Shown here: one piece after another, positions 1 through 64,000 of the stretch
Layout: every line of letters begins with the position of its first letter
Numbering within the stretch: position 1 is the stretch's first letter
Assembly (NCBI GenBank): GCA_963721525.1
Contig: CAVRJL010000006.1
Coordinates: 1 to 64,000 of the forward strand
Length of the DNA stretch: 64,000 nucleotides
Direction of reading: 5' to 3'
From: an uncultured Negativicutes bacterium
GTDB taxonomy: Bacteria > Bacillota > Negativicutes > JBAXTZ01
The notes under the pieces: generated by a model
What the model was told of the DNA's origin: nothing
The model's input: the letters and a program-made list of their open reading frames with translations, nothing else
The model's database searches: none
Position numbers and translations under genes: made by a program

Positions 1-360
1 AACTTTCTTATAAAAACCTGCTAATGACGCAGCAAAACTAGTAGTAGTATCGCCATGGACAAGGATTAAATTCGGTTTAATTTTTTCAAACTTTTCTTCT
101 AATCCTCCAATAATTTTACAAGTAATGTCCGATAAAGATTGATTTTCCCTCATAATATCTAAATTAAAATAAGGTTTTATACTAAATATTTTCTAAAACT
201 TGATCAAGCGTTTCTCGATGTTGACCAGTGACAATTACTAAAGGCTCTATAATATTAGAATATTTATTTAACTCTTTAACAATAGGTGACATTTTAATAG
301 CTTAGGGCGTGTCCCAAAAACTATAACTATTTTAAATTTATTTTTTTTAAAGCCTAGCAT
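1..360 (-). pseudogene. wecB: UDP-N-acetylglucosamine 2-epimerase, two frameshifts, runs off the window edge
   Basis: Manual translation gives FGTRP/(frameshift ~303)/AIKMSPIV...VTGQHRETLDQVLE/(frameshift ~190)/IFSIKP...LVHGDTTTSFAASLAGFY. The frame from the ATG at 360 stops early. Confidence 0.85.
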
Positions 361-375
361 TTTAACTACACATCC

Positions 376-1407
376 CTATTTGTCGAAATTATTTGTTTTT
401 TTGAGTAAAAGTATTATCTTTACATTTAATACGATATTTATAGTTAACACAAATAGTATTATTAAATTAATATCATAAGTGTATTTTATGAATAAAATTG
501 CAAATGTACATAATATAATACTTATACCATACATAACAAGTACTGCTTGTTTCATAGTAAGCCCTTTTTGAAGAAGTTTATGATGCAAATGTCCTTTATC
601 CGGAGTAAAAATTGGTTTTCCGTTTTTAAAACGTCGTATAATAGTACAAGTAGTATCAAAAATAGGTACTCCAAGAGCTAAAATAGGGACCATTATTGTT
701 ATTGCAGTTAAGCTTTTAATCGAACCCGCCATAGAAACGCTAGCTAAACAATAACCTAAAAACATACTTCCTGTATCACCCATAAATATAGTTGCAGGAT
801 TAAAATTATATTGTAAAAAGCCTAAAGTCGCTCCTACTATAGCTAATGTCATAATACCAGTTATAATGAAATTTACTTTAATTGCCATTATCGAAATAGT
901 AACAGCAGCAATTAAAGAAATACCTGCTGCTAAACCATCTAATCCATCAATAATATTTATAACATTAATAAATCCTATAACCCATAATATAGTTAATGGA
1001 ACAGAAATAAATATAGGTAAATGAATTATTTCAGCCCCAAAAGGATTAGAAATCCACTCTATACGCACATCAAAAAAAATCAAAATACAAGCAGCAATAA
1101 TTTCAACTAACAATTTTTTCTTAGGTTTCACTCCAACTAAATCATCACAAATTCCTAAGATGAGAACTACAGTTCCGCCAGTAATAATAGAAATAATCTC
1201 ATTTGTTAAATTTACCGTACATAAAATAGCACTAATAAAAGCTATATATATAGCAAGCCCACCTAAACGTGCTATTGGTTTTTGATGAACTTTTCGTAGT
1301 TCAGGGATATCTATAGCCCCTATTTTAAATGCTAGTTTCTTTATTAATGGAGTTAAAAAATATGATACTGTTAATGAAATTAAAAAAGATTTTATATATA
1401 CATTCAT
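376..1407 (-). CDS. tagO: Undecaprenyl-phosphate GlcNAc-1-phosphate transferase (MraY/WecA/TagO family)
   Basis: Polytopic membrane protein with motifs KVHQKPIARLGG, NIIDGLDGLA, FMGDTGS and HLHHKL; sits next to wecB. Confidence 0.9.
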   Translation of the reverse strand: MNVYIKSFLISLTVSYFLTPLIKKLAFKIGAIDIPELRKVHQKPIARLGGLAIYIAFISAILCTVNLTNEIISIITGGTVVLILGICDDLVGVKPKKKLLVEIIAACILIFFDVRIEWISNPFGAEIIHLPIFISVPLTILWVIGFINVINIIDGLDGLAAGISLIAAVTISIMAIKVNFIITGIMTLAIVGATLGFLQYNFNPATIFMGDTGSMFLGYCLASVSMAGSIKSLTAITIMVPILALGVPIFDTTCTIIRRFKNGKPIFTPDKGHLHHKLLQKGLTMKQAVLVMYGISIILCTFAILFIKYTYDINLIILFVLTINIVLNVKIILLLKKTNNFDK

Positions 1408-2048
1408 TATATTTTACCTTTAAATAATTTTATTTCCTTGTAATATCCTTTTTTAATCAATTTGCAGATATGTATTTTATTAGCTTGTTCCAAATTTATG
1501 TCAAAATCTTCTTTTAAGATATATAACATCGTAAAGCAACATTGAATCACATCACACAATTCACTAGCAATACAATTGATTTTTACTCTATAGATTAATA
1601 CATTTTTTTCTCCTGAAGCACCCGAAAATTTACCTATATATTGTGTCAATTCGCCTAATTCTTCCTGTATCTTACAAAGGGTGTCTATTATATTTGCTTG
1701 TATATAAATTTTAGGTAATTTTAAATATTTATAATCATTTTTATTAATCACTTGATAGTTCTCTTTTATATTATAAAAATATTTTTTTTTAATGAGTTTT
1801 TCTAAATGTAAGGTAATAGTATTATTTATATTAAGATGATAATCTTCTTCTAATACAAACAACATTGTAACACATGTTTGAACAACATCTAATAACTCGC
1901 TTATAATTTCATTCAACCCATTAATATTTTCTTTATTTTTACAAAATTTTAAAATTATTCGAGATAACTCACCTGTTTCTTCAACTGCTTTTAAAACAGT
2001 CGAATTCAAATTTGGTTTCAATTTATTAAGTTTAGGTAATTTCAACAT
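1407..2048 (-). CDS. Tandem MazG-like NTP pyrophosphohydrolase domain protein
   Basis: Two internal repeats LKLPK...K(A/I)xEExGEL...SELxDV(V/I)Q, each with the EExxE and ExxD metal motifs. Confidence 0.7.
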   Translation of the reverse strand: MLKLPKLNKLKPNLNSTVLKAVEETGELSRIILKFCKNKENINGLNEIISELLDVVQTCVTMLFVLEEDYHLNINNTITLHLEKLIKKKYFYNIKENYQVINKNDYKYLKLPKIYIQANIIDTLCKIQEELGELTQYIGKFSGASGEKNVLIYRVKINCIASELCDVIQCCFTMLYILKEDFDINLEQANKIHICKLIKKGYYKEIKLFKGKI

Positions 2049-2473
2049 TTTTCTATATCCATTTTTATAATTTCAATTTCAGGCACAGCACAGAACCAAT
2101 CAATATATGTTTTATAAAAACGTGCATACACTATTTTTATAATTCCTGAATTTATTATTAATTTTTGACATTCAGGACAAGGATAATCTGTACAATATAA
2201 GGTAGCTTCAACCCGATCTTGGGGAGAACATTCTAATAAAGCATTTACCTCTGCATGAATACAGCGTAAACAATGCTTATTGATAAGATTACAACCACCG
2301 TCTATGCAATGAGGTAATCTAATTGGACTCCCATTATAACCTGTACTTTTTATTCTTTTATTTTTTACAATAATAGCGCCTACAGAACGTCTTAAACAAG
2401 TACTGCGTTTGCTTACTATAAATGTAATACCTAAAAAATATTTATCCCAACTTATACGCACTTTAACCTCCAA
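2042..2473 (-). CDS. dCMP deaminase (ComEB-like cytidine/deoxycytidylate deaminase)
   Basis: RSTCLRRSVGA, TGYNG, HAEVNAL and PCPEC zinc motifs. Confidence 0.9.
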   Translation of the reverse strand: MEVKVRISWDKYFLGITFIVSKRSTCLRRSVGAIIVKNKRIKSTGYNGSPIRLPHCIDGGCNLINKHCLRCIHAEVNALLECSPQDRVEATLYCTDYPCPECQKLIINSGIIKIVYARFYKTYIDWFCAVPEIEIIKMDIEKC

Positions 2474-2521
2474 TTATACAATTGTAACAAATTTAGTTAG
2501 TTAAATGAAAAGGCTTTTATA

Positions 2522-2557
2522 ATAAAAAACTCGCAGATATAAAAATATATCTGCGAG
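2522..2557 (-). terminator. Intrinsic terminator after the zinc-ribbon gene
   Basis: Hairpin CTCGCAGATAT...ATATCTGCGAG followed by a T-run on the minus strand. Confidence 0.8.
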
Positions 2558-2577
2558 CTAAACTTACTTATCGAACA

Positions 2578-2856
2578 CTAATAAGTTTTTTTTGTTTGAA
2601 AGCATGTGCTACAATATACAGGTCTCTCACTACGTGGCTTGAATGGAACCTGGCAAGTAGAACCACACTCTGCACATACCACCTCATACATTTCACGGTT
2701 CGATTGACGAGCCTGTTTTTTTGATACACGACATGTCTTACAGCGTTGGGGCTCGTTTTCCAAACCCTTCTCTTTATAAAATACCTGTTCTCCTACTGTG
2801 AAAATGAATTCTGTACCACAGTCCTTACATATTAAGTTTTTGTCTTGAAAATCCAT
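2578..2856 (-). CDS. Zinc-ribbon / CxxC-x17-CxxC domain protein
   Basis: DKNLICKDCG..F.FT.GEQ.FY.EKG..NEPQRC..CR, then CAECG...VPFKP...PVYCSTCF. Confidence 0.85.
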   Translation of the reverse strand: MDFQDKNLICKDCGTEFIFTVGEQVFYKEKGLENEPQRCKTCRVSKKQARQSNREMYEVVCAECGSTCQVPFKPRSERPVYCSTCFQTKKTY

Positions 2857-2894
2857 TGTGTAACTCTACCTCTTTAGATAAAAATTTTCGCTTC

Positions 2895-3092
2895 TATTTG
2901 GTTGACCTGGTTTTTTACCCCACACTCGCCTGCTGGAAAATTCGCTACTCGTTAATAACTTTCACTACTACTTCTCTCGTATTGATTTACGGCAGGGCTT
3001 ACCCCAAAGCCGCACCATGCTCACAGCTTCAACTGCTTACGTGGACTGTTTCGCCTGCGACTAGCATCAGCTTTCAACCACAAACCCAAATA
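2895..3092 (-). ncRNA. raiA motif RNA
   Basis: GC-rich island matching the conserved raiA blocks: GGTTGAAAG, AGTCGCAGGC, TCCACGTAAG, GAGCATGGTGCGGC, GTAAG.CCTGCCG, TCCAGCAGGCGAGTGTGGGG, ACCAGGTCAAC. The two ends can pair. Confidence 0.9.
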
Positions 3093-3105
3093 TCTGCTAG
3101 AAGAC

Positions 3106-3134
3106 ATTATATTATCTATTCCGAAGAAATGCAA
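3106..3134 (-). promoter_or_regulatory. SigA-type promoter for the raiA RNA / zinc-ribbon gene
   Basis: TTGCAT-17 nt-TATAAT just upstream of the RNA. Confidence 0.65.
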
Positions 3135-3297
3135 CATTTTTAAAAATTATAGTAGTTTTTCTTTTATTAATTTTATTAAAAAGTACCTATATCAAAACGA
3201 TTTAACAATTCATCTAAATTTTTTTCATAAAGATAAACTAATGTAAAAATAAAACGCCATAATCAATTATATGGTATAAATAAGTTTTTATATTTTT

Positions 3298-4485
3298 TTA
3301 TGCCAAAATTTTTGTAACAGCACCAGCACCAACTGTTTTTCCACCTTCACGTATTGCAAATCTTAGCCCTTCTTCTATTGCTATCGGTGTTATTAATTCT
3401 ATTACCATTGCTATATGATCTCCAGGCATACACATCTCTACTCCCTCTGGCAATTTTACTATACCTGTTACATCTGTTGTTCTAAAATAAAATTGAGGCC
3501 TATATCCATTGAAAAAAGGAGTATGTCTTCCTCCTTCTTCTTTGCTTAATACATATACTTGAGCTTCAAATCGCATATGAGGATTGATTGAACCAGGCTT
3601 TGCCAATACTTGTCCTCTCTCTATGTCTTTTCTCTCTACTCCTCTTAATAAACATCCTACATTATCTCCCGCATATGCTTCATCTAGTAATTTCCTAAAC
3701 ATTTCTATCCCTGTTACTACTACGCTTCTTGCCTTTTCTGTAAATCCCACTATTTCTACTGTTTCTCCTACTTTTACTGCTCCCCTTTCTACTCTTCCTG
3801 TAGATACTGTTCCCCTTCCTGTTATTGTAAATACATCTTCTACTGGCATTAAAAATGGTTTATCTATCGCTCTTTGTGGTGCAGGCATATACCTATCTAC
3901 CTCATCCATTAATTCATTTATCGCCTTAACACATTTTTTATCGCCTTCTAATGCTTTTAATGCTGATCCTTTTATTATTGGTATCTCATTCCCAGGAAAT
4001 TCATAGCTTGTCAATAATTCTCTTATTTCCATCTCTACTAACTCTATTAATTCTGGATCATCCACCATATCTATTTTATTTAAAAATACTACTATGGCTG
4101 GCACACCTACTTGTCTTGCTAATAATATATGTTCTCTCGTTTGCGGCATTGGTCCATCTGCTGCCGATACTACCAATATCGCTCCGTCCATTTGTGCCGC
4201 TCCTGTTATCATATTTTTTACATAATCTGCATGCCCTGGACAATCCACATGCGCATAATGTCTTTTCTCTGTTTCATATTCCACATGTGCTGTATTTATC
4301 GTTATTCCTCTCTCTCTTTCTTCTGGTGCTTTATCTATTGCATCATATGCCATATATTCTGCTTTTCCCTGTTCTGCTAGCACTTTTGTAATTGCAGCCG
4401 TTAATGTTGTCTTCCCATGGTCTACGTGTCCTATTGTTCCTATATTTATATGCGGTTTTGTTCTCTCAAATTTCTTCTTACCCAT
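3298..4485 (-). CDS. tuf: Elongation factor Tu
   Basis: [28 protein letters not shown] and [10 protein letters not shown] motifs. Confidence 0.99.
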
Positions 4486-4518
4486 TTATTAGGTAACCTC
4501 CTTACAATATAAATTTGT

Positions 4519-4551
4519 AAAAAAAAACCTTGTTAAGGTATATTTAACAAG
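4519..4551 (-). terminator. Terminator-like hairpin between the tRNA cluster and tuf
   Basis: CTTGTTAA-N7-TTAACAAG followed by G and a 9-T run on the minus strand. Confidence 0.5.
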
Positions 4552-4592
4552 ATAAATTGAAAAAAATTTGAACTTTTATCGTCAGCTAATTT

Positions 4593-4669
4593 TGGTGGCG
4601 GCGCAGGGATTCGAACCCCGGACATATCGAGTATGAACCGATTGCTCTAGCCAACTGAGCTACGCCGCC
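4593..4669 (-). tRNA. tRNA-Met (CAT), elongator type
   Basis: GGCGGCGTAGCTCAG...TT CAT AC...GTTCGAATCC...CGCCGCCACCA cloverleaf. Confidence 0.9.
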
Positions 4670-4670
4670 A

Positions 4671-4746
4671 TAGAGTTAATAACCGGAGTTGCACCGACGA
4701 CCTTATTCTTCTCAAGGATATGCTCTGCCAACTGAACTACATCAAC
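4671..4746 (-). pseudogene. Degenerate tRNA: Thr(GGT)-like body, anticodon now GAG
   Basis: GTTGATG TA GTTC AGTTGGCA GAGC A TATCC TTGAGAA GAATA AGGTC GTCGG TGCAACT CCGGT TATTAAC T CTA. The T-loop is broken, the anticodon stem has a C-A mismatch and the 3' end is CTA instead of CCA. Confidence 0.75.
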
Positions 4747-4793
4747 AGATGTATTTATATCAACAAAATAAATAAAAGAATTAGTAATAAAAC

Positions 4794-4869
<76 letters not shown>

Positions 4870-4877
4870 ATATTAAA

Positions 4878-4962
4878 TGGTGGAAGAGGCTGGATTCGAA
4901 CCAGCGAAGGCAAAGCCGACAGATTTACAGTCTGCTCCCTTTAGCCGCTCGGGAACTCTTCC
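4878..4962 (-). tRNA. tRNA-Tyr (GTA)
   Basis: Anticodon loop CTGTAAA, long variable arm, GTTCGAATCC, CCA end. Confidence 0.95.
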
Positions 4963-4971
4963 AACAAATAA

Positions 4972-5047
4972 TGGAGCTGGCGAGAGGAATCGAACCCCCA
5001 ACCCGCTGATTACAAGTCAGCCGCTCTACCTATTGAGCTACGCCAGC
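4972..5047 (-). tRNA. tRNA-Thr (TGT)
   Basis: GCTGGCGTAGCTCAA...CTTGTAA...GTTCGATTCC...GCTCCA. Confidence 0.95.
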
Positions 5048-5074
5048 AACACCTTCCCTACATTGAATAAACGT

Positions 5075-5104
5075 ATTATATGTTATAATAATATATCTTG
5101 TCAA
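5075..5104 (-). promoter_or_regulatory. SigA promoter of the tRNA-tuf operon
   Basis: TTGACA-18 nt-TATAAT upstream of tRNA-Thr. Confidence 0.6.
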
Positions 5105-5243
5105 TATAATTTTTTTGTTTTCTGTTCATTATAAGTAAAAATCATGTTATATCCTATTTATTATTATTTTTTAAGTTTTTTAAAATAGGCATAAAAACTT
5201 GAAAAATGTTAAAATATAATAAATGAATTTCTTAGGAGCTTAT

Positions 5244-5771
5244 ATGTTTCCACCTAAATCGATTTATTGTAGTGAAAAAACAGAATATATGACACACCTT
5301 TATGAAAACCAATTAGTTTTAAAATCTCACCCTATAATAGCATTTCGTGGATATATGGATTTGTTGCAATGTGAGTTAATATTAATGCAAGCTGAATGCA
5401 ATAATTTAAACTTTAAAAAAACGAGTTCCAATATAAAACAAATTGCTAGTTTATGTAGAACTATACTGACATGCGAAGTAAAGAAAATATCATTTGATTT
5501 TCCTTTATTGTTAGGCTTAACCTCTGAACAATTGCGCCTTCGCAGTCACTACCCTAAAAAATATTATGGGATAGATCATCATCCTCCTTCAGTACATTCT
5601 AGTTTAATTAGTCTTAAACTTCATAGGGTTCGTTCTTTATGTCGTCAAACTGAATTAGCAGCTATAAACGCTTTTTGTAAAAATAAAAATAAAATAACTC
5701 GTCTTGATATTATTCAAGCGCTTAATCGCATATCAAGCGCTCTATATATTTTAGCTCTTAAAAAAAGGTAA
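5244..5771 (+). CDS. eutT: EutT-type cobalamin adenosyltransferase (short form)
   Basis: KTEYMTHL...L..KSHP.IAFRG.MD, LRLRSHYPKKYYG, R..ELAA and LNRISSALYI motifs. AGGAG RBS precedes the ATG at 5244. Confidence 0.7.
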   Translation: MFPPKSIYCSEKTEYMTHLYENQLVLKSHPIIAFRGYMDLLQCELILMQAECNNLNFKKTSSNIKQIASLCRTILTCEVKKISFDFPLLLGLTSEQLRLRSHYPKKYYGIDHHPPSVHSSLISLKLHRVRSLCRQTELAAINAFCKNKNKITRLDIIQALNRISSALYILALKKR

Positions 5772-6396
5772 ATAGATAATATTAAATATATTATAAGTGT
5801 TAAAGATAACTTTTTCCCTCATTCATGTAATAATCTAGAAAAAATGTCTTTGTTCACTTAATCGTTTATCTTACTCATATAGCAATAGAATTTTTACATC
5901 TAAAGGAACGCGGTGAAGGCGCACAATTTATCAAAAACTATTGGAATAAATGAGTTAGCAAAGTGTTTAAATTTAAATTTAAATTTCTTCAACCTAAAAA
6001 ATATCGCCGTTTCAAAATTTAATGGACTGAAAACAAAATAAATATATTAAAAAAAGATTTAAAAAATTAGAATTATCGAAGATCCTTATTATAGGGAAAG
6101 GAAAATAACAATTAAATACATCTATCTCTATACTAAATAAACATAATATATTTAGGTTCATAACTATTAGTTTAGAGAAAATAGAAGAAAAAGTTTTCTT
6201 GCTAAATCAAAAAATCATATTATCTTATCACAATAAAGTATTGTTCCATATTTTATGCTTAAGATAAGAACAAAGTACAAAATAAAGTTACGAAAAAAAT
6301 TTTAAGGCAATTAATATTGTGAAAAGCGCAACTTTAGAAGAACATTTAGCTATTTGCAAAATAAATGAAAAAATAAATAAAATAATTCTAAATTTT

Positions 6397-6774
6397 TTAA
6401 AAACAATTGATAGCTGAAATATTAATATCAGGTCTTAATTTTATTGCACCTTTCAGATAAATATGTTTAATTTCAGAAGCAGTTTTTTGTGTTTCTATTA
6501 ATAATAATAATCGAATACATTTTTTTATACTTCTTTTACATTTTATTTCTTGAGTTCCAAATAAAGGTAAATTGTTAAATCCAAGCTTACGTATACCAGA
6601 TACCGGAAACCCTGCTGTTAAATCATTTGTACTACTTGTTATAATAGCCCCGACCTTATCTATTTCCACTTTATTTCTTCTAATAATTTCCATAAATAAA
6701 CTTGCAGTTTCTCGTTCAATTTCTTGTCGAGAATTTTTATTTACTGTAATTGCGCCACGTATTCCTCTCATCAT
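6397..6774 (-). CDS. aroH: Chorismate mutase, AroH class
   Basis: MRGIRGAITV, DLTAGFP, CIRLLL and HIYLKGAIKLRPD motifs. Confidence 0.9.
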   Translation of the reverse strand: MMRGIRGAITVNKNSRQEIERETASLFMEIIRRNKVEIDKVGAIITSSTNDLTAGFPVSGIRKLGFNNLPLFGTQEIKCKRSIKKCIRLLLLIETQKTASEIKHIYLKGAIKLRPDINISAINCF

Positions 6775-7721
6775 ATTGTCTTTTCCTTTTTGTGTAAAGA
6801 TGCATAAATTTCTTCTAATTTTCTCAACCTATGATTTATTCCTGATTTTGAAATAGCACTATTTGCTAATTTTACAAGTTCGTTAATCGTGGCATCAGGA
6901 TTATCCACCCTTGCTTTTGCAGTTATTCTAAGATTCAATGGTAACCAATCATACCCTTTTTTTTCAAAAATATAATTAATTTTTTCAATTTGTCTTGCTG
7001 CAGCATAAACTGTTTTTTTTAAATTAGCAGTTTCACAATTTACTGTTCTATTTATTCTATTTCGCATTTCTTTAAGTACGCGAACGTTCTCAAATTTAAA
7101 CAAACCATTATTAGCCCCAATTATTCTCAAAAAACTTATTATTGATTCTGCATCTTTCATATAAACAATACCATTATCTTTTTTTTTAATAAATTTACTT
7201 TGTATAGAAAATTTTTTTAACAATTTAATAAATAAGAAAGCTACCTCCTTGTTCTTTAAAATAAATTCTATATGATAATCCCTAATAGGAGTGCTAACTG
7301 AACCACATCCTAAAAATATACCTCTTAAATAGGTTCTTTTACAACATATTTTTTTTAATATATTTTTTTCTTTAAAAAACCTCAATATTTTATCATAGTA
7401 CAATATTCCCAGTTGTTGAAGTAGTTGCCCTATATTTTGTTCGGAAAATATTCTTAAAAAATATTTATTTTTTTTTTTTAATTTTTTAATAGGATATAAT
7501 CCTAACTCTATTTTTAAATTATTGAATTTTTTTAATATTGTCAACGCTTTTCTCACAACCGCCGCATGATAAGAATAAAAAGCAAATCCTATTCTATTAC
7601 TGCCAACAAGTACGTTGCCACCTGCCTGTAATAACCCTGCTATTTCCGCATTCTCACAACATATATCTGTGTTTTTTACGTGCGCCAATTCATTTTTCAC
7701 TTCTTGAGTAAATGATATCAT
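6771..7721 (-). CDS. whiA: DNA-binding protein WhiA
   Basis: SFTQEVKNEL, YLRGIFLGCGSV, RNRINRTVNCETANL and SKSGINHRLRKL motifs. Confidence 0.95.
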   Translation of the reverse strand: MISFTQEVKNELAHVKNTDICCENAEIAGLLQAGGNVLVGSNRIGFAFYSYHAAVVRKALTILKKFNNLKIELGLYPIKKLKKKNKYFLRIFSEQNIGQLLQQLGILYYDKILRFFKEKNILKKICCKRTYLRGIFLGCGSVSTPIRDYHIEFILKNKEVAFLFIKLLKKFSIQSKFIKKKDNGIVYMKDAESIISFLRIIGANNGLFKFENVRVLKEMRNRINRTVNCETANLKKTVYAAARQIEKINYIFEKKGYDWLPLNLRITAKARVDNPDATINELVKLANSAISKSGINHRLRKLEEIYASLHKKEKTI

Positions 7722-7737
7722 AATTTATTTCAAAAAA

Positions 7738-9045
7738 TTATTTATTTTTTATATATAATTTTTTCATTAATTTTATTAAAATACTTAATAATTTATTTAT
7801 ATCATGCCTTACATAATTTGTTTGATTTACCAAATCAGCTAAAATATAATTTATGTTAGTTTTTTCTATTTCTGCGATATCTACAATAACCGGAAATGTA
7901 TGTTTGGTAGCATAAATATGAAGCATATTATCAGCTATGAAATCGTCGTTTATAATTGCATAATCTATTATTTTTCCTACATGCTTTATTATTGCATTAA
8001 GATGGTCGCTTACGGTATACTTTTCTGTTTCACCATATTGGGTCATTATATTACAAATATATATTTTAGGAGCTTTAGATCTGGTAATAGCTTGTCTTAT
8101 GCCTTCTATTAATAAATTAGGTATAATACTCGTATATAAGCTACCTGGTCCAATTATAATTATATTCGCCTCTAATATTGCATCTACCACCTTATCGAGT
8201 GGTTTTATATTTTCAGGTTTAAGGTAAAGTTGGTCTATTTTTTTTCTCGCTTTACTTATATTTTCTTCTCCTTCAATATATAGCCCATCCTTAGTTTTCG
8301 CTACTAATTTAATAATTGATTTGGTGGAAGGCAATACTTTACCATAAAGTTTAAATATTTTAGAAGCAGCATTCATTGCTAGTTCCACATCTCCTAACTC
8401 TTTTACTAAAGCCGCCAAAAGCAAATTTCCTAAATTATGTCCTTTTAAATTACTTTCATCTTTAAATCTATATTGCAATAATTTTTCAAATAAAGGCTCT
8501 GAATCTGATAAAGCTACTAAACAATTTCTCAAATCTCCAGGTGGAATTATTCCTAATTCCTTACGTAATTTTCCTGAAGATCCACCGGTATCACTTACTG
8601 TTACAACAGCCGTGATGTTACTACTTACAGTTTTCAATCCACGCAATAAAACTGATAAACCAGTTCCTCCGCCTATTGTAACTATTTTTGGACCTAAACT
8701 TAATTTATGTTTATTAAAAATAACATCTATTAGACTATAATCTCCTCTATAAGGATCAAATATTGTTATTATAGTATACAACATATGAGTAGCAGCCCAA
8801 TAAACACCAATTGCTCCTACTATAATTAAATATAAACCCAACGCTTTTACAAGTATATAAGCATTAGTTCCTAATAAACAATATATTTGTTTAAAAAGTA
8901 AATTTTTAAAATAGAAAATGGAATTATAGTTTAGTATTAAATTAAACCCAAAACTTGCTACTGAAAGAAATAATAATATAAAAAAACACCATCTTTTAAT
9001 TTTCATGCCTGGATACAAAAAACTTAAATATTTATTACTGTGCAT
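7738..9045 (-). CDS. yvcK: YvcK/GlmR gluconeogenesis factor with N-terminal membrane extension
   Basis: IGGGTGLS, DTGGSSGKLR, PPGDLRN and GPGSLYTSIIPNL; lies in the rapZ-yvcK-whiA operon. Confidence 0.9.
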   Translation of the reverse strand: MHSNKYLSFLYPGMKIKRWCFFILLFLSVASFGFNLILNYNSIFYFKNLLFKQIYCLLGTNAYILVKALGLYLIIVGAIGVYWAATHMLYTIITIFDPYRGDYSLIDVIFNKHKLSLGPKIVTIGGGTGLSVLLRGLKTVSSNITAVVTVSDTGGSSGKLRKELGIIPPGDLRNCLVALSDSEPLFEKLLQYRFKDESNLKGHNLGNLLLAALVKELGDVELAMNAASKIFKLYGKVLPSTKSIIKLVAKTKDGLYIEGEENISKARKKIDQLYLKPENIKPLDKVVDAILEANIIIIGPGSLYTSIIPNLLIEGIRQAITRSKAPKIYICNIMTQYGETEKYTVSDHLNAIIKHVGKIIDYAIINDDFIADNMLHIYATKHTFPVIVDIAEIEKTNINYILADLVNQTNYVRHDINKLLSILIKLMKKLYIKNK

Positions 9046-9055
9046 AATATATCTT

Positions 9056-9967
9056 TTAATGCCTTAATCTTAATTCTTGTAGGTTTTTTTCTGCATCACG
9101 ATGTTTTACATCTACATTATACCCTCTTCTATTTAAAAACTTATATAACTTTTCACTAATAAAAACTGATCTGTGCGTTCCTCCTGTGCAACCAATTCCT
9201 ATTATTAGTTGGGCTTTGCCTTCTTGAATATAATTAGGCACTAAAAAATCTAATAAATCATAAAGTTTATAAATAAATCGTTGTGTTTTAGGCCATTTCC
9301 AAAGATAATCAGCTACACTTTTATCTATTCCTAATTTAAAACGTAAGTTATCTTTATAATAGGGATTTGCTAAAAAACGAACATCAAAAATCATATCTGC
9401 ATCTAACAATATACCGTATATGAATCCAAAAGAAACTATTTTTATTGTTAAACCTTTATCAAAGCCATCCCCGTAACAATTCATAATTTTCTCTTTTAAT
9501 TCAATTATTGATAAGTTAGAAGTATCTATAACAAAGTTACTATATTTTTTTATCTTTTCAAGTTTTTGTTTTTCTGTTTTTATTCCATCTTCTATATACC
9601 CGCTTAAGGCTAAAGGATGCTTTCGACGACTTTCTTTATATCTTCTTATTAATATATTTATGTCGGCTTGAAGATATAAAACTTCAAATAATAACTCGTT
9701 TTCAGTCATTTCTTGTAAAATCTTTTCAAAACCATTAAAAAAATCTCCTGTCCTACTATCTACGATGATTACTGTTTTCTTCAAGGATCTATAATTTTCA
9801 CACAATTGCGCTATTTTAGGTATAAATAATAGAGGAATATTATCTATACAATAATAGCTCAAATCTTCTAATATCTTAGCAACAGAGCTTTTTCCAGCTC
9901 CAGACATTCCTGTTAAAATCAATATTCTATTTTTCTTACTTTTGTTATTTATTAACATTTTTATCAC
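9056..9967 (-). CDS. rapZ: RNase adapter RapZ (YvcJ)
   Basis: TGMSGAGKS, RRKHPL, DVRFLANPYY and GCTGGTHRSV motifs. Confidence 0.95.
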   Translation of the reverse strand: MIKMLINNKSKKNRILILTGMSGAGKSSVAKILEDLSYYCIDNIPLLFIPKIAQLCENYRSLKKTVIIVDSRTGDFFNGFEKILQEMTENELLFEVLYLQADINILIRRYKESRRKHPLALSGYIEDGIKTEKQKLEKIKKYSNFVIDTSNLSIIELKEKIMNCYGDGFDKGLTIKIVSFGFIYGILLDADMIFDVRFLANPYYKDNLRFKLGIDKSVADYLWKWPKTQRFIYKLYDLLDFLVPNYIQEGKAQLIIGIGCTGGTHRSVFISEKLYKFLNRRGYNVDVKHRDAEKNLQELRLRH

Positions 9968-9969
9968 AA

Positions 9970-10695
9970 CTATATTTCTCTTTTTACTTTCCTAAGAAGA
10001 TGATTTTTCAACAATATTTCATTAAAATTTAGTATTTGTGTAGAAGGAACTTTATATTCTTTGATTAATTTCAGTACTTTGGGAAATTTACCTACCGATG
10101 AAGGAAAATGAGAATCAGATCCCAAAGATATTTTAGTTCCAAATTTTACACAATATTTAATTATTTTTCTACATATAACTTCACTGCCTACCCTTGTAAT
10201 AGTTAAAGAAGACTCATTTAGTTCTAAAGCAACGTTATTTTCAAAAGCAGCTAAAGCTATCTTTTCAGGATTAATCAATAATTTAGGGTTATCAGGATGA
10301 ACTATAATATCTACATAAGGATTTTTCATTGAATTTATTAATATTTGAGTATTTTCTTCAATACTGTACTGATTTTTTATAGCTACAGCATGTAATCCAG
10401 CCAGCACAATATCTAACTTTTTTAATATTTTTTTCTCTAAATCAAGTTTTCCTTTTTTATTTATAATATTACATTCTGCACCACGCAATACTTTTATCCC
10501 TTTAATAATAGGTGGTATTGATTGTAAATTGGTAAAATAATAAAAATGAGATGCTCCAGGCATTGCTATTCCATGGTCCGTAATTGCTATATATTTCAAA
10601 CCGTTTTCTTTTGCATAATCTATATTTTCCAAAACAGTTCCATAAGCATGTCCGCAGGAAATTGTGTGCGTATGTAAATCTGCGATTATTTGCAT
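9970..10695 (-). CDS. PHP-domain phosphatase (YcdX-like)
   Basis: DLHTHT, ITDHG, VHPDNP and GSDSH motifs. Confidence 0.85.
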   Translation of the reverse strand: MQIIADLHTHTISCGHAYGTVLENIDYAKENGLKYIAITDHGIAMPGASHFYYFTNLQSIPPIIKGIKVLRGAECNIINKKGKLDLEKKILKKLDIVLAGLHAVAIKNQYSIEENTQILINSMKNPYVDIIVHPDNPKLLINPEKIALAAFENNVALELNESSLTITRVGSEVICRKIIKYCVKFGTKISLGSDSHFPSSVGKFPKVLKLIKEYKVPSTQILNFNEILLKNHLLRKVKREI

Positions 10696-11153
10696 ATTAT
10701 CCTTTCCATTTTTAATAAAATCTTTTTATATTGTATTCCCCAATTATATCCACCAATGTTACCGTCGGAACGAATCACTCTGTGGCATGGTATAAATAGA
10801 GGAGTAAAATTTTTACCTACCGCATTTCCGACAGCTCTACACGAATAAGGCCTATTTATTTTCACAGCAATTTCCCTATATGTCATGACTTCACCTCTAG
10901 GTATATTCATAACTTCGAACAAAACCTGCTTTTCAAATTCGCTATATTTAGACAGATCTATATCTATATCCGGTTTCTTATTTTCTTGTCCTTGACAAAA
11001 ATCTATGATCCATTCTTGTATTGCAATATGCTTTTTATTTTTCTGTTTACAAAATTCAACATTTTTTTCATTATTGATAAGTTTAATAGCATATAAATTT
11101 TCATAATACCAATCTATATAAATTTTACCTAAATTTGTTTCAATTAAACACAT
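10686..11153 (-). CDS. ogt: Methylated-DNA--protein-cysteine methyltransferase
   Basis: RAVGNA...PCHRVI active-site motif. Confidence 0.9.
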   Translation of the reverse strand: MCLIETNLGKIYIDWYYENLYAIKLINNEKNVEFCKQKNKKHIAIQEWIIDFCQGQENKKPDIDIDLSKYSEFEKQVLFEVMNIPRGEVMTYREIAVKINRPYSCRAVGNAVGKNFTPLFIPCHRVIRSDGNIGGYNWGIQYKKILLKMERIICK

Positions 11154-11167
11154 TTCAACTCTTCTAA

Positions 11168-11203
11168 AATTTACAACCCTCCGATAAGGGAGGGTTGTAA
11201 ATT
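11168..11203 (-). terminator. Intrinsic terminator after hydFEG-rubredoxin
   Basis: 15-bp stem AATTTACAACCCTCC / GGAGGGTTGTAAATT. Confidence 0.8.
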
Positions 11204-11207
11204 AACT

Positions 11208-11363
11208 TTAAATTTGTTCAAAATTTGTTTTATCTACTCCACAAATTGGGCACACCCAATCATATGGAATATTTTCAAACTTTGTTCCAGGTTTTATACC
11301 TGATTCAATATACCCTTTTGTTTCATCATATTCAAACCCGCAAATCAAACATTTCCATACCAT
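11208..11363 (-). CDS. Rubredoxin, 51 aa (missing from the ORF track)
   Basis: MVWKCLICGFEYDETKGYIESGIKPGTKFENIPYDWVCPICGVDKTNFEQI; GGAGG RBS upstream. Confidence 0.95.
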   Translation of the reverse strand: MVWKCLICGFEYDETKGYIESGIKPGTKFENIPYDWVCPICGVDKTNFEQI

Positions 11364-11416
11364 CTAACTACCTCCACATACCATTTTATTTTAACATAAA
11401 ATAAAAATCCTTACAA

Positions 11417-12829
11417 TTAAAAATATAAGTTACGGGTACCGAAGTTGATTTTAACTAATTCATTTTTTAATTTACTTAGCATTTGTTTATCTTTTATTTC
11501 ACTGATATATTTTTCAATAAACTTTTCACCTGCTTTTTTTAATTCATCTGTCGCACAATCATTTAAAAATTCTTTTAAAGTTAATATTGCATTAGGTTGA
11601 CAAACATTTTGTATTTCTCCACTTTTTGCTAACTCCATAAATCTATCCCCTGTTCTTCCTGCACGATAACAAGCAGTGCAAAAACTTGGTAGCCATCCTT
11701 GTTCTAATAATTCTAGAACAATTTCAACTAATGTCCTATGATCTTCTATATTAAATTGTGTTTTCCCGTTATATTTTTTGGTACTGTATCCTCCTACACC
11801 TGCGCAACTACCTGCTGAAATCTGAGATATACCCCTTTGTAATAATTTTGTTCTAAATACGGCTGTTTCTCTAGTAGATAAAATAATACCAGTGTATGGC
11901 ACAGCCAGCCTTAATATGGCTATTATTTTTTCAAAATCAATATCATTTACCAAATAGGGATATTCATCTAAATTCATACCTTCAGCTTTTTTTAATCGAG
12001 GTACAGAAATAGTATGAGGGCCTACTCCAAATATTTTTTCTAAATATTGAATATGAAAAAACATTGCTGCTAATTCATAGCGCCAATCATATAAGCCAAA
12101 TAATATTCCAAATCCCACATCATCAATTCCAGCAGTCATCGCTCTATTATGAGCTGCCGTATGCCAATTAAAATCAGATTTCGGTCCAGACTTATGAACT
12201 TTTTCATATGTGAGTTTATGATATGTTTCTTGGAATAAAATATAAGTACCTATTTGCGCCTTTTTTAATTTTTTATAATTTTCAACAGTAGTACCTGCTA
12301 TATTAACATTACAACGTAAAATATCACCTTTTTGTCCGTTTGTAGAATAAATAGTATCAAGAGATTCTATGATATAATCTATGTCGCATCGTTCATAATC
12401 TTCTCCTGCTTCTAATGCAAGTCTTTTATGTCCCATGTTTTGTAAAACTTTAATTTCTTCTTGTATTTCCATTTGTGTCAATTTACATCGTTTTATATTA
12501 TTTATCATAGAATATCCGCAATAAGAGCACCTATTTACACAAAAATCACTAATATATAAAGGGGCAAATAAAACAATTCTTTTCCCATATATACGTTGCT
12601 TGACAATATTAGCAGCATTGAACATTTTATCTAATAATTTTTTATTATCTACATAAAATAAACAAGCGATATTTTCTAAACTAATTCCTTTCCCTTGAAT
12701 TGCTTTTTCAATCACTTCTTCTGTTTTTAATTTCGAAAATTTTTTCCCTTCTTCTAAAAATTTGAAAATTTTTTCTTCATTAATAAATTCCACTTTTTCC
12801 CATTCATTATGTTTACTCCAATAACTCAT
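11417..12829 (-). CDS. hydG: [FeFe]-hydrogenase maturase HydG
   Basis: FAPLYISDFCVNRCSYCG, GHKRLALEAGE, FQETYH and the C-terminal SFCTACYR...C motif. Confidence 0.95.
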   Translation of the reverse strand: MSYWSKHNEWEKVEFINEEKIFKFLEEGKKFSKLKTEEVIEKAIQGKGISLENIACLFYVDNKKLLDKMFNAANIVKQRIYGKRIVLFAPLYISDFCVNRCSYCGYSMINNIKRCKLTQMEIQEEIKVLQNMGHKRLALEAGEDYERCDIDYIIESLDTIYSTNGQKGDILRCNVNIAGTTVENYKKLKKAQIGTYILFQETYHKLTYEKVHKSGPKSDFNWHTAAHNRAMTAGIDDVGFGILFGLYDWRYELAAMFFHIQYLEKIFGVGPHTISVPRLKKAEGMNLDEYPYLVNDIDFEKIIAILRLAVPYTGIILSTRETAVFRTKLLQRGISQISAGSCAGVGGYSTKKYNGKTQFNIEDHRTLVEIVLELLEQGWLPSFCTACYRAGRTGDRFMELAKSGEIQNVCQPNAILTLKEFLNDCATDELKKAGEKFIEKYISEIKDKQMLSKLKNELVKINFGTRNLYF

Positions 12830-12838
12830 TTTTTTCTC

Positions 12839-13861
12839 CTATTTTTCAAATAAAGCAACTTTTTTCCCTGCTTTAATAATAATTTTTATAGCTAAATCAT
12901 AGGTTTTTTTAGCATCAATATTCACACTGCTTTTATTCGGATAAATTTTATAATGAGAACGATATTTTTGTAAAGTTAAATTTGGCATAATTATGTTTGC
13001 TCCACAATTTAAAGCTTCAAAACGTCGGTCGTTTTCAAGGCTCCCTAAGGAAGTTGTAGCAGGTAAATTAATAGTTTTTATTAATAATCTTGTTGCTGCA
13101 ATAGAATTTAAGGTCAAATTAGCAGATCCGCTGGCATAATAACTTAATGGTGTTTCATTATGAGCTATAAAGGGGCCCATTCCTGCCATTTCTACTTTTA
13201 ACTCTTTTAGCAATAAAATATCATCGGTTAAATCATTTAAAGAAGTATAGGGTAAACCTATCATCATCCCTGAACCAACTTCAAAACCTATTTCTTTAAG
13301 TATTCTTAAATGTTCTATTCTTTCTTTCCAACTTGTAGAAGGCCGCAATTTTTCAAATATTTTTTTATTAGCAGTTTCATGTTTCATTAAATATCTATCT
13401 GCTCCGGCAAAGTATAATTTTTTATAATTTTCCTCGTTTAGCAATCCTAACGATAATGTTATAGCAACGTTGTCACTCTCTTTAATTTTTTTAATTAAAT
13501 AACTTAACTTTTCTACATCAAAAATACTTTCTTCTCCGCTTTGCAATACAATTGTTCCATAGCCTAATTTAATACCGTATTTTGCCATACCAATAACTTC
13601 ATCGTCAGTACAACGATATCTACACACCCTTTTATTGTCTCTTCTCAAACCACAATAAAAACAATTACTTTTACAATAGTTGGAGTACTCTATAATTCCT
13701 CGTAGTTTAATTTTATTATTATAAATAGATTCACATATTTGATTAGCTTCATTAAACAATAATGTTTGTTTATCGTTTTCGGCTAAAAGTAAAAGTTGTA
13801 TATTTTCTTCATTTGGAATTCCTTGTTTTGTTTCTGCAATAGCTTTAACAAATTTATCCAT
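12839..13861 (-). CDS. hydE: [FeFe]-hydrogenase maturase HydE
   Basis: RGIIEYSNYCKSNCFYCGLR, LQSGE, GANIIMPN and YKIYPNK; lies between hydF and hydG. Confidence 0.93.
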   Translation of the reverse strand: MDKFVKAIAETKQGIPNEENIQLLLLAENDKQTLLFNEANQICESIYNNKIKLRGIIEYSNYCKSNCFYCGLRRDNKRVCRYRCTDDEVIGMAKYGIKLGYGTIVLQSGEESIFDVEKLSYLIKKIKESDNVAITLSLGLLNEENYKKLYFAGADRYLMKHETANKKIFEKLRPSTSWKERIEHLRILKEIGFEVGSGMMIGLPYTSLNDLTDDILLLKELKVEMAGMGPFIAHNETPLSYYASGSANLTLNSIAATRLLIKTINLPATTSLGSLENDRRFEALNCGANIIMPNLTLQKYRSHYKIYPNKSSVNIDAKKTYDLAIKIIIKAGKKVALFEK

Positions 13862-13872
13862 TTCTCCCCCCT

Positions 13873-15093
13873 CTAGTTGAGTCTTTTTTGTAAATTAGGC
13901 CAAGGAGACAATACTCTTTTTAAAATTCCATTTAAATAGGCAAGCGCTATTCCATAATTTACAATGGAAACATTTTTCTTATTACAAACATTAATTCTAT
14001 GCAATATATCTCTTCTGTTAGTCATACATCCACCACAATGTACCACTAAATCATAATCTTGCAAATCTGCTGGAAATTCTCTACCGGTACAAAAAGAAAA
14101 ATTAACTTCTCCATACTTTTGTTTTATTAACTCGGGTATTTTTACTGAACCTATATCTCCTTCTACTCTATGATGTGTACAAGTTTCTGCAATTAAAACT
14201 TTACTACCTGTGTGCAACCTACTTATTTTCTTTACTCCATTTATAAATGTTTCTAAATTTCCTTTATATCTAGCAAACAAAATAGAAAAAGAAGTTAAAA
14301 GGATATCTTCAGGAGTATCTTTTTCTACTTGAGAAAAAACCTGAGAATCGGTTATTACTATTTTAGGAGATTGTTTCAAAGAATTAATACAAGTTTTCAA
14401 TTGATTTTCTTTTATCACATATACTAAAGCGTTATTATCAATAATATCTCTTATGAGTTGCACTTGCGGTAATATAAGTCGATTTTTTGGAGCAGCTTTA
14501 TCTATAGGTGTAACAAGAATACAAATTTCATTATCTGAAATTAAATCTCCGATAATAGTATCATTTTTCCAATTTTTAGGGACATTTTTAATCAGCATTT
14601 TTTTCAACTCTTCAATTCCTTGTTTCTCCTTAGCGCTAACCGCAAAGACATTATAATTTTTAAACTTGCTTTTATATTCACTTATTTTTTTTTCATTATC
14701 TATATTTAAATCGCTTTTATTTAAAACAAAAATCAAAGGAATATTCAAAGATTTACTATTCTCAACCAATTCCTTATCAAATTCCGTAAATTTACTTTCA
14801 ATATCAATAACTAATAAAGCTATATCTGTTACATTTAAAATATCTATTGTTTTTTCTTTCCGTATTTTTCCTAAACTACTTTCATCATCTATTCCTGCTG
14901 TATCTATAAACATAACAGGGCCTATAGGTAAAATTTCCATGGCTTTGTATACAGGATCTGTCGTCGTTCCTGCTCTATTGGAAACAATAGCTAAATTTTG
15001 ATTTACCAAAGCATTTATTAAGCTTGATTTACCAGCATTGCAACGACCAAAAACAGCTATATGCAACCGATCCCCTTTTGTTGTAAAAAACAT
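13873..15093 (-). CDS. hydF: [FeFe]-hydrogenase maturase GTPase HydF
   Basis: GRCNAGKSS, RLILPQ and the CTHH...HCGGC Fe-S ligands. Confidence 0.95.
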   Translation of the reverse strand: MFFTTKGDRLHIAVFGRCNAGKSSLINALVNQNLAIVSNRAGTTTDPVYKAMEILPIGPVMFIDTAGIDDESSLGKIRKEKTIDILNVTDIALLVIDIESKFTEFDKELVENSKSLNIPLIFVLNKSDLNIDNEKKISEYKSKFKNYNVFAVSAKEKQGIEELKKMLIKNVPKNWKNDTIIGDLISDNEICILVTPIDKAAPKNRLILPQVQLIRDIIDNNALVYVIKENQLKTCINSLKQSPKIVITDSQVFSQVEKDTPEDILLTSFSILFARYKGNLETFINGVKKISRLHTGSKVLIAETCTHHRVEGDIGSVKIPELIKQKYGEVNFSFCTGREFPADLQDYDLVVHCGGCMTNRRDILHRINVCNKKNVSIVNYGIALAYLNGILKRVLSPWPNLQKRLN

Positions 15094-15262
15094 GCTTACC
15101 TCGATTATAAAAATTTATATTAAAATTTCAAGAAAAATTAGAAAAAACTAAACGAGCAATTCAAAAGCATAAATTAAAAATTCTATGAAAAAATAACTAT
15201 TATATCTCTCCTAAGCATAAAAGTTTAATTATAATAAAAAATTTCATCTATTAGTTTATATA

Positions 15263-16600
15263 CTAACTTATTCTTTCTTTATGTTCTCTTATTATTAATT
15301 TAATTGGAGTTCCATCAAAACTAAAAGCTTCTCTAAGCTTATTTTCTAAATAACGTAAATAAGAAAAATGCATTATTGAAGGTGAATTGACAAAAACTAT
15401 AAATGTCGGCGGTTGTATTGACGCTTGTGTTGCATAGAAAATTTTTAATCTTCGCCCTTTATCATTTGGCGGCGGATAAAGGGCTTGAGCTTCTACGAAT
15501 ATCTGATTTAAAATACTTGTTTGTATACGCATACTATGTTGTTGAGAAACATATTTGGCTAATTCTAATACTTTTGATATTCTTTTTTTGGTAAAAGCAG
15601 ATAAAAATACTATAGGTGCGTATTTCATAAAAACCAATTTATTATATATTTCTTTTTGAAAAGTGGGTATAGTTTGATTATTTTTTTTTATTAAATCCCA
15701 TTTATTTACTCCTATTATGCAACCTCTACCATTTTCGTGAACATACCCAGCAATTTTTTTATCTTGCTCTGTTAATCTATCTATAGCGTCAATTAAAATT
15801 ACAACAATATCAGCACGCTCTATTGCTTTTAAACTCCTCATAATACTGTATCGTTCTATAGAAAAATCTATTTTAGACTTTCTACGCATTCCTGCGGTAT
15901 CGATTAACAAATATTTCTGCCCATCCTTTTCTAAATAACTATCAATAGCATCTCTAGTAGTTCCAGGTGTACTACTTACTATTGCTCTTTGTGTTCCCAA
16001 TAAAGAATTTAATAATGAAGATTTACCAACATTAGGACGTCCTACTAAAGCTAACTTTATTATGTCTTCACTTTCCTTTTCCTTAATTTTTATGTTTGGA
16101 ATACTATTTATTATTTTATCAAGTAAATCTCCTAAATTTCTAGCATTTGTCGCAGAAATTCCTATGGGATATCCCAATCCAAGTTTATAAAATTCAAAAA
16201 CTTCGTTATCTTGTTTTAAGCTATCTATTTTATTTACACATAATATTATAGGTTTACTATTTTTGCAATTTGATCTTAAAATTTTAGCAATTTCTTTATC
16301 ATCTAAAGTAATTCCAAATTTGCCATCTACCATAAACAAAATAACTGCAGCTTCCTTAACTGCAAACATTGCTTGAGTATGCATCTGAGAAGTTACTGTA
16401 TCTTTTGTTTTAAATTGTATTCCAGCTGTGTCTATCATTGTAAACTCTGTTCCACGCCATTCTCCGTCCATATACAAGCGATCTCTTGTTAATCCAGGAA
16501 TAGTATCTACTATTGATAATCTTCGTTTACCAATGTAATTAAACAATGTTGATTTTCCTACATTAGGATGCCCTATAATAGCAACTATTGGTTTTACCAT
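15263..16600 (-). CDS. der: Ribosome biogenesis GTPase Der
   Basis: Two G domains (PNVGKS, DTAG, NKxD) followed by a KH-like tail. Confidence 0.97.
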   Translation of the reverse strand: MVKPIVAIIGHPNVGKSTLFNYIGKRRLSIVDTIPGLTRDRLYMDGEWRGTEFTMIDTAGIQFKTKDTVTSQMHTQAMFAVKEAAVILFMVDGKFGITLDDKEIAKILRSNCKNSKPIILCVNKIDSLKQDNEVFEFYKLGLGYPIGISATNARNLGDLLDKIINSIPNIKIKEKESEDIIKLALVGRPNVGKSSLLNSLLGTQRAIVSSTPGTTRDAIDSYLEKDGQKYLLIDTAGMRRKSKIDFSIERYSIMRSLKAIERADIVVILIDAIDRLTEQDKKIAGYVHENGRGCIIGVNKWDLIKKNNQTIPTFQKEIYNKLVFMKYAPIVFLSAFTKKRISKVLELAKYVSQQHSMRIQTSILNQIFVEAQALYPPPNDKGRRLKIFYATQASIQPPTFIVFVNSPSIMHFSYLRYLENKLREAFSFDGTPIKLIIREHKERIS

Positions 16601-16622
16601 TTGTTCTCCTTGATATTTTTAC

Positions 16623-17939
16623 TTATTTTCTCTTCCAAAAATATAACATTTTCTTTAACTGTGCGCCTCCGCATGCTACTTCAACAGTTACTTTAGTTTC
16701 ATAAGCCAAGTCCTTTATCGTTATATTATCTAAAAATATATCCTCATCTCCTTTAACCGCTACAGATGGTATTATTATACCATCTGCAGATTGTTCTATT
16801 TTTTTTAATGTTTTTATAATATCTTGCCCTGTAAGCAGCCCATTTACTGTTATTGTTTTACCAAAAAATTCATTTTCTACTATTACAAGTCTTATATACA
16901 AATTTGCTATTTTTATCTTGCTAAGTAAAATTTTTAGTATTGGCTCTGCCAATTTGCCACAAATAACATCTATTAGTAAAGGAGATTTATACTTTTGTCG
17001 AAAAAATTTTGCCTCATTCCATTGTTCAATGAATAGACGAGATATTCCTATACCATTTTCTAATTGTAAATATTCATTATAATATCTTTTTGGAGGTAAT
17101 TTGTATTTTGCCTGTAGAAAAAATTCATCTGCTAAATAAATAAAAAATTTTTCTTTCTCCATTTTTATTTTTTTTTGCCAACATTCTATTTGTTTTATTG
17201 TTTCTTGAGCAATTTTACTTGTTACGTTCTCAATCTTTACTAATTTTTCTCTATATTTTGTCATCCCTACAGGTACTATAGCTAATGATAAAACACTTTT
17301 TCTTATTTGATATAAATCAAATATAGTTTTATCTAAACACTGCTTATCATTCCAATTAGGACATAAAACTAACTGTAAATGAAATTTAATTTTATTCTTT
17401 GCTAATTTTTTTAAACTTTCCAGTATGTTTATTTTTCTTTTGCTTCTAACCATTTTTTTATATAAAATAGTATCTGTAGTATGAACTGAAATATATAATG
17501 GAGATATATTATATTGATAAATACGCTTAAAATCTCTTTGTGTAATATTAGTTAAAGTAATAAAGCTACTATTTATGAAAGACATACGATAATCATCATC
17601 TTTTACATATAGAGTTTGTCTCATATTTAATGGCAATTGCTCAACAAAACAAAATATACAATTATTGATACATCTTTTTATGTTATCAAAAACGGCGCTT
17701 TCTAATTCTACACCAAGCAAAGTATCATATTCTTTTTCAAACCTAATTATTTTTCTTTTATTATTTTTTTTTTTAATTTCTATTTCTACTAGTTCATCAC
17801 AAAAAGTATAGTTAAATTCTATTAAATCATTACTTTTCTTACTATTAATCCCTATTATTTCATCACCAGGTTCTAATCCGTATTTTTGAGCTAGTGAGTC
17901 TGGGAACACTTTTGCAATTTTTGCACCTATTTTATTCAT
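16623..17939 (-). CDS. DUF512 family protein (PDZ plus radical-SAM-like Fe-S domain)
   Basis: N-terminal PDZ-like segment, CINNCIFCF, YVKDDDYRMSF and QLENGIG; upstream of der. Confidence 0.85.
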   Translation of the reverse strand: MNKIGAKIAKVFPDSLAQKYGLEPGDEIIGINSKKSNDLIEFNYTFCDELVEIEIKKKNNKRKIIRFEKEYDTLLGVELESAVFDNIKRCINNCIFCFVEQLPLNMRQTLYVKDDDYRMSFINSSFITLTNITQRDFKRIYQYNISPLYISVHTTDTILYKKMVRSKRKINILESLKKLAKNKIKFHLQLVLCPNWNDKQCLDKTIFDLYQIRKSVLSLAIVPVGMTKYREKLVKIENVTSKIAQETIKQIECWQKKIKMEKEKFFIYLADEFFLQAKYKLPPKRYYNEYLQLENGIGISRLFIEQWNEAKFFRQKYKSPLLIDVICGKLAEPILKILLSKIKIANLYIRLVIVENEFFGKTITVNGLLTGQDIIKTLKKIEQSADGIIIPSVAVKGDEDIFLDNITIKDLAYETKVTVEVACGGAQLKKMLYFWKRK

Positions 17940-17974
17940 TTATTAATCTCCATTTAAAATAGTTTCAGCAAATA

Positions 17975-18010
17975 AAAACGGCTTGTCTACATTACAATAA
18001 ACAAGCCGTT
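17975..18010 (-). terminator. Intrinsic terminator after the mini-NrdD gene
   Basis: AACGGCTTGT / ACAAGCCGTT stem followed by TTTATTT on the minus strand. Confidence 0.6.
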
Positions 18011-18027
18011 CAACTTTAACAGTTATA

Positions 18028-18318
18028 TCAACAAAAATGTTTAATTCTATCCCTTTCTTCGCTTCTTTTGGCCAAATTAAAATTTTCTATTTCAGATAAA
18101 TAACCTGTAATTCGTCTAAGCCTTTTAATATTTGGTATTGGTTTGGACACTACTTCTGCTTCTTCATCATTTTTCTTAATTATTTCTATAGAAATAATTT
18201 TTTGATTACGTTCTTTTTTCATTTTCTCAGTTTCAATAGTTAATAATTGTTTCAAATAATCCATTTTTAATGCAACGTCACTTCTTATATTAACTCCATT
18301 AATTACATATTCAAACAT
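18028..18318 (-). CDS. Small stand-alone NrdD C-terminal (glycyl-radical loop) protein
   Basis: RLRRITGYLS...FNLAKRSEERDRIKH matches the class III RNR C-terminus; only 96 aa. Confidence 0.75.
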   Translation of the reverse strand: MFEYVINGVNIRSDVALKMDYLKQLLTIETEKMKKERNQKIISIEIIKKNDEEAEVVSKPIPNIKRLRRITGYLSEIENFNLAKRSEERDRIKHFC

Positions 18319-18348
18319 TTTATTTACCTCTTTAATTAATATACATAA

Positions 18349-18364
18349 ATACTATATATTGGTG
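18349..18364. promoter_or_regulatory. Candidate NrdR box
   Basis: ATACTATATATTGGTG; the core CTATATATTG fits the CwAtATaTwG consensus, about 30 bp upstream of the NrdD-like gene. Confidence 0.5.
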
Positions 18365-18388
18365 TATGGTATCATATACTTTATTAAT

Positions 18389-19198
18389 TTACAAGTTTAT
18401 AGATCTTATTTTTAAGTAAATATTGCTTAAAAAAAATATAAATACAGACACTAATACTATAGTAGCTCCTGGAGCAAATCCGTAAAAAAAAGATACGCTT
18501 AATCCTATTAATACAGATATTATGGCACTTAATTCACTTAGCATAATCGTTTGAATAAATCCTTTTTTATATTGCAAACTAGTAACCGTAGGTAAAATCA
18601 ATAAAGCTCCTATAAGTAAGACTCCAATACTCATTATTCCAATCACGACTGTCAACGCCACTATTATGTTAAAAACTAAACCTAATTTTTTCGTTTCTAT
18701 TCCTGATACATATGCAGAATCCTCATCAAAAGTTGCTAACAAAATTTTTTTAAAATTATAACTCATATATATTATTATAAATAAAAAAAATGAAAATATA
18801 AGTATTAAATCAGAGTTCGAAATTGTAATTACATTACCAAATAAATAACTTAACATATTAGAATTAGAAATTTTTGCTAAATTCGAAAAAAAAACACCTA
18901 AAGCCATGCCTGTATAAAATATTATTGCCAAAGCTACATCGGCATAATTTAAAAATTTCCTACGTAAATATTCTATTAAAATTGCTCCTAGGATAATTAA
19001 TATTATTGCGGATAGCAAAGGAAAAAAGTTAACATAATAACCGATCATAATTCCAGCAAAAGCTAAATGACCTATTCCATCACCAATTAAAGCTTGACGT
19101 CTTGTTACAACAAATATCCCTATTATAGGGCATATTATTGCTGTCAATAAACTTGCCGTTAAAGCTTTCCAAATAAAATGATATTGTAATATCTCCAT
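18389..19198 (-). CDS. znuB: Zn/Mn ABC transporter permease (ZnuB-like)
   Basis: GDGIGHLAFAG, YLFGNV, TFDEDSA and GVLLIGALL motifs. Confidence 0.85.
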   Translation of the reverse strand: MEILQYHFIWKALTASLLTAIICPIIGIFVVTRRQALIGDGIGHLAFAGIMIGYYVNFFPLLSAIILIILGAILIEYLRRKFLNYADVALAIIFYTGMALGVFFSNLAKISNSNMLSYLFGNVITISNSDLILIFSFFLFIIIYMSYNFKKILLATFDEDSAYVSGIETKKLGLVFNIIVALTVVIGIMSIGVLLIGALLILPTVTSLQYKKGFIQTIMLSELSAIISVLIGLSVSFFYGFAPGATIVLVSVFIFFLSNIYLKIRSINL

Positions 19199-19216
19199 TT
19201 TTTCCTCTGTTTTAAA

Positions 19217-19915
19217 CTATAGTATTATTTTAAGATTATTTTTTATTTCATCGTATGTATTATAAAAAAATATATTTTTATTTAAATAAATAATTTTTTT
19301 GGTAAACTTAAAAATATTTTCCATATCATGACTAACCATCAATATATTTATATGCATAACTTCTTTCAATTGTATCAGCAGCTTAAATATTTTTAAGCGA
19401 GCATCAATATCAACTCCACTTATAGGCTCATCTAAAAGTAATAAACGAGGATTCCCAGCTAAAGCTTTAGCCACCATTAACCTTTGTTGCAATCCTCCAC
19501 TTAATTCATCCACACGTAAATTCATATATTCAATTAATCCTGTCATTTCAAGCATATGCTGAACTATATGCTTACGCTTATTAAAATCTAATCTCCACGC
19601 TCCTAATTCAACAATTTCTCTGGCTATTAAAGGAAACCCTTTTATATTATCTATGTAATTTTGAGGTACATAAGCAACTATACCTGCTTCTATTGCTTCT
19701 TCTACTGAAAGATTGAATAATTTTATTTCTCCATCTAAAGGTTTTATTAAACCACAAAGTAATTTTAAAAAAGTAGTTTTACCAGCTCCATTAGGCCCAA
19801 TTATTGCTGTAAATTCTCCTGTAGAGATTTTTAAATTTATATTTTTTAGTAATAAGTGTCCATTATAGCTAAAACTTACATTATTCACTTTAATTATGTT
19901 CATTTTTGCTCCCAC
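19217..19915 (-). CDS. znuC: Zn/Mn ABC transporter ATPase (ZnuC-like)
   Basis: GPNGAGKTT, YVPQ, LSGG, LLLDEP and SHD motifs. Confidence 0.85.
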   Translation of the reverse strand: MGAKMNIIKVNNVSFSYNGHLLLKNINLKISTGEFTAIIGPNGAGKTTFLKLLCGLIKPLDGEIKLFNLSVEEAIEAGIVAYVPQNYIDNIKGFPLIAREIVELGAWRLDFNKRKHIVQHMLEMTGLIEYMNLRVDELSGGLQQRLMVAKALAGNPRLLLLDEPISGVDIDARLKIFKLLIQLKEVMHINILMVSHDMENIFKFTKKIIYLNKNIFFYNTYDEIKNNLKIIL

Positions 19916-19962
19916 ACTTAAATGAATCCCCCTTTAGAAAATCAATGATTCACCTGTTATAT

Positions 19963-19992
19963 CAAAAAAAAAGAGGGTTCTTCACCCTCTTC
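19963..19992 (-). terminator. Intrinsic terminator after the NlpC/P60 gene
   Basis: AAGAGGG-loop-CCCTCTT followed by a T-run. Confidence 0.75.
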
Positions 19993-20007
19993 TAAAATAC
20001 TTCTATT

Positions 20008-21060
20008 TTATATTATTCTACGAGCACCTATATACCGTTGAATATAATAACTATTGGATAAAGAATCTATTTTTACTCCTGCTGAATAAGAAGCATGAAT
20101 AAATTTTCCGTATCCCGTATATATACCTACATGCGAAGGCCCTTCAACATAAGTAGTAAAAAAGACTAAATCACCTGGTTCTAATGAAGACTTTTTTATT
20201 TTTCTACCTACTAAAAATTGACTATCAACTGTTCTTGGTAAGTGAAATCCTGCCTTGCCATAAACATATTTAACGAAACCCGAACAATCAAACCCTCTTG
20301 GAGACAATCCTCCACGCCAATAAGGTACTCCCGTATACCTATACGCAATTGAACACAAACCAAAAGATTTAGAAGAGTGCAAATTATTAACTGTTAAAGG
20401 AACAGGACTCTTACCGTGCAACTTTAATTGACATAAACTAGAAGATGTGAAAGAGTTCAAATTAGTTTTTAGCGAATGATGTTTTTGAGGTACAATATAA
20501 TCGATCCCTTTAAAAGGATCCAACATCTCATCGATCGGACTACGAACCTTGCCATGTGATATTATATTTGGGTTCGGCGGTCTTTTCCTTTTTATAATAA
20601 GACAATAAGGAACAGGCTCATAAGGAACAGGACTCTTACCGTGCAACTTTAATTGACATAAACTAGAAGATGTGAAAGAGTTCAAATTAGTTTTTAGCGA
20701 ATGATGTTTTTGAGGTACAATATAATCGATCCCTTTAAAAGGATCCAACATCTCATCGATCGGACTACGAACCTTGCCATGTGATATTATATTTGGGTTC
20801 GGCGGTCTTTTCCTTTTTATAATAAGACAATAAGGAACAGGCTCATAAGGAACAGGACTCTTACCGTGCAACTTTAATTGACATAAACTGAAAGATGTGA
20901 AAGAGTTCAAATTATTAACTGTTATTGGTAAATTTAAGTTGCATGACACTAACCCTCCAATTTTAAGATTAGAACTTAATGTTTGCGCATAGATTTCAGT
21001 TTTAATACAAATAAAACTGAAAAACAGTAAACTTAAAACTAATAAACGATTTTTTTTCAA
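20008..21060 (-). CDS. Secreted NlpC/P60 (C40) peptidoglycan endopeptidase with internal tandem repeats
   Basis: Signal peptide; C-terminal GVPYWRGG..P.GFDCSG, LEPGDLVFF, HVGIY and FIHA. Confidence 0.85.
   Translation of the reverse strand: MKKNRLLVLSLLFFSFICIKTEIYAQTLSSNLKIGGLVSCNLNLPITVNNLNSFTSFSLCQLKLHGKSPVPYEPVPYCLIIKRKRPPNPNIISHGKVRSPIDEMLDPFKGIDYIVPQKHHSLKTNLNSFTSSSLCQLKLHGKSPVPYEPVPYCLIIKRKRPPNPNIISHGKVRSPIDEMLDPFKGIDYIVPQKHHSLKTNLNSFTSSSLCQLKLHGKSPVPLTVNNLHSSKSFGLCSIAYRYTGVPYWRGGLSPRGFDCSGFVKYVYGKAGFHLPRTVDSQFLVGRKIKKSSLEPGDLVFFTTYVEGPSHVGIYTGYGKFIHASYSAGVKIDSLSNSYYIQRYIGARRII
20397..20914. repeat. In-frame 225-bp tandem repeat, about 2.3 near-identical copies
   Basis: AACAGGACTCTTACC recurs at 20401, 20626 and 20851, giving a 75-aa unit. 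Confidence 0.95.
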
Positions 21061-21077
21061 AATTAACCACCTTCGTT

Positions 21078-21200
21078 AGCCTCCGAGGTTAGCTGACGGG
21101 TTAGGGCGGAAGGCGCCCCGACTATTTTATAGTCTTTACCCCTATCATTAAATAAATTTAATGACATTCTTATCCCCCGTACCTTGAATAGGATTAAGCT
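21078..21200 (-). promoter_or_regulatory. c-di-AMP (ydaO/yuaA) riboswitch
   Basis: GCTTAATCC...GGTACGGGGGA...GGGGTAAA...CCCTAACCCGTCAGCTAACCTCGGAGGC, directly upstream of a cell-wall hydrolase. Confidence 0.9.
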
Positions 21201-21226
21201 TTCTTTATAATTTAATATTTAAACTT

Positions 21227-21255
21227 ATTTTACATTGTTTTTATATTAAATGCAA
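21227..21255 (-). promoter_or_regulatory. SigA promoter for the riboswitch-NlpC/P60 transcript
   Basis: TTGCAT-17 nt-TAAAAT. Confidence 0.5.
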
Positions 21256-21411
21256 GAAAAATTTTAAATTAATTTTTTTAAATTTCTTTATAAAAAATAC
21301 TAAAGTAATAAAACACCCATACTCACGAAACTTTATGAAACTTATATATAAAATTGGGACAACTTATTTATTAACTTATAATTAGAACTTATTTTTTTAA
21401 ACTATTTTTTT

Positions 21412-21439
21412 TGGTAAACCACGATGAATTCGAACCATC
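21412..21439 (-). other. Isolated tRNA 3'-end remnant (T-arm, acceptor strand, CCA)
   Basis: GATGG TTCGAAT TCATC GTGGTTT A CCA, with no matching 5' half. Confidence 0.45.
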
Positions 21440-21498
21440 TATATTATATAGTTTAAAAAAAATTAAAGTTTATATATTATCTAGAAACTTTAATTTTA

Positions 21499-23394
21499 TT
21501 AAAATGAATTTCCTAATGAGAAATAAAATTGCCAACCTGCAATATTTTCTAAAAACCAATCTTTTTTAGAATATGGTCTACCTAAATCAAATTTTAATTG
21601 TCCGATAGGAGTGGTAACGCGTGCGCTTACTCCATAATCTGCTATCATTCCATTACTATGAGGACCAGGTACAGGTCCATATAAAGGATTATAAATTCGA
21701 TTCTTTGCCCATATTTGTCCTATATCTGTAAACAAAGCAAAACTAAGTATATTTGAAACAATAGGAATTCTATATTCTATAGTAGAAAAGAATACAGATG
21801 ACCCTGCAAACTGTCCAGTTTTATATCCCCGCAAAGTTTCAGAACCTCCTAAACAATAAGAACTAGTTTCTGGAATATCTTTCCCGAATAATCCATACAT
21901 ATGCCCCAATTTTAACCACATTGCAAGGGTTGTTTTTTTATAAATTGGGGAATAATATTTTATTTCACCAGTTATTTTTTGATAACCAAAATCTCCTCCC
22001 AATAACCCTGATGTTTCTAAATTAAGAGATTGATATATCCCTTTTATAGTATTTATTAACGGAAATCGGCTATCATAATATCTAGACAATATTACTGTAT
22101 TATTAAGTCCAAAATTTTTATTTATATATCCATAATAAGGATTAGGACTACCTATATGGTTACCTTTTTCATCAATTAAATAAAAGTTCTCATAAGTTTT
22201 TTCTGCGCCACCTTTATATTGACAATTATTCAAATTTACACTTAAATTATACCTTTCATATTCTCCTATCATTTTTCCAAATCCAACGCTCATTCCTGTT
22301 TCTTTAATGTTATAAGTGGCTCTAATTACTTTATATCCATCAGGTTTTGTAGAGTCTCCCATGTCAGTTTTAGACGAATGTTTTTCGTATACGTTCCTAA
22401 AATAAGAAATCCCTATTGTTCCTTGTTTATCTAAATAAGGACTCATATAAGTAATAAATTTATTAGTATTCGCTAAATCAGATCCACCTATAGCAAAGCT
22501 AGTTTTTATCTGATCCCCTGTTCCGTATAAATTGTTTTCCTCAATAGATACATTAGCGAAAAAATTAAGCCAACTTTTCGTACCTCCTATGGATAGTCCT
22601 CCACCTATAGAAACTAAGCCTGTTGTCCCTTCTTGAACTTTTATATCAATTTCTACCTGATCAGGCAAACTACCTGGGAAGTAGGTAATAAATATAGATC
22701 CCGCTTTAAAAATCATTAAATTAGTTAATCGCTCATATGAACGAGCATATCTATCTTTATTAAAAGGTTCTCCCTCTTTAAACCGCAACTCGCGTTCTAT
22801 AACATAATTTTTAGTTTTCGTATTACCTTTTATATTGATTTTTTCTATTATTCCTTCGGCAATTTTTATAGTTAATACGCCATCCTCATCAAATTTAACA
22901 TTGCTTATTTTTGCTAATATATATCCCTCATCTTGATATTTTTTAATTAGATCTTTAATTCCTTCTTGTAACTCAGTAATATTTAAAATTTTCCCTAAAG
23001 GTAAGTTCAATAATTTAAATAAGGTTTGTTCATTATACACAGTATTTCCTATAAAAACTATTTTTTTAATAATATTATTAGTTTCGACTTCGTATTTTAT
23101 ATCTTTGCCTCTGTAATTTTTCTTAAATTGCATACCTAATTTAGAAAAATACCCGTTATTCATTAATGTTTTAGTATCTTTAGTTGTCATTTCAGCTGCA
23201 AATACTTTTCCTTTTTTCATTTGTATATTAGACGTTAACAATTTTGTGATCATTTCTCGCGTACCTTTAATTTTTACAGAAGTAATTATTTTATCTATAT
23301 AATTTTGAGCATAAAGACTAGAAAAAAACATACTCCAAAGATAAAAAACAATATTTGCAAATAATACTGCGTTTATTCTTTTGTTTTTTAGCAT
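21499..23394 (-). CDS. bamA: Omp85/BamA outer-membrane protein assembly factor
   Basis: POTRA repeats (GNTVY, GNTKTKNYVIERE), LGGSETLRGY and C-terminal FYFSLGNSF. Confidence 0.88.
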   Translation of the reverse strand: MLKNKRINAVLFANIVFYLWSMFFSSLYAQNYIDKIITSVKIKGTREMITKLLTSNIQMKKGKVFAAEMTTKDTKTLMNNGYFSKLGMQFKKNYRGKDIKYEVETNNIIKKIVFIGNTVYNEQTLFKLLNLPLGKILNITELQEGIKDLIKKYQDEGYILAKISNVKFDEDGVLTIKIAEGIIEKINIKGNTKTKNYVIERELRFKEGEPFNKDRYARSYERLTNLMIFKAGSIFITYFPGSLPDQVEIDIKVQEGTTGLVSIGGGLSIGGTKSWLNFFANVSIEENNLYGTGDQIKTSFAIGGSDLANTNKFITYMSPYLDKQGTIGISYFRNVYEKHSSKTDMGDSTKPDGYKVIRATYNIKETGMSVGFGKMIGEYERYNLSVNLNNCQYKGGAEKTYENFYLIDEKGNHIGSPNPYYGYINKNFGLNNTVILSRYYDSRFPLINTIKGIYQSLNLETSGLLGGDFGYQKITGEIKYYSPIYKKTTLAMWLKLGHMYGLFGKDIPETSSYCLGGSETLRGYKTGQFAGSSVFFSTIEYRIPIVSNILSFALFTDIGQIWAKNRIYNPLYGPVPGPHSNGMIADYGVSARVTTPIGQLKFDLGRPYSKKDWFLENIAGWQFYFSLGNSF

Positions 23395-23420
23395 TTAAAA
23401 CCTCCATATTTTATTTAATA

Positions 23421-23619
23421 AAATTTCTTTGATTATTTGGTTATTTAAATTATTTACAGGAAACACTATATGCTACTTATTACAAAGTGTATATTATATT
23501 TGCACGTAACCATGATTATACTTGAATTATATAGAGGTTTTCAATAAAAATTTCTCAAAAATATTTGCTTACTATTTTATTATGAAATTTCTTTGATTAT
23601 TTGGTTATTTAAATTATTT
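23421..23619. repeat. 35-bp exact direct repeat (23421-23455 and 23585-23619)
   Basis: AAATTTCTTTGATTATTTGGTTATTTAAATTATTT occurs twice upstream of bamA. Confidence 0.85.
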
Positions 23620-24256
23620 GGGCATATGTGTTTCTAAAATTATAGCGAAGATTCGTTCCTAAAAACACGTTACTGCCAAATACGCTATTGCGCGTACAAT
23701 ATATCCAAAAATTATACCCTGTTGAATTTAACGACAAAATAAATTTACTAGTTTCTACCTCTATATTTATTATCCTATTACGAAAAATTCTGTGTGCGAA
23801 AACAATTAACTAAATATTTACTTATGATATAATTGCTAATATAAATTCTTTCTTAAGCAACGAAACAGCTTTTAGACCAAATTTTGCAAGCGTAAATTAT
23901 TAATAGTAGGAATTGGAAATTTTATACTATCAAACAATTAGATATTGAGATTATTTTGAATGTTATTTCAAAAATTAACGAATATAGTAATCTAACTAAA
24001 AATTTATTATAAATTGTAGATATAAGAGTTATTATTAATAAAATTAATTAGTAGAACTGCTTTTAAAAAATAATAAGATTTATATATTAATCTTATTATT
24101 TCTATAAACTTAATAAAAACAGAATAAATAGATGAATCCTTAGAAAAACCCAAACGTTTTTATGAATATATAAAATAATTGCAAAATGAAATAAATATAG
24201 AATAAGTGTTTTATCTGATTTTTTTATATATAAAATTTATGAGTTAAGGAGTTGAA

Positions 24257-24754
24257 ATGAAAATAGCAGTGTGTCCTGGAAGTTTTGATCCCGTTACAAA
24301 TGGGCATATGGATATATTTAAACGTACAATAAGAATATTTGATAAATTAATTATCGCTGTATTTAATAATCCTGTTAAAAATACATGGTTTTCAGTGAAA
24401 GAACGTGTTGAAATGCTAAAAGAAGTTACTTTAAATTTCAATAATAAGAATATTGAAATTATGCATTTTGACGGATTGTTATTGGATTTTTGCAACAATG
24501 TAAACGCATGTGCTATTGTAAGAGGATTGAGAGTTTTGAGCGACTTCGAATATGAATTTCAGCGCGCTCTATTGTTAAAAAAATTTGATGATAAAATCGA
24601 CACAATTTTTCTAATGACAGCAAACGAGTATTCTTTTATTAGCTCAACTAATATTAAAGAATTAGCTTATTTTGGTGGAGAATTAAAGGAGTTTGTTCCT
24701 TTGCATGTTAAAAATAAAATAGAACATAAATGTAGGTGGAGATATAGAACTTGA
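24257..24754 (+). CDS. coaD: Phosphopantetheine adenylyltransferase
   Basis: PGSFDPVTNGH, RGLR..SDFEYE and ISST.IKE motifs. Confidence 0.97.
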   Translation: MKIAVCPGSFDPVTNGHMDIFKRTIRIFDKLIIAVFNNPVKNTWFSVKERVEMLKEVTLNFNNKNIEIMHFDGLLLDFCNNVNACAIVRGLRVLSDFEYEFQRALLLKKFDDKIDTIFLMTANEYSFISSTNIKELAYFGGELKEFVPLHVKNKIEHKCRWRYRT

Positions 24755-25265
24755 ACATTTGCTTGAAGATGAGTGTAAACGATTATTGGCAAAATGTAGT
24801 AGAATGCCTTTTACTTACAAATATTTAATTAACGACTACGAATTAGATTTGTCTATATGCAATATTAAACAATGTTTTCCAGAGAATATTAGAGAAGCTG
24901 AAAAGCTTTATTTAAAAAATAAAGGCTATTAAAACAGACAAAAGAAGACGCAGAAGATATTTTAACTAAAGCTAAGAAAGAAGCAAAAAGTATTATACAT
25001 TATGCTTGGCGAGATGCTAAAAATATAATTGAGCACGCTAAAGATAAGTATAATAAAATTATAAATGAACATAATATTGTATTACAAGCTTAAGAAATAG
25101 CGAATGAGACAATTTATCAAGCTAAAGCTGATAGTGAACAATTTCTTAAAAATATTAATAGTTATTCATTAAATGTGTTTCATTATTTAGAAGAAAGCTT
25201 ATCTAGGTTACAAGAGTCTACAAAAAAATCAGATACATTTTGAAAAATTAGATCAAAAAAAAGTT
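24740..25265 (+). pseudogene. Coiled-coil (DivIVA/ATPase-subunit-like) gene typically following coaD, disrupted
   Basis: SRMPFTYKYLI...FPENIREAE, frameshift near 24925, then EDAEDILTKAKKEAKSII...VLQA*EIA with an in-frame TAA. Confidence 0.6.
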
Positions 25266-25304
25266 AATTAAAGATATTAAGATCAACTCTTGTAAATTTT
25301 CTTA

Positions 25305-26490
25305 TCAAATAATTATGGGCTTGTATAAAAAATCTTCCAGGGGATTTATACCAGACTCAATGCTATATATTTTTGTAGCTTTAATTTCTAAATTCATAAC
25401 TAGATAGCCAAAATTAGTAGTATCTAACTGTTTAATATATTTTGCTGTATTTACAATTAGAGGCAGAGACGCTTTCTTAGAAATAATTTTTAACAAGTTT
25501 TGACCTGTACTGTTCCAAGCAAGCGGTCTTATATATTGAGGTCCATAGTGTTCACACTCACTTAATATGTCTTTGTTTATATTTAATAATATATTAATTA
25601 TTATTCTTTGCAAGCGCGTATATATATATCGTTTGCTTTTTATTTGACTTAATAATTCTCTAATTTTAATATTTTTATTTGATTCTTTTAAAAATTTGTA
25701 TTCTAAACCTTCGTTTATACCAGCGATGTTTCCAAGTTGTCCTGGAGTAATTGAATAAAGTATATAGGATAAAATTTTGTTGAAATTGTCTAAAAAAACA
25801 GGCTTATATTTTTTTAAATATGTTGAATAGATAGAACATATATTTTCAGGAATTGTTTTATAAAGAAGTGTATATTTTTTTCTATCATTTAAAATATTAT
25901 TTCTTATAGACATTGCTGAAGAAAATTTATTTGTTAAAATTTTAGAATTATAAGAATTATTTATACGTTTAATAAGAAAAAGCTCTATTTTACTATTATA
26001 TTTTTTTAATGCTTGTAAGTATTCAATAGCTAATATATTATTAGACGAAAAGATATTTTTATTAATATTTGTAGTTAATATTTGAGCATAATTCATACTT
26101 TTATATTTCTTAAAATTATGTACATTGTCATTTTTTTGTATTAAATTTTTTACTTTTAATAAAAAGTATTTATCTGGTATTTCGGCACCACAAGATATAA
26201 TATTTATAACATTTAAAGATTGTAATAATTTTATGGCATTGGAAGCGAAATATTGGGCACTTCTATTAGTAAAAATAACAGGAATCTCTAAAACAAGGTC
26301 TCACTCCCCCTAAAATAGCGGCATGTGCTCTTAAAAGTTTCTTAAAGCAAGCTGGTTCACCTCGTTGGACAAAATTTCCGCTCATAACAACAATAATTGG
26401 TTGTTTAATAAGTTTTCTCGTTTGTTCGATATGGTATTTATGGCCATTGTGAAACGGATTATATTCAGCAATTATTCCGGTAGCTTTCAT
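25305..26490 (-). pseudogene. tmcAL: tRNA(Met) cytidine acetate ligase TmcAL (YlbM), single frameshift
   Basis: [13 protein letters not shown] and [11 protein letters not shown]; a +1 shift near 26301 resumes DLVLEIP...SAQYFA...SNNILAIEY...KSKRYIYTRLQR. Confidence 0.85.
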
Positions 26491-26936
26491 TTACTATAAT
26501 CAACTCATCATAATATATTTTTTTATATTATACAATATATGCATTGTTTCGAAAATATTAATATAAACATAAAAAGAAAAATATATCTTATTTTTTCTAA
26601 TAGATAATTCAATATTGTAGAATTTGAGCAAATTGGTTACAATTAGTAGTAAAGATCAATTAATAATCAAAATGATAAATAAAAATATAAAATTGCTATT
26701 GTATTGTAAAAAAATATTTAGGTGTAATTTTTTTGAAGAATGAAAAAATTTATATGATTATTTTATTTTTGATTATAATATTGAGAAAAAATTTACTAGG
26801 GTGTTAGATACAACTGCAAATGATCCAGATGTTGTAATTTATGTACAAATGCCAAGATTTTTTACATAAATACATTTGTTATCAAGACAAAAGATAACTT
26901 ATCAAAATCTAATTTTGACCATAAAAAGGATAATTG

Positions 26937-29900
26937 ATGCGCATAATAATAGGTCTAGCTGGAAGTGGGAAAACTACTACTTGTTTAGAAGAAATAGCAA
27001 CAGAAATTATGACTAACCAATTCTGGGGGCCTCTATATTTAATTGTTCCCGAACAGGCTACTTTCGAAGCACAAAAAAAACTTGCTGAAATTTGTGGTAA
27101 AGGTTTTATGCGAGCAGAAGTGTTAGGTTTTCAGTATTTTGCTTATCATATTTATTCAAAAATAGAAAATAAAAAATTTTATTTAAGCGAAGCCGGGAGA
27201 AAGCTTATTTTACGCTATCTAGCTTATAAAAATAAAAAAAAATTTAAAACTTATGGAAAAAATTTTAGTCAGCGAAATTTTATCAGTGAATTAGCTGAAC
27301 AAATAAAAGATTTAAAAATTCATGGAATATTACCATATGATCTTTATAATAAATATTTTGGCTCTGCAAGTGCTAAAGTTAGCGATATTTCTTTGTTATA
27401 TAAGAAATGTGAAGAGTATAAAAAGAAAAATAATTTTGTTGATTCAGATGATTATATGGTAAATTTACCTTTATTAATACCTAAATATAAAAAATTAAAA
27501 GAAGCAAAATTTTGGCTAGATGGATTTAACTTTTTTAATAAACCTCAGTTGAACATTATAAAAGCTCTGCATAATTTAAATGTTGATATTACAATTACCT
27601 TAACTATGGACGATATAAATAATGATTTTAGTAAACATAATAATCTATTTTTTCAACAATACAAAACATTTCAATTTTTTAAAAAAACATATCCTAAAAC
27701 GAAAATTATAGTAAAGAAAGAACAGAAAAGGTTTATTAATAAAAGTATTAAACTAATAGGAAAAAGTATCATAGATGACAAAAGAATAGAAAATGAGAGC
27801 TGGAGAGGAATAAATTTTGCTAAAGCTTTAGATAAAAATGAAGAAGCTGATTGGATAGGTAGGAAAATTATCGAGCTTGTTCGTGATAAACATTTTCGCT
27901 GGCGAGATATTGCTGTTGTTGGACGTAATATCGAACACTATAAAAATACTTTAAAAAATACTTTTAAAACTCATAATATATCTTATAGTTTTGATGAACC
28001 TTATCCAGTAGCGCATAATTGTTTATCTGATTTTATTCGCGCAATAATTGAAATAAAGTTAAAAAATTGGGATTATCAAGCTGTTTTTTCTTCTATAAAA
28101 ACAGGTATGTTTAACGAATTTTTTGATAATTATGAATATGATAAGCTAGAAAATTATGTATTAAAATATGGAATAAAAGGAAAAAACTGGCAAAAGGAAT
28201 TTATTTACGGATTTCAAGGTGAAGAAAAAGAAAAAGAGAAAAGTAAATTAAATTGTGTTCGTGAATATTTAAAAAAAACAATAAATATATTTTGCAAAAA
28301 TAGTTTAAAAGAGACAATAAAAAAATATGTGCAATCTTTAGAAGAACTGCTAAAGGTTATAAAAGCAGAACTATATTTAGAAAATTTGGCTATAAAAGCA
28401 GAAAAAGAGAATGATAAAGCAGCAAGTGCAGGATACAGACGAGTATGGCAAGTTATAAACGAGATATTCAAAGAATTAAAACTAATTTCTAATAATGAGA
28501 AAATATCTTTAAATGAGTTTGCCTCAATTATAAGTGAAGGACTTGATGCAGTACAAATAAAAATTACTCCTCCTGGTTTAGATTATCTAGGGGTTTATTC
28601 TATTGATAGCATGAGAATGCCAGAAAAACAAGCGATATTTATTTTAGGAATGAACGAAGGAATTTTACCGCAGTATGATATAAATGAGTCTAGTTTGTTA
28701 AATCAAAACGATTATGAACAGTTGAATAAAGTTGGAATTGAAACGCCTATAAGTGGTATAGATAAAATATTTGCCGATTATTTTATTTTTTATAGTGCTC
28801 TATCGCAAGCGCGTGAATATTTATTTTTTAGCTATTCATCAATTAACACGCGCGGTAAAATTCAATATCCTTCTTTTTTTTTGGAAAAAATAATAAAAAT
28901 GATGGGAAAAGAATACGATGTTGCCTCCTCTTACAACCAAATTTGCTCTCAACATAATATCAAAACAACTGCTCTTGATTATTTTTCTAGTTTTAAAAGA
29001 GCTAAAAATGAATTTGCGAAACTTGTTAGAGAGGGAATAAAAAGAGAAAGCGAGCTTCCTTATTGGCGCGTTTTACATGAAAAAATAGTTCAGGACAAAA
29101 ATTCAAATATTTATAAAGCTTTAGCTTATAATAATGACAGTGACAATCTTTCTCCAAATATAGCACAAAAATTGATAATGAATGACAATGCATTTGTTGG
29201 CAATGTAACAAAATTTGAAACATATTTTAGTTGTCCTTTTAAGTTTTTTGTCAATTATATGCTGAAGCTTAAAAAACGGGAAAAATTTAACTTAGAGATA
29301 CTGGACGTAGGCAATATTTATCATGAAACGTTGTATTGTATTGGAAAAATTTTTACTGAAAACGGATTTTTAATGAACTTTAAAAACATTGAACAATCTA
29401 ATTTTACGGTAATTTTAAAAAAAATTAGAGAAATATTTGAGACACAAGCGGATAAAATAAAAAATAATTTATTTTCAAGCAATAGTTTTGCTACCATTTT
29501 AAAAAAACGATTGTATAAACGTTTTAAAAAAACGTTTATACAAATTGTTTCCTTTAGTAAATATTCAAAATTTGACACTATTTATTTAGAAAAAACTTTT
29601 GGGAATAAAGATTGTACTTGGGAAGGATTAGAATTAAAAGAAAAAAAAGTTTTAATAAATGGTAAAATTGATAGAATTGATTTACTCAAATTTAATGGGA
29701 AAAAATATGGATTAATAATAGATTATAAAACAAACAAAAGCGAATTGAATTTTTGCGAATTATATTTTGGCTTAAAACTTCAGCTTCCAGTATATTTAGA
29801 AACGTTTTTGCAAAACTATGCTTATAAAACAGAACCAGCTGGAGTATTGTATATAGGCTTGGAAAACGACCGTATAAGCACTGGATACGAAGATGATATC

Positions 29901-30278
29901 AAGAAGAAAAAATTTAAAAAAACAGCTTTTTCTGGATTGCTTTCTTCAGATATTTATTCAGGTAACGAGTATATGTTCGATTATGTAAATATGAAATTTA
30001 AAAAAGATAAAAGTTCCGATTATTTAATCAATAAAAAATTTTTTAATTTATTAATAAAAAATGCAAAAAATAAAATCTTAACAGCATCTGAAAATATTTT
30101 AAACGGATTTATGCATATAAAGCCAGTAAAATGCAAAAATTTAGCGTGCGAATACTGCTCATTTATTGATATTTGTCGATTTGACCAATCTTTAGGGGAC
30201 AAATATGAAATAAAAGCTATTGCAGATACCGAAGTATTTAAAAAATTAGAAACAGAGCTTGGATATAACAATGAGTAA
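26937..30278 (+). CDS. addB: ATP-dependent helicase/nuclease subunit B
   Basis: GLAGSGKT, IVPEQATF, SCPF, GKIDRID, IIDYK, LQL.VY and CEYC...C Fe-S cysteines. Confidence 0.93.
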   Translation: MRIIIGLAGSGKTTTCLEEIATEIMTNQFWGPLYLIVPEQATFEAQKKLAEICGKGFMRAEVLGFQYFAYHIYSKIENKKFYLSEAGRKLILRYLAYKNKKKFKTYGKNFSQRNFISELAEQIKDLKIHGILPYDLYNKYFGSASAKVSDISLLYKKCEEYKKKNNFVDSDDYMVNLPLLIPKYKKLKEAKFWLDGFNFFNKPQLNIIKALHNLNVDITITLTMDDINNDFSKHNNLFFQQYKTFQFFKKTYPKTKIIVKKEQKRFINKSIKLIGKSIIDDKRIENESWRGINFAKALDKNEEADWIGRKIIELVRDKHFRWRDIAVVGRNIEHYKNTLKNTFKTHNISYSFDEPYPVAHNCLSDFIRAIIEIKLKNWDYQAVFSSIKTGMFNEFFDNYEYDKLENYVLKYGIKGKNWQKEFIYGFQGEEKEKEKSKLNCVREYLKKTINIFCKNSLKETIKKYVQSLEELLKVIKAELYLENLAIKAEKENDKAASAGYRRVWQVINEIFKELKLISNNEKISLNEFASIISEGLDAVQIKITPPGLDYLGVYSIDSMRMPEKQAIFILGMNEGILPQYDINESSLLNQNDYEQLNKVGIETPISGIDKIFADYFIFYSALSQAREYLFFSYSSINTRGKIQYPSFFLEKIIKMMGKEYDVASSYNQICSQHNIKTTALDYFSSFKRAKNEFAKLVREGIKRESELPYWRVLHEKIVQDKNSNIYKALAYNNDSDNLSPNIAQKLIMNDNAFVGNVTKFETYFSCPFKFFVNYMLKLKKREKFNLEILDVGNIYHETLYCIGKIFTENGFLMNFKNIEQSNFTVILKKIREIFETQADKIKNNLFSSNSFATILKKRLYKRFKKTFIQIVSFSKYSKFDTIYLEKTFGNKDCTWEGLELKEKKVLINGKIDRIDLLKFNGKKYGLIIDYKTNKSELNFCELYFGLKLQLPVYLETFLQNYAYKTEPAGVLYIGLENDRISTGYEDDIKKKKFKKTAFSGLLSSDIYSGNEYMFDYVNMKFKKDKSSDYLINKKFFNLLIKNAKNKILTASENILNGFMHIKPVKCKNLACEYCSFIDICRFDQSLGDKYEIKAIADTEVFKKLETELGYNNE

Positions 30279-33200
30279 TTATTTATTTAAAGATGCCCAA
30301 AATAGGGAATACATAAGAAATCAATTTGGGAAAAATATTTTAGTATCTGCTTCTGCTGGTTCAGGTAAAACTTCGTCTCTTACTCAAAGGGCAATTAATG
30401 TACTAAAAAATAAGGACGAAAACGGTAATTATTATTCTATTGACCAAATATTACTTGTAACGTTTACTGATGCGGCAGCTACAGAAATAAAAGAAAGAAT
30501 AGGTAGCATTTTAGCTAAAGAAGCGAAAGAGGCAGAGACAAACGCTGATTTTGATTTGGTAAAACATTTATATCGTCAACAATTATTGTTGGGGCAAGCA
30601 TGGATATCAACAATTCATTCTTTATGTGCGCGCCTTATTCGCCGGTATTTTCATCTATTAGAAATTGACGCTAAATTTCGTTTAGCTGACGAAACAGAAT
30701 CTCGTATGTTAATGCAAGATTGTGTAGAATATTTATTTGAGCGATATTATAATAAGAAAGATAATGATTTTATTTTATTGACAAAATGGTTTTGTTCAGA
30801 TCTAAATGATAACGCATTATACAAAGCAATATTTGATATTTATAAATTTACCTGTAATAGAATAGATAAAGAAGAATGGCTAAATAATTGTTCAGATCAA
30901 TTTTGGCCAAAAAATGCGCAAAAGATTACTGAGTGTGAATGGGGAAGAGAATTTTTAAACTATGTTTATACCAAATTGGAAAAAGCATTATGTTTATTGG
31001 AAAAAGGAATACAAACGGGAAGACACAGTGATGCAATGGAAACTATATTACAAATATGTTTTAATGAGCAAAATCAACTTAGGCGGATAAAAAATTATAA
31101 AAATTATTCTCAATTACGAGAAAATTTACGAAAAGTAAAATTTGAAAGTTGGAGAAAATGTATAAGAAATGAAAAAGTATTAAAGAATAATGTTGAAAAA
31201 TTCGACAAAATAAAAAAATTTATAAATGAACAAAGAAAAATAATAAAAACTTTAACAAAAAATTTTTTTCAGACAGAAGAAGAAATAATAAAAAAAAATA
31301 ATACTGTTCGTTTAATAATAGAAAAACTAATAGAAGTGACAAAAAATTTTATTACAGTTTATGCATTAAGAAAAAAGGAAAAATCAATTTTCGATTTTAA
31401 TGATTTAGAAAGATATTGCCTGAAATTATTAACTGGCAATAATAACGAACCTTTAAAGGATTTACAAAATAAATTTGTACAGATTTTTATAGATGAATAT
31501 CAAGATATAAATGAAGTACAGGAAGCTATATTACAAAAATTAAATGGAAATAATTTCAACAGATTTATGGTAGGTGATGTTAAACAAAGCATTTACAGAT
31601 TTAGATATGCAGAACCAACAATTTTTTTAAAAAAATATAATATTTATCCTGAACATGATAATGCTAATTGTCGAAAAATTGATTTGTCATTAAACTTTCG
31701 AAGTTGCTCAAAAGTATTAAAAACAATTAATTTTATTTTCGAAAAAATAATGACAATAGAAACAGCATACATCAATTACAATGAGAGTGTGTCCTTAAAA
31801 TTAGGCGCAAAAATGTACTGGAAAGAGAATATTCATCGTAATGCCTTGGATCATTCTACAGAACTTCATTTTGTCTGTAAAAAAAATAAAGAAAATCGAG
31901 AATTGAATATTGATGAAGAGGAAGGAGACAAAAACGACTTTATTTATGAAGGACAAGTTATAGCCGATAGAATTAATGAAATGGTTTCTCAAAGTAAATT
32001 AACTTACGATAAAATACTTGATATATGGCGTCCTATCCAATATAAAGATATAGCTGTTTTATTTCGTTCGAGTAGACATATATCTAACTTAGTCAATATT
32101 TTACGCAATAATGGAATACCCAGCCATACAAACCGCATTGAAGGATTTTTTCTTTCATTTGAAATAAAAATTATGATTTCTTTATTAAGCGTAATTGATA
32201 ATCCATTACAAGATATTCATCTTGTTGGAGTATTAAGATCTCCATTATTTGAGTTTAATAATGATGAATTAGCACAAATTCGCTTATATGAACGTATTGG
32301 ATATTTTTGGGATGGAATACAAAAAGCTACTGAATCCGAAATAGAAAATGAATTGAAAAATAAATGTTTAAATTTTATTAAGGAGATAAATTTTTGGCGA
32401 GAATTAAGTAGAAGAACATCGATATACGAACTTATTCAAGATATATATGAAACAAAAGATTTTTTGAATTATATAGCAGTATTACCTTTTGGGGATGTAA
32501 GGCAAGCTAACTTACGTTTGTTACAAGATAAAGCTTTACAGTACGAACAAACTGCTTATAAAGGACTATTTCGTTTTATAAAATATATTGAAGAATTGAA
32601 AGAAAGAAAAGTGAACTTAGCTCAAGGACAAATTTTAAGCGAAAGCGATAATATTGTACGTGTTTCAACTATACATAGCAGTAAGGGATTGGAATATCCA
32701 GTAGTAATAATAGGTGAATTAGGAAGAAAATTATTAACTGAAAAAGATATTGATAATAAATTATTTAATTTGCATAAACAACTAGGTATAGGGATGAAAT
32801 TTGTCGATTTGAAAAGTAATATAGTTTTTGCTAGTGAAATTAATAATTTAATTAATTATAAGTTAGAACAAGAAATGATAGCTGAAGAAATAAGAATATT
32901 ATATGTAGCTATGACTCGTGCTAGAGAAAAACTTATACTTGTTACAAACATCCAAAAAAAAAGTAGTTTGATTAATAGTGTAAAAACCAAATGGAAGCCG
33001 GCAATTTCTATAATGGAAAATGAAAAAATCAATAGCATAGATATAGCATCTCATAAATCTTGGCTTGATTGGATAATGATGGCATTATTAACAGATGAAG
33101 AAGCTTTAAAAATTATAGAAAACGAATATTCGCAAGGAATAGCTTATAACGGATGGAAAATATTCATTACGGATACCGAACAAATAAAAATTAAAGAACC

Positions 33201-33930
33201 TACTTTAGATCATAATTATATCTTTTTAAAAAAAATTGCTTCAGTATCTATTACAAAAAATATATTGCATATTGTAAATAAAATGATTGATTGGAAATAT
33301 CCTTATCCTCAAAATAATAATTCCCCTAAAATAACTGTAAGTCAGTCAAAAATGTTAAATGAGCAACTAATAGAACTTGAACCTGAACAGGTACCTTCTT
33401 CATTTTTTAAGAAAAAAGAATTTCTTAAAAAATGTTCTAATACAAAAATAGTTGCAGATATGGAAGTAGGCCTAGCTTATCATGAAATTTTTCAAAGGTT
33501 AGATTTCAATATACATAATAATTTAGAAAAAATAAATAATTTAATTGAGAATTTAGAAAAAAATACTATTATAAATAATAAACAAGCAAAAAGTATTAAC
33601 ATTTTAAAAATATTAGGTTTTACAAAAAGCGCACTTGCAAATAGAATAAAAAAATCAACCATAGTAAAAAGAGAACAGTCTTTTTTACTACGTAAAAAGG
33701 TTAATGGAAATAATATGCTATTACAAGGTGTAATTGATTTATTTTTTGTAGAAGATAATAAAATTGTTATTATTGATTTTAAGGCTAATAATTTAACTGC
33801 TCAACAAATCGAAAAAAAATGTTTGGTACGATTAAATTGTTATGCTGAAGCTATAAAAGAAATAACAGGTCTAAAAGTAATGCAAAAAATCATTTGGCTT
33901 ATATTAAAAGAGCAAGAAGTAATATTATAA
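30271..33930 (+). CDS. addA: ATP-dependent helicase/nuclease subunit A
   Basis: SASAGSGKT, TFT.AAA.E, DEYQD, VGDVKQSIYRFR, TIHSSKGLEY, YVAMTRA and QGVIDL motifs. Confidence 0.95.
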   Translation: MSNYLFKDAQNREYIRNQFGKNILVSASAGSGKTSSLTQRAINVLKNKDENGNYYSIDQILLVTFTDAAATEIKERIGSILAKEAKEAETNADFDLVKHLYRQQLLLGQAWISTIHSLCARLIRRYFHLLEIDAKFRLADETESRMLMQDCVEYLFERYYNKKDNDFILLTKWFCSDLNDNALYKAIFDIYKFTCNRIDKEEWLNNCSDQFWPKNAQKITECEWGREFLNYVYTKLEKALCLLEKGIQTGRHSDAMETILQICFNEQNQLRRIKNYKNYSQLRENLRKVKFESWRKCIRNEKVLKNNVEKFDKIKKFINEQRKIIKTLTKNFFQTEEEIIKKNNTVRLIIEKLIEVTKNFITVYALRKKEKSIFDFNDLERYCLKLLTGNNNEPLKDLQNKFVQIFIDEYQDINEVQEAILQKLNGNNFNRFMVGDVKQSIYRFRYAEPTIFLKKYNIYPEHDNANCRKIDLSLNFRSCSKVLKTINFIFEKIMTIETAYINYNESVSLKLGAKMYWKENIHRNALDHSTELHFVCKKNKENRELNIDEEEGDKNDFIYEGQVIADRINEMVSQSKLTYDKILDIWRPIQYKDIAVLFRSSRHISNLVNILRNNGIPSHTNRIEGFFLSFEIKIMISLLSVIDNPLQDIHLVGVLRSPLFEFNNDELAQIRLYERIGYFWDGIQKATESEIENELKNKCLNFIKEINFWRELSRRTSIYELIQDIYETKDFLNYIAVLPFGDVRQANLRLLQDKALQYEQTAYKGLFRFIKYIEELKERKVNLAQGQILSESDNIVRVSTIHSSKGLEYPVVIIGELGRKLLTEKDIDNKLFNLHKQLGIGMKFVDLKSNIVFASEINNLINYKLEQEMIAEEIRILYVAMTRAREKLILVTNIQKKSSLINSVKTKWKPAISIMENEKINSIDIASHKSWLDWIMMALLTDEEALKIIENEYSQGIAYNGWKIFITDTEQIKIKEPTLDHNYIFLKKIASVSITKNILHIVNKMIDWKYPYPQNNNSPKITVSQSKMLNEQLIELEPEQVPSSFFKKKEFLKKCSNTKIVADMEVGLAYHEIFQRLDFNIHNNLEKINNLIENLEKNTIINNKQAKSINILKILGFTKSALANRIKKSTIVKREQSFLLRKKVNGNNMLLQGVIDLFFVEDNKIVIIDFKANNLTAQQIEKKCLVRLNCYAEAIKEITGLKVMQKIIWLILKEQEVIL

Positions 33931-33967
33931 AAACTTAAACAAATATTAATAGTAAAATTATTTGAAA

Positions 33968-34358
33968 TTAAGTATCGATATGGATAAAAGACTTGTTGAA
34001 TGGACACGTCTTATTTTTGGCGGAAATGTTGTGGTAACAATTATTTGTCCGCATCATCGTCCGCAAATGGGAATAATTCGCCCTAAAGTATTTAAAAAGC
34101 CTCAAGAAGATTTTACAAAAGTAGGTAAAATTATAAAATTTAAAACAACCGTAGAAGAAAAAGATTTAAAAACAAAAATTATAAAAACTATAAAAAACAA
34201 TGAAGTAAATTGCAATCTAGAAGAAGCTAAAATAATTGTGGCAGGTGGCAGAGGATTGCAATTGCAAGAAAATTTTATTTTATTAAAAGAGTTAGCCAGT
34301 GTACTAGGTGGAGTTGTAGGAGCAAGTCGTGCTGTCGTAGATGTTGGTTTGATACCTT
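33968..34358 (+). pseudogene. etfA: Internal etfA fragment, inverted near-identical copy of 46070-46460
   Basis: 391 bp with about 10 mismatches to the intact gene; both ends of the gene are missing. Confidence 0.9.
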
Positions 34359-34381
34359 TAATATGAAATATGTTACTATTG

Positions 34382-35620
34382 TCAAGATATCGCTTCCATT
34401 TCTCGTAATTTTAAATAATCTTTTTCCAATAAATTTTTATCTAAATTGTATAAAAGTACGAGTCCTTCTATTTCAGTGGAAGGACTCGTAGCCTTTGTTA
34501 GCGAATTATTATCAAAAACCCATTTATGAGCAATATTAGAAGATATAGATTTTAGATTATCATCATAAAAATTTCGTATATCTTGCAGAAGAACAACCTT
34601 TCCATTACCCACGAATTTTTGAGGAAATTCGAAATATTCATAAAGTTTATTTTTGATACCTGCTACTATCAACATAGCTTGATTGTAACCAAAAATTTTT
34701 GTTTCTAATTCACTTATTAATCCCTCAAGACCTACTATCCTGCAATTTATTTCCAATAAGAATAACTCAGTATTAACCTTGATCAGATCTGCATTAACCA
34801 TACCATTTTTTACACCGAGTGCAGTTAACACTTTCCTTACGTATTCAATAATATTTTGATTGTGTATGGGATTAATTGCATTCACTGAATGATATTGAGA
34901 TATACCCTTTACCAGAATTTTATCACAAGAATAAATTCCGCTTATGTAATGTTCCCCGTTAAAACTAAAACTATTAACCAGGTATTCTTCTCCATTAATA
35001 GATTCTTGCACAATGATCTCCTCTGACAAACTGGTATTTATTATCGAATTTCTGATTATAGTTACAAGCATTTGAATTTTTTTAAGAAATTCAATATGTG
35101 TTTCACATTTTATTGCACTTATACCAGAAACGGATCCGTTAGGTTTAATAAATATTGGAAAAACGAAGTCTTTTATCTGCTTCTTAAGTTTTTTTTCATT
35201 AATATCGTTAATGGAGAATTTGAATTGTTTTATTGCTTTTATTCCAGCCGAACGCAACGCTTCTTGCATATCAAATTTATTTTTTCGTATCTTACTTGTA
35301 GAAATATCATTTGCATATTTAGGTGTAACCATTGATGTAATGTATTCTACTAGTTCAAGATTATCTTCATTTCCAGCTACTACAAATGTTACGTTATATT
35401 TATTAGAAATGTCCTGCGCTGTAACTAACTCTATTCCTTTTGTACTATAAAAAATCGCTTCAAAACATTTTTTTTCTTCAGAATATTTGTTCAACCATAC
35501 AGGATCATCTATATTTAATAATAGAGATCCAATGTTGTTTTTATGTAATTCATCGAGTAAAGTAAGTATTGATGCGCGAGGATTTATTATCATACAATAT
35601 TCGGAATATCTATTGCTCAT
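34382..35620 (-). CDS. ATP-grasp domain protein (carboxylate-amine ligase-like)
   Basis: RKNKFDMQEALR, PIFIKP..S, VQESINGEEY and LLEINCR motifs. Confidence 0.8.
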   Translation of the reverse strand: MSNRYSEYCMIINPRASILTLLDELHKNNIGSLLLNIDDPVWLNKYSEEKKCFEAIFYSTKGIELVTAQDISNKYNVTFVVAGNEDNLELVEYITSMVTPKYANDISTSKIRKNKFDMQEALRSAGIKAIKQFKFSINDINEKKLKKQIKDFVFPIFIKPNGSVSGISAIKCETHIEFLKKIQMLVTIIRNSIINTSLSEEIIVQESINGEEYLVNSFSFNGEHYISGIYSCDKILVKGISQYHSVNAINPIHNQNIIEYVRKVLTALGVKNGMVNADLIKVNTELFLLEINCRIVGLEGLISELETKIFGYNQAMLIVAGIKNKLYEYFEFPQKFVGNGKVVLLQDIRNFYDDNLKSISSNIAHKWVFDNNSLTKATSPSTEIEGLVLLYNLDKNLLEKDYLKLREMEAIS

Positions 35621-35735
35621 ATTTTTCTCCTATTTTATATAATTTTATTTTTGAAATAATGTTATTAAAAAATACGTATTATTTAAAGCCCAAAGCCAAC
35701 AGTGTTTTTAGTATAAGTGAGAAATATTTTTTTGG

Positions 35736-37238
35736 TTATGTTCTAATAACAATTAACTTTTCCCATTCTTCATCACTTATCTTTAGATGTGTTAATTTAG
35801 ACATTAATATGACGTAAAAAAACAAAGCAGTTAGTACTCCAATAATCCAACCAAAAAGATATAAAAAACTCAATGACTCAAATAAACGACCCATTAAAGC
35901 TGGTATAATAGCAACTATCCAAACAACGAAGGCTTTTTTGTTAAATCCAGATGAATACCAATAACGATTATTTGTTTTTTCACTGTAAAGTTCGATTAAG
36001 TTAATTCGACGTTTTTTTATAATATAATAATCTGCAATAAAAATACCTGCTAATGGAGCTAACAAGACTCCATATAATCCCAACCAATCAAAAATATATG
36101 CATTTGCAGAACTAAGTAATTTCCATGGCATAATAATAATCCCAGATATAGCAGTAAAAGTTACAGCCATTTTATAAGAAATATGTTTTGGCCATATACT
36201 AGAAATATCATTAGCAGTAGCTAACATATTTGCGGCAACATTAAGCACAACTGTGGAAATAAGGATAGCTACCGAGCCTAAAATAATTACCCAACCATTT
36301 TTTGTTATTGATAAAACAGATACAGGATCCCAAATATACGCACCATAAAGAATTTTTGTTGCACCTGTAACAAAAATTCCTACAAATGAACAAATCATCA
36401 TAGTTCCTGGAAGACTAAATAAAATACTTACATTATGCTCTTTTTGACTTCTAACAAAGCGACTTAAATCAGGAATATTCAATGATAAAGTTGACCAAAA
36501 AGCTATGTTGGCTATCAATCCAGCAAGATATATTGACCAAAACTTAGTACCTATTAAGATATCACTTTTAAAATAAAAAGAAGAGAAAAAAGAATATCCT
36601 TTTTCTCTTAATTTTATTAAAAACAAAACAAATAGAGAAATAAAAAAAACTGCTAAAATTGGAGCTGCTATAGCTTTAGCTTTTTTTATTAAATTTATTC
36701 CTGAATAGCATAAATATGTGCATAAAACAAGTGTAAGAAAAAAACAAACAAAATCGACTATAATATTATTTTTTAGATTTGGAAAAAAATATATCGGAAT
36801 ACAACTAAGAGCTTGTCCTCCAATCCAACAATTTATTCCAAACCATCCAGCGCCAACTATTCTTCGTGCTAAAGCTGCAACCATAGCACCACGCATTCCA
36901 AAGCATAAGCGTGCAAATACTGGATAAGGGATTCCATACTTTATTCCTACATTTGAATTCAATATTATTATAAACATTATAATAATATTGCCAATTAATA
37001 CATTGGAAATCGTTTCCCAAAAACTTAATCCCATTGACATTAATCCTGATGCTAACATATAGATTGGCACATTAAAACACATAGATACCCAAAGAGCAAC
37101 AATATTATATACTCCCCATGAACGATCTTGTAGTTTAGTAGGTGCTAAATCATGGTTATACTAAACACTGTTTTTGCTCAACTTTTTTTCTGTTTTTTCT
37201 TCTAAATAAAACTTATTTTTAAATTGAACTTGTTTCAT
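35736..37238 (-). pseudogene. NCS1 nucleobase/hydantoin:cation symporter with an in-frame TAG at codon 26
   Basis: MKQVQF...SV*YNHDLAPT...W...WVSMCFN...YGIPYPV, GWFGINCWIGG, LNIPDLSRF, MPWKL. The TAG is at 37161-37163. Confidence 0.8.
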
Positions 37239-37355
37239 TAATTAATCTCCCATTCATATTCTATTATAACCACAGAGCACCTATTCATTTTGAACTTGTT
37301 TCATTAATTAATCTCCCATTCATATTCTATTATAACCACAGAGCACCTATTCATT
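37224..37355. repeat. Exact 66-bp tandem duplication of the NCS1 promoter/RBS/start region
   Basis: 37224-37289 is identical to 37290-37355. Confidence 0.95.
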
Positions 37356-37413
37356 ACAACAGTTAAATGTATAAGCATATTAAATCATTGATTTATAAAT
37401 AACATTTAAGGTA

Positions 37414-38628
37414 CTAAATATTATTTATTTTAGTATGAGATTTTTGTAATTTTAGTACTCCATACGGACAAACATGAATACATAATGAGCATCCATCACA
37501 GATTTCATTATTAATAGATATTTCTCCATCTATGAATTGTATAGCCGCTTGGCCGCTTTCCGAGCACGAAATAAGGCATTTAGCGCATTTTGTACATTTA
37601 TCTGGATTAATAACAGCAGCGCGCACAGGCCACAACATATTTAATTTTTCACGAGCTATAATTTTAGGGACAGCTTTACCAGTTATGTCTAGTAAATTAA
37701 TTATATTTTTCTTCTCTACATATTCTTCTAATCCTTTTAAAAGAGAGGTAATAATTTGATAACCACTAAGCATAACTTCTGTACATATTTGTACAGAACT
37801 TGAGCCAACTGCGTAGTGTTCTATAATATCTTGCCATTTAGATATACCGCCGATTCCAATAATCGGTACATTAACTGCTTGAGCTATTTGTGCAACGCAA
37901 CGTAGGGCTATCGGCTTAATTGCTCTCCCGGAATATCCCCCTAATGTTGAATGTCCATCAACTGTAGGTAAAGGTTCAAATGTATCAATATTTATTCCAA
38001 TTAGTCCTTGTGTTGTATTTATTGCAGCAATTGCATCTGTACCAGCCTCCACTACAGCTTTAGCCATATTTTGGATATAACTAATATTTGGAGTAAGTTT
38101 GGCAATTATCGGAATTCTTACTACTTTTTTTACCCAAGAAATAATCTGTGCTGAATTTTCTACATCTTTACCAACAGCTGCTCCCATAGCATTATCTAAA
38201 CGAAAATGTGGGCAAGATAAATTTATTTCTAAAGCATCTGCTCCAGCTTTTTCCATCCGCATTGCTAAATTTTGCCATGGTTCACGATTAACCTCAGCAA
38301 TAATACTTGCAATAACAACTTTATTTGGAAATTCACTTTTAAGCTCACGTATAGTTTTTTCCCAGTATTCACTAGGTTTTCTTGTTATACCTTCGAAATT
38401 AGCGAACCCTAAAATATCTTCATCTGTTCCTCGAATAACTCCAAATCTGTTAGGAGATTCATTTGTTAATAAATAATTTGACGCACAGGTTTTAGTAGAA
38501 ACACCTGCCCATCCTAATTTAAAAGCTTTTGCTATCCCTTCTTTGCTTTGAGTTGGAGATGCAGATGCCAAAATACAAGGATTTTCTAGTTCAATATTAC
38601 AGAATCGTACTCCTAATCTTGTACTCAT
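37414..38628 (-). CDS. preA: Dihydropyrimidine dehydrogenase subunit PreA
   Basis: LEINLSCPH, KLTPN, AINT, GGYSG.AIKP.AL and two C-terminal 4Fe-4S motifs. Confidence 0.9.
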   Translation of the reverse strand: MSTRLGVRFCNIELENPCILASASPTQSKEGIAKAFKLGWAGVSTKTCASNYLLTNESPNRFGVIRGTDEDILGFANFEGITRKPSEYWEKTIRELKSEFPNKVVIASIIAEVNREPWQNLAMRMEKAGADALEINLSCPHFRLDNAMGAAVGKDVENSAQIISWVKKVVRIPIIAKLTPNISYIQNMAKAVVEAGTDAIAAINTTQGLIGINIDTFEPLPTVDGHSTLGGYSGRAIKPIALRCVAQIAQAVNVPIIGIGGISKWQDIIEHYAVGSSSVQICTEVMLSGYQIITSLLKGLEEYVEKKNIINLLDITGKAVPKIIAREKLNMLWPVRAAVINPDKCTKCAKCLISCSESGQAAIQFIDGEISINNEICDGCSLCIHVCPYGVLKLQKSHTKINNI

Positions 38629-38689
38629 ATCTTATTCCCTTCTATCTTAATTAGTTTTATAGCGGATATAGCTATTATTCTTCATAATA

Positions 38690-39432
38690 TTAAAAATTAA
38701 GTTCTTTTTTTATTTCATATATTTGAATTATAAATGTTGCTGTTAAGATGGCAACTCCTCCAATAATCTGCAATCTTTCCATTAGTTCTCCTAGTGTTAT
38801 AAAAGCAATAATAGCTGCAATTACAGGTTCAATTGCAGCTGTTATTGCTACATTCGTAGGCGGTAAATAATGTACTCCTACATAAAATAGGCTATAGGGT
38901 AATAACGTATAACAAATTATTACATAAACATACATCCATAAAGGTACGATGGTAATATTTTGCCAATTTATTGATACAGGTACAAATAAATAAATTAAAG
39001 ATGCAAATAAGAAAGAATAAAAAATAATTGTAAATGGCTTGTATTTTTTACTAAGAGATTTACTTTTTAAAATATTGAAAGAATATAAAATTGCGCTCAT
39101 TATACCAATTGCTATCCCAAAATTATTTAATGTGCTAAAAGAATATGATGAAATCATCAGTAATCCGCCAAATCCTATAATTCCTAAAAATACAAAATGA
39201 ATACCATCTTTATAATATATTTTAAAACATTTCGGAACAAAAATCCCAAGTATAAAAAATAATATAATAGTTGTTCCTATTAAACGAATTTTTAACAAAA
39301 CTAAAGGATTTATTCCACATTTGTAAATATATTTTGTAACAGATCCGCCTCCACCTAACATTATAGTAGCTACTACTATTGCTACATACCCTATTATAGA
39401 GTTATTTTTAATAAAGCTAATTTTCTTATCAT
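38690..39432 (-). pseudogene. EamA/DMT transporter, apparently frameshifted at the 5' end and internally shortened
   Basis: EPVIAAI.A...LGE.....QIIGG motif. The ATG overlapping the upstream TGA is out of frame with the body, and the ORF is short for a two-repeat EamA. Confidence 0.55.
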
Positions 39433-40688
39433 CTTGTATAACTATTCCCTAAACCATAGCTTATAATTTTATCAACTAATCTCATAAAAGCTCGAACTGC
39501 TGTTTCTATATTATCATCTGAAGTATTTTCCTCTTTGCAATGGGATAACCCTCGTTCAGACATTACGAACATCATAACTGTGGGCAGTATCTTAGACATT
39601 TCAGCTGCGTCATGTAATGGACCAGAATAAATTGTTGTTCTTTCACCAGTTTCTTCCACTACTGCTTCTTTACAATATTCAACTAATTTCGAATCAAATA
39701 TAGTAGGATCAATAGTCCAAATTTTTTCCCATACGGCTTTGACTGAATATTCTTTAGCAGCTATTTCTACAGCTTTTCTAGCTTCTTCATTCATTAATAA
39801 CAATTTACTTTTATCAATAGAACGCTGGTCAAGAGAAATAATACAACTTTCCGGGACAATAGTTACTATATCTGGTCTTATAGCTACTTTGCCCACAGTA
39901 CATACTCCCTCGTACTTTAAAGCTATTTCTCTGAAAGCTAGAGCCGACTGTGCTGCTGCCAAAAATGCATCTTGTCTTAATAAGGTTGGAAATGATCCGG
40001 CATGCGCAGCTTGTCCTTCAAATTTAATATAATATCTTTCCACTCCAGTTATTCCATAAACACAGGCAATAGTTTTTTTATTGCTTTCTAATATAGGTCC
40101 TTGCTCAATATGTAATTCCGCAAAACCCAATCCTTTTCTTTTCTTAAATTGAGTATGTGCGTTCTCTATAGTATTTAAGTTGACACCATATTCAGCTAAA
40201 ACCTCTCCAATCTTATATCCGTTATTGTCAATTCTATGGATAATTTCACGTATATCTAATGTACCGCTTGCTGCCGATGACCCCATTAAACTACGACCAA
40301 AACGTGCTCCTTCTTCATCAGCCCAATTTACTGCATAAATAGTTTTTTTCGGACGAATTCTACTATATCTCTTAATGACTTCAAGCGCAGTGACTGCCCC
40401 TAAAGAACCATCTAGCCAACCGCCATTAGGAACACAATCAATATGGCTTCCGATTATAATAGATTCTACTGTTTCTCCAGTTAATTTTGCCCATGTATTT
40501 CCCGCTGCATCAATTGTTACCTTAGCTCCATATGATGTAGCTTTATTTGCAAACCAATTACGTGCTTTTTGCCAAACGGGAGTCCAAGCTACTCGTTGAG
40601 CTCCATATTCGTTCGAAGTTAACTCAGCTAGTTCACGTAAGTTAATAATTACATTTTTGCCTGCATTGATTAAAGAATCTTTTTTCAT
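39429..40688 (-). CDS. M20 Zn-dependent N-carbamoyl-amino-acid hydrolase (beta-ureidopropionase-like)
   Basis: GSHIDCVPNGGWLDG, DEEGARF, ELHIEQGP, HAG, HDA and SHCKEE motifs. Confidence 0.88.
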   Translation of the reverse strand: MKKDSLINAGKNVIINLRELAELTSNEYGAQRVAWTPVWQKARNWFANKATSYGAKVTIDAAGNTWAKLTGETVESIIIGSHIDCVPNGGWLDGSLGAVTALEVIKRYSRIRPKKTIYAVNWADEEGARFGRSLMGSSAASGTLDIREIIHRIDNNGYKIGEVLAEYGVNLNTIENAHTQFKKRKGLGFAELHIEQGPILESNKKTIACVYGITGVERYYIKFEGQAAHAGSFPTLLRQDAFLAAAQSALAFREIALKYEGVCTVGKVAIRPDIVTIVPESCIISLDQRSIDKSKLLLMNEEARKAVEIAAKEYSVKAVWEKIWTIDPTIFDSKLVEYCKEAVVEETGERTTIYSGPLHDAAEMSKILPTVMMFVMSERGLSHCKEENTSDDNIETAVRAFMRLVDKIISYGLGNSYTR

Positions 40689-40709
40689 TATTTCCTCTCA
40701 TTCTTAATT

Positions 40710-42092
40710 TTATGATATTTTCGAACGATAAATAAACTTACCTTCTGGTTGCGTCAAAACTAACTTACCTTTTTCTACTATATGTTTTCCGCCTAAAAAA
40801 ACATGTTCAATCGATCCTTTTTGTATAAAACCTTCATACGGTGTATAATCTACCGTTTGATGTAAATCTTTTACAGAAATTATCCTCGTTCCTTGAGGGT
40901 TATATATGATAATATCAGCGTCTGTGCCGATAGCAATTGTTCCTTTTTTTGGAGCAAGTCCAAAGGTAACTGCAGAATTATATGAAGTTAGTTTCACAAA
41001 TTGATTTAAAGAAAGTTTTCCAGTACATACTCCTTCTGTATACATTAAAGCAAATCGAGTTTCAATTCCAGGTATACCATTAGGTATAGTACGAAAGTCC
41101 GTATAGTCAGCTATTTTTTGATCAACAAAATTGAATGAACAATGATCTGTAGCAATAATATCGATTAAATCATTTTGTAATGCCTTCCATAAAATTTTAT
41201 TATCTCTTCTTTTACGTAAGGGTGGAGACATAACAAATTTTGCCCCTTCTATTCCAGGTGCAATGTAACGTGAATCATCTAATAATAAATATTGCGGACA
41301 AGTTTCTAAGTATACTTTTTGCCCATTTTGCCTTGCTTTAAGGGCTATATTTAAACCTTTAGCTGAACTAAGATGTACTATATATAGTGGGGCTTTTGCT
41401 ATACAAGCAATTGTTATTGCTCTTGATATTGACTCTGCTTCGAGATCATCTGGTCTAGTTAAGGCGTGGTAAATAGGATCATTTTGTCCTTTAGAAATTG
41501 CTTCTTTTATTAAGGCATTGATAATATCTCCATTTTCGCAATGTACTCCTACTAATATTCCGGATTGGCGAGCTGTTTTAAATATTTTATACATTGTTTC
41601 GTCTTCGATTTGAAATAAATTTTTGTATGCTAAAAATAATTTTATCGTAGATACCCCTGTTGTTTTAGGCAAAGTTTTAATTTCTTCCACAACCTCATTA
41701 TTACAATCAGTTATTGCTACATGGAACGCATAATCGGTAAAACATTTACCTGCAGCGCGCATATGCCAACTATCTATTGCTTGTTGTAAACTTTGTCCCT
41801 TTTTTTGTAAAGAAAAGTCAATAATAGTAGTTACACCGCCCATAATTGCAGCTTTCGTACCGGTAAAAAAATCATCACTTGTTGTTACATTTTCAAAAGG
41901 CATATCCAAATGAGTATGAGGATCAATTGTTCCAGGAAATAAATAATTGCCCAAAGCATTTATTGTCCTCGCATTATCATCTAACAAATCAATGCCTATT
42001 TGGCTTATTTTTTCGTTTTCAATTAATACGTCCGCTTTTACAACATCGCTGGCTGTAACTATTGTCCCATTTTTGATTAAAAATCTCATCAC
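40710..42092 (-). CDS. hydA: Dihydropyrimidinase / D-hydantoinase
   Basis: IDPHTHL, KLFLAY, VHCENG, VHLS, ETCPQYL, SPPLR and TDHC motifs. Confidence 0.93.
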   Translation of the reverse strand: MMRFLIKNGTIVTASDVVKADVLIENEKISQIGIDLLDDNARTINALGNYLFPGTIDPHTHLDMPFENVTTSDDFFTGTKAAIMGGVTTIIDFSLQKKGQSLQQAIDSWHMRAAGKCFTDYAFHVAITDCNNEVVEEIKTLPKTTGVSTIKLFLAYKNLFQIEDETMYKIFKTARQSGILVGVHCENGDIINALIKEAISKGQNDPIYHALTRPDDLEAESISRAITIACIAKAPLYIVHLSSAKGLNIALKARQNGQKVYLETCPQYLLLDDSRYIAPGIEGAKFVMSPPLRKRRDNKILWKALQNDLIDIIATDHCSFNFVDQKIADYTDFRTIPNGIPGIETRFALMYTEGVCTGKLSLNQFVKLTSYNSAVTFGLAPKKGTIAIGTDADIIIYNPQGTRIISVKDLHQTVDYTPYEGFIQKGSIEHVFLGGKHIVEKGKLVLTQPEGKFIYRSKIS

Positions 42093-42473
42093 TAGCTCCT
42101 TTTTTTGATTATAGTTTACTTTATATTAATCGAAGTAGAAAAGTAACTAAAAAAAATAAACTAAAAAAATAAGTTTAATGAATTAAAATATCTAATATTA
42201 TCGATGAAACTCTAGCTATATCTCTTTACACATAAAATATCATAAAGAATGTTATGAGATTTTATTTTAAATTAAAGAACTGCAATTATAAAAATATACT
42301 TCATTATATTACAGTATCTGTAAGAAGCAACATTTTTTATGAGATCTTTTAAAACTAAAATAAATTATATCTTTTAAGTAAATTTATATTCGTTTAATGC
42401 AGAAAATAGATATACAAAAAATTAACTATACTTTTAATACGTTAATTACGATTGACTTTAAAGTGTAGTTTTC

Positions 42474-42508
42474 GAAATAACACTTTAGTGAAACTAAAGT
42501 GTTATTTC
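42474..42508. terminator. Perfect 15-bp hairpin downstream of gmk
   Basis: GAAATAACACTTTAG-TGAAA-CTAAAGTGTTATTTC. Confidence 0.65.
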
Positions 42509-42558
42509 TCCCATCTACATTGGCATTTATAATAATAATTATTTATATACATAATCCA

Positions 42559-43185
42559 TTAATAATTATTAGAATTACTATTTACAATTTTCGTTATAAA
42601 ATCTGTAGTGCGTTCAACTTTGCAATATTCGGCTTTTATTATAGAATAAAATTTTTCAACAGCATCATCTAATACGTCATTTATAATTATATAGTTATAG
42701 TTGTGAGCCATTGCTAATTCTCTTTTCGCATATCCTAATCTTTGTCTTATTATTTTACTCCCATCTGTCCCACGTTTATTTATTCGCATTATTAATTCTT
42801 CAAATGATGGAGGCGCTACAAATATCAATACGGCATGAGGGAACTTAGCTCTGACTTGTAATGCTCCATGTATATCAATCTCTAAAATAAAATCTTCACC
42901 TTTTTTAATACATTCTAATAAAATTTTTATAGGAGTTCCGTAAAAATTACCATATACTTCTGCCCATTCTAATAACTCGTCATGATGAATCATTGTTTTA
43001 AAAGCTTCTTTTGTAATAAACCAATAATTTTTACCGCTAGTTTCTCCTGTACGTGGTTGTCTTGTTGTTGTCGATATAGATAAATTAATTTTAAGTTTTG
43101 AATATTGTTCAAGCAATGTTTTTATTAACGTGCCTTTACCTGCACCTGATGGTCCTGAAACTACAAACAAGATGCCTTCACGCAT
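42559..43185 (-). CDS. gmk: Guanylate kinase
   Basis: SGPSGAGKGT, STTTRQPR.GE and EWAEVYGNFYGT motifs. Confidence 0.97.
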   Translation of the reverse strand: MREGILFVVSGPSGAGKGTLIKTLLEQYSKLKINLSISTTTRQPRTGETSGKNYWFITKEAFKTMIHHDELLEWAEVYGNFYGTPIKILLECIKKGEDFILEIDIHGALQVRAKFPHAVLIFVAPPSFEELIMRINKRGTDGSKIIRQRLGYAKRELAMAHNYNYIIINDVLDDAVEKFYSIIKAEYCKVERTTDFITKIVNSNSNNY

Positions 43186-43261
43186 TTTTAGCTCCTTATT
43201 TTTGTTTACTTATTTATAAATTTTTACCTAGATATTTTTATTAGGCAATAATATGATAAAA

Positions 43262-44083
43262 TTAAAGTATTTCCCCGTAAAATACTTCTTGTGCGTCTCC
43301 AATTTTTAAAATATGATTATTTTCCCCCCACATTAAGTCCAGTGTACCTCCTTCCATTTTAACTTTTACTTCTTTTTTAGTTTTACCCAAAAGGTTTCCC
43401 ACAACTACACTTGCAGCTGCTCCTGTTCCGCAAGCAAGAGTACTTCCAACTCCTCTTTCCCAAATACGTATATAAATTTCAGAAGGGTTCATTATCTGAA
43501 CAAATTCAACATTTGTACCCCGGGGGAAAATAGGATATTTTTCTATTTTTTGGGCCAAGTTTTCTAAACTAATTTTACTTATATCTTCAACAAAACTAAC
43601 GCAATGAGGCTCTCCTATATGTATAGCATGCACAATGAGTTTTTTATTGTCAATAATAATTTCTTTGTTTAACGACGATTCATCTTCCCTTCCCAACATA
43701 GGGATTGAAGACTTTGTCCAATTAGGTTTGCCTAAATCGATACATATTTTATCGTTGTCAAATATTTGGGCTACTACTAATCCAGACAGTGTTTCAAAAG
43801 AAATATTCGATTTATATTTTATATATTTATATTTATACAAATGTTTTACAAAGCAACGCGCAGCATTTCCACACATTCTAGCTTGGGAACCATTGTTATT
43901 AAATATTTGCATGTTGTACTCAGTAGTTATTCCCTTTTTAATGAAAACTAATCCGTCTGCTCCGATACCAAAATGTCTATCGCAAATCCTTTTAACAAGA
44001 AAATTAGTTTGTTTATATTCATCTTCTAAATTATCTATTATTATAAAATCGTTACCAAGTCCATGCCATTTATGAAATTTCAT
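43262..44083 (-). CDS. dapF: Diaminopimelate epimerase
   Basis: HGLGNDF, MCGN, PHCV and ERGVG.TLACGTG; ATG at 44083 with an RBS. Confidence 0.95.
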   Translation of the reverse strand: MKFHKWHGLGNDFIIIDNLEDEYKQTNFLVKRICDRHFGIGADGLVFIKKGITTEYNMQIFNNNGSQARMCGNAARCFVKHLYKYKYIKYKSNISFETLSGLVVAQIFDNDKICIDLGKPNWTKSSIPMLGREDESSLNKEIIIDNKKLIVHAIHIGEPHCVSFVEDISKISLENLAQKIEKYPIFPRGTNVEFVQIMNPSEIYIRIWERGVGSTLACGTGAAASVVVGNLLGKTKKEVKVKMEGGTLDLMWGENNHILKIGDAQEVFYGEIL

Positions 44084-44485
44084 ATTTTCCTCTTCCTCAA
44101 CAAAAAAATAGATTTTAAAAATCAAATTTATAAAAAAATATCGATTGAAATACTACCTTTAAATTATACAAACTTTAAATTATACAAATTTTATATATTT
44201 TGTTTCTTTTTAAAATACTAAGATATAAATAGCACAGATTATTATTTAGTGTATATATATATAATTTTTATAATAGAAACCTTGAAAATCTAAAATTATA
44301 TAAAAATTAATACCAAAATGATGAAAACAATTATTGGTTTGAAAAATTTAATATTGATATAAAAACTTATATATTATTATGATAAAATTTCGATTTTTAG
44401 AAATTTGTAATGTATGCAAATGAAAAAATTATCTTCATAAAGTTAAAAAAAATTTAATTTGTAGCAATTATAGTTAGAAGCAATT

Positions 44486-45613
44486 TTACTCTTCTTTTAT
44501 AAACCAACTAAATAAAAACGCCATCAAAGGTAGCCACATTAAAAAAATAAAAACAGTAGTTACATCATAACAGTCTGCAATTTTACCTAGTAATATTGTT
44601 GCTCCAGCTCCCATTCCCATAGAAAGACCCATAGTAAGAGCTGAAGCAGTGGCAATTTTATTGGGCATAAGTTTTTGCGATATTACAATTAAGCTTGTCC
44701 ATGCAGCAGCCATTAAACTATTATTTAAAATTATCAAAAAACAGGATAAATATAATGACGAATTTAAAAATAAAAATATTAGTAATGTTGAAGGCAAAGT
44801 TGTCCAAAGAATCACTTTTCTACTGCTAAATTTATCTGTGAACACTCCACCAAGATAGGTACCTATCATTCCAGAAAGTTGAGATAGCGCTAGTATTAAC
44901 CCACCAAATGATTCATTTTGTCCTCTATAAGCTATAAGATACATTGGTAAAAAAGCTAACACTCCTGAAATTATAAACGAACGTAAAAATAACACCATTA
45001 GAACCATTAATAAAGAGATAACTATTTTACGACCTATAATAGCTTTAGGATATTGTAAATTTATTTTTGACATTGATTTCGCTGCTTTTAATAATGGTAA
45101 AAATAATAACAAAGAAGGTAAACAAAAAATAAATTCCAAATTTATTTTTTTACTTAGAAATATGCCCATTATTAACGAACCTAATGCTGAACCAACAAAC
45201 CCACCTAATGTAAATAATCCTATACCTTTGCCAGTATTTTTACCACTGAAATAGTTAGCGCAGCGCGCTCCTTCTGGATGAAAAACTGAGCTTCCTATTC
45301 CGGAAAAAATAATCCATAAAAAAACCGCATAATAATTTTTAACATATATGCACATTAGAAAACCTATTACAGATATTAAACAACCTAACGGCATATATAT
45401 AGACTGATGTTTTCTATCGCTTAAAACCCCAAATATTGGTTGACTGATAGAACCTGTTATCCAAAATACCATAGGCAAAAAAGACATTTGCGCAAAATTC
45501 AAGCCAAATTTATTTTTAAAATAAGGTAAAGCTATTAACAGAGCTCCACTTGGAATATCAACCACTAAATGGCCTAAAGCCAGTATCCAAACTTTATAAG
45601 ATATTTTATTCAT
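44486..45613 (-). CDS. MFS transporter (Fsr-like)
   Basis: LGHLVVD, QPIFGVLSDR and FHPEG motifs; about 12 hydrophobic segments. Confidence 0.85.
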   Translation of the reverse strand: MNKISYKVWILALGHLVVDIPSGALLIALPYFKNKFGLNFAQMSFLPMVFWITGSISQPIFGVLSDRKHQSIYMPLGCLISVIGFLMCIYVKNYYAVFLWIIFSGIGSSVFHPEGARCANYFSGKNTGKGIGLFTLGGFVGSALGSLIMGIFLSKKINLEFIFCLPSLLLFLPLLKAAKSMSKINLQYPKAIIGRKIVISLLMVLMVLFLRSFIISGVLAFLPMYLIAYRGQNESFGGLILALSQLSGMIGTYLGGVFTDKFSSRKVILWTTLPSTLLIFLFLNSSLYLSCFLIILNNSLMAAAWTSLIVISQKLMPNKIATASALTMGLSMGMGAGATILLGKIADCYDVTTVFIFLMWLPLMAFLFSWFIKEE

Positions 45614-45670
45614 ATTTTCTCACATATTAAATTTTTATTTATATTCCATAGCAAATAATTTAATTCAACC

Positions 45671-45783
45671 AAAAAAAGAAAACCGGCGTTCGCCGGCTTT
45701 AATTCTTATATCCGCACAGTAAATCATCCTCCCCACTTTCGTCCTTCGCCAACAGACGACACTCCCAATGCTTTACTGTTTCA
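45671..45783 (-). promoter_or_regulatory. Structured leader with terminator; unassigned riboswitch/attenuator candidate
   Basis: GC-rich island: ACAGTAAA/TTTACTGT stem, inner TCGTCT/GGACGA stem, then the terminator GCCGGCG-AA-CGCCGGT with TTTCTTTTTTT. Confidence 0.65.
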
Positions 45784-45788
45784 AGTTT

Positions 45789-45817
45789 ATTATAATAGTT
45801 TTGATAAAATTATTCAA
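45789..45817 (-). promoter_or_regulatory. SigA promoter of the MFS leader
   Basis: TTGAAT-17 nt-TATAAT directly before the leader. Confidence 0.6.
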
Positions 45818-45833
45818 GTAATGCAAAAAAACT

Positions 45834-47030
45834 TCATAAATTTTTTTGTAGTTTAAAAGCCTTAATTAACTCAGGTATAACCTCAAACAAATTTCCTACT
45901 ATTCCATAGTTAGCTACTTTAAATATTGGAGCATCAGAATCTTTATTTATAGCTACAATAATGTCTGAACTTCTCATACCTGCGATATGTTGTATTGCTC
46001 CGCTAATTCCGCAAGCAAAGTATATTTTTGGACTTACAGTTTTTCCAGTTTGCCCTATCTGTTGAAATGAAGGTATCCAACCAGCATCTACGACAGCACG
46101 ACTTGCTCCTACAACTCCACCTAGTACACTGGCTAACTCTTTTAATAAAATAAAATTTTCTTGCAATTGCAATCCTCTGCCACCTGCCACAATTATTTTA
46201 GCTTCTTCTAGATTACAATTTACTTCATTGTTTTTTATAGTTTTTATAATTTTTGTTTTTAAATCTTTTTCTTCTACGGTTGTTTTAAATTTTATAATTT
46301 TACCTACTTTTGTAAAATCTTCTTGAGGCTTTTTAAATACTTTAGGGCGAATTGTTCCCATTTGCGGACGATGATGCGGACAAATAATTGTTGCCATAAC
46401 ATTTCCGCCAAAAGCAGGACGTGTCCATTCAACAAGTCTTTTGTCCATATCGATACTTAAATTAGTACAATCTGCAGTAAGACCGGTGCTTACTCTACAA
46501 GCAATACGAGGGCCTAAATCACGGCCATCAGGTGTTGCTCCCAATAATATAACCGAAGGGTTATTTTCTTTAATAAGGTCTACAAACGCTTTAGTATAAG
46601 TATCTGTTGAATATTGTGTAAAAATTTTATCTTCAATTAAATATACTTTATCTGCACCATTGGCAAAAATATTTGTACAAAGGTTTGCGACATCATTCCC
46701 TATCAATACTCCACATAATCCTGTTTTTAAATAGCTAGCAAGTTTACTCCCTTCTCCAAGCAATTCTAATGATACATCTTTTATTTTATTCTCAAAATGT
46801 TCTATATAAATCCATATATCTTTATAGTTATTTATATTTACCGCACCAAATATTTCTTCTTCTTCTCGTAAAATTGCTTTTTGAGGACATACATTAATGC
46901 AAAGACCGCATACTGTACAACTTTCTCCTATTATAGGCTTGCAATCTACCATGTGTATCGCGGAAAAAGGACATTGATTTACACACAAACCACATCCTAC
47001 ACATTTCTCTTCAATCACCTTTACTGCCAT
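45834..47030 (-). CDS. etfA: Electron transfer flavoprotein alpha subunit with N-terminal 2x[4Fe-4S] domain
   Basis: CVGCGLC...CP and CTVCGLC...CP; GLTADCT, RPAFGGN, QIGQTGK and GISGAIQH. Confidence 0.95.
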   Translation of the reverse strand: MAVKVIEEKCVGCGLCVNQCPFSAIHMVDCKPIIGESCTVCGLCINVCPQKAILREEEEIFGAVNINNYKDIWIYIEHFENKIKDVSLELLGEGSKLASYLKTGLCGVLIGNDVANLCTNIFANGADKVYLIEDKIFTQYSTDTYTKAFVDLIKENNPSVILLGATPDGRDLGPRIACRVSTGLTADCTNLSIDMDKRLVEWTRPAFGGNVMATIICPHHRPQMGTIRPKVFKKPQEDFTKVGKIIKFKTTVEEKDLKTKIIKTIKNNEVNCNLEEAKIIVAGGRGLQLQENFILLKELASVLGGVVGASRAVVDAGWIPSFQQIGQTGKTVSPKIYFACGISGAIQHIAGMRSSDIIVAINKDSDAPIFKVANYGIVGNLFEVIPELIKAFKLQKNL

Positions 47031-47040
47031 ATTTCCTCCT

Positions 47041-47829
47041 CTATCCGCAAGCTTTGCAAAGCATTTCAACTAACATTTTTGCTGCTGTTTCTGCAGTTTC
47101 ACCGCTAATTATTTTACCCTGTCCTCTTTGTTCGGGAGTAAAAATATTTCTAACTTGCGTAGGGCTTCCTATTAAACCTAATCGTTTAAAATTGACATCT
47201 AACCCCTTTGCAGTAATAACTTCAATGCTTTCTTTCTTAAGTGCTTTTAGGCAACCCCAAACATTTCCTGTGCGTGGTTCATTTAAAGATTTCACTGCCG
47301 TTAGTAAAACAGGAATTTTTACTTCAACTACTTCAAAATAGTCATCTTGTTCTCTATAAACATGTAATAATTTTGTATCTTTTATTTCAATTTTTGCTAC
47401 ATAAGTAACCTGGGGAATACCAAGATATTCTGCTATTTCTGGCCCTACTTGTGCGGTATCTCCATCAATAGCCTGTTTACCGCAAAATACTATATCAAAA
47501 GAACCTAACTTCTCTATAGCTTTAGATAAAATATAACTTGTAGCTAATGTATCCGATCCGCTAAATTTTCTATCCGAAACTAAGACTGCTCTATCCGCCC
47601 CCATAACAATACATTCTTTTAACGCTTCTGCTGCTTGGGGTGGTCCCATTGTTATAACTGTTACATTTCCTCCACATTGCTCTTTTATTTTCAATGCTCC
47701 TTCTAAAGCATGTTTATCAAAAGGGTTTACAATACTTGGTACACCCTGTCTTATAAGAGTATTTGTTGTAGAATCAATGCGTACCTCTGTAGTATCAGGT
47801 ACTTGTTTTATACATACAATCATATTCAT
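47041..47829 (-). CDS. etfB: Electron transfer flavoprotein beta subunit
   Basis: VCIKQVPDT, NPFD, GKQAIDGDTAQVGP and GSPTQV motifs. Confidence 0.95.
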   Translation of the reverse strand: MNMIVCIKQVPDTTEVRIDSTTNTLIRQGVPSIVNPFDKHALEGALKIKEQCGGNVTVITMGPPQAAEALKECIVMGADRAVLVSDRKFSGSDTLATSYILSKAIEKLGSFDIVFCGKQAIDGDTAQVGPEIAEYLGIPQVTYVAKIEIKDTKLLHVYREQDDYFEVVEVKIPVLLTAVKSLNEPRTGNVWGCLKALKKESIEVITAKGLDVNFKRLGLIGSPTQVRNIFTPEQRGQGKIISGETAETAAKMLVEMLCKACG

Positions 47830-47847
47830 AACATAAATCCCTCTCAA

Positions 47848-48984
47848 TCATTTCAACATAGCGTTTGCTACTATTATACGCTGAATTTGGTTTGTGCCTT
47901 CATATATTTGCGTGATTTTCGCATTACGCATTAATCTCTCCACTGGATATTCACGACTATATCCATAGCCACCTAATATTTGTATCGCATTACTTGTAAT
48001 TTCCATTGCTACATCTGAGGCATACATTTTTGCCATAGCACTTTCTTTAGAAAATGGCAATCCATTATCTTTAAGCCATGCCGCCCTATATACCATTATT
48101 CGTGCTGCATCTGTTTTTGTTTGCATATCAGCTAACATGAAAGATATTGCTTGATTAGAAGCTATAGGCTTACCAAATTGACAACGAGTTTTAGCATAAC
48201 TCACAGCATGATCAACTGCAGCTTGAGCTATACCTACAGCTTGAGATGCAATCCCAATCCTGCCCCCATCCAAAGACGCCATAGCTATTTTAAACCCTTG
48301 ACCTTCTTTGCCAAGTAAATTTTTTTTAGAAATACAACAATTTTGAAATACTAATTCCATAGTAATAGATGTATTTATTCCCATTTTATGTTCACGTTTC
48401 CCGAAAGTAAAACCTGGCGTCCCTTTTTCTACAACAAAAGCAGAAATTCCTCTAATTCCTTTTGCTTTATTAGTCATAGCAATTACTATATAAGTTTCTG
48501 CCTCACCACCGTTTGTTATGAAAATTTTATTTCCATTTAAAACATATTCATCACCAACTAAAATAGCAGTTGTTTCTTGAGCACTAGCATCGCTACCTGC
48601 ATTGGCTTCAGTCAACCCAAAGGCTCCTAAATTTTTTCCTTCGCAAATAGGTATTAAATACTTTTGTTTTTGATTTTCAGTTCCATAAATAAATATTGGC
48701 CATGCACATAATGAGGTAGCCCCTATAGCTAAACATGTGCCATCATCATATTTACTTAATTCTTCATTAGCTATTATATAACTTAGATAATTTGCGTTAG
48801 CACCACCATATTCTTTTGGAAACGGCAAAGCTTGAACTCCTAATTTTAGCATTTCATTAACAAGATGACGATTAAATTCTTGTTTTTCATCACGCTCGAC
48901 AATAGTAGGAGCTAATTTTTTTTCTGCAAACTCTTTGCAAAGTTTTTTAATTAATATTTGCTCTTCTGTAAATCTAAAATCCAT
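47848..48984 (-). CDS. bcd: Short-chain acyl-CoA dehydrogenase (Bcd-like)
   Basis: FGLTEANAGSD, KIFITN, LDGGRIGIA, GGYGY and KITQIYEGT motifs. Confidence 0.9.
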   Translation of the reverse strand: MDFRFTEEQILIKKLCKEFAEKKLAPTIVERDEKQEFNRHLVNEMLKLGVQALPFPKEYGGANANYLSYIIANEELSKYDDGTCLAIGATSLCAWPIFIYGTENQKQKYLIPICEGKNLGAFGLTEANAGSDASAQETTAILVGDEYVLNGNKIFITNGGEAETYIVIAMTNKAKGIRGISAFVVEKGTPGFTFGKREHKMGINTSITMELVFQNCCISKKNLLGKEGQGFKIAMASLDGGRIGIASQAVGIAQAAVDHAVSYAKTRCQFGKPIASNQAISFMLADMQTKTDAARIMVYRAAWLKDNGLPFSKESAMAKMYASDVAMEITSNAIQILGGYGYSREYPVERLMRNAKITQIYEGTNQIQRIIVANAMLK

Positions 48985-49405
48985 AAATAAGTCTCCTGAA
49001 ATTTAAATGTAGTTAATTTTAACAACAAATGATAATAATAACAATTTTAAAAATTTATAGGTTAAATTAATTTAATTTTATTCTCATATTATTATTATTT
49101 AAAATTATATTATAAAAAATAAAAATAGAGTTTACTTTTAATTATCCATATATTGAACCGAGGATAAGAGCATTAGGTTAGTATTGTATAAATTGTATAA
49201 ATTGATACTTTCTCAAAGCATCTGTTATAGCTATAAAATATTCATTGAAAGAAAGCGTAGTTTAAAGATAAAATGAACTATAAGATATAAAGAAAAACCA
49301 AATATTAACGAATATTATTTTTATTGTTTTAATTTTTTTTGTTTGTTATCATGCCATTGTTAATAATAATGTATAAAATTAAAACTAGGAGTTATTATAA
49401 TCATT

Positions 49406-49981
49406 ATGAAAAAGAAAATTCCAGTAAGCGTATCAGCAAGACATGTACATCTTAAACAGGGAGATGTAGAGAAATTATTCGGAAAAGGAGCTGAGTTAAC
49501 TGTTTTTAAATCTTTATTTCAACCCGGTTCCTATGCTTGCAATGAAAAAGTAGACATTGTTACAGATAAAGGAATGATTAAAGGGGTGCGGATATTGGGT
49601 CCAATGAATAAACAAACGCAAGTAGAAATATCTATGACAGATGCTTTAAAACTTAAAGTAAATATACCTATACGTGCTAGCGGTAATTTAAAAAATTCAG
49701 CTGCTTGTAAGTTAGTTGGTCCTGCTGGTGAATTAGTTTTAAAAGAAGGACTTATTGGAGCCCAGCGTCATATACATGCTAGTAAAAAAGATGCAGAAGA
49801 ATTGGGTATCTGTGATAAACAGATTGTAAGTGTTTGTTGTATCGGAGTAAGGGGATTGAAATTTGATAATGTATTAGTTCGCATTAATAACGAATTCAAA
49901 TTAGAAATGCATATTGATACTGACGAAGCAAATGCATGTTTTATAGGGGAATGCAATAATGAAGCACAAATTGTGAATTAA
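49406..49981 (+). CDS. pduL: Phosphate propanoyltransferase PduL
   Basis: VSARHVHL, QTQVEIS.TD, QRHIH and EMHIDTDEANA motifs. Confidence 0.92.
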   Translation: MKKKIPVSVSARHVHLKQGDVEKLFGKGAELTVFKSLFQPGSYACNEKVDIVTDKGMIKGVRILGPMNKQTQVEISMTDALKLKVNIPIRASGNLKNSAACKLVGPAGELVLKEGLIGAQRHIHASKKDAEELGICDKQIVSVCCIGVRGLKFDNVLVRINNEFKLEMHIDTDEANACFIGECNNEAQIVN

Positions 49982-50017
49982 ACTTAGAATATTAAAAAAG
50001 GAAATACGGAGGACAGA

Positions 50018-50401
50018 ATGGAAGAAGTAATTATTAGAGTGCGAATGAGTCAATCAGATGCTCGTTATGGTGGAAATCTTATTGCTGGGGCAAAAATGTT
50101 GGAAATAATTGGAGATGTAGCAACAGAAATATTAATTAGAAACGACGGAGATGAAGGTTTATGTTGCGCTTATGATAACATCCAATTTTTAGCTCCTGTT
50201 TATCCGGGAGATTATGTTGAGGCAACAGGAAAAATAACAAATATTGGAAATACATCGCGTAAAATAATTTTTGAAGTATGTAAGGTAGTTAGTCCCTGTT
50301 TAGATGTATCCTCCTCAGCTGCTGATTTTTTATTAGAACCTATTATTGTATGTAAAGCCAGTGGAATTTTTGTAGTCCCTAAAAAATGCCAACGTAAATA
50401 A
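50018..50401 (+). CDS. kal: Hotdog-fold beta-aminoacyl-CoA ammonia lyase (Kal/Acl family)
   Basis: IRVRMS..DA.YGGNL..GA, GDVATE, DGDEGL, FLAPV..GDY.EA.G, GNTSRK and VVPK..QR. Confidence 0.85.
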
Positions 50402-50593
50402 TTATATAAATTAAATTATAAAATTTAATATTAGTATTATATACTGAGGTTAATGCTAATGATTTAACAGAATAAAGATAAATCAACATTGTTAGAATAC
50501 GAACGTCATAAAGTATAAGCTTATTAATCTTTTTTTTAAAATAAAAATAAATATATAAAAATATTATAATTAAAAATTTGCAAGGAATGTATA

Positions 50594-50794
50594 ATGATAC
50601 AAAATAATGAATTATTAAAAAAAGCAGGGGAGAGCAAATATACTTTAGTTATTATGGCAGCGAAAAGAGCCCGTGAAATAGTTGATGAAAATAAAATGAA
50701 TTGCGAAAAACAACATAAACCAGTTATATGTGCTTTAAAAGAAATTTTAGAAGAAAAAATTACTTTTGAACGACGACGTACAGGTTTAAAATAA
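50594..50794 (+). CDS. rpoZ: RNA polymerase omega subunit
   Basis: SKYTLVIMAAKRAR and KPV..AL.EI motifs. Confidence 0.92.
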   Translation: MIQNNELLKKAGESKYTLVIMAAKRAREIVDENKMNCEKQHKPVICALKEILEEKITFERRRTGLK

Positions 50795-50819
50795 ATAAAA
50801 ATTAAGCTAAATACAGTTG

Positions 50820-50908
50820 CCTCATCAAGAATTCAGTGAAGTAATAAAGCTTTGTGAAGTTATAGTAACCGGTCGGTGCTAATTCTTACTGAAATACGTA
50901 AGACGGGG
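50820..50908 (+). promoter_or_regulatory. SAM-I (S-box) riboswitch, degenerate
   Basis: CTCATCAAGA...GTGAAG...AGTAACC...GGTGCTAATTC...AGACGGGG, immediately upstream of metK. Confidence 0.7.
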
Positions 50909-50970
50909 AATTAATAGAGCTTCCCAAATTCATTAATAATTTTATGTTAATAAATAATTGGGAGACATAA

Positions 50971-52206
50971 ATGCTAAAAAATAGGAAATTGTTTACCTCG
51001 GAATCAGTAACAGAAGGACATCCTGATAAAATTTGCGACCAAATATCTGATGCGATTTTAGATGCTGTACTTACTAAAGACCCATATGCGCGTGTAGCTT
51101 GTGAAACGATGGTGACTACAGGTCAAGTACATATTGTTGGAGAAATAAGTTGTAATTGTTATATTGACATTACGAAAATAGCTCGAGATACTATAAAGAA
51201 AATTGGATATACAGGCAATTATGGGTTTGACGGAGATACTGTGGGAGTATTGATTTCTATTGATGAACAATCGCCTGATATAGCTTTAGGAGTAGATAAA
51301 TTTCAAGGAGCTAAAAAAGATTATAATGGGACATACGAATTACTTGGCGCAGGAGATCAAGGAATTATGTTCGGATATGCAACAAATGAAACAGAAGAAT
51401 ATATGCCCATGCCTATAGCCTTTGCACATAAATTATCACGTCGACTAGCTCTTGTTAGAAAAAAGAGAATATTGGATTATTTGCGGCCTGATGGAAAAAC
51501 GCAAGTAACTATCGAATATATAGATGATAAGCCTCAAAGAATTGATACAATAGTGATATCTACCCAACATGCTGAAAACGTAAAATTAGACATTATTTGT
51601 AAGGATATAATAGAATATGTTATTAAGCCTGTGATCCCAAAAAAATATATTGATAAATCTACTAATTATTATATAAATCCTACTGGAAGATTTGTAATAG
51701 GGGGTCCGCAAGGAGACGCAGGTTTAACTGGACGAAAAATAATTGTAGATACCTATGGAGGGATGGCAAGACACGGCGGGGGATCTTTTTCAGGAAAAGA
51801 TCCCACAAAAGTTGATCGTTCAGCTTCATATGCTGCACGATATGTAGCAAAAAATATAGTAGCGGCAGGTTTAGCAAACAAATGCGAAGTGCAATTGGCT
51901 TATGTTATAGGAATTCCTAATCCAGTATCAATAAGAGTAGATACTTTTAACACAGGTAAAATAGATGATGTTTGTATAATAAAATTAATTAATAAACATT
52001 TTAACCTTACTCCTGGAGGAATTATAGATTCTCTTAACCTAAGAACTCCTGTTTATAAACAAGTTGCTGCATATGGTCATTTTGGTAGAATAGATTTAGA
52101 TCTTAGCTGGGAAAAAATTGATAAAGTTGATATTCTTTGTGCAGAATCACAAAAGTTAATAAAAAATAATCATTTCTTAAATTTACATGTTAAGCATGAC
52201 TCTTAG
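50971..52206 (+). CDS. metK: S-adenosylmethionine synthetase
   Basis: [19 protein letters not shown] and GGGSFSGKD motifs. Confidence 0.98.
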
Positions 52207-52236
52207 AAATTTTTAGTTAAGATAGGGAGAAAAAAT

Positions 52237-54429
52237 ATTATTGCTGATATAGTCATAAATATACCAGGGAAAAATATATTAAAAGAATATAGTTATATTG
52301 TTCCAGTAGAATTAAACGTTAAGATAGGGGCAAGAGTTATTATTCCTTTTGGGAGAAAAATAGTTGAAGGAATAGTTACAAATTTAAGAGAAGATGAAAC
52401 TAATGGGTTAAAAAAAATTATCACAACAACTAAAGTTGATACATGGTTTGATAGCAAATTATTAAATTTAGCAAAAAAAATATCTGAATATTATTATTGT
52501 TCTTATACTGAAGCTTTAAGACTATTTATACCAGGTAAAAGCATTGTAAAAAAAAATAAACATTTTACTCAAGAAAAAAACCTGATAGTTATTGAAATAG
52601 CAAACAATGAGCAAGACGAAAATAGCTTTAAAAACAGACCTGTTCAATATAAACTTTTTAATTATATGACTAAAAAGAAAAGTGAATTATTATCTCATAT
52701 TTTATCAATAGGATTTTCAAGGCAGGTTATAAATAGTGGACTAAATAGCGGGTGGCTTAAAAAAAATAAAAAAAGATGTTTTCGCGATAGTTATTCTACG
52801 ATTACCGAAGTTAGTAATTTAAATAAAAAGATAACCTTAAATAACGAACAAAAAAAAGTTTATAACGAAATTTGTAAATCTTTAGAAAAAAATGAAAACA
52901 GAGTATTTTTATTACACGGAATAACCGGTAGCGGCAAGACAGAAGTCTATATGCAATTAGCTATGGAAGTTAAAAACAATAGTAAACAAACCATTGTATT
53001 AGTTCCAGAAATATCATTGACAGGACAAATGGTAGAAAGGTTTAAAAGTCGATTTTTTAATAGAGTAGGAGTTATTCATAGTAAAATAAGCGCTTCAGAA
53101 AGAGCTGATGTATTCGAACAATCAAAAAATCAAAGCATAGATATAATTATTGGTGCTCGCTCAGCTATTTTTACTCCTACTTGCCAGCTAGGTTTAATAA
53201 TTATTGATGAAGAACAAGAATTTAGCTATAAACAAGAAGAACGTCCTTATTATAATGCAAAACAAATAGCTCAATGGCGAGCATCTAGTAGTAATATTCC
53301 TTTAATATTTGGAACTGCTACGCCAAGTATTGAAATATATTATAAAGCCTTAACAGATAATATAAGATTGTTACCATTGAAAAAACGACCTGACCAAGCC
53401 ACTCTGCCTGAAGTTCAAATAGTTGATTTATGTAAAGAATTTAATAAAAAAAATCGAACTGTTATTTCCGAAAAATTAAAGATATTAATTCAATCTACAT
53501 TATTAAAAAAAGAACAAACAATTGTTTTATTAAATAGAAGAGGCTATTCAACGTTTGTTATTTGTCGAGAATGTGGACATGTTATGACTTGTATTTATTG
53601 TGATGTGTCATTAACGTATCATAATAATACGAATATTTTAAAATGTCATTATTGTGGTTATTTTGGGGAAAATCCTCTTTCTTGTCCTAATTGTAAAGGT
53701 AAATATATACGTTACTTTGGAACTGGAACACAAAAAGTTGAAGAACAATTAAAAAAGTTATTTCCCACTGCAAGAATTTTACGAATGGATCAAGATACTA
53801 CTAAAGGTAAATTCGGGCATGAAAAAAAAATAAATGACTTTAAAAGTGCTAAATTTGATATACTTGTGGGTACACAAATGGTAGCAAAAGGGCATGACAT
53901 TTCAAATGTATCTCTAGTAGGAATTATAAGCGCGGACACTTGTCTAAATTTCCCTGATTTTCGAGCAAGTGAAAAAACTTTTGCGTTATTAGCACAAGCA
54001 TCTGGTAGAGCAGGTAGAGGACAGATTAAAGGAAATGTATTAATACAAACGTATAATCCTAATCATTATTCTATATTAGCAGCAGCAAACCATGATTATG
54101 AAACTTTCTTTTATCAAGAAATACAAGAAAGAAAAGAATTAGGATATCCTCCTTTAGAAAAGATTTTTAAAATTAGTTTACAATCCAATAATCAAGAAAA
54201 AGGTAGAAATCAAGCTAAAGACATAGTAGACAAAATAAAGAGAACTAATAGAGATATAAAAATAGTTGGACCTATTCAACCCTTAATAACAAAAATAAAG
54301 AGTTATTATCGTTATTTAATTTTAATTAAAAGTAAAGATGAAAAAATTTTGCGTATTTGTATAAAAAATACCGCTATAGACAAAATGAAAAATATTGATA
54401 TTGATGTAAGTCCTATAAGTATTATGTGA
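52237..54429 (+). CDS. priA: Primosomal protein N' (PriA); full-length frame begins at an ATT
   Basis: Frame is open from 52207 and encodes the N-terminal domain (YSYIVP, GARVIIPFG, SEYYYC). Also GITGSGKT, LVPEISLT, four CxxC and GTQMVAKG. The first ATG is only at 52666. Confidence 0.88.
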   Translation: MIADIVINIPGKNILKEYSYIVPVELNVKIGARVIIPFGRKIVEGIVTNLREDETNGLKKIITTTKVDTWFDSKLLNLAKKISEYYYCSYTEALRLFIPGKSIVKKNKHFTQEKNLIVIEIANNEQDENSFKNRPVQYKLFNYMTKKKSELLSHILSIGFSRQVINSGLNSGWLKKNKKRCFRDSYSTITEVSNLNKKITLNNEQKKVYNEICKSLEKNENRVFLLHGITGSGKTEVYMQLAMEVKNNSKQTIVLVPEISLTGQMVERFKSRFFNRVGVIHSKISASERADVFEQSKNQSIDIIIGARSAIFTPTCQLGLIIIDEEQEFSYKQEERPYYNAKQIAQWRASSSNIPLIFGTATPSIEIYYKALTDNIRLLPLKKRPDQATLPEVQIVDLCKEFNKKNRTVISEKLKILIQSTLLKKEQTIVLLNRRGYSTFVICRECGHVMTCIYCDVSLTYHNNTNILKCHYCGYFGENPLSCPNCKGKYIRYFGTGTQKVEEQLKKLFPTARILRMDQDTTKGKFGHEKKINDFKSAKFDILVGTQMVAKGHDISNVSLVGIISADTCLNFPDFRASEKTFALLAQASGRAGRGQIKGNVLIQTYNPNHYSILAAANHDYETFFYQEIQERKELGYPPLEKIFKISLQSNNQEKGRNQAKDIVDKIKRTNRDIKIVGPIQPLITKIKSYYRYLILIKSKDEKILRICIKNTAIDKMKNIDIDVSPISIM

Positions 54430-54546
54430 CATTTTTTCTAAACACTTTTATTGTGTTGGAAAGTAGCTCGTTTAACAGTTTTTAAATAAATTTTTTAAAT
54501 TTCAACGATCCTGTTAAGTTTATCTAAGAGTGATAAATTTAACATT

Positions 54547-54575
54547 TTGACATCATTATTTATTAATGCTATTAT
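54547..54575 (+). promoter_or_regulatory. SigA promoter of rnpB
   Basis: TTGACA-17 nt-TATTAT, with an extended -10 TG. Confidence 0.65.
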
Positions 54576-54581
54576 ATATTC

Positions 54582-54934
54582 TGCGTAAGCATGAAAGATA
54601 ATCGCAGATAAATCTGAGGAAAGTCCGAACTCCAAAGGGCAGAATGCCGGATAACATCCGGCGAGAGTAATCTCAGGGAAAGTGCCACAGAAATGTGTAC
54701 CGCCTTCGTTAAAGAAGGTAAGGGTGAAACGGTGCGGTAAGGGCGCACCAGCGACAAAGTAATTTGTTGGCTAGGTAAACCCCATTCGGAGCAAGACTAA
54801 ATAGGGAAGAAAAGACGTTGCCCGCAGATCTTCCGGGTTAGTCGCTGGAACTGTATGGTAACATATAGTCAAGATAAATGATTATCGCCACTTATTTAAG
54901 TGGAACAGAACTCGGCTTAATGATTGCTTACGTA
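54582..54934 (+). ncRNA. rnpB: RNase P RNA (class A-like)
   Basis: GAGGAAAGTCC, AGTGCCACAGAAA, GGTAAACCCC and AACAGAACTCGGCTTA; terminal helix TGCGTAAGCA/TGCTTACGTA. Confidence 0.97.
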
Positions 54935-54958
54935 TAAGTGACCTTATTATTAATTTTA

Positions 54959-55000
54959 AAGCTGTTATTAGATTTTTATGTTATCTAATAACAGCTTATT
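54959..55000 (+). terminator. Terminator after rnpB
   Basis: AAGCTGTTATTAGAT / ATCTAATAACAGCTT stem. Confidence 0.75.
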
Positions 55001-55098
55001 TATGTTATTGTTTTTATTTATATAAACAATAATATATAAACAAACTATATTATTGCTGATAAATATAGTAATCACTTATAAAGTTTAAGTATTATAAA

Positions 55099-56169
55099 AT
55101 GATTTTTAAAAAAAATAAAAACTATCTCAAAAAAATAAATGAGTATAATTTATTAAGCCAGCTATTATTAAAAAAATATATTATATTCATCATAAAATTT
55201 ATGATAATAGCTGGCTTTGCTATACAATTAACTTTTGTATTAATAAATTTACCAGTAAATTTTATAGACAAAAATTTATATTACTATAATGTAAATTATG
55301 GAGCTACAACTGATAAAGTGGCAAATGATTTATATAAATTAAAATTAATTCGTTCAAAAACAGCATTCAAAATTTTAGCTCATTTTAAATATTTAAATAG
55401 TAAAATAAAAAAAGGAACATATGGGTTAAGCCCTAATATGACTCTTAATGAAATAATATCCTTACTTTCCGAGGGTAAATTTGTTGAACAAAAAGTAACA
55501 ATTCCTGAAGGATTTACAGTTGAACAAATTGCAGAGTTGTTATCCAAAAAACAAATTATTATTAATAAAAATAAATTTCTTGAATTAGCAAAAACGTATG
55601 TTCCATATGATTATATAAAAAAATCAGCTAAAGTAAAATATCAATGTGAAGGGTTTTTATTCCCAGATACATATTATTTTTTAGAAAAAAGTGATCCGAA
55701 AATTATATTGACAACTTTAACTTATCAGTTTAATAAAAAATTTGTACCAGAAATGAAGGCAAAAGCTCAAAAGCAGAATATGTCTATATATGATATTATA
55801 GTTTTAGCTTCAATAATCGAACGAGAAGCAAAGTTAAAAGACGAACGTGCAAAGATTGCAGGAGTTTTTATAAATAGAATAAATAAAAAAATGCTTTTAC
55901 AATCTTGCGCTACAGTAGAATATATATTGCAAAAGCATAAAAATGCATTGTCAATCAAAGATATAGAAATTGATTCTCCATATAATACTTATATAAACTA
56001 TGGTTTACCACCAGGGCCTATTTCAAATCCTGGACTGGAATCTATAAAATCAGTTTTATATCCAGAAAAAACTGATTTTTTATATTATGTAATTAATGGG
56101 AAATGCGGTCATTATTTTGCTAAAACGTATGCGGAACATGAAAAAAATATAACTAAATTAAACTTATAA
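55099..56169 (+). CDS. mltG: Endolytic transglycosylase MltG
   Basis: TIPEG, EGFLFPDTY, ASIIERE and SPYNTY..GLPPGPISNPG motifs. Confidence 0.95.
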   Translation: MIFKKNKNYLKKINEYNLLSQLLLKKYIIFIIKFMIIAGFAIQLTFVLINLPVNFIDKNLYYYNVNYGATTDKVANDLYKLKLIRSKTAFKILAHFKYLNSKIKKGTYGLSPNMTLNEIISLLSEGKFVEQKVTIPEGFTVEQIAELLSKKQIIINKNKFLELAKTYVPYDYIKKSAKVKYQCEGFLFPDTYYFLEKSDPKIILTTLTYQFNKKFVPEMKAKAQKQNMSIYDIIVLASIIEREAKLKDERAKIAGVFINRINKKMLLQSCATVEYILQKHKNALSIKDIEIDSPYNTYINYGLPPGPISNPGLESIKSVLYPEKTDFLYYVINGKCGHYFAKTYAEHEKNITKLNL

Positions 56170-56190
56170 AAATAGTTAAAGGTGTAAAAT

Positions 56191-57573
56191 ATGAATAAAA
56201 ATTTAGTATCCTGTGATAAATTAAATAGAGGTTTGAAAGAGAGACATATACAATTGATAGCTTTTGGTGGAACAATAGGAGTAGGATTATTTTATGGCTC
56301 ATCTGCAGCTATAAAATCTGCAGGGCCGTCATTGATAATTATGTATTTATTAATAGCTACTTTTATTTTTTTTGTTATGCGTGCCTTAGGAGAATTAGCT
56401 GTGTCTAAACCTGTAGCAGGTTCTTTTGCTACCTATGCTTATGAAGAAATAGGACCTTTAGCTGGGTTTCTTACGGGTTGGTCTTATTGGATTATGTGGA
56501 TAGTTGCCTGTATGGCTGAAATTACCGCAGCTGGTGTATATATGCAGTATTGGTTTCCAAACATTGCTCAATGGATATTTGCTTTATTTAGCTTAATATC
56601 TATGACGATTGTTAATATGATTACTGTTCGCTTATATGGAGAATTTGAATTTTGGTTTGCTTTAATTAAAATAGTTACCATTATTTTAATGTTAATAATG
56701 GGTACGGTATTAATAATTTTTGGTATAGGTAATAATGGAGTTCCTATAGGAATAAGTAATTTATGGAGTTTTGGCGGATTTTTTCCTAATGGGATTGATG
56801 GAATGATTCATTCTTTAAACATAGTAGTTTTTGCTTATTTAGGAGTAGAGCTTATTGGAGTTACCGCCGGAGAAGCACAAAATCCTAAAAAAACTATACC
56901 TTCAGCGATAAACAAAGTTTTTTGGCGTGTACTAATATTTTATATTGCTTCATTATTTGTAATAATGTCACTGTATCCTTGGAGTAAAATATGCGAAATG
57001 GGAAGTCCATTTGTTATTACTTTTGCAAAATTAGGAATAAAACAAGCAGCAGGTATAATAAATTTTGTTGTATTAACAGCTGCTTTATCTGCTTGTAACG
57101 GTGGTGTTTTTTCTACAGGTAGAATGTTATACGGATTATCAGAAAAAAAGGAAGCTCCTTCTATTTTTTACAAGTTAAACAAGAACCATGTTCCGGTAAC
57201 AGCTCTGTTATTTAGTGCAATTTTAATGTTAATTGGAGTATTTTTAAATTATATTATGCCAGCAAAAGCATTTCATATTATAATATCTTTAGCCACAACT
57301 TATGTTTTATTTACTTGGGGTATAATACTCGTATCTCATCTAAATAAACGAAAAAAATTCGTAAAAAATCATCCTGGTAAAAAACCTACTTTTGCTATGC
57401 CTTTTTATCCTATCTCCAATTATGGGTGCTTGTTGATTATAGCTTTTGTTTTAGGGGCAATGTTATATTATCCTGATACAAGGTTATCAGGACTTTTAGC
57501 GCCAATATGGTTTATTATTTTGTATATAGTTTATAAAGTAAAGTACGAGAAAAATAGAACTAATGGATATTAG
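56191..57573 (+). CDS. Amino acid permease (APC superfamily, AAT family)
   Basis: RGLKERHIQLIAFGGTIGVGLF, GEFEFWFALIK, GVELIG and SPFV motifs. Confidence 0.92.
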   Translation: MNKNLVSCDKLNRGLKERHIQLIAFGGTIGVGLFYGSSAAIKSAGPSLIIMYLLIATFIFFVMRALGELAVSKPVAGSFATYAYEEIGPLAGFLTGWSYWIMWIVACMAEITAAGVYMQYWFPNIAQWIFALFSLISMTIVNMITVRLYGEFEFWFALIKIVTIILMLIMGTVLIIFGIGNNGVPIGISNLWSFGGFFPNGIDGMIHSLNIVVFAYLGVELIGVTAGEAQNPKKTIPSAINKVFWRVLIFYIASLFVIMSLYPWSKICEMGSPFVITFAKLGIKQAAGIINFVVLTAALSACNGGVFSTGRMLYGLSEKKEAPSIFYKLNKNHVPVTALLFSAILMLIGVFLNYIMPAKAFHIIISLATTYVLFTWGIILVSHLNKRKKFVKNHPGKKPTFAMPFYPISNYGCLLIIAFVLGAMLYYPDTRLSGLLAPIWFIILYIVYKVKYEKNRTNGY

Positions 57574-58792
57574 AAAAAAAGCTGAATTATTAATTCCAGC
57601 AGGTAGTTTAGAAAAACTAAAATTTGCTTTGTTATACGGTGCTGATAGCGTATATGTTGGCGGAAAAGAGTTTGGGCTAAGATCATATAGCGATAATTTT
57701 AATTTAGATGAACTAAGAATAGGTGTAAAGTTGACGCATAATTTAGGGAAGCGTATCTATGTAACAGTAAACGCTTATTTACATGATAAAGAATTTCCTG
57801 CTTTAAATGACTACTTACACAATCTTATTGAACTTAATGTAGATGCCGTCATTGTGTCTGATATTGGAGTTTTTCATACAATAAGAAATTTTTCTCCGCA
57901 CTTAAAAATACATATAAGTACTCAAGCAAATACTGTTAATAGTGCTAGTATAAATTTTTGGAAAATATTGGGAGCAAGTAGAATAATTTTAGCTCGTGAG
58001 CTTACTATGGATGAAATTAAGACTATTGCTCTATCGACAAATATAGAGCTTGAATCCTTTATTCACGGAGCAATGTGTATTTCTTATTCAGGACGCTGCT
58101 TGTTGAGCAATTATTTAACCGGAAGAGATTCTAATTTAGGACAGTGTACTCAACCTTGTCGGTGGAAATATTTTTTACAAGTAGAGAGCAGAGAAGGAAG
58201 ACTTTTTCCTATATTTGAAGATAAACGTGGTTCATATGTGTTCAATTCTAAAGATTTATGTATGTTAGAACATTTGGATAAATTGATTACTATAGGCCTA
58301 GATTCATTTAAAATAGAGGGAAGAATGAAAAGCGTTCATTATGTAGCAACTGTAACAAGTTGTTATCGCAAAGCAATTGATGCTTTATGTAGAAATATTG
58401 ATGAGTATCGCGCAATTTTGCCTGGATTATTAAAAGAAATAAAAAAAATATCCAATAGAAATTATTGTAGTGGGTTTTATTTTGGACGTCCTGACGCAAC
58501 TAGTCAAAATTACTTAAACTCTTCTAATCTTTCAACCTATGATTTTGTCGCTATAGTTTTATATTATGATAAAGAAAATAAAATTGCCGTTCTAGAAGAG
58601 CGCAATAATATAAAAAAAGGGGAAATAGTGGAATTTTTTCAACCAACATTATCTTTATTTGAACAAAAAATTAATATACTTTATGATGAAAATAACAATG
58701 AAATAGATTTTGTTTGTCATCCTAAACAAATTTTTAAATTACGTATAACTAAATTAGTAGAACCATATACATGTGTAAGACGCAAAAAATGA
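57563..58792 (+). CDS. Peptidase U32 family protein (TrhP/YegQ-like tRNA hydroxylation)
   Basis: ELLIPAG, HISTQ, HGAMCISYSGRC, CTQPCRW and KIEGRMKS motifs. Confidence 0.9.
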   Translation: MDIRKKAELLIPAGSLEKLKFALLYGADSVYVGGKEFGLRSYSDNFNLDELRIGVKLTHNLGKRIYVTVNAYLHDKEFPALNDYLHNLIELNVDAVIVSDIGVFHTIRNFSPHLKIHISTQANTVNSASINFWKILGASRIILARELTMDEIKTIALSTNIELESFIHGAMCISYSGRCLLSNYLTGRDSNLGQCTQPCRWKYFLQVESREGRLFPIFEDKRGSYVFNSKDLCMLEHLDKLITIGLDSFKIEGRMKSVHYVATVTSCYRKAIDALCRNIDEYRAILPGLLKEIKKISNRNYCSGFYFGRPDATSQNYLNSSNLSTYDFVAIVLYYDKENKIAVLEERNNIKKGEIVEFFQPTLSLFEQKINILYDENNNEIDFVCHPKQIFKLRITKLVEPYTCVRRKK

Positions 58793-59001
58793 ACAGTACA
58801 TTATATATTCATGTTTCGGTAAATAAAATTAATTTTTTAAATCAAATAATAGAAGGATACGAATACCTAGGTTTATTAACAACTATTAATAAATGGGAAG
58901 GTATTGTGGCTATTTATTGCACATCAGACACAAGAAAAGAAGCAGAAAAAATTTTAAATACTTTACCTTTTTATGTTGAAATAATTAATCATAAGGAATA
59001 A
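58789..59001 (+). CDS. Small conserved protein (DUF4911-like)
   Basis: INFLNQIIEGYEYLGLLTT; the start overlaps the U32 stop (ATGA). Confidence 0.6.
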   Translation: MNSTLYIHVSVNKINFLNQIIEGYEYLGLLTTINKWEGIVAIYCTSDTRKEAEKILNTLPFYVEIINHKE

Positions 59002-59680
59002 TTAGTTCGTCTATTTTGAATAAAATTTTAGATAAAAAATTGCTGCGTATGCAAATTATATGTTAGGGAAGATATAATTTATTTTATTATTACTAAATGG
59101 TTGCGTTTTTATAGCTCATGACATAAAATGCTGATTTGTCTTCATTATAAGTTTTGTAATTTAATTATCATTATTTTATATTTTCGGTCGAAAACATGAT
59201 CTTCGTTCTAAATATAGGAAAATATTGAAATTAGTATGAAGCTTATCAGTAAAACTATCCTTATTAACTATCCCTACTACTGTAAATAACAGATTAGAGT
59301 GTAATTTGTTTATACAGTTAAGTAATTATTAAGATTTACGGCTCATTAATGCCCACTTTTTTAAAATTACAAGTTATAAATCTACTAATTATAGATCTAC
59401 TAATTTTACATGAAGAACATTTTATTTGGCTAGTTGAATGAAAATATGGAGAATCATTACTCATAAAATAAGGATTAGACATATAAGCATTAAATAAAGT
59501 CGGCTAGAAAAAAAGTAGAAGCAACTTAATGTAAACGATATATAGTATACGATGGTTTAGTTTAATCAACTATTGAGTATGTTAAAAAAATATAAATATC
59601 TCTAAGTAGGTATATAGTAGATTAAATAATAATTGTAGTTTTTTATTTACTTTGTCGTCGAGAAATACATAGGGATACAC

Positions 59681-60967
59681 TTGAAAAGAAAGATAGGTGT
59701 AAATAATTTGATAAATAATTTTCATTTTTCGCAAAAATTAAATAAACTACATAGACAAGCAATAAAAATAAGTAATGAAAAGACACAAGAATTTTTTCAT
59801 AATTCTACAATAAATACTGGCAAGGTTTTACAAGCTTTTCGCAACCAACGCGTAAGTGAAAGTGATTTTAAAACTACTACTGGGTATGGATATAATGATT
59901 ATGGGCGTGATAAACTTGACAAAATATGGGCTGAAATTTGTAAAGCAGAAGCTGCAATTTATAGAACACAATTTGTCTCAGGTACGCATGCCTTATCAAC
60001 AGTATTATACGGCATATTAAGACCAGGAGATGAGTTAGTATCCCTTACTGGTACTCCTTATGATACTATTTTAAAGGTAATAGGAGTAGACTCAACAATT
60101 GGGTCTTTATTAGAATTTAGTATTAAATATAATGAAGTGAATTGTATTTTAGAAAAAAGTTTAGATCTGAATATAATAAAAAAAGAATTAAAAAATAGAA
60201 AAATTAAAATGGTATTCGTTCAACGTTCAAGAGGATATTCATCTAGAAGAAGTTTATCTATTTCTGAAATTGAAAAAATTTGTCTTACAGTAAAAAAAAT
60301 ATCACCTGATACCATAATATTTGTTGATAATTGTTATGGCGAATTTACTGAAGAGAAGGAGCCTATAGAGATAGGAGCAGATATTATCGCTGGTTCTTTA
60401 TTAAAAAATCCTGGAGGTGGTCTTGTAAATTGCGGTGGATATATTTCAGGGAAAAAACATTTAGTAGATCTGGCTGCAAATCGTTTAACCGCCCCAGGAT
60501 TAGGCTCACATGTAGGAGCATCTCTATTCGACAATAAATATATGTATCAAGGATTATTTATGGCTCCACATAGTGTTTTTCAAGCTTTAAGAAGCATATG
60601 CTATGCAGCAGCTCTATTTAATCTAGCTGAATTTCATACTAACCCTTGGTATAATGAACGCCGTTGCGACATCATTCAATCAATAGCACTAAAAACAGCT
60701 AAAAATGTTAAGGCATTTTGTAAAGGTTTGCAAAAATATTCTCCTGTAGATTCTTTTGTTATTCCTGAACCATGGGATATTCCTGGATATTGTGATAAGA
60801 TAATTATGGCAGCAGGTACTTTTGTACAAGGATCTTCAATTGAAATAAGTGCAGATGCACCTATGAAAAGTCCGTATATACTATTTTTACAAGGAGGAAT
60901 AATCTTTGAACATAGCATTATTGCTATTTTGGGAGCATTAGAAGAAATTATCAACTTGAATAGGTAA
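59681..60967 (+). CDS. Methionine gamma-lyase family / aluminium-resistance protein (YnbB-like, PLP-dependent)
   Basis: TGYGYNDYGRD, VSGTHA, QRSRGY, DNCYGEF, GSLLKNPGGG and SIEISADAP motifs. Confidence 0.9.
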   Translation: MKRKIGVNNLINNFHFSQKLNKLHRQAIKISNEKTQEFFHNSTINTGKVLQAFRNQRVSESDFKTTTGYGYNDYGRDKLDKIWAEICKAEAAIYRTQFVSGTHALSTVLYGILRPGDELVSLTGTPYDTILKVIGVDSTIGSLLEFSIKYNEVNCILEKSLDLNIIKKELKNRKIKMVFVQRSRGYSSRRSLSISEIEKICLTVKKISPDTIIFVDNCYGEFTEEKEPIEIGADIIAGSLLKNPGGGLVNCGGYISGKKHLVDLAANRLTAPGLGSHVGASLFDNKYMYQGLFMAPHSVFQALRSICYAAALFNLAEFHTNPWYNERRCDIIQSIALKTAKNVKAFCKGLQKYSPVDSFVIPEPWDIPGYCDKIIMAAGTFVQGSSIEISADAPMKSPYILFLQGGIIFEHSIIAILGALEEIINLNR

Positions 60968-61091
60968 AATATAATATAATAAATTTTCTTAAAATCTCTT
61001 AGAAAAACTTTCTAAAAGTATAATTAATATTTTCTATAGAGTTTTTATTTTAATGTTATAATGCTCAAAGAAAGCGGGTATTTAATAAATT

Positions 61092-63125
61092 ATGTTATTA
61101 AATAACAAAATATGGCAATTTAATAAGGCTAATACAAAACAAATTGAAAGCTTAAAAAAAATAACAGGATTTAGATATGAAATTTGTCAAATTTTATTTA
61201 ATAGAGGGTATAAAGATATTTCAGCAGTAAATAAATTTATAAAATGTTCTTTAAAGGATTTACACGATCCTTTCGAGTTATATGATATGCATAAAGTAGT
61301 AACACGTATTATTAAAGCGATTAATAATACAGAAAAAATAGTTATTTATGGGGATTATGATGCGGATGGTATAACAGCCACAGTTTTATTAGTTAAAATA
61401 TTACGCTTTTTTGATGCACAAGTTGACTTCTATATTCCGGATAGACAAAGTGAAGGATATGGATTAAACATTTATGCTTTAAATTTTGTTGAAGATGTAA
61501 TGAAAGCAAAACTTATAATAACTGTAGATTGTGGAATAAGTGCTTCAGAAGAGTTAAAAAAGTGGAAGAAAAATATTGATGTAATTATAACTGATCATCA
61601 TAAACCTCCTGAAATTTTACCAAAAAGCTTTGCAATTATTAATCCAAAAATTATTAGTTGTACTTCTAAATTTAAACATTTGTCAGGTGTAGGAATAGCA
61701 TTAAAGTTAGCTCAAGGTATTTGCTCGTATTATAATTCGCATCAATGGAAAAAATTTTTGGACATAACCGCAATTGGAACAGTAGCAGATATGGCTCCGT
61801 TAGTAGATGAGAATAGAATAATTGTAAAATATGGCTTAAAGCAAATGAAAAAAACTAGTAATCTTGGAATAAAAGCATTGTTGAAAGTATGTTCATTATC
61901 TAATAAAAAAGAATATGATACAAAAGATATTGGATATTATCTAGCTCCAAGAATAAATGTAGCAGGAAGATTAAAACATGCAAAATTAGCAATGGAGTTG
62001 CTTTTATCGGATAATTATAAACAAGCTCTATTAATAGCAAAAGATTTAAATGATATTAATAAGGAAAGAAAAAATTATGAACAAAATATTTTTGAAAATG
62101 CTATAGAAAAAATAGAAAAAAGTGATATAAAAAACGATAAAGTAATTGTTTTAGCTAGTAATTGGCATCAAGGAATATTGGGAATAGTAGCATCGAGGCT
62201 TGTTGAAAAATATAATAAAACTGTAATATTAATTAGTATAAATAATAATATCGGTAAAGGTTCTTGTAGAAGTATAAAAAATTTTAATATTTTTACTGCG
62301 CTCACTCGTTGTAAAAATATAATTTTGAAATATGGAGGACATGAATATGCTGCAGGATTAACTATAGATTGTGCTAAAATAGATGAATTACGTGTTAAAT
62401 TAAATAAAATTGCTTCATTGGAATTATCTGATGTTGATTATATTCCGACATATAATATTGATTGTATTTTAGAAGCTGGTAATATAGATTGCGATTTTTT
62501 AAAAGAATTAAAGATGCTCGAACCTTTTGGCGAAAAAAATTCTAAACCTATTTTTGTAACTAGAAATTTAGATTTGAAAAATAAGGAAACATTGAAATAC
62601 GTAGGTAAAAATAAAGCACATTTACAGATAAATTTTAAAATAAAAAATAATAATTTTTATTGTATTTATTGGAATGTACAAAAAAAATATTTATTAAAAT
62701 ATACCTCATCTATTTCGTGTGCTTATATATTAGAATACTTAGAGTGGAATAATATAAAGCGACCTAAATTGATAATTTATGACTTAATAATAGAAGAGCA
62801 ACTTCTGGCACGTAATGAGCTTATTTTAATATATTCTATGTTAAGAAATATTGCTGGAGGAAAGAAGGAAATCTCTTTTAATAAAAACGAACTTATAAAA
62901 ATCGGTAGTAGTGAAAATATAAATCTAAGTTATCTTGGCATAATGATAGGATTAACAATTTTTGAGCAAATAGGATTAATAAAAATCAATAAAATAGAAA
63001 GGGAATGTCAAATAATATTTTCTAATACAAATACAAATAAAAAATTTAATCTTTCAAATTCAATCTTATACAAAATTATAAAAAAACAAAAAGAATTATT
63101 CACTTGTGTAGATAATATATTTTAA
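61092..63125 (+). CDS. recJ: Single-stranded-DNA exonuclease RecJ
   Basis: YGDYDADG, TVDCG, TDHH, GTVAD, PRINVAGR and GGHEYAAG motifs. Confidence 0.95.
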   Translation: MLLNNKIWQFNKANTKQIESLKKITGFRYEICQILFNRGYKDISAVNKFIKCSLKDLHDPFELYDMHKVVTRIIKAINNTEKIVIYGDYDADGITATVLLVKILRFFDAQVDFYIPDRQSEGYGLNIYALNFVEDVMKAKLIITVDCGISASEELKKWKKNIDVIITDHHKPPEILPKSFAIINPKIISCTSKFKHLSGVGIALKLAQGICSYYNSHQWKKFLDITAIGTVADMAPLVDENRIIVKYGLKQMKKTSNLGIKALLKVCSLSNKKEYDTKDIGYYLAPRINVAGRLKHAKLAMELLLSDNYKQALLIAKDLNDINKERKNYEQNIFENAIEKIEKSDIKNDKVIVLASNWHQGILGIVASRLVEKYNKTVILISINNNIGKGSCRSIKNFNIFTALTRCKNIILKYGGHEYAAGLTIDCAKIDELRVKLNKIASLELSDVDYIPTYNIDCILEAGNIDCDFLKELKMLEPFGEKNSKPIFVTRNLDLKNKETLKYVGKNKAHLQINFKIKNNNFYCIYWNVQKKYLLKYTSSISCAYILEYLEWNNIKRPKLIIYDLIIEEQLLARNELILIYSMLRNIAGGKKEISFNKNELIKIGSSENINLSYLGIMIGLTIFEQIGLIKINKIERECQIIFSNTNTNKKFNLSNSILYKIIKKQKELFTCVDNIF

Positions 63126-63165
63126 ATAATATGTTTAATAAAATTTTTGGAGCTTAAAAATTTTC

Positions 63166-63678
63166 ATGAACCTTAAAAATAAAATACGAAAAATCCCTAA
63201 TTTCCCTAGAAAAGGTATTGAATTTTTAGATATTACAACACTGTTGAAAAATTCACAAGCTTTTAAATTTTCTATAAATTCGATCAAAAAAAAATATAGA
63301 AGACAAAAAATAGATATTATAGCTGCTCCCGAAGCAAGAGGTTTTATGGTAGGAGCTCCTATAGCTTACGCGCTAAATGCCGGATTTGTTCCTGTCCGCA
63401 AAAGAGGGAAATTGCCTTTTGAAGTATTTTTTGAAGTATATCAGTTAGAATATGGTCTAGATAGCTTAGAAATTCATAAAGATGCTATTTTGCCTGGGCA
63501 ACGTGTTTTAATTATAGATGATTTATTAGCTACAGGCGGAACAATCAAAGCAGTTGCCAATTTGATAAAAAAGTTGGGAGCAGAAGTAGTAGGAGCAGCT
63601 TTTTTAATTGAGCTTAAATATTTAAATGGACGAGAAACACTAAAAAAATTTGAAATTTTTTCCTTGCTAAAATATTAA
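63166..63678 (+). CDS. apt: Adenine phosphoribosyltransferase
   Basis: PEARGF, RKRGKLP, LEYG and IDDLLATGGT motifs. Confidence 0.97.
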   Translation: MNLKNKIRKIPNFPRKGIEFLDITTLLKNSQAFKFSINSIKKKYRRQKIDIIAAPEARGFMVGAPIAYALNAGFVPVRKRGKLPFEVFFEVYQLEYGLDSLEIHKDAILPGQRVLIIDDLLATGGTIKAVANLIKKLGAEVVGAAFLIELKYLNGRETLKKFEIFSLLKY

Positions 63679-63699
63679 AAAACTTAATTGGCGGATATT

Positions 63700-64000
63700 A
63701 TGTGTACTCCACAAATTACATTTAATGATATTGAAAAACAAATTTCTACTTATCAAGCTAACGCAGATATATCAAAGTTAAAAAAATCATATATATTAGC
63801 TTTAAATGTTCACGACGGACAATTTCGTCAATCAGGTGAACCTTATATTATTCATCCTCTTAATGTAGCAAAAATATTGTCTGCTATGCAATTGGATTTG
63901 GATTGCATAATTGCAGGTTTTTTACATGACATAGTCGAAGATGGCAATTATAGCCTAAGTTCTATAGAGATAGAATTTGGTAGCAATATTGCAAAAATTG
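63700..64000 (+). CDS. relA: Bifunctional (p)ppGpp synthetase/hydrolase Rel, 5' part only
   Basis: H.GQFRQSGEPYIIHP and AGFLHDIVED (HD domain); follows recJ-apt. Confidence 0.92.
   Translation, partial: MCTPQITFNDIEKQISTYQANADISKLKKSYILALNVHDGQFRQSGEPYIIHPLNVAKILSAMQLDLDCIIAGFLHDIVEDGNYSLSSIEIEFGSNIAKI

Follow-up and report, generated by a model that had tools for sequence, protein, structure and literature searches.

The question raised by this locus is whether a 16-kb region (34382..50401 of the window, the whole 64,000-nucleotide stretch that was analysed) from an uncultured Negativicutes bacterium encodes one route from uracil to propionate. The initial annotation had proposed such a route, and profile matches place all the genes that it named where it had put them (NCS1, preA, hydA, a carbamoylase, bcd-etfB-etfA, pduL and a Kal-family lyase). 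Nevertheless, the stretch probably unites three modules in a mosaic produced by rearrangement and does not form a single uracil-to-propionate operon; the modules would be at most redox-coupled via ferredoxin.

The assembly is 769 kb long, of the Negativicutes type and 81% complete. The host genome is shrunken and very small, yet it has kept lysine, pyrimidine and purine breakdown. Profile scans of the assembly covered 393 proteins, plus further sets of 16 and 36, out of 653 open reading frames of at least 100 residues; some long housekeeping genes and, on the later contigs, most frames below 190 residues were outside these scans, and the absences given here therefore rest on six-frame family searches of the assembly. 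Even ftsH is missing, so that a gene for the family III CoA-transferase Act, for PreT or for Fdx1 could be unassembled.

The first module is a pyrimidine operon (34382..42092):

34382..35620, minus strand, ATP-grasp ligase (PF13535; NF005543 at 147 bits, below the cut-off of 302), the last gene of the operon by direction

35736..37241, minus strand, NCS1 nucleobase permease, interrupted (PF02133; 68% identical to the G001 orthologue over 37241-35754)

37224..37355, no strand assigned, perfect 66-nt tandem duplication spanning the NCS1 start region

37414..38628, minus strand, dihydropyrimidine dehydrogenase PydA/PreA (NF006183 at 425 bits, cut-off 335)

38690..39433, minus strand, EamA-family exporter that has lost 55 residues in frame, as aligned with the G001 and G002 orthologues

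39429..40688, minus strand, M20 N-carbamoyl-amino acid hydrolase of the PydC type (TIGR01879 at 286 bits, cut-off 204; 68% identical to the G002 protein)

40710..42092, minus strand, dihydropyrimidinase HydA/PydB (TIGR02033 at 590 bits, cut-off 393)

PydA consists of an FMN domain and one 2x[4Fe-4S] domain, with the NLSCPH motif and both Fe-S motifs intact, and the metal motifs of the carbamoylase are intact as well. PydA, PydB and PydC lie in one cluster, as in a Pyd pathway of the PydAc type. Both transporters are indeed damaged, as had been suspected: in the permease an in-frame TAG (37161-37163, the single stop noted) precedes the first helix, and the exporter has its in-frame loss. No PreT is found in the cluster, and PF14691 has no match in the 81% complete assembly. 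Only the C-terminal ferredoxin domain of PydA is present; a separate Fdx1 gene was not found in this incomplete assembly, and a 2x[4Fe-4S] ferredoxin gene is located at C6:76218. In the available text of PMC7332683, PydA enzymes without the FAD/NAD(P)H domain use ferredoxin, and PydAc of the C. pasteurianum type has a separate gene for the second ferredoxin domain. The Clostridium chromiireducens PydAc pathway, as far as that text describes it, shares with the host a PydA with no PreT next to it, PydB, PydC, a nucleobase permease and ferredoxin; the host differs in having one ferredoxin domain, no Fdx1 or PydD/PydE found, and damaged transporters. PydA without PreT would thus be predicted to accept electrons from ferredoxin.

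This operon is predicted to stop at β-alanine, and its end products would be β-alanine or 3-aminoisobutyrate, NH3 and CO2. PF00202, the family searched for PydD/PydE, has no match in the assembly; G150, by contrast, carries a class III aminotransferase and an Fe-ADH beside its pyd genes. Pantothenate synthesis was rejected as a sink for β-alanine, PanC being absent from G000, G001 and G002. A dihydropyrimidinase gene does not adjoin pydA in 12 of the 13 close orthologue loci (58-69% identity; several contigs are short), and the assignment of the PydA substrate therefore rests on the operon context. The initial annotation had looked to relatives for a linkage of kal and pduL with the pyrimidine genes, but kal, pduL or bcd occurs in none of the 15 loci of related PydA genes. 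A scan of genome contigs with PydA gave six loci, two of them close, and metagenome scans gave no loci with HydA and four close loci among 80 with the PydA alignment. No sister genome turned up in these scans of genome contigs and metagenomes.

The second module comprises the genes for enoyl-CoA reduction and phosphotransacylation, with two associated elements:

45834..48984, minus strand, bcd-etfB-etfA (72-73% identical to G001/G002)

45679..45700, minus strand, intrinsic-terminator-like hairpin after etfA

33965..34358, plus strand, inverted partial etfA copy (394 nt, 97% complementary to 46070-46463)

49406..49981, plus strand, phosphotransacylase gene pduL, the surviving duplicate (NF011652 at 245 bits, cut-off 209)

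A search of the assembly for acyl-CoA dehydrogenases gave a single match at E<=1e-30, this bcd, and no other intact pduL was found there. PF01515 (Pta/Ptb) has no match in the assembly. EtfA carries two [4Fe-4S] motifs, and electron bifurcation is known for the Bcd-EtfAB family. As PydA would be fed by ferredoxin, the reduction of uracil or thymine could drain reduced ferredoxin from a bifurcating Bcd-EtfAB. The partial etfA copy is a rearrangement scar, evolving neutrally (pN 0.029 versus pS 0.023).

The initial annotation had allowed for a lysine fermentation pathway elsewhere in the genome, having seen none of its genes in the window. Such a pathway is in fact complete on contig C15, with the gene order kamE-kamD-kamC-kamB-kamA-kdd-kce-kal1-atoA-atoD-permeases-ackA, and KamA, KamD, KamE, Kdd, Kce and Kal all exceed their NCBIfam cut-offs. 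The C15 cluster has no bcd and no pta, and counted over the genome the set kamA, kamDE, kdd, kce, kal, atoDA and bcd-etfAB is found. The reported gaps for a CoA-transferase and an acyl kinase consequently hold for the window but not for the assembly, which encodes AtoDA, AckA and a butyrate kinase. The known fermentation of lysine to butyrate and acetate uses KamA, KamDE, Kdd, Kce, Kal, AtoDA and Bcd-EtfAB. The host resembles this system in that the dedicated genes are all on C15, and Bcd-EtfAB, AckA and a phosphotransacylase are present; it differs in having PduL in place of Pta and a second, diverged kal, and in that thiolase and Rnf were not found. The bcd-etfBA genes and the sole intact pduL of the window likely serve the C15 cluster, and lysine would be converted to butyrate and acetate via KamA, KamDE, Kdd, Kce, Kal1, Bcd-EtfAB, AtoDA and PduL with AckA or Buk. 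With thiolase, Rnf and PFOR not found in the 81% complete assembly, the lysine route as assembled has no ATP-yielding step.

The third module would be a young duplicate of the C15 lyase gene:

50018..50401, plus strand, hotdog lyase gene kal2 (NF052388 at 163.5 bits, cut-off 160), 37 nt behind pduL

The predicted fold is that of a hotdog protein (TM score 0.89 to Acl2, 4MTU), with acyl-CoA thioesterases as the next structural neighbors. Kal2 is 73% identical to Kal1, its best match among 595 proteins, and the dS between the two genes is 0.69, versus at least 2.2 to G001. In a lyase tree of 39 rows, kal2 is sister to kal1 (SH-aLRT 89) within the lysine-Kal clade (94) and outside the Acl clade (98); Acl2-type proteins also pass the NF052388 cut-off, so that it is the tree that carries the Kal class assignment. 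At 12 positions diagnostic of the Acl2 type, Kal2 has no Acl2-type residue, eight Kal-type residues and four others. Both the tree and the diagnostic residues indicate descent from a lysine Kal and not from an Acl. Judged by these sequence comparisons, kal2 is a young in-paralogue of the gene for the 3-aminobutyryl-CoA ammonia lyase of the lysine pathway, and it evolves fast.

Kal2 has changed at 14 of 74 near-invariant columns, compared to four in Kal1 and at most eight in each of 122 others, and it differs at five of 46 columns conserved in the Kal and Acl sets alike. The conserved His16, Asp23 and Phe49 of Kal are lost. Residue 16 is Arg in Kal2 and His in all 122 close homologues and in Acl2. 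Lysine genes lie within 1.5 kb of kal in 47 of 51 loci, but none is found by kal2. The gene has accumulated 18 changes of its own versus three in kal1 (p=0.0015). Its dN/dS against kal1 is about 0.2, and the frame and ribosome-binding site are intact. In simulations of a neutral copy, which modelled no indels, the frame stayed open in 4, 14 and 100 of 500 runs at 0.35, 0.2 and 0.1 changes per site, respectively. The fellow duplicate of pduL decayed while kal2 stayed open. By its substitution pattern kal2 appears to be kept by selection, and its job may be new.

The order of genes around this module can be reconstructed by comparison with G001 and G002 and from two features in the window:

42559..45613, minus strand, housekeeping block of gmk, dapF and an MFS gene, located in G001 after etfA and before rpoZ-metK

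50594..50794, plus strand, a gene which we take, from its sequence and the gene order, to be rpoZ, separated from gmk (48% identical to the G001 gene following gmk); it marks the right-hand end of a proposed inversion

The grouping within 16 kb is real, but it is not a single block, since gmk, dapF and the MFS gene intervene and both strands are used. In G001 and G002 the pyd genes are between ftsH and valS, bcd-etfBA precedes the MFS gene, pduL is between mtaD and ackA, and there is one kal, in the lysine cluster. In the host, a remnant of pduL, disrupted by stop codons and deletions, is found at C15 ~155965-156334, between mtaD and rnhC-ackA (E 3e-13). This remnant is 7 kb from kal1, with the same order and direction as pduL to kal2, which marks the pduL-kal2 pair as a relic of duplication. 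A segment pduL...ackA-lysP-atoDA-kal would have been duplicated beside bcd, after which the middle part disappeared from the copy and pduL from the original. The gmk-rpoZ junction, which is broken in the window, would have been separated by an inversion whose ends lie near 42.1-42.5 and 50.4-50.6 kb. With this inversion reversed, pduL-kal2 would lie immediately before hydA, sharing its strand, and back to back with bcd. As no sister genome was found, this order of events is reconstructed rather than observed. New neighbors are common in the host genome, 20 of 52 consecutive orthologue pairs from G001, a relative, being no longer within 6 kb of each other.

The mosaic reading, in which Kal2 would be a relaxed or partly disabled lyase under retention and not the main ammonia lyase, has against it the apparent selection on kal2, the likeness of some Kal2 changes to AclA and the contiguity of the block before the inversion. 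These observations favor an unlikely alternative, a uracil/thymine fermentation assembled afresh, in which PydA, HydA and the carbamoylase would supply β-alanine or 3-aminoisobutyrate, AtoDA or an unassembled Act would activate it, Kal2 would remove ammonia, and Bcd-EtfAB, PduL and AckA or Buk would yield propionate or isobutyrate and ATP. Kal1 and Kal2 would probably form a mixed dimer with Kal2 as the half-site partner, and ferredoxin from Bcd would feed PydA; UraA, which is in the assembly, could stand in for the broken NCS1, and the gene set recurs in other Bacillota. Four of 12 Kal2-specific changes match pyrimidine-linked AclA (I22, I31, C49 and V87, found in 11, 11, 11 and 10 of 11 AclA sequences), with a chance of 0.004-0.012 under three nulls, in a comparison chosen post hoc among three groups and with AclA sequences that are kin; two of 50 full-length representatives match Kal2 equally well. 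I31 and C49 occur in none of 128 family representatives, and both are among the 14 near-invariant changes. Like AclA, Kal2 keeps the GDVATE and GDEG side and has lost the His16/Asp23 side. In PMC2698920, as far as its text on FabA and ACOT7 goes, the two catalytic residues of the hotdog site come from different subunits. On the other hand, no Act was found, the second copy of atoDA has been lost, the two transporters of the operon are damaged, and Bcd has not accelerated (its dN to G001 is 0.21, similar to kamA and kdd). It is doubtful that pyrimidine fermentation was re-invented here by an anaerobe that duplicated its lysine lyase, with Kal2 converged on the AclA half-site design, pairing with Kal1 and acting on β-alanyl-CoA or 3-aminoisobutyryl-CoA.

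It is improbable that Kal2 instead serves as an acyl-CoA thioesterase or recycles CoA in some other way, co-expressed with PduL in lysine fermentation, with the pyrimidine genes as bystanders. The structural neighbors and the 37-nt spacing to pduL agree with such a role, and with no thiolase found, acetoacetyl-CoA could trap CoA; however, residue 16, Arg in Kal2, lines up with the catalytic Asn of these thioesterases in an alignment with 5SZU read by eye, and the thiolase may be unassembled. Very little speaks for PydA, the hydantoinase and the carbamoylase being a reductive uric-acid pathway (UacX, HyuA, YgeY) acting with dpaL and ssnA of contig C12, although C12 carries dpaL (TIGR03528 at 625 bits) together with an ssnA truncated where the contig stops, beyond which the rest of a urate cluster may lie in unassembled DNA, and the PydA homologue UacX serves this pathway according to the accessible part of PMC12507026. 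HydA is 63% identical to the pyd-operon copies of G001/G002 versus 38-49% to HyuA copies of urate clusters, PydA is 34% identical to the PydA-like gene by hyuA in G036, and neither the YgeY of urate clusters nor a YgfK-type protein has a match in the assembly. The window trio shows neither orthology to HyuA and YgeY nor a place beside ssnA, dpaL and xdhD. ATP-grasp ligases of β-alanine are known (carnosine synthase), and the ligase at the operon end is on the same strand, 116 nt after NCS1. It is nonetheless highly improbable that this enzyme consumes β-alanine to form a β-alanyl peptide, as the gene is not by the pyd genes in G001/G002 and has no close homologue, its only match at E<=1e-40 being to itself.

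The chemistry originally proposed is sound, and corresponding gene sets are found in other Bacillota. Within one order of that phylum, 10 of 10 Act-like loci have both a lyase and a dihydropyrimidinase, a split AclA/AclB lyase being seen among the pyrimidine-linked loci, and this co-occurrence of Act, Acl and pyd genes supports a predicted uracil-to-propionate fermentation in other bacteria. Such Act-Acl-Acd sets (in G448, G772, G782, G812, G826, G882, G933, G939, G969 and G987, and in G052) have the lyase, dihydropyrimidinase and carbamoylase close together, as in the window, and most have an acyl-CoA dehydrogenase-Etf. Unlike the window, all of them encode a CoA-transferase of family III together with a lyase of the Acl2 or AclA/AclB type, and most have PreT. 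Their genes are 29-56% identical to those of the window, whose layout was therefore not inherited from them. Neither PF02515 nor an Act-like query has a match in the assembly, and the best matches in G001/G002 are at 38-48%, versus 67-68% for Act-like genes of G051 and G052. In the part of PMC13067684 at hand, CoA transfer to β-alanine beyond a marginal level came from Act only and not from Pct-type transferases, and six lyases, including two Kal genes, were compared on β-alanyl-CoA, which bears on whether an ordinary Kal already acts on this substrate. The β-alanine fermentation of Anaerotignum (Clostridium) propionicum shares with the host the hotdog lyase fold and an acyl-CoA dehydrogenase with EtfAB nearby, but the host lyase is 36% identical to Acl2 (4MTU) and of lysine-Kal descent, and no Act is found. 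Bcd scores 497 bits with the AcrC model (cut-off 640), a weak test as the dehydrogenase of the G448 cluster is also under the cut-off (436), and no dedicated acryloyl-CoA reductase was found. The single uracil-to-propionate route thus has its counterpart in gene sets elsewhere, but is probably not that of the host, given the C15 pathway and the Kal descent, and with no Act found. A literature search, with most subscription journals outside it, turned up no account of a fermentation from uracil to propionate or of the host organism.

On the mosaic reading, the locus illustrates how a reduced genome can come to look as if it had gained a new catabolic island, through duplication, reciprocal loss and inversion. 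If re-invention were true, Kal1 and Kal2 would be a two-gene natural experiment on substrate change in 3-aminoacyl-CoA lyases, useful for β-alanine routes to acrylate and methacrylate. Uracil, thymine and lysine would then feed one Bcd-EtfAB/PduL/kinase line, with the ferredoxin-only PydA closing the redox loop.

A promoter scan found 96 candidates versus 105 expected. A broken hydrogenase was considered and rejected, since its halves (C6:89074-89982 and C15:3-821) look more like an assembly break. No sequencing-run piece (one run, small share) spans a junction; the pieces matching the window are short and identical to it, and one of them lies over kal2 (50021-50198).

All genes named in the initial annotation, which had proposed a route from uracil to propionate (or thymine to isobutyrate) at 34382..50401, are present in the window. 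The catalytic motifs of PydA, dihydropyrimidinase, the carbamoylase, Bcd and PduL are intact. The block is spread over two strands, with gmk, dapF and an MFS gene in its midst and a terminator-like hairpin 3′ of etfA. The suspected damage to both transporters was confirmed, and decay of the pyd operon may be beginning.

37161-37163: in-frame TAG in the NCS1 reading frame
NCS1 start: 66-nt tandem duplication
EamA: in-frame loss of 55 residues

The order hydA-pydC-eamA-pydA-ncs1 (35736-42092) is circularly permuted relative to the one composited from G001 and G002 (outgroup genomes of the same family, 2.4 and 3.4 Mb), in which NCS1 is first. No homologue of the window's ATP-grasp protein (34382-35620) was found at E≤1e-40. 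A 293-nt direct repeat is located at 20397-20914, its copies 99% identical and 225 nt apart.

The assembly (G000) has 769,348 bases in 16 contigs, with ~30% G+C, and is 81% complete; the window corresponds to positions 1-64000 of contig C6. The closest titled matches of window PydA are from Negativicutes and the window also contains a gene for an Omp85 protein, which indicates a reduced, diderm genome of the Negativicutes type. Lysine-fermentation genes, sought outside the window, were found on contig C15 in a single run (kamE, kamD, kamC, kamB, kamA, kdd, kce, kal1, atoA, atoD, two permeases, ackA). Six dedicated lysine-pathway enzymes of C15 score over the NCBIfam cut-offs; the assignments of kamB and kamC are presumed from gene order. 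This cluster contains neither bcd nor a phosphotransacylase gene. The sole acyl-CoA dehydrogenase and the sole intact pduL of the assembly are both in the window, and no Pta or Ptb was found in the assembly. PduL is described as preferring propionyl-CoA, yet showing substrate plasticity (PMC4784909). The search for a CoA-transferase elsewhere in G000 found only AtoDA; Act, the family III CoA-transferase for beta-alanine, was not found. Also encoded in the assembly are glycolysis, butyrate kinase, a hydrogenase of three subunits and, on C6, a 2x[4Fe-4S] ferredoxin. PreT/Fdx1, PanC, aminotransferase III, Rnf, thiolase and PFOR were not found in this 81% complete assembly, and are described as such rather than as lost because ftsH is absent too.

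The hydrogenase large subunit is divided between contigs (C6 89074-89982 and C15 3-821), and C5 9667-11314 overlaps window positions 1-1652 at 99.5%; these contigs probably join. Contigs C1, C2, C4, C7-C10, C13 and C14 mostly have no Pfam match at the thresholds used, contain polymerase pieces as well as a second ATP synthase in fragmented form, and may be foreign or decayed DNA.

The window lyase gene, kal2 (50018..50401, plus strand), has kal1 as its best match among 595 (73% protein and 80% DNA identity). The dS and dN values between the two are 0.69 and 0.139, while dS to G001 is 2.2 or more; kal2 has 18 changes of its own and kal1 has 3. In a 39-row tree, kal2 is the sister of kal1, inside lysine Kal rather than in the clade of Acl, the ammonia lyase of beta-alanyl-CoA. 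At 12 diagnostic columns, from a comparison of 118 Kal and 120 Acl2-type proteins, kal2 has 8 Kal-type residues, 0 Acl-type and 4 others. Moreover, 14 of 74 near-invariant columns are changed in kal2 (including His16 to Arg), compared to 4 in kal1 and at most 8 among 122 others. A contig of run X1, perhaps not an independent run, matches 50021-50198 without mismatch, which argues against a sequencing error in that part. The reading frame and ribosome-binding site are intact, the pduL twin is decayed, and simulations of a neutral copy at 0.35 changes per site left it open in 4 of 500 cases, all of which argues against plain decay. Judged from these sequences, some selection has acted on kal2.

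In G001, the pyd genes are located between ftsH and valS, bcd-etfB-etfA-MFS...dapF...gmk-rpoZ-metK-priA is a single block, pduL is flanked by mtaD and ackA, and kal is present once. A decayed pduL that contains both stops and deletions occupies this ancestral place in G000 (C15 ~155965-156334, between mtaD and rnhC-ackA), ~7 kb upstream of kal1 on the same strand. Therefore, pduL-kal2 of the window is best interpreted as both ends of a segment that was duplicated. With rpoZ at 50594 (plus strand) and gmk at 42559 (minus strand), one inversion brings the two back together. Undoing it also places pduL-kal2 directly ahead of hydA, which favors the route of the initial annotation. An alternative history, insertion of pduL-kal2 between gmk and rpoZ, takes an equal number of steps; no sister genome that could order the rearrangements was found. 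Rearrangement is frequent in G000, as 20 of 52 consecutive pairs of orthologues have been separated and a neutral fragment is inverted:

33965, window: inverted etfA fragment, neutral

Linkage of kal, pduL or bcd to pyd genes was not borne out in relatives, with 0 of 15 related PydA loci (G001, G012, G015, G033, G036, G047, G054, G069, G087, G150, L074, L090-L093; flanks 1.6 to 40 kb). Kal-family genes are present in 21 of 301 genomes of the class and 79 of 401 of the phylum (G000 counted). Among 51 short kal loci, mostly from best matches, lysine genes adjoin in 47 and hydA in 1. Longer loci were drawn from more divergent or doubled Kal-family matches. There, G052 has a lyase, hydA, carbamoylase and family III CoA-transferase together, and G448 has an acyl-CoA dehydrogenase, two lyases, a family III CoA-transferase, preT, preA, NCS1, hydA and carbamoylase. 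The G448 transferase has matches at E<=1e-150 in 10 of 301 genomes of its order. All 10 loci contain lyase(s) and hydA, 9 carbamoylase and 7 preT, with a full acd-etfB-etfA in 6 and a partial one in 2; nine belong to one family (two genera) and hence are not independent. Two have tandem lyases matching Acl2 at E 4e-80, and the others a divergent pair, named AclA/AclB, in some loci duplicated around the CoA-transferase.

L232/L262 (G448:C10), L253-L261, L230 (G052:C18): transferase, Acl-type lyase(s) and pyrimidine-breakdown genes, mostly with acyl-CoA dehydrogenase-EtfAB
L232:10042-10893, L233:25-901, L255-L261: split AclA/AclB lyase pair, each retaining half of the active-site motifs of the hotdog fold

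From its gene content, this is likely a real uracil/thymine-to-propionate/isobutyrate gene set. The interpretation as a single route is partly supported, as a design in other Bacillota but probably not in G000; the set carries Act and an Acl-clade lyase, and the window has neither marker. In one report, CoA transfer to beta-alanine is more than marginal with Act only (PMC13067684).

Acl2-type lyases are also located beside 2-oxoacid oxidoreductase-like genes (L231, G117:C29; L228, G051:C104; L241, G592:C9), with an acyl-CoA dehydrogenase in two and no pyd genes in the fetched stretch; they possibly serve another beta-amino acid route.

In AclA the His16/Asp23 side is missing and the GDV..E and GDE side retained, and AclB is the reverse; the pair is predicted to be an obligate heterodimer. 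Kal2 follows the AclA pattern, and I22, I31, C49 and V87, 4 of its 12 specific changes, are common to both. The chance of this sharing is 0.004-0.012 under three nulls, for a comparison chosen after the fact. None of 128 representatives has I31 or C49. Agreement with kal2 at 4 of 12 positions is also seen in 2 of 50 full-length representatives. The resemblance is a lead, short of a result.

The modules of the block are known ones; their arrangement is new, and kal2 is the one oddity. The relevant background is lysine-pathway chemistry, electron bifurcation by Bcd-EtfAB, and carnosine synthase. On balance we favor a reading in which Bcd-EtfAB and PduL would work in lysine fermentation, while the pyd operon would reduce uracil or thymine with ferredoxin and stop at the beta-amino acid; shared ferredoxin would be the most that joins the two. 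Ferredoxin is the electron donor of PydAc (PMC7332683). Recruitment of a mixed Kal1-Kal2 dimer to pyrimidine fermentation appears unlikely: the reconstructed placement ahead of hydA speaks for it, but Act and the Acl-clade lyase are both absent from the window.

It is still less probable that Kal2 is a thioesterase. Its predicted model retains a hotdog fold (pLDDT 91, TM 0.89 to 4MTU); position 16, which by eye aligns with the catalytic residue (Asn) of hotdog thioesterases, is His in Acl2 but Arg in Kal2. We give very little weight to a urate role for the PydA/hydantoinase/carbamoylase trio (PMC12507026), and hold ligation of beta-alanine by the ATP-grasp protein to be just as improbable.

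Close PydA orthologues (58-65%; L019/L020, L074, L170-L175, L090-L093) are mostly solitary in Negativicutes, with D-aminoacylase-like genes nearby in two cases. G000:C12 18106-20393 holds two genes of the reductive urate pathway, dpaL and ssnA, in a stretch truncated where the contig ends, and a guanine deaminase is on C16. No carbamate kinase match was found in G000. The stretch L064:11925 to L065:5798 (G000:C15) contains uraA, FdrA, AllG, a cyclase, a C-N hydrolase and an enzyme of the xanthine dehydrogenase family with three subunits. If this enzyme oxidises uracil, oxidative and reductive branches could together carry out uracil dismutation.

Follow-up and report, generated by a model that had tools for sequence, protein, structure and literature searches.

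To our knowledge, few RNAs with G-rich seeds are known in Firmicutes, namely RosA and RsaI. RosA of B. subtilis is a stand-alone RNA of ~229 nt, transcribed from a sigma-A promoter, bounded by a terminator and regulated by CcpA; it has three G-rich regions, and its single-stranded G-rich regions bind C-rich sRNAs, as described in PMC8216469. With RosA and with RsaI (RsaOG) of S. aureus, the RNA described here shares, according to that source, the stand-alone organization, the sigma-A promoter, the intrinsic terminator, a lineage-restricted occurrence within Firmicutes and single-stranded G-rich regions. It differs from RosA in that it consists of one rod of ~65-75 nt followed by a terminator, with no match to an Rfam sRNA. 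The other obvious comparison is with terminator-embedded aptamers. PMC7736828 describes the guanidine-IV riboswitch (GGAM-1) as having highly conserved nucleotides, a pseudoknot to the terminator and a consistent position 5' of coding genes of the sugE type. Our element resembles guanidine-IV and HMP-PP (PMC8632094) in that its hairpin precedes an intrinsic terminator and in that, within the source genome's own family, loop and terminator could pair.

We analysed an element on the minus strand of a 64,000-nt stretch (the window) of a 769-kb Negativicutes genome (G000; 16 contigs, 31% GC, 81% complete; family f1, together with G001 and G002). A first-pass annotation of the window had read the element as an undescribed, riboswitch-like attenuator of the downstream gene for a transporter of the major facilitator superfamily (MFS). 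The features are as follows.

45789..45817, minus strand: sigma-A-type promoter, with -35 TTGAAT at 45817-45812, a spacer of 17 and -10 TATAAT at 45794-45789
45671..45783, minus strand: predicted small RNA of ~110 nt, placed from the -10 spacing and the terminator
45716..45779, minus strand: rod-like hairpin of 64 nt, computed fold
45779-45767 paired with 45728-45716, minus strand: basal helix P1, drifted towards A/U through compensatory changes
45739..45759, minus strand: apical stem P2, 6 bp here and 10-16 bp in homologues
45753-45745, minus strand: G-rich terminal loop of 9 nt at the tip of P2
45729..45738, minus strand: G-rich 3' bulge resembling a Shine-Dalgarno sequence, with GGNGG or GGGG in 31/34 distinct homologues
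45714, minus strand: invariant C two bases after P1, in 34/34 distinct homologues
45671..45700, minus strand: intrinsic terminator, hairpin 45700-45679 and U tract, with the same core stem in G001 and G002
44486..45613, minus strand: MFS_1 transporter gene, Fsr-like, ~60 nt 3' of the terminator

The layout claimed by the first-pass annotation was borne out. The promoter is followed by a leader that is GC-rich for this AT-eroded genome (the hairpin has 48% GC, the intergenic DNA on either side 15-17% and the genome as a whole 31%), and the MFE and centroid folds both show the long helix, the internal loop, the apical stem and the 9-nt loop. Folding stability is beyond that of most shuffled sequences, with z -2.07 for the hairpin (6/200 shuffles as good) and z -2.21 for hairpin plus terminator (4/200). 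The predicted RNA would start near 45783-45782 and end in the U tract. The ORF at 45613-44486 carries an MFS_1 domain, and one relative, at 35% identity, goes by the name 'FSR family fosmidomycin resistance protein-like MFS transporter', in agreement with the assignment given earlier.

The first-pass annotation noted that the element lacks the defining motifs of ZTP, THF and T-box, and none of these three matched in the window even at E<=10. With Rfam 15, no match in the window at this element reached its gathering score; eight matches at E<=10 between 45300 and 46100 were all far below their cut-offs, and the element in 19 homologous loci gave no credible match (none at E<=1). ZTP, THF and T-box have only short strings in common with the element (UGGCGAA, GGGGAG and UGGGA..UGUCGUC, as given in the first-pass annotation), and these strings are not conserved among homologues. 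A full-text literature search returned no description of such an RNA in the texts it covered, while supplements with motif lists or collections outside Rfam could hold one; taxon terms likewise had no match in the main text of PMC11109978 or in one supplement of PMC8632094. The RNA thus apparently represents an uncatalogued, lineage-restricted family of structured sRNAs without an Rfam match.

Homologous leaders were sought at MFS genes. Across 41 genomes, MFS relatives were found at 30 loci; an obvious homologous leader was present in G001 and G002 (50% protein identity), and none was seen by eye at the other loci. The MFS relative of G023 (46% identity) has no RNA leader. A protein-led metagenome scan yielded 28 loci, among them one close MFS relative and no new leader. 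A first covariance model, built from the three f1 sequences, picked up a further six loci, spread over three additional families, and the model obtained after two rounds (R3) matched 35 of 151 sampled genomes of the class at E<1e-7, in eight families, a count that overstates independence because the carriers are related and 15 of the 35 loci belong to one family. Carriage is complete in f1 (3/3, including G000), f6 (15/15), f10 (4/4), f11 (4/4), f18 (2/2) and f21 (1/1), partial in f25 (5/8) and f26 (1/3), and nil in other families of the class such as f12 (0/22) and f17 (0/21); in one further order, 14 of 40 genomes matched. Outside the class, 147 genomes of the phylum gave no credible match, the four weak ones (E 1.5e-4 to 0.014) all lying within ORFs. 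Weak in-class matches to R3 in G047, G048 and G078 proved to be coding sequence or a plain hairpin, and weak matches to R1 (L092, L099-L104) were coding or unrelated.

When 185,579 species genomes were scanned for an exact pattern, 30 matches were obtained, 15 of which score at least 31 bits with R2; these records are titled Pelosinus (9), Propionispora, Sporomusaceae, 'Negativicutes bacterium', 'Bacillota bacterium', uncultured bacterium and, once, 'Patescibacteria group'. Some of these loci duplicate those of the genome search and were left out of the homologue counts. The remaining 15 were rejected: 14 had no score at E<=0.01, and L141 is weak, overlaps an ORF and lacks both promoter and terminator. 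A degenerate pattern of the apical stem-loop (2 mismatches, 61 genomes) stayed at background level, not above the reversed control, and the single match of the P1 pattern in viral contigs falls within a coding region. The RNA is near-universal in several families, and as these contain genera that can be cultured (Pelosinus, Propionispora), it is directly testable. The record titled 'Patescibacteria group' (L130) bears a full-scoring copy of this Negativicutes RNA and is possibly mis-titled or mis-binned.

The comparison of homologues shows that the element is a genuine RNA with a conserved structure. All copies fold into a rod in which an asymmetric internal loop separates P1 (9-15 bp) from P2 (10-16 bp, 6 in G000) and a short loop caps P2. 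Both sides changed in 17 of the 19 model pairs across 23 distinct sequences, a value reached in 0/500 shuffles and far above that of slid controls; as this alignment was fitted to the model, a plain MAFFT alignment served as an independent check and showed compensatory changes in 8 of 10 P1 pairs. Covariation in the helices is strong; it tolerates G-U pairs and is strand-specific. In alignment A6, P2 was fitted to a 6-bp model and its real length is understated there; its length range is narrow (mostly 11-15 bp), while its sequence varies freely. The loop sequences vary as well. The conserved part is the basal helix, with a motif in its 5' strand kept in 32 of 34 distinct homologues.

The window copy is the most eroded one. 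In P1, three G-C pairs that hardly vary elsewhere are replaced, with both partners changed, by A-U or U-A, and one pair is broken; P2 has lost its lower half. This bears on the purine-rich internal loop reported earlier: the loop is present in the computed fold, yet it is partly peculiar to the window copy, since P2 has 6 bp there and 10-16 bp at the other 34 loci. Because the lower half of P2 is missing, the aptamer-like loop amounts to the conserved G-bulge plus an unzipped stem. The retention of the basal stem through compensatory changes, in a heavily reduced, AT-drifted genome of 769 kb and 31% GC with neither Hfq nor CsrA detectable, points to real selection.

Is this RNA a leader or a gene of its own? 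A -10-like box lies 8-10 nt before P1 in 34/34 loci with upstream sequence, compared with 8% at shifted control positions, and 26 of these 34 have an extended TG. Downstream, a hairpin with U tract is found in 33 of 35 loci, although the script applied loose thresholds to terminators and some of the f10 and f11 assignments are open to doubt; predicted RNA lengths are mostly 109-131 nt. The following ORF is in sense orientation in 16 of the 35 loci (one call, L097, being probably a spurious ORF), convergent in 16 and absent within ~1.5 kb in three. The neighbours belong to families as diverse as PHP, HNOB, DUF3870, DUF7674, NrdD-like, PQ-loop, NIR_SIR, laccase-like, CitX/CitG, MatE and acetokinase, an MFS gene stands next to the RNA only in f1, and the genes on the 5' side are likewise unrelated to one another, several families having a divergent one there. 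The RNA homologues share no conserved reading frame. Promoter, rod and terminator thus travel as one single-copy unit amid unrelated genes, which is the pattern of a stand-alone sRNA and not of a cis-regulator. With its own -10 box, its own terminator, variable flanks and no conserved frame, the element is, as judged from sequence comparison, most likely a Negativicutes gene for a stand-alone small RNA, with a predicted transcript of ~110 nt.

Two observations on locus organization may be added. In f21 (L109:1668-2087), the RNA lies just 3' of a cluster of five tRNAs and keeps its own extended -10. In f6 and f10 (L094, L106, L108, L110-L125), NIR_SIR-like and HNOB-domain genes occur near the RNA in differing order and orientation, which hints at an ancestral locus.

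It could be argued that no independent transcript exists and that the element is a structure at the 3' end of the preceding mRNA, an attenuator working through a leader peptide, or an element of the DNA. Contigs from four RNA runs cover the element at a Pelosinus locus and, in three of the four, run from the upstream gene into it, past the predicted start; they matched that locus at shares of 0.04-0.13 only and, being assembled contigs throughout, show neither ends nor strand. The f1 bulge moreover contains a start codon with a similar frame. A leader peptide was nevertheless rejected, as no peptide is conserved across families, and the unrelated and in several families divergent upstream genes, the universal -10 box at fixed spacing and the strand-specific, G-U-tolerant covariation all speak against this explanation, which we regard as very improbable.

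As for a riboswitch or cis-attenuator, the RNA is not consistently 5' of related same-strand genes, and a competing antiterminator is found only in f1 (3/3). Guanidine-IV in particular was dismissed, its conserved nucleotides and terminator pseudoknot having no conserved counterpart here: loops and terminators vary independently, pairing between them is not conserved, the next gene is often convergent, and no sugE-type gene occurs among the neighbours scanned. The proposal of a variant or undescribed cis-regulatory RNA therefore stands in so far as there is a real conserved structure without an Rfam family, while riboswitch-like control of the MFS gene finds no support in neighbours that are unrelated or convergent. 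Overall, the riboswitch reading is largely not supported, and the locus illustrates that an eroded sRNA 5' of a transporter gene can mimic an orphan riboswitch.

A narrower version would confine the switch to f1, where a terminator-gated MFS leader could operate alongside another role of the RNA, its UUGGCG loop invading the 3' arm of the terminator. The pairing suggested in the first-pass annotation is indeed computed for the window copy (6 pairs, -8.1 kcal/mol) and kept in all three f1 genomes, where the RNA precedes the MFS gene and, despite the drift of P1, neither the core of the loop nor that of the terminator has changed. Cognate duplexes of loop and 3' arm reach -6.1, -6.1 and -8.1 kcal/mol, compared with non-cognate means of -3.8, -3.8 and -4.9 kcal/mol, and there is no strong separate MFS promoter: none in G002, one 9/12 candidate overlapping the terminator in G001 and one overlapping the start codon in the window. 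Across the RNA family, however, the pairing is not conserved, the cognate duplex being the better one in only 9 of 31 distinct pairs, with a mean of -2.7 compared with -3.7 kcal/mol for non-cognate ones and 0 to -1.9 kcal/mol in Pelosinus; combinations with the bulge and the 5' arm do no better (10, 13 and 15 of 31). Opening the terminator would cost ~12.7 kcal/mol in the G000 leader, linker length varies about threefold, invariant loop nucleotides of the aptamer type are absent, the next gene is convergent at 16 of the 35 loci, and the MFS relative of G023 manages without the RNA. Leaky read-through alone could account for MFS expression. Such gating in f1 is hence unlikely.

If the element is a gene of its own, the G-rich patches may carry its function. 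In 27 distinct cores, G makes up 69% of the loops and 65% of the 3' unpaired bases, compared with 31% of the helices. GGNGG or GGGG occurs in the bulge as listed above and in the terminal loop of 26 of the 34 distinct homologues, without a fixed sequence in either; loop and bulge together provide the two or more single-stranded G-rich regions that characterize RNAs of the RosA/RsaI type. In the mechanism that we propose, the RNA would be transcribed as a discrete molecule from its own promoter to its own terminator, the rod would display the terminal loop and the 3' bulge as two G-rich single-stranded patches, and these seeds would pair in trans with C-rich RNA, as RosA does. The central position of GGNGG accepts any base, and both patches are G-rich but not fixed in sequence, as would be expected if the pairing allows G-U wobbles. 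Taken as a whole, this reading of a stand-alone sRNA acting in trans on C-rich RNA has in our estimate a probability of roughly 0.4; granted a stand-alone sRNA, a pairing or decoy mechanism, argued by analogy, would have about even chances.

Searches for partners count against this mechanism, as none was found. RsaE/RoxS (RF01820) was found in 0/5 genomes, with B. subtilis as positive control, and a scan of G000 for seed complements produced no standout target. Hfq and CsrA had no match in G000 (81% complete) or G001 (97%). Sites resembling cre preceded the RNA in 2 of 33 promoters, compared with one in control windows (<=2 mismatches to the consensus), and so were not enriched. Pairing with the 3' tail of 16S rRNA exceeds that of shuffled seeds by only a small margin (-7.4 compared with -6.2 kcal/mol for the bulge, -6.6 compared with -6.0 kcal/mol for the loop). 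Finally, sequence conservation is highest in a helix; for an sRNA acting by base pairing alone this is unusual, and it counts against one.

This last point leads to the main competitor of the trans-pairing reading, in which the stand-alone sRNA serves as decoy or scaffold for a protein that reads either P1 with the invariant C or the G motif that recurs in loop and bulge, as two sites about one helical turn apart. The P1 motif (32/34) and the C at +2 (34/34 distinct homologues) exceed what pairing needs, the length of P2 is narrow, and the motif of the loop often resembles that of the bulge, even in the putative paralogue L167, where both appear changed to GGCAA. Yet no candidate protein emerged (CsrA and Hfq as above; TROVE/Ro60 in 0/5 genomes), GGA is not invariant in the loops, and the window copy has altered three P1 pairs that hardly vary elsewhere. 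We consider a protein decoy rather unlikely. A bolder combination, in our view quite improbable, is that of a rigid rod presenting Shine-Dalgarno-like G tracts at fixed spacing as a decoy, independent of Hfq and CsrA, for the anti-Shine-Dalgarno sequence of the 30S subunit or for a dedicated conserved factor, and thus of a new class with a near-housekeeping role. If true, such a decoy RNA would be important enough for compensatory retention in a 0.8-Mb genome, and in f1 it may double as a gate for the MFS gene.

Two-tier G-quadruplexes within a helix are known from Spinach-like RNAs. The internal loop might form such a structure and bind a small molecule or ion, either in trans or as a sensor; GGNGG or GGGG is present on both sides of the loop in 14 of 34 distinct homologues. 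It is missing from one side in the other 20, including all Pelosinus sequences, G001, G002 and the window copy, and we deem this reading highly improbable.

We also compared the trans-acting candidate with 6S, SRP, Y and CsrB/RsmZ RNAs, which resemble it in being stand-alone and rod-like or loop-displaying. SRP RNA is encoded at other loci in 5/5 genomes (in G000 at C15:39242-39426). 6S RNA, which is far longer, lies at other loci in 4/5 genomes, with none found in G000, and the element has no 6S score. A Y RNA is disfavoured by the lack of a Ro60/Rsr (TROVE) match in the five genomes, and a CsrB/RsmZ-type RNA by the lack of a CsrA match in G000 or G001 and of GGA from several loops.

The RNA is present once per genome, apart from the likely paralogue in G119 (L167:155-230; G119:C175; E 0.002), which has the same P1 and a terminator, with GGCAA replacing the G tracts in loop and 3' junction. 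At L166 (G012:C15:33945-34000), a perfect hairpin of ~19 bp directly follows a TATAAT; its 5' end resembles that of the RNA, it has no G-rich loop, and it is possibly a separate tiny transcript.

Parts of three contigs of G000 are GC-rich relative to the 31% bulk (C8, ~13-27 kb; C15, ~209-227 kb; C16, ~1-4.5 kb) and may be contamination, misjoins or recent imports; tmRNA was found in this genome. In the window, the genes directly upstream of the RNA (45834-48984, minus strand) encode an acyl-CoA dehydrogenase-like protein, an EtfB-like protein and an EtfA with an N-terminal ferredoxin-like domain; the order etfA-RNA-MFS is common to G000 and G001, and G002 has the same order with one inserted divergent ORF. 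A cluster for reductive pyrimidine degradation (dihydropyrimidinase, an amidase of the hydantoinase/carbamoylase family and PreA) occupies 37414-42092 on the minus strand. Elsewhere in the window, Rfam identifies raiA (2893-3094, minus strand), a c-di-AMP riboswitch (21063-21210, minus strand), RNase P (54585-54935, plus strand) and tRNAs.
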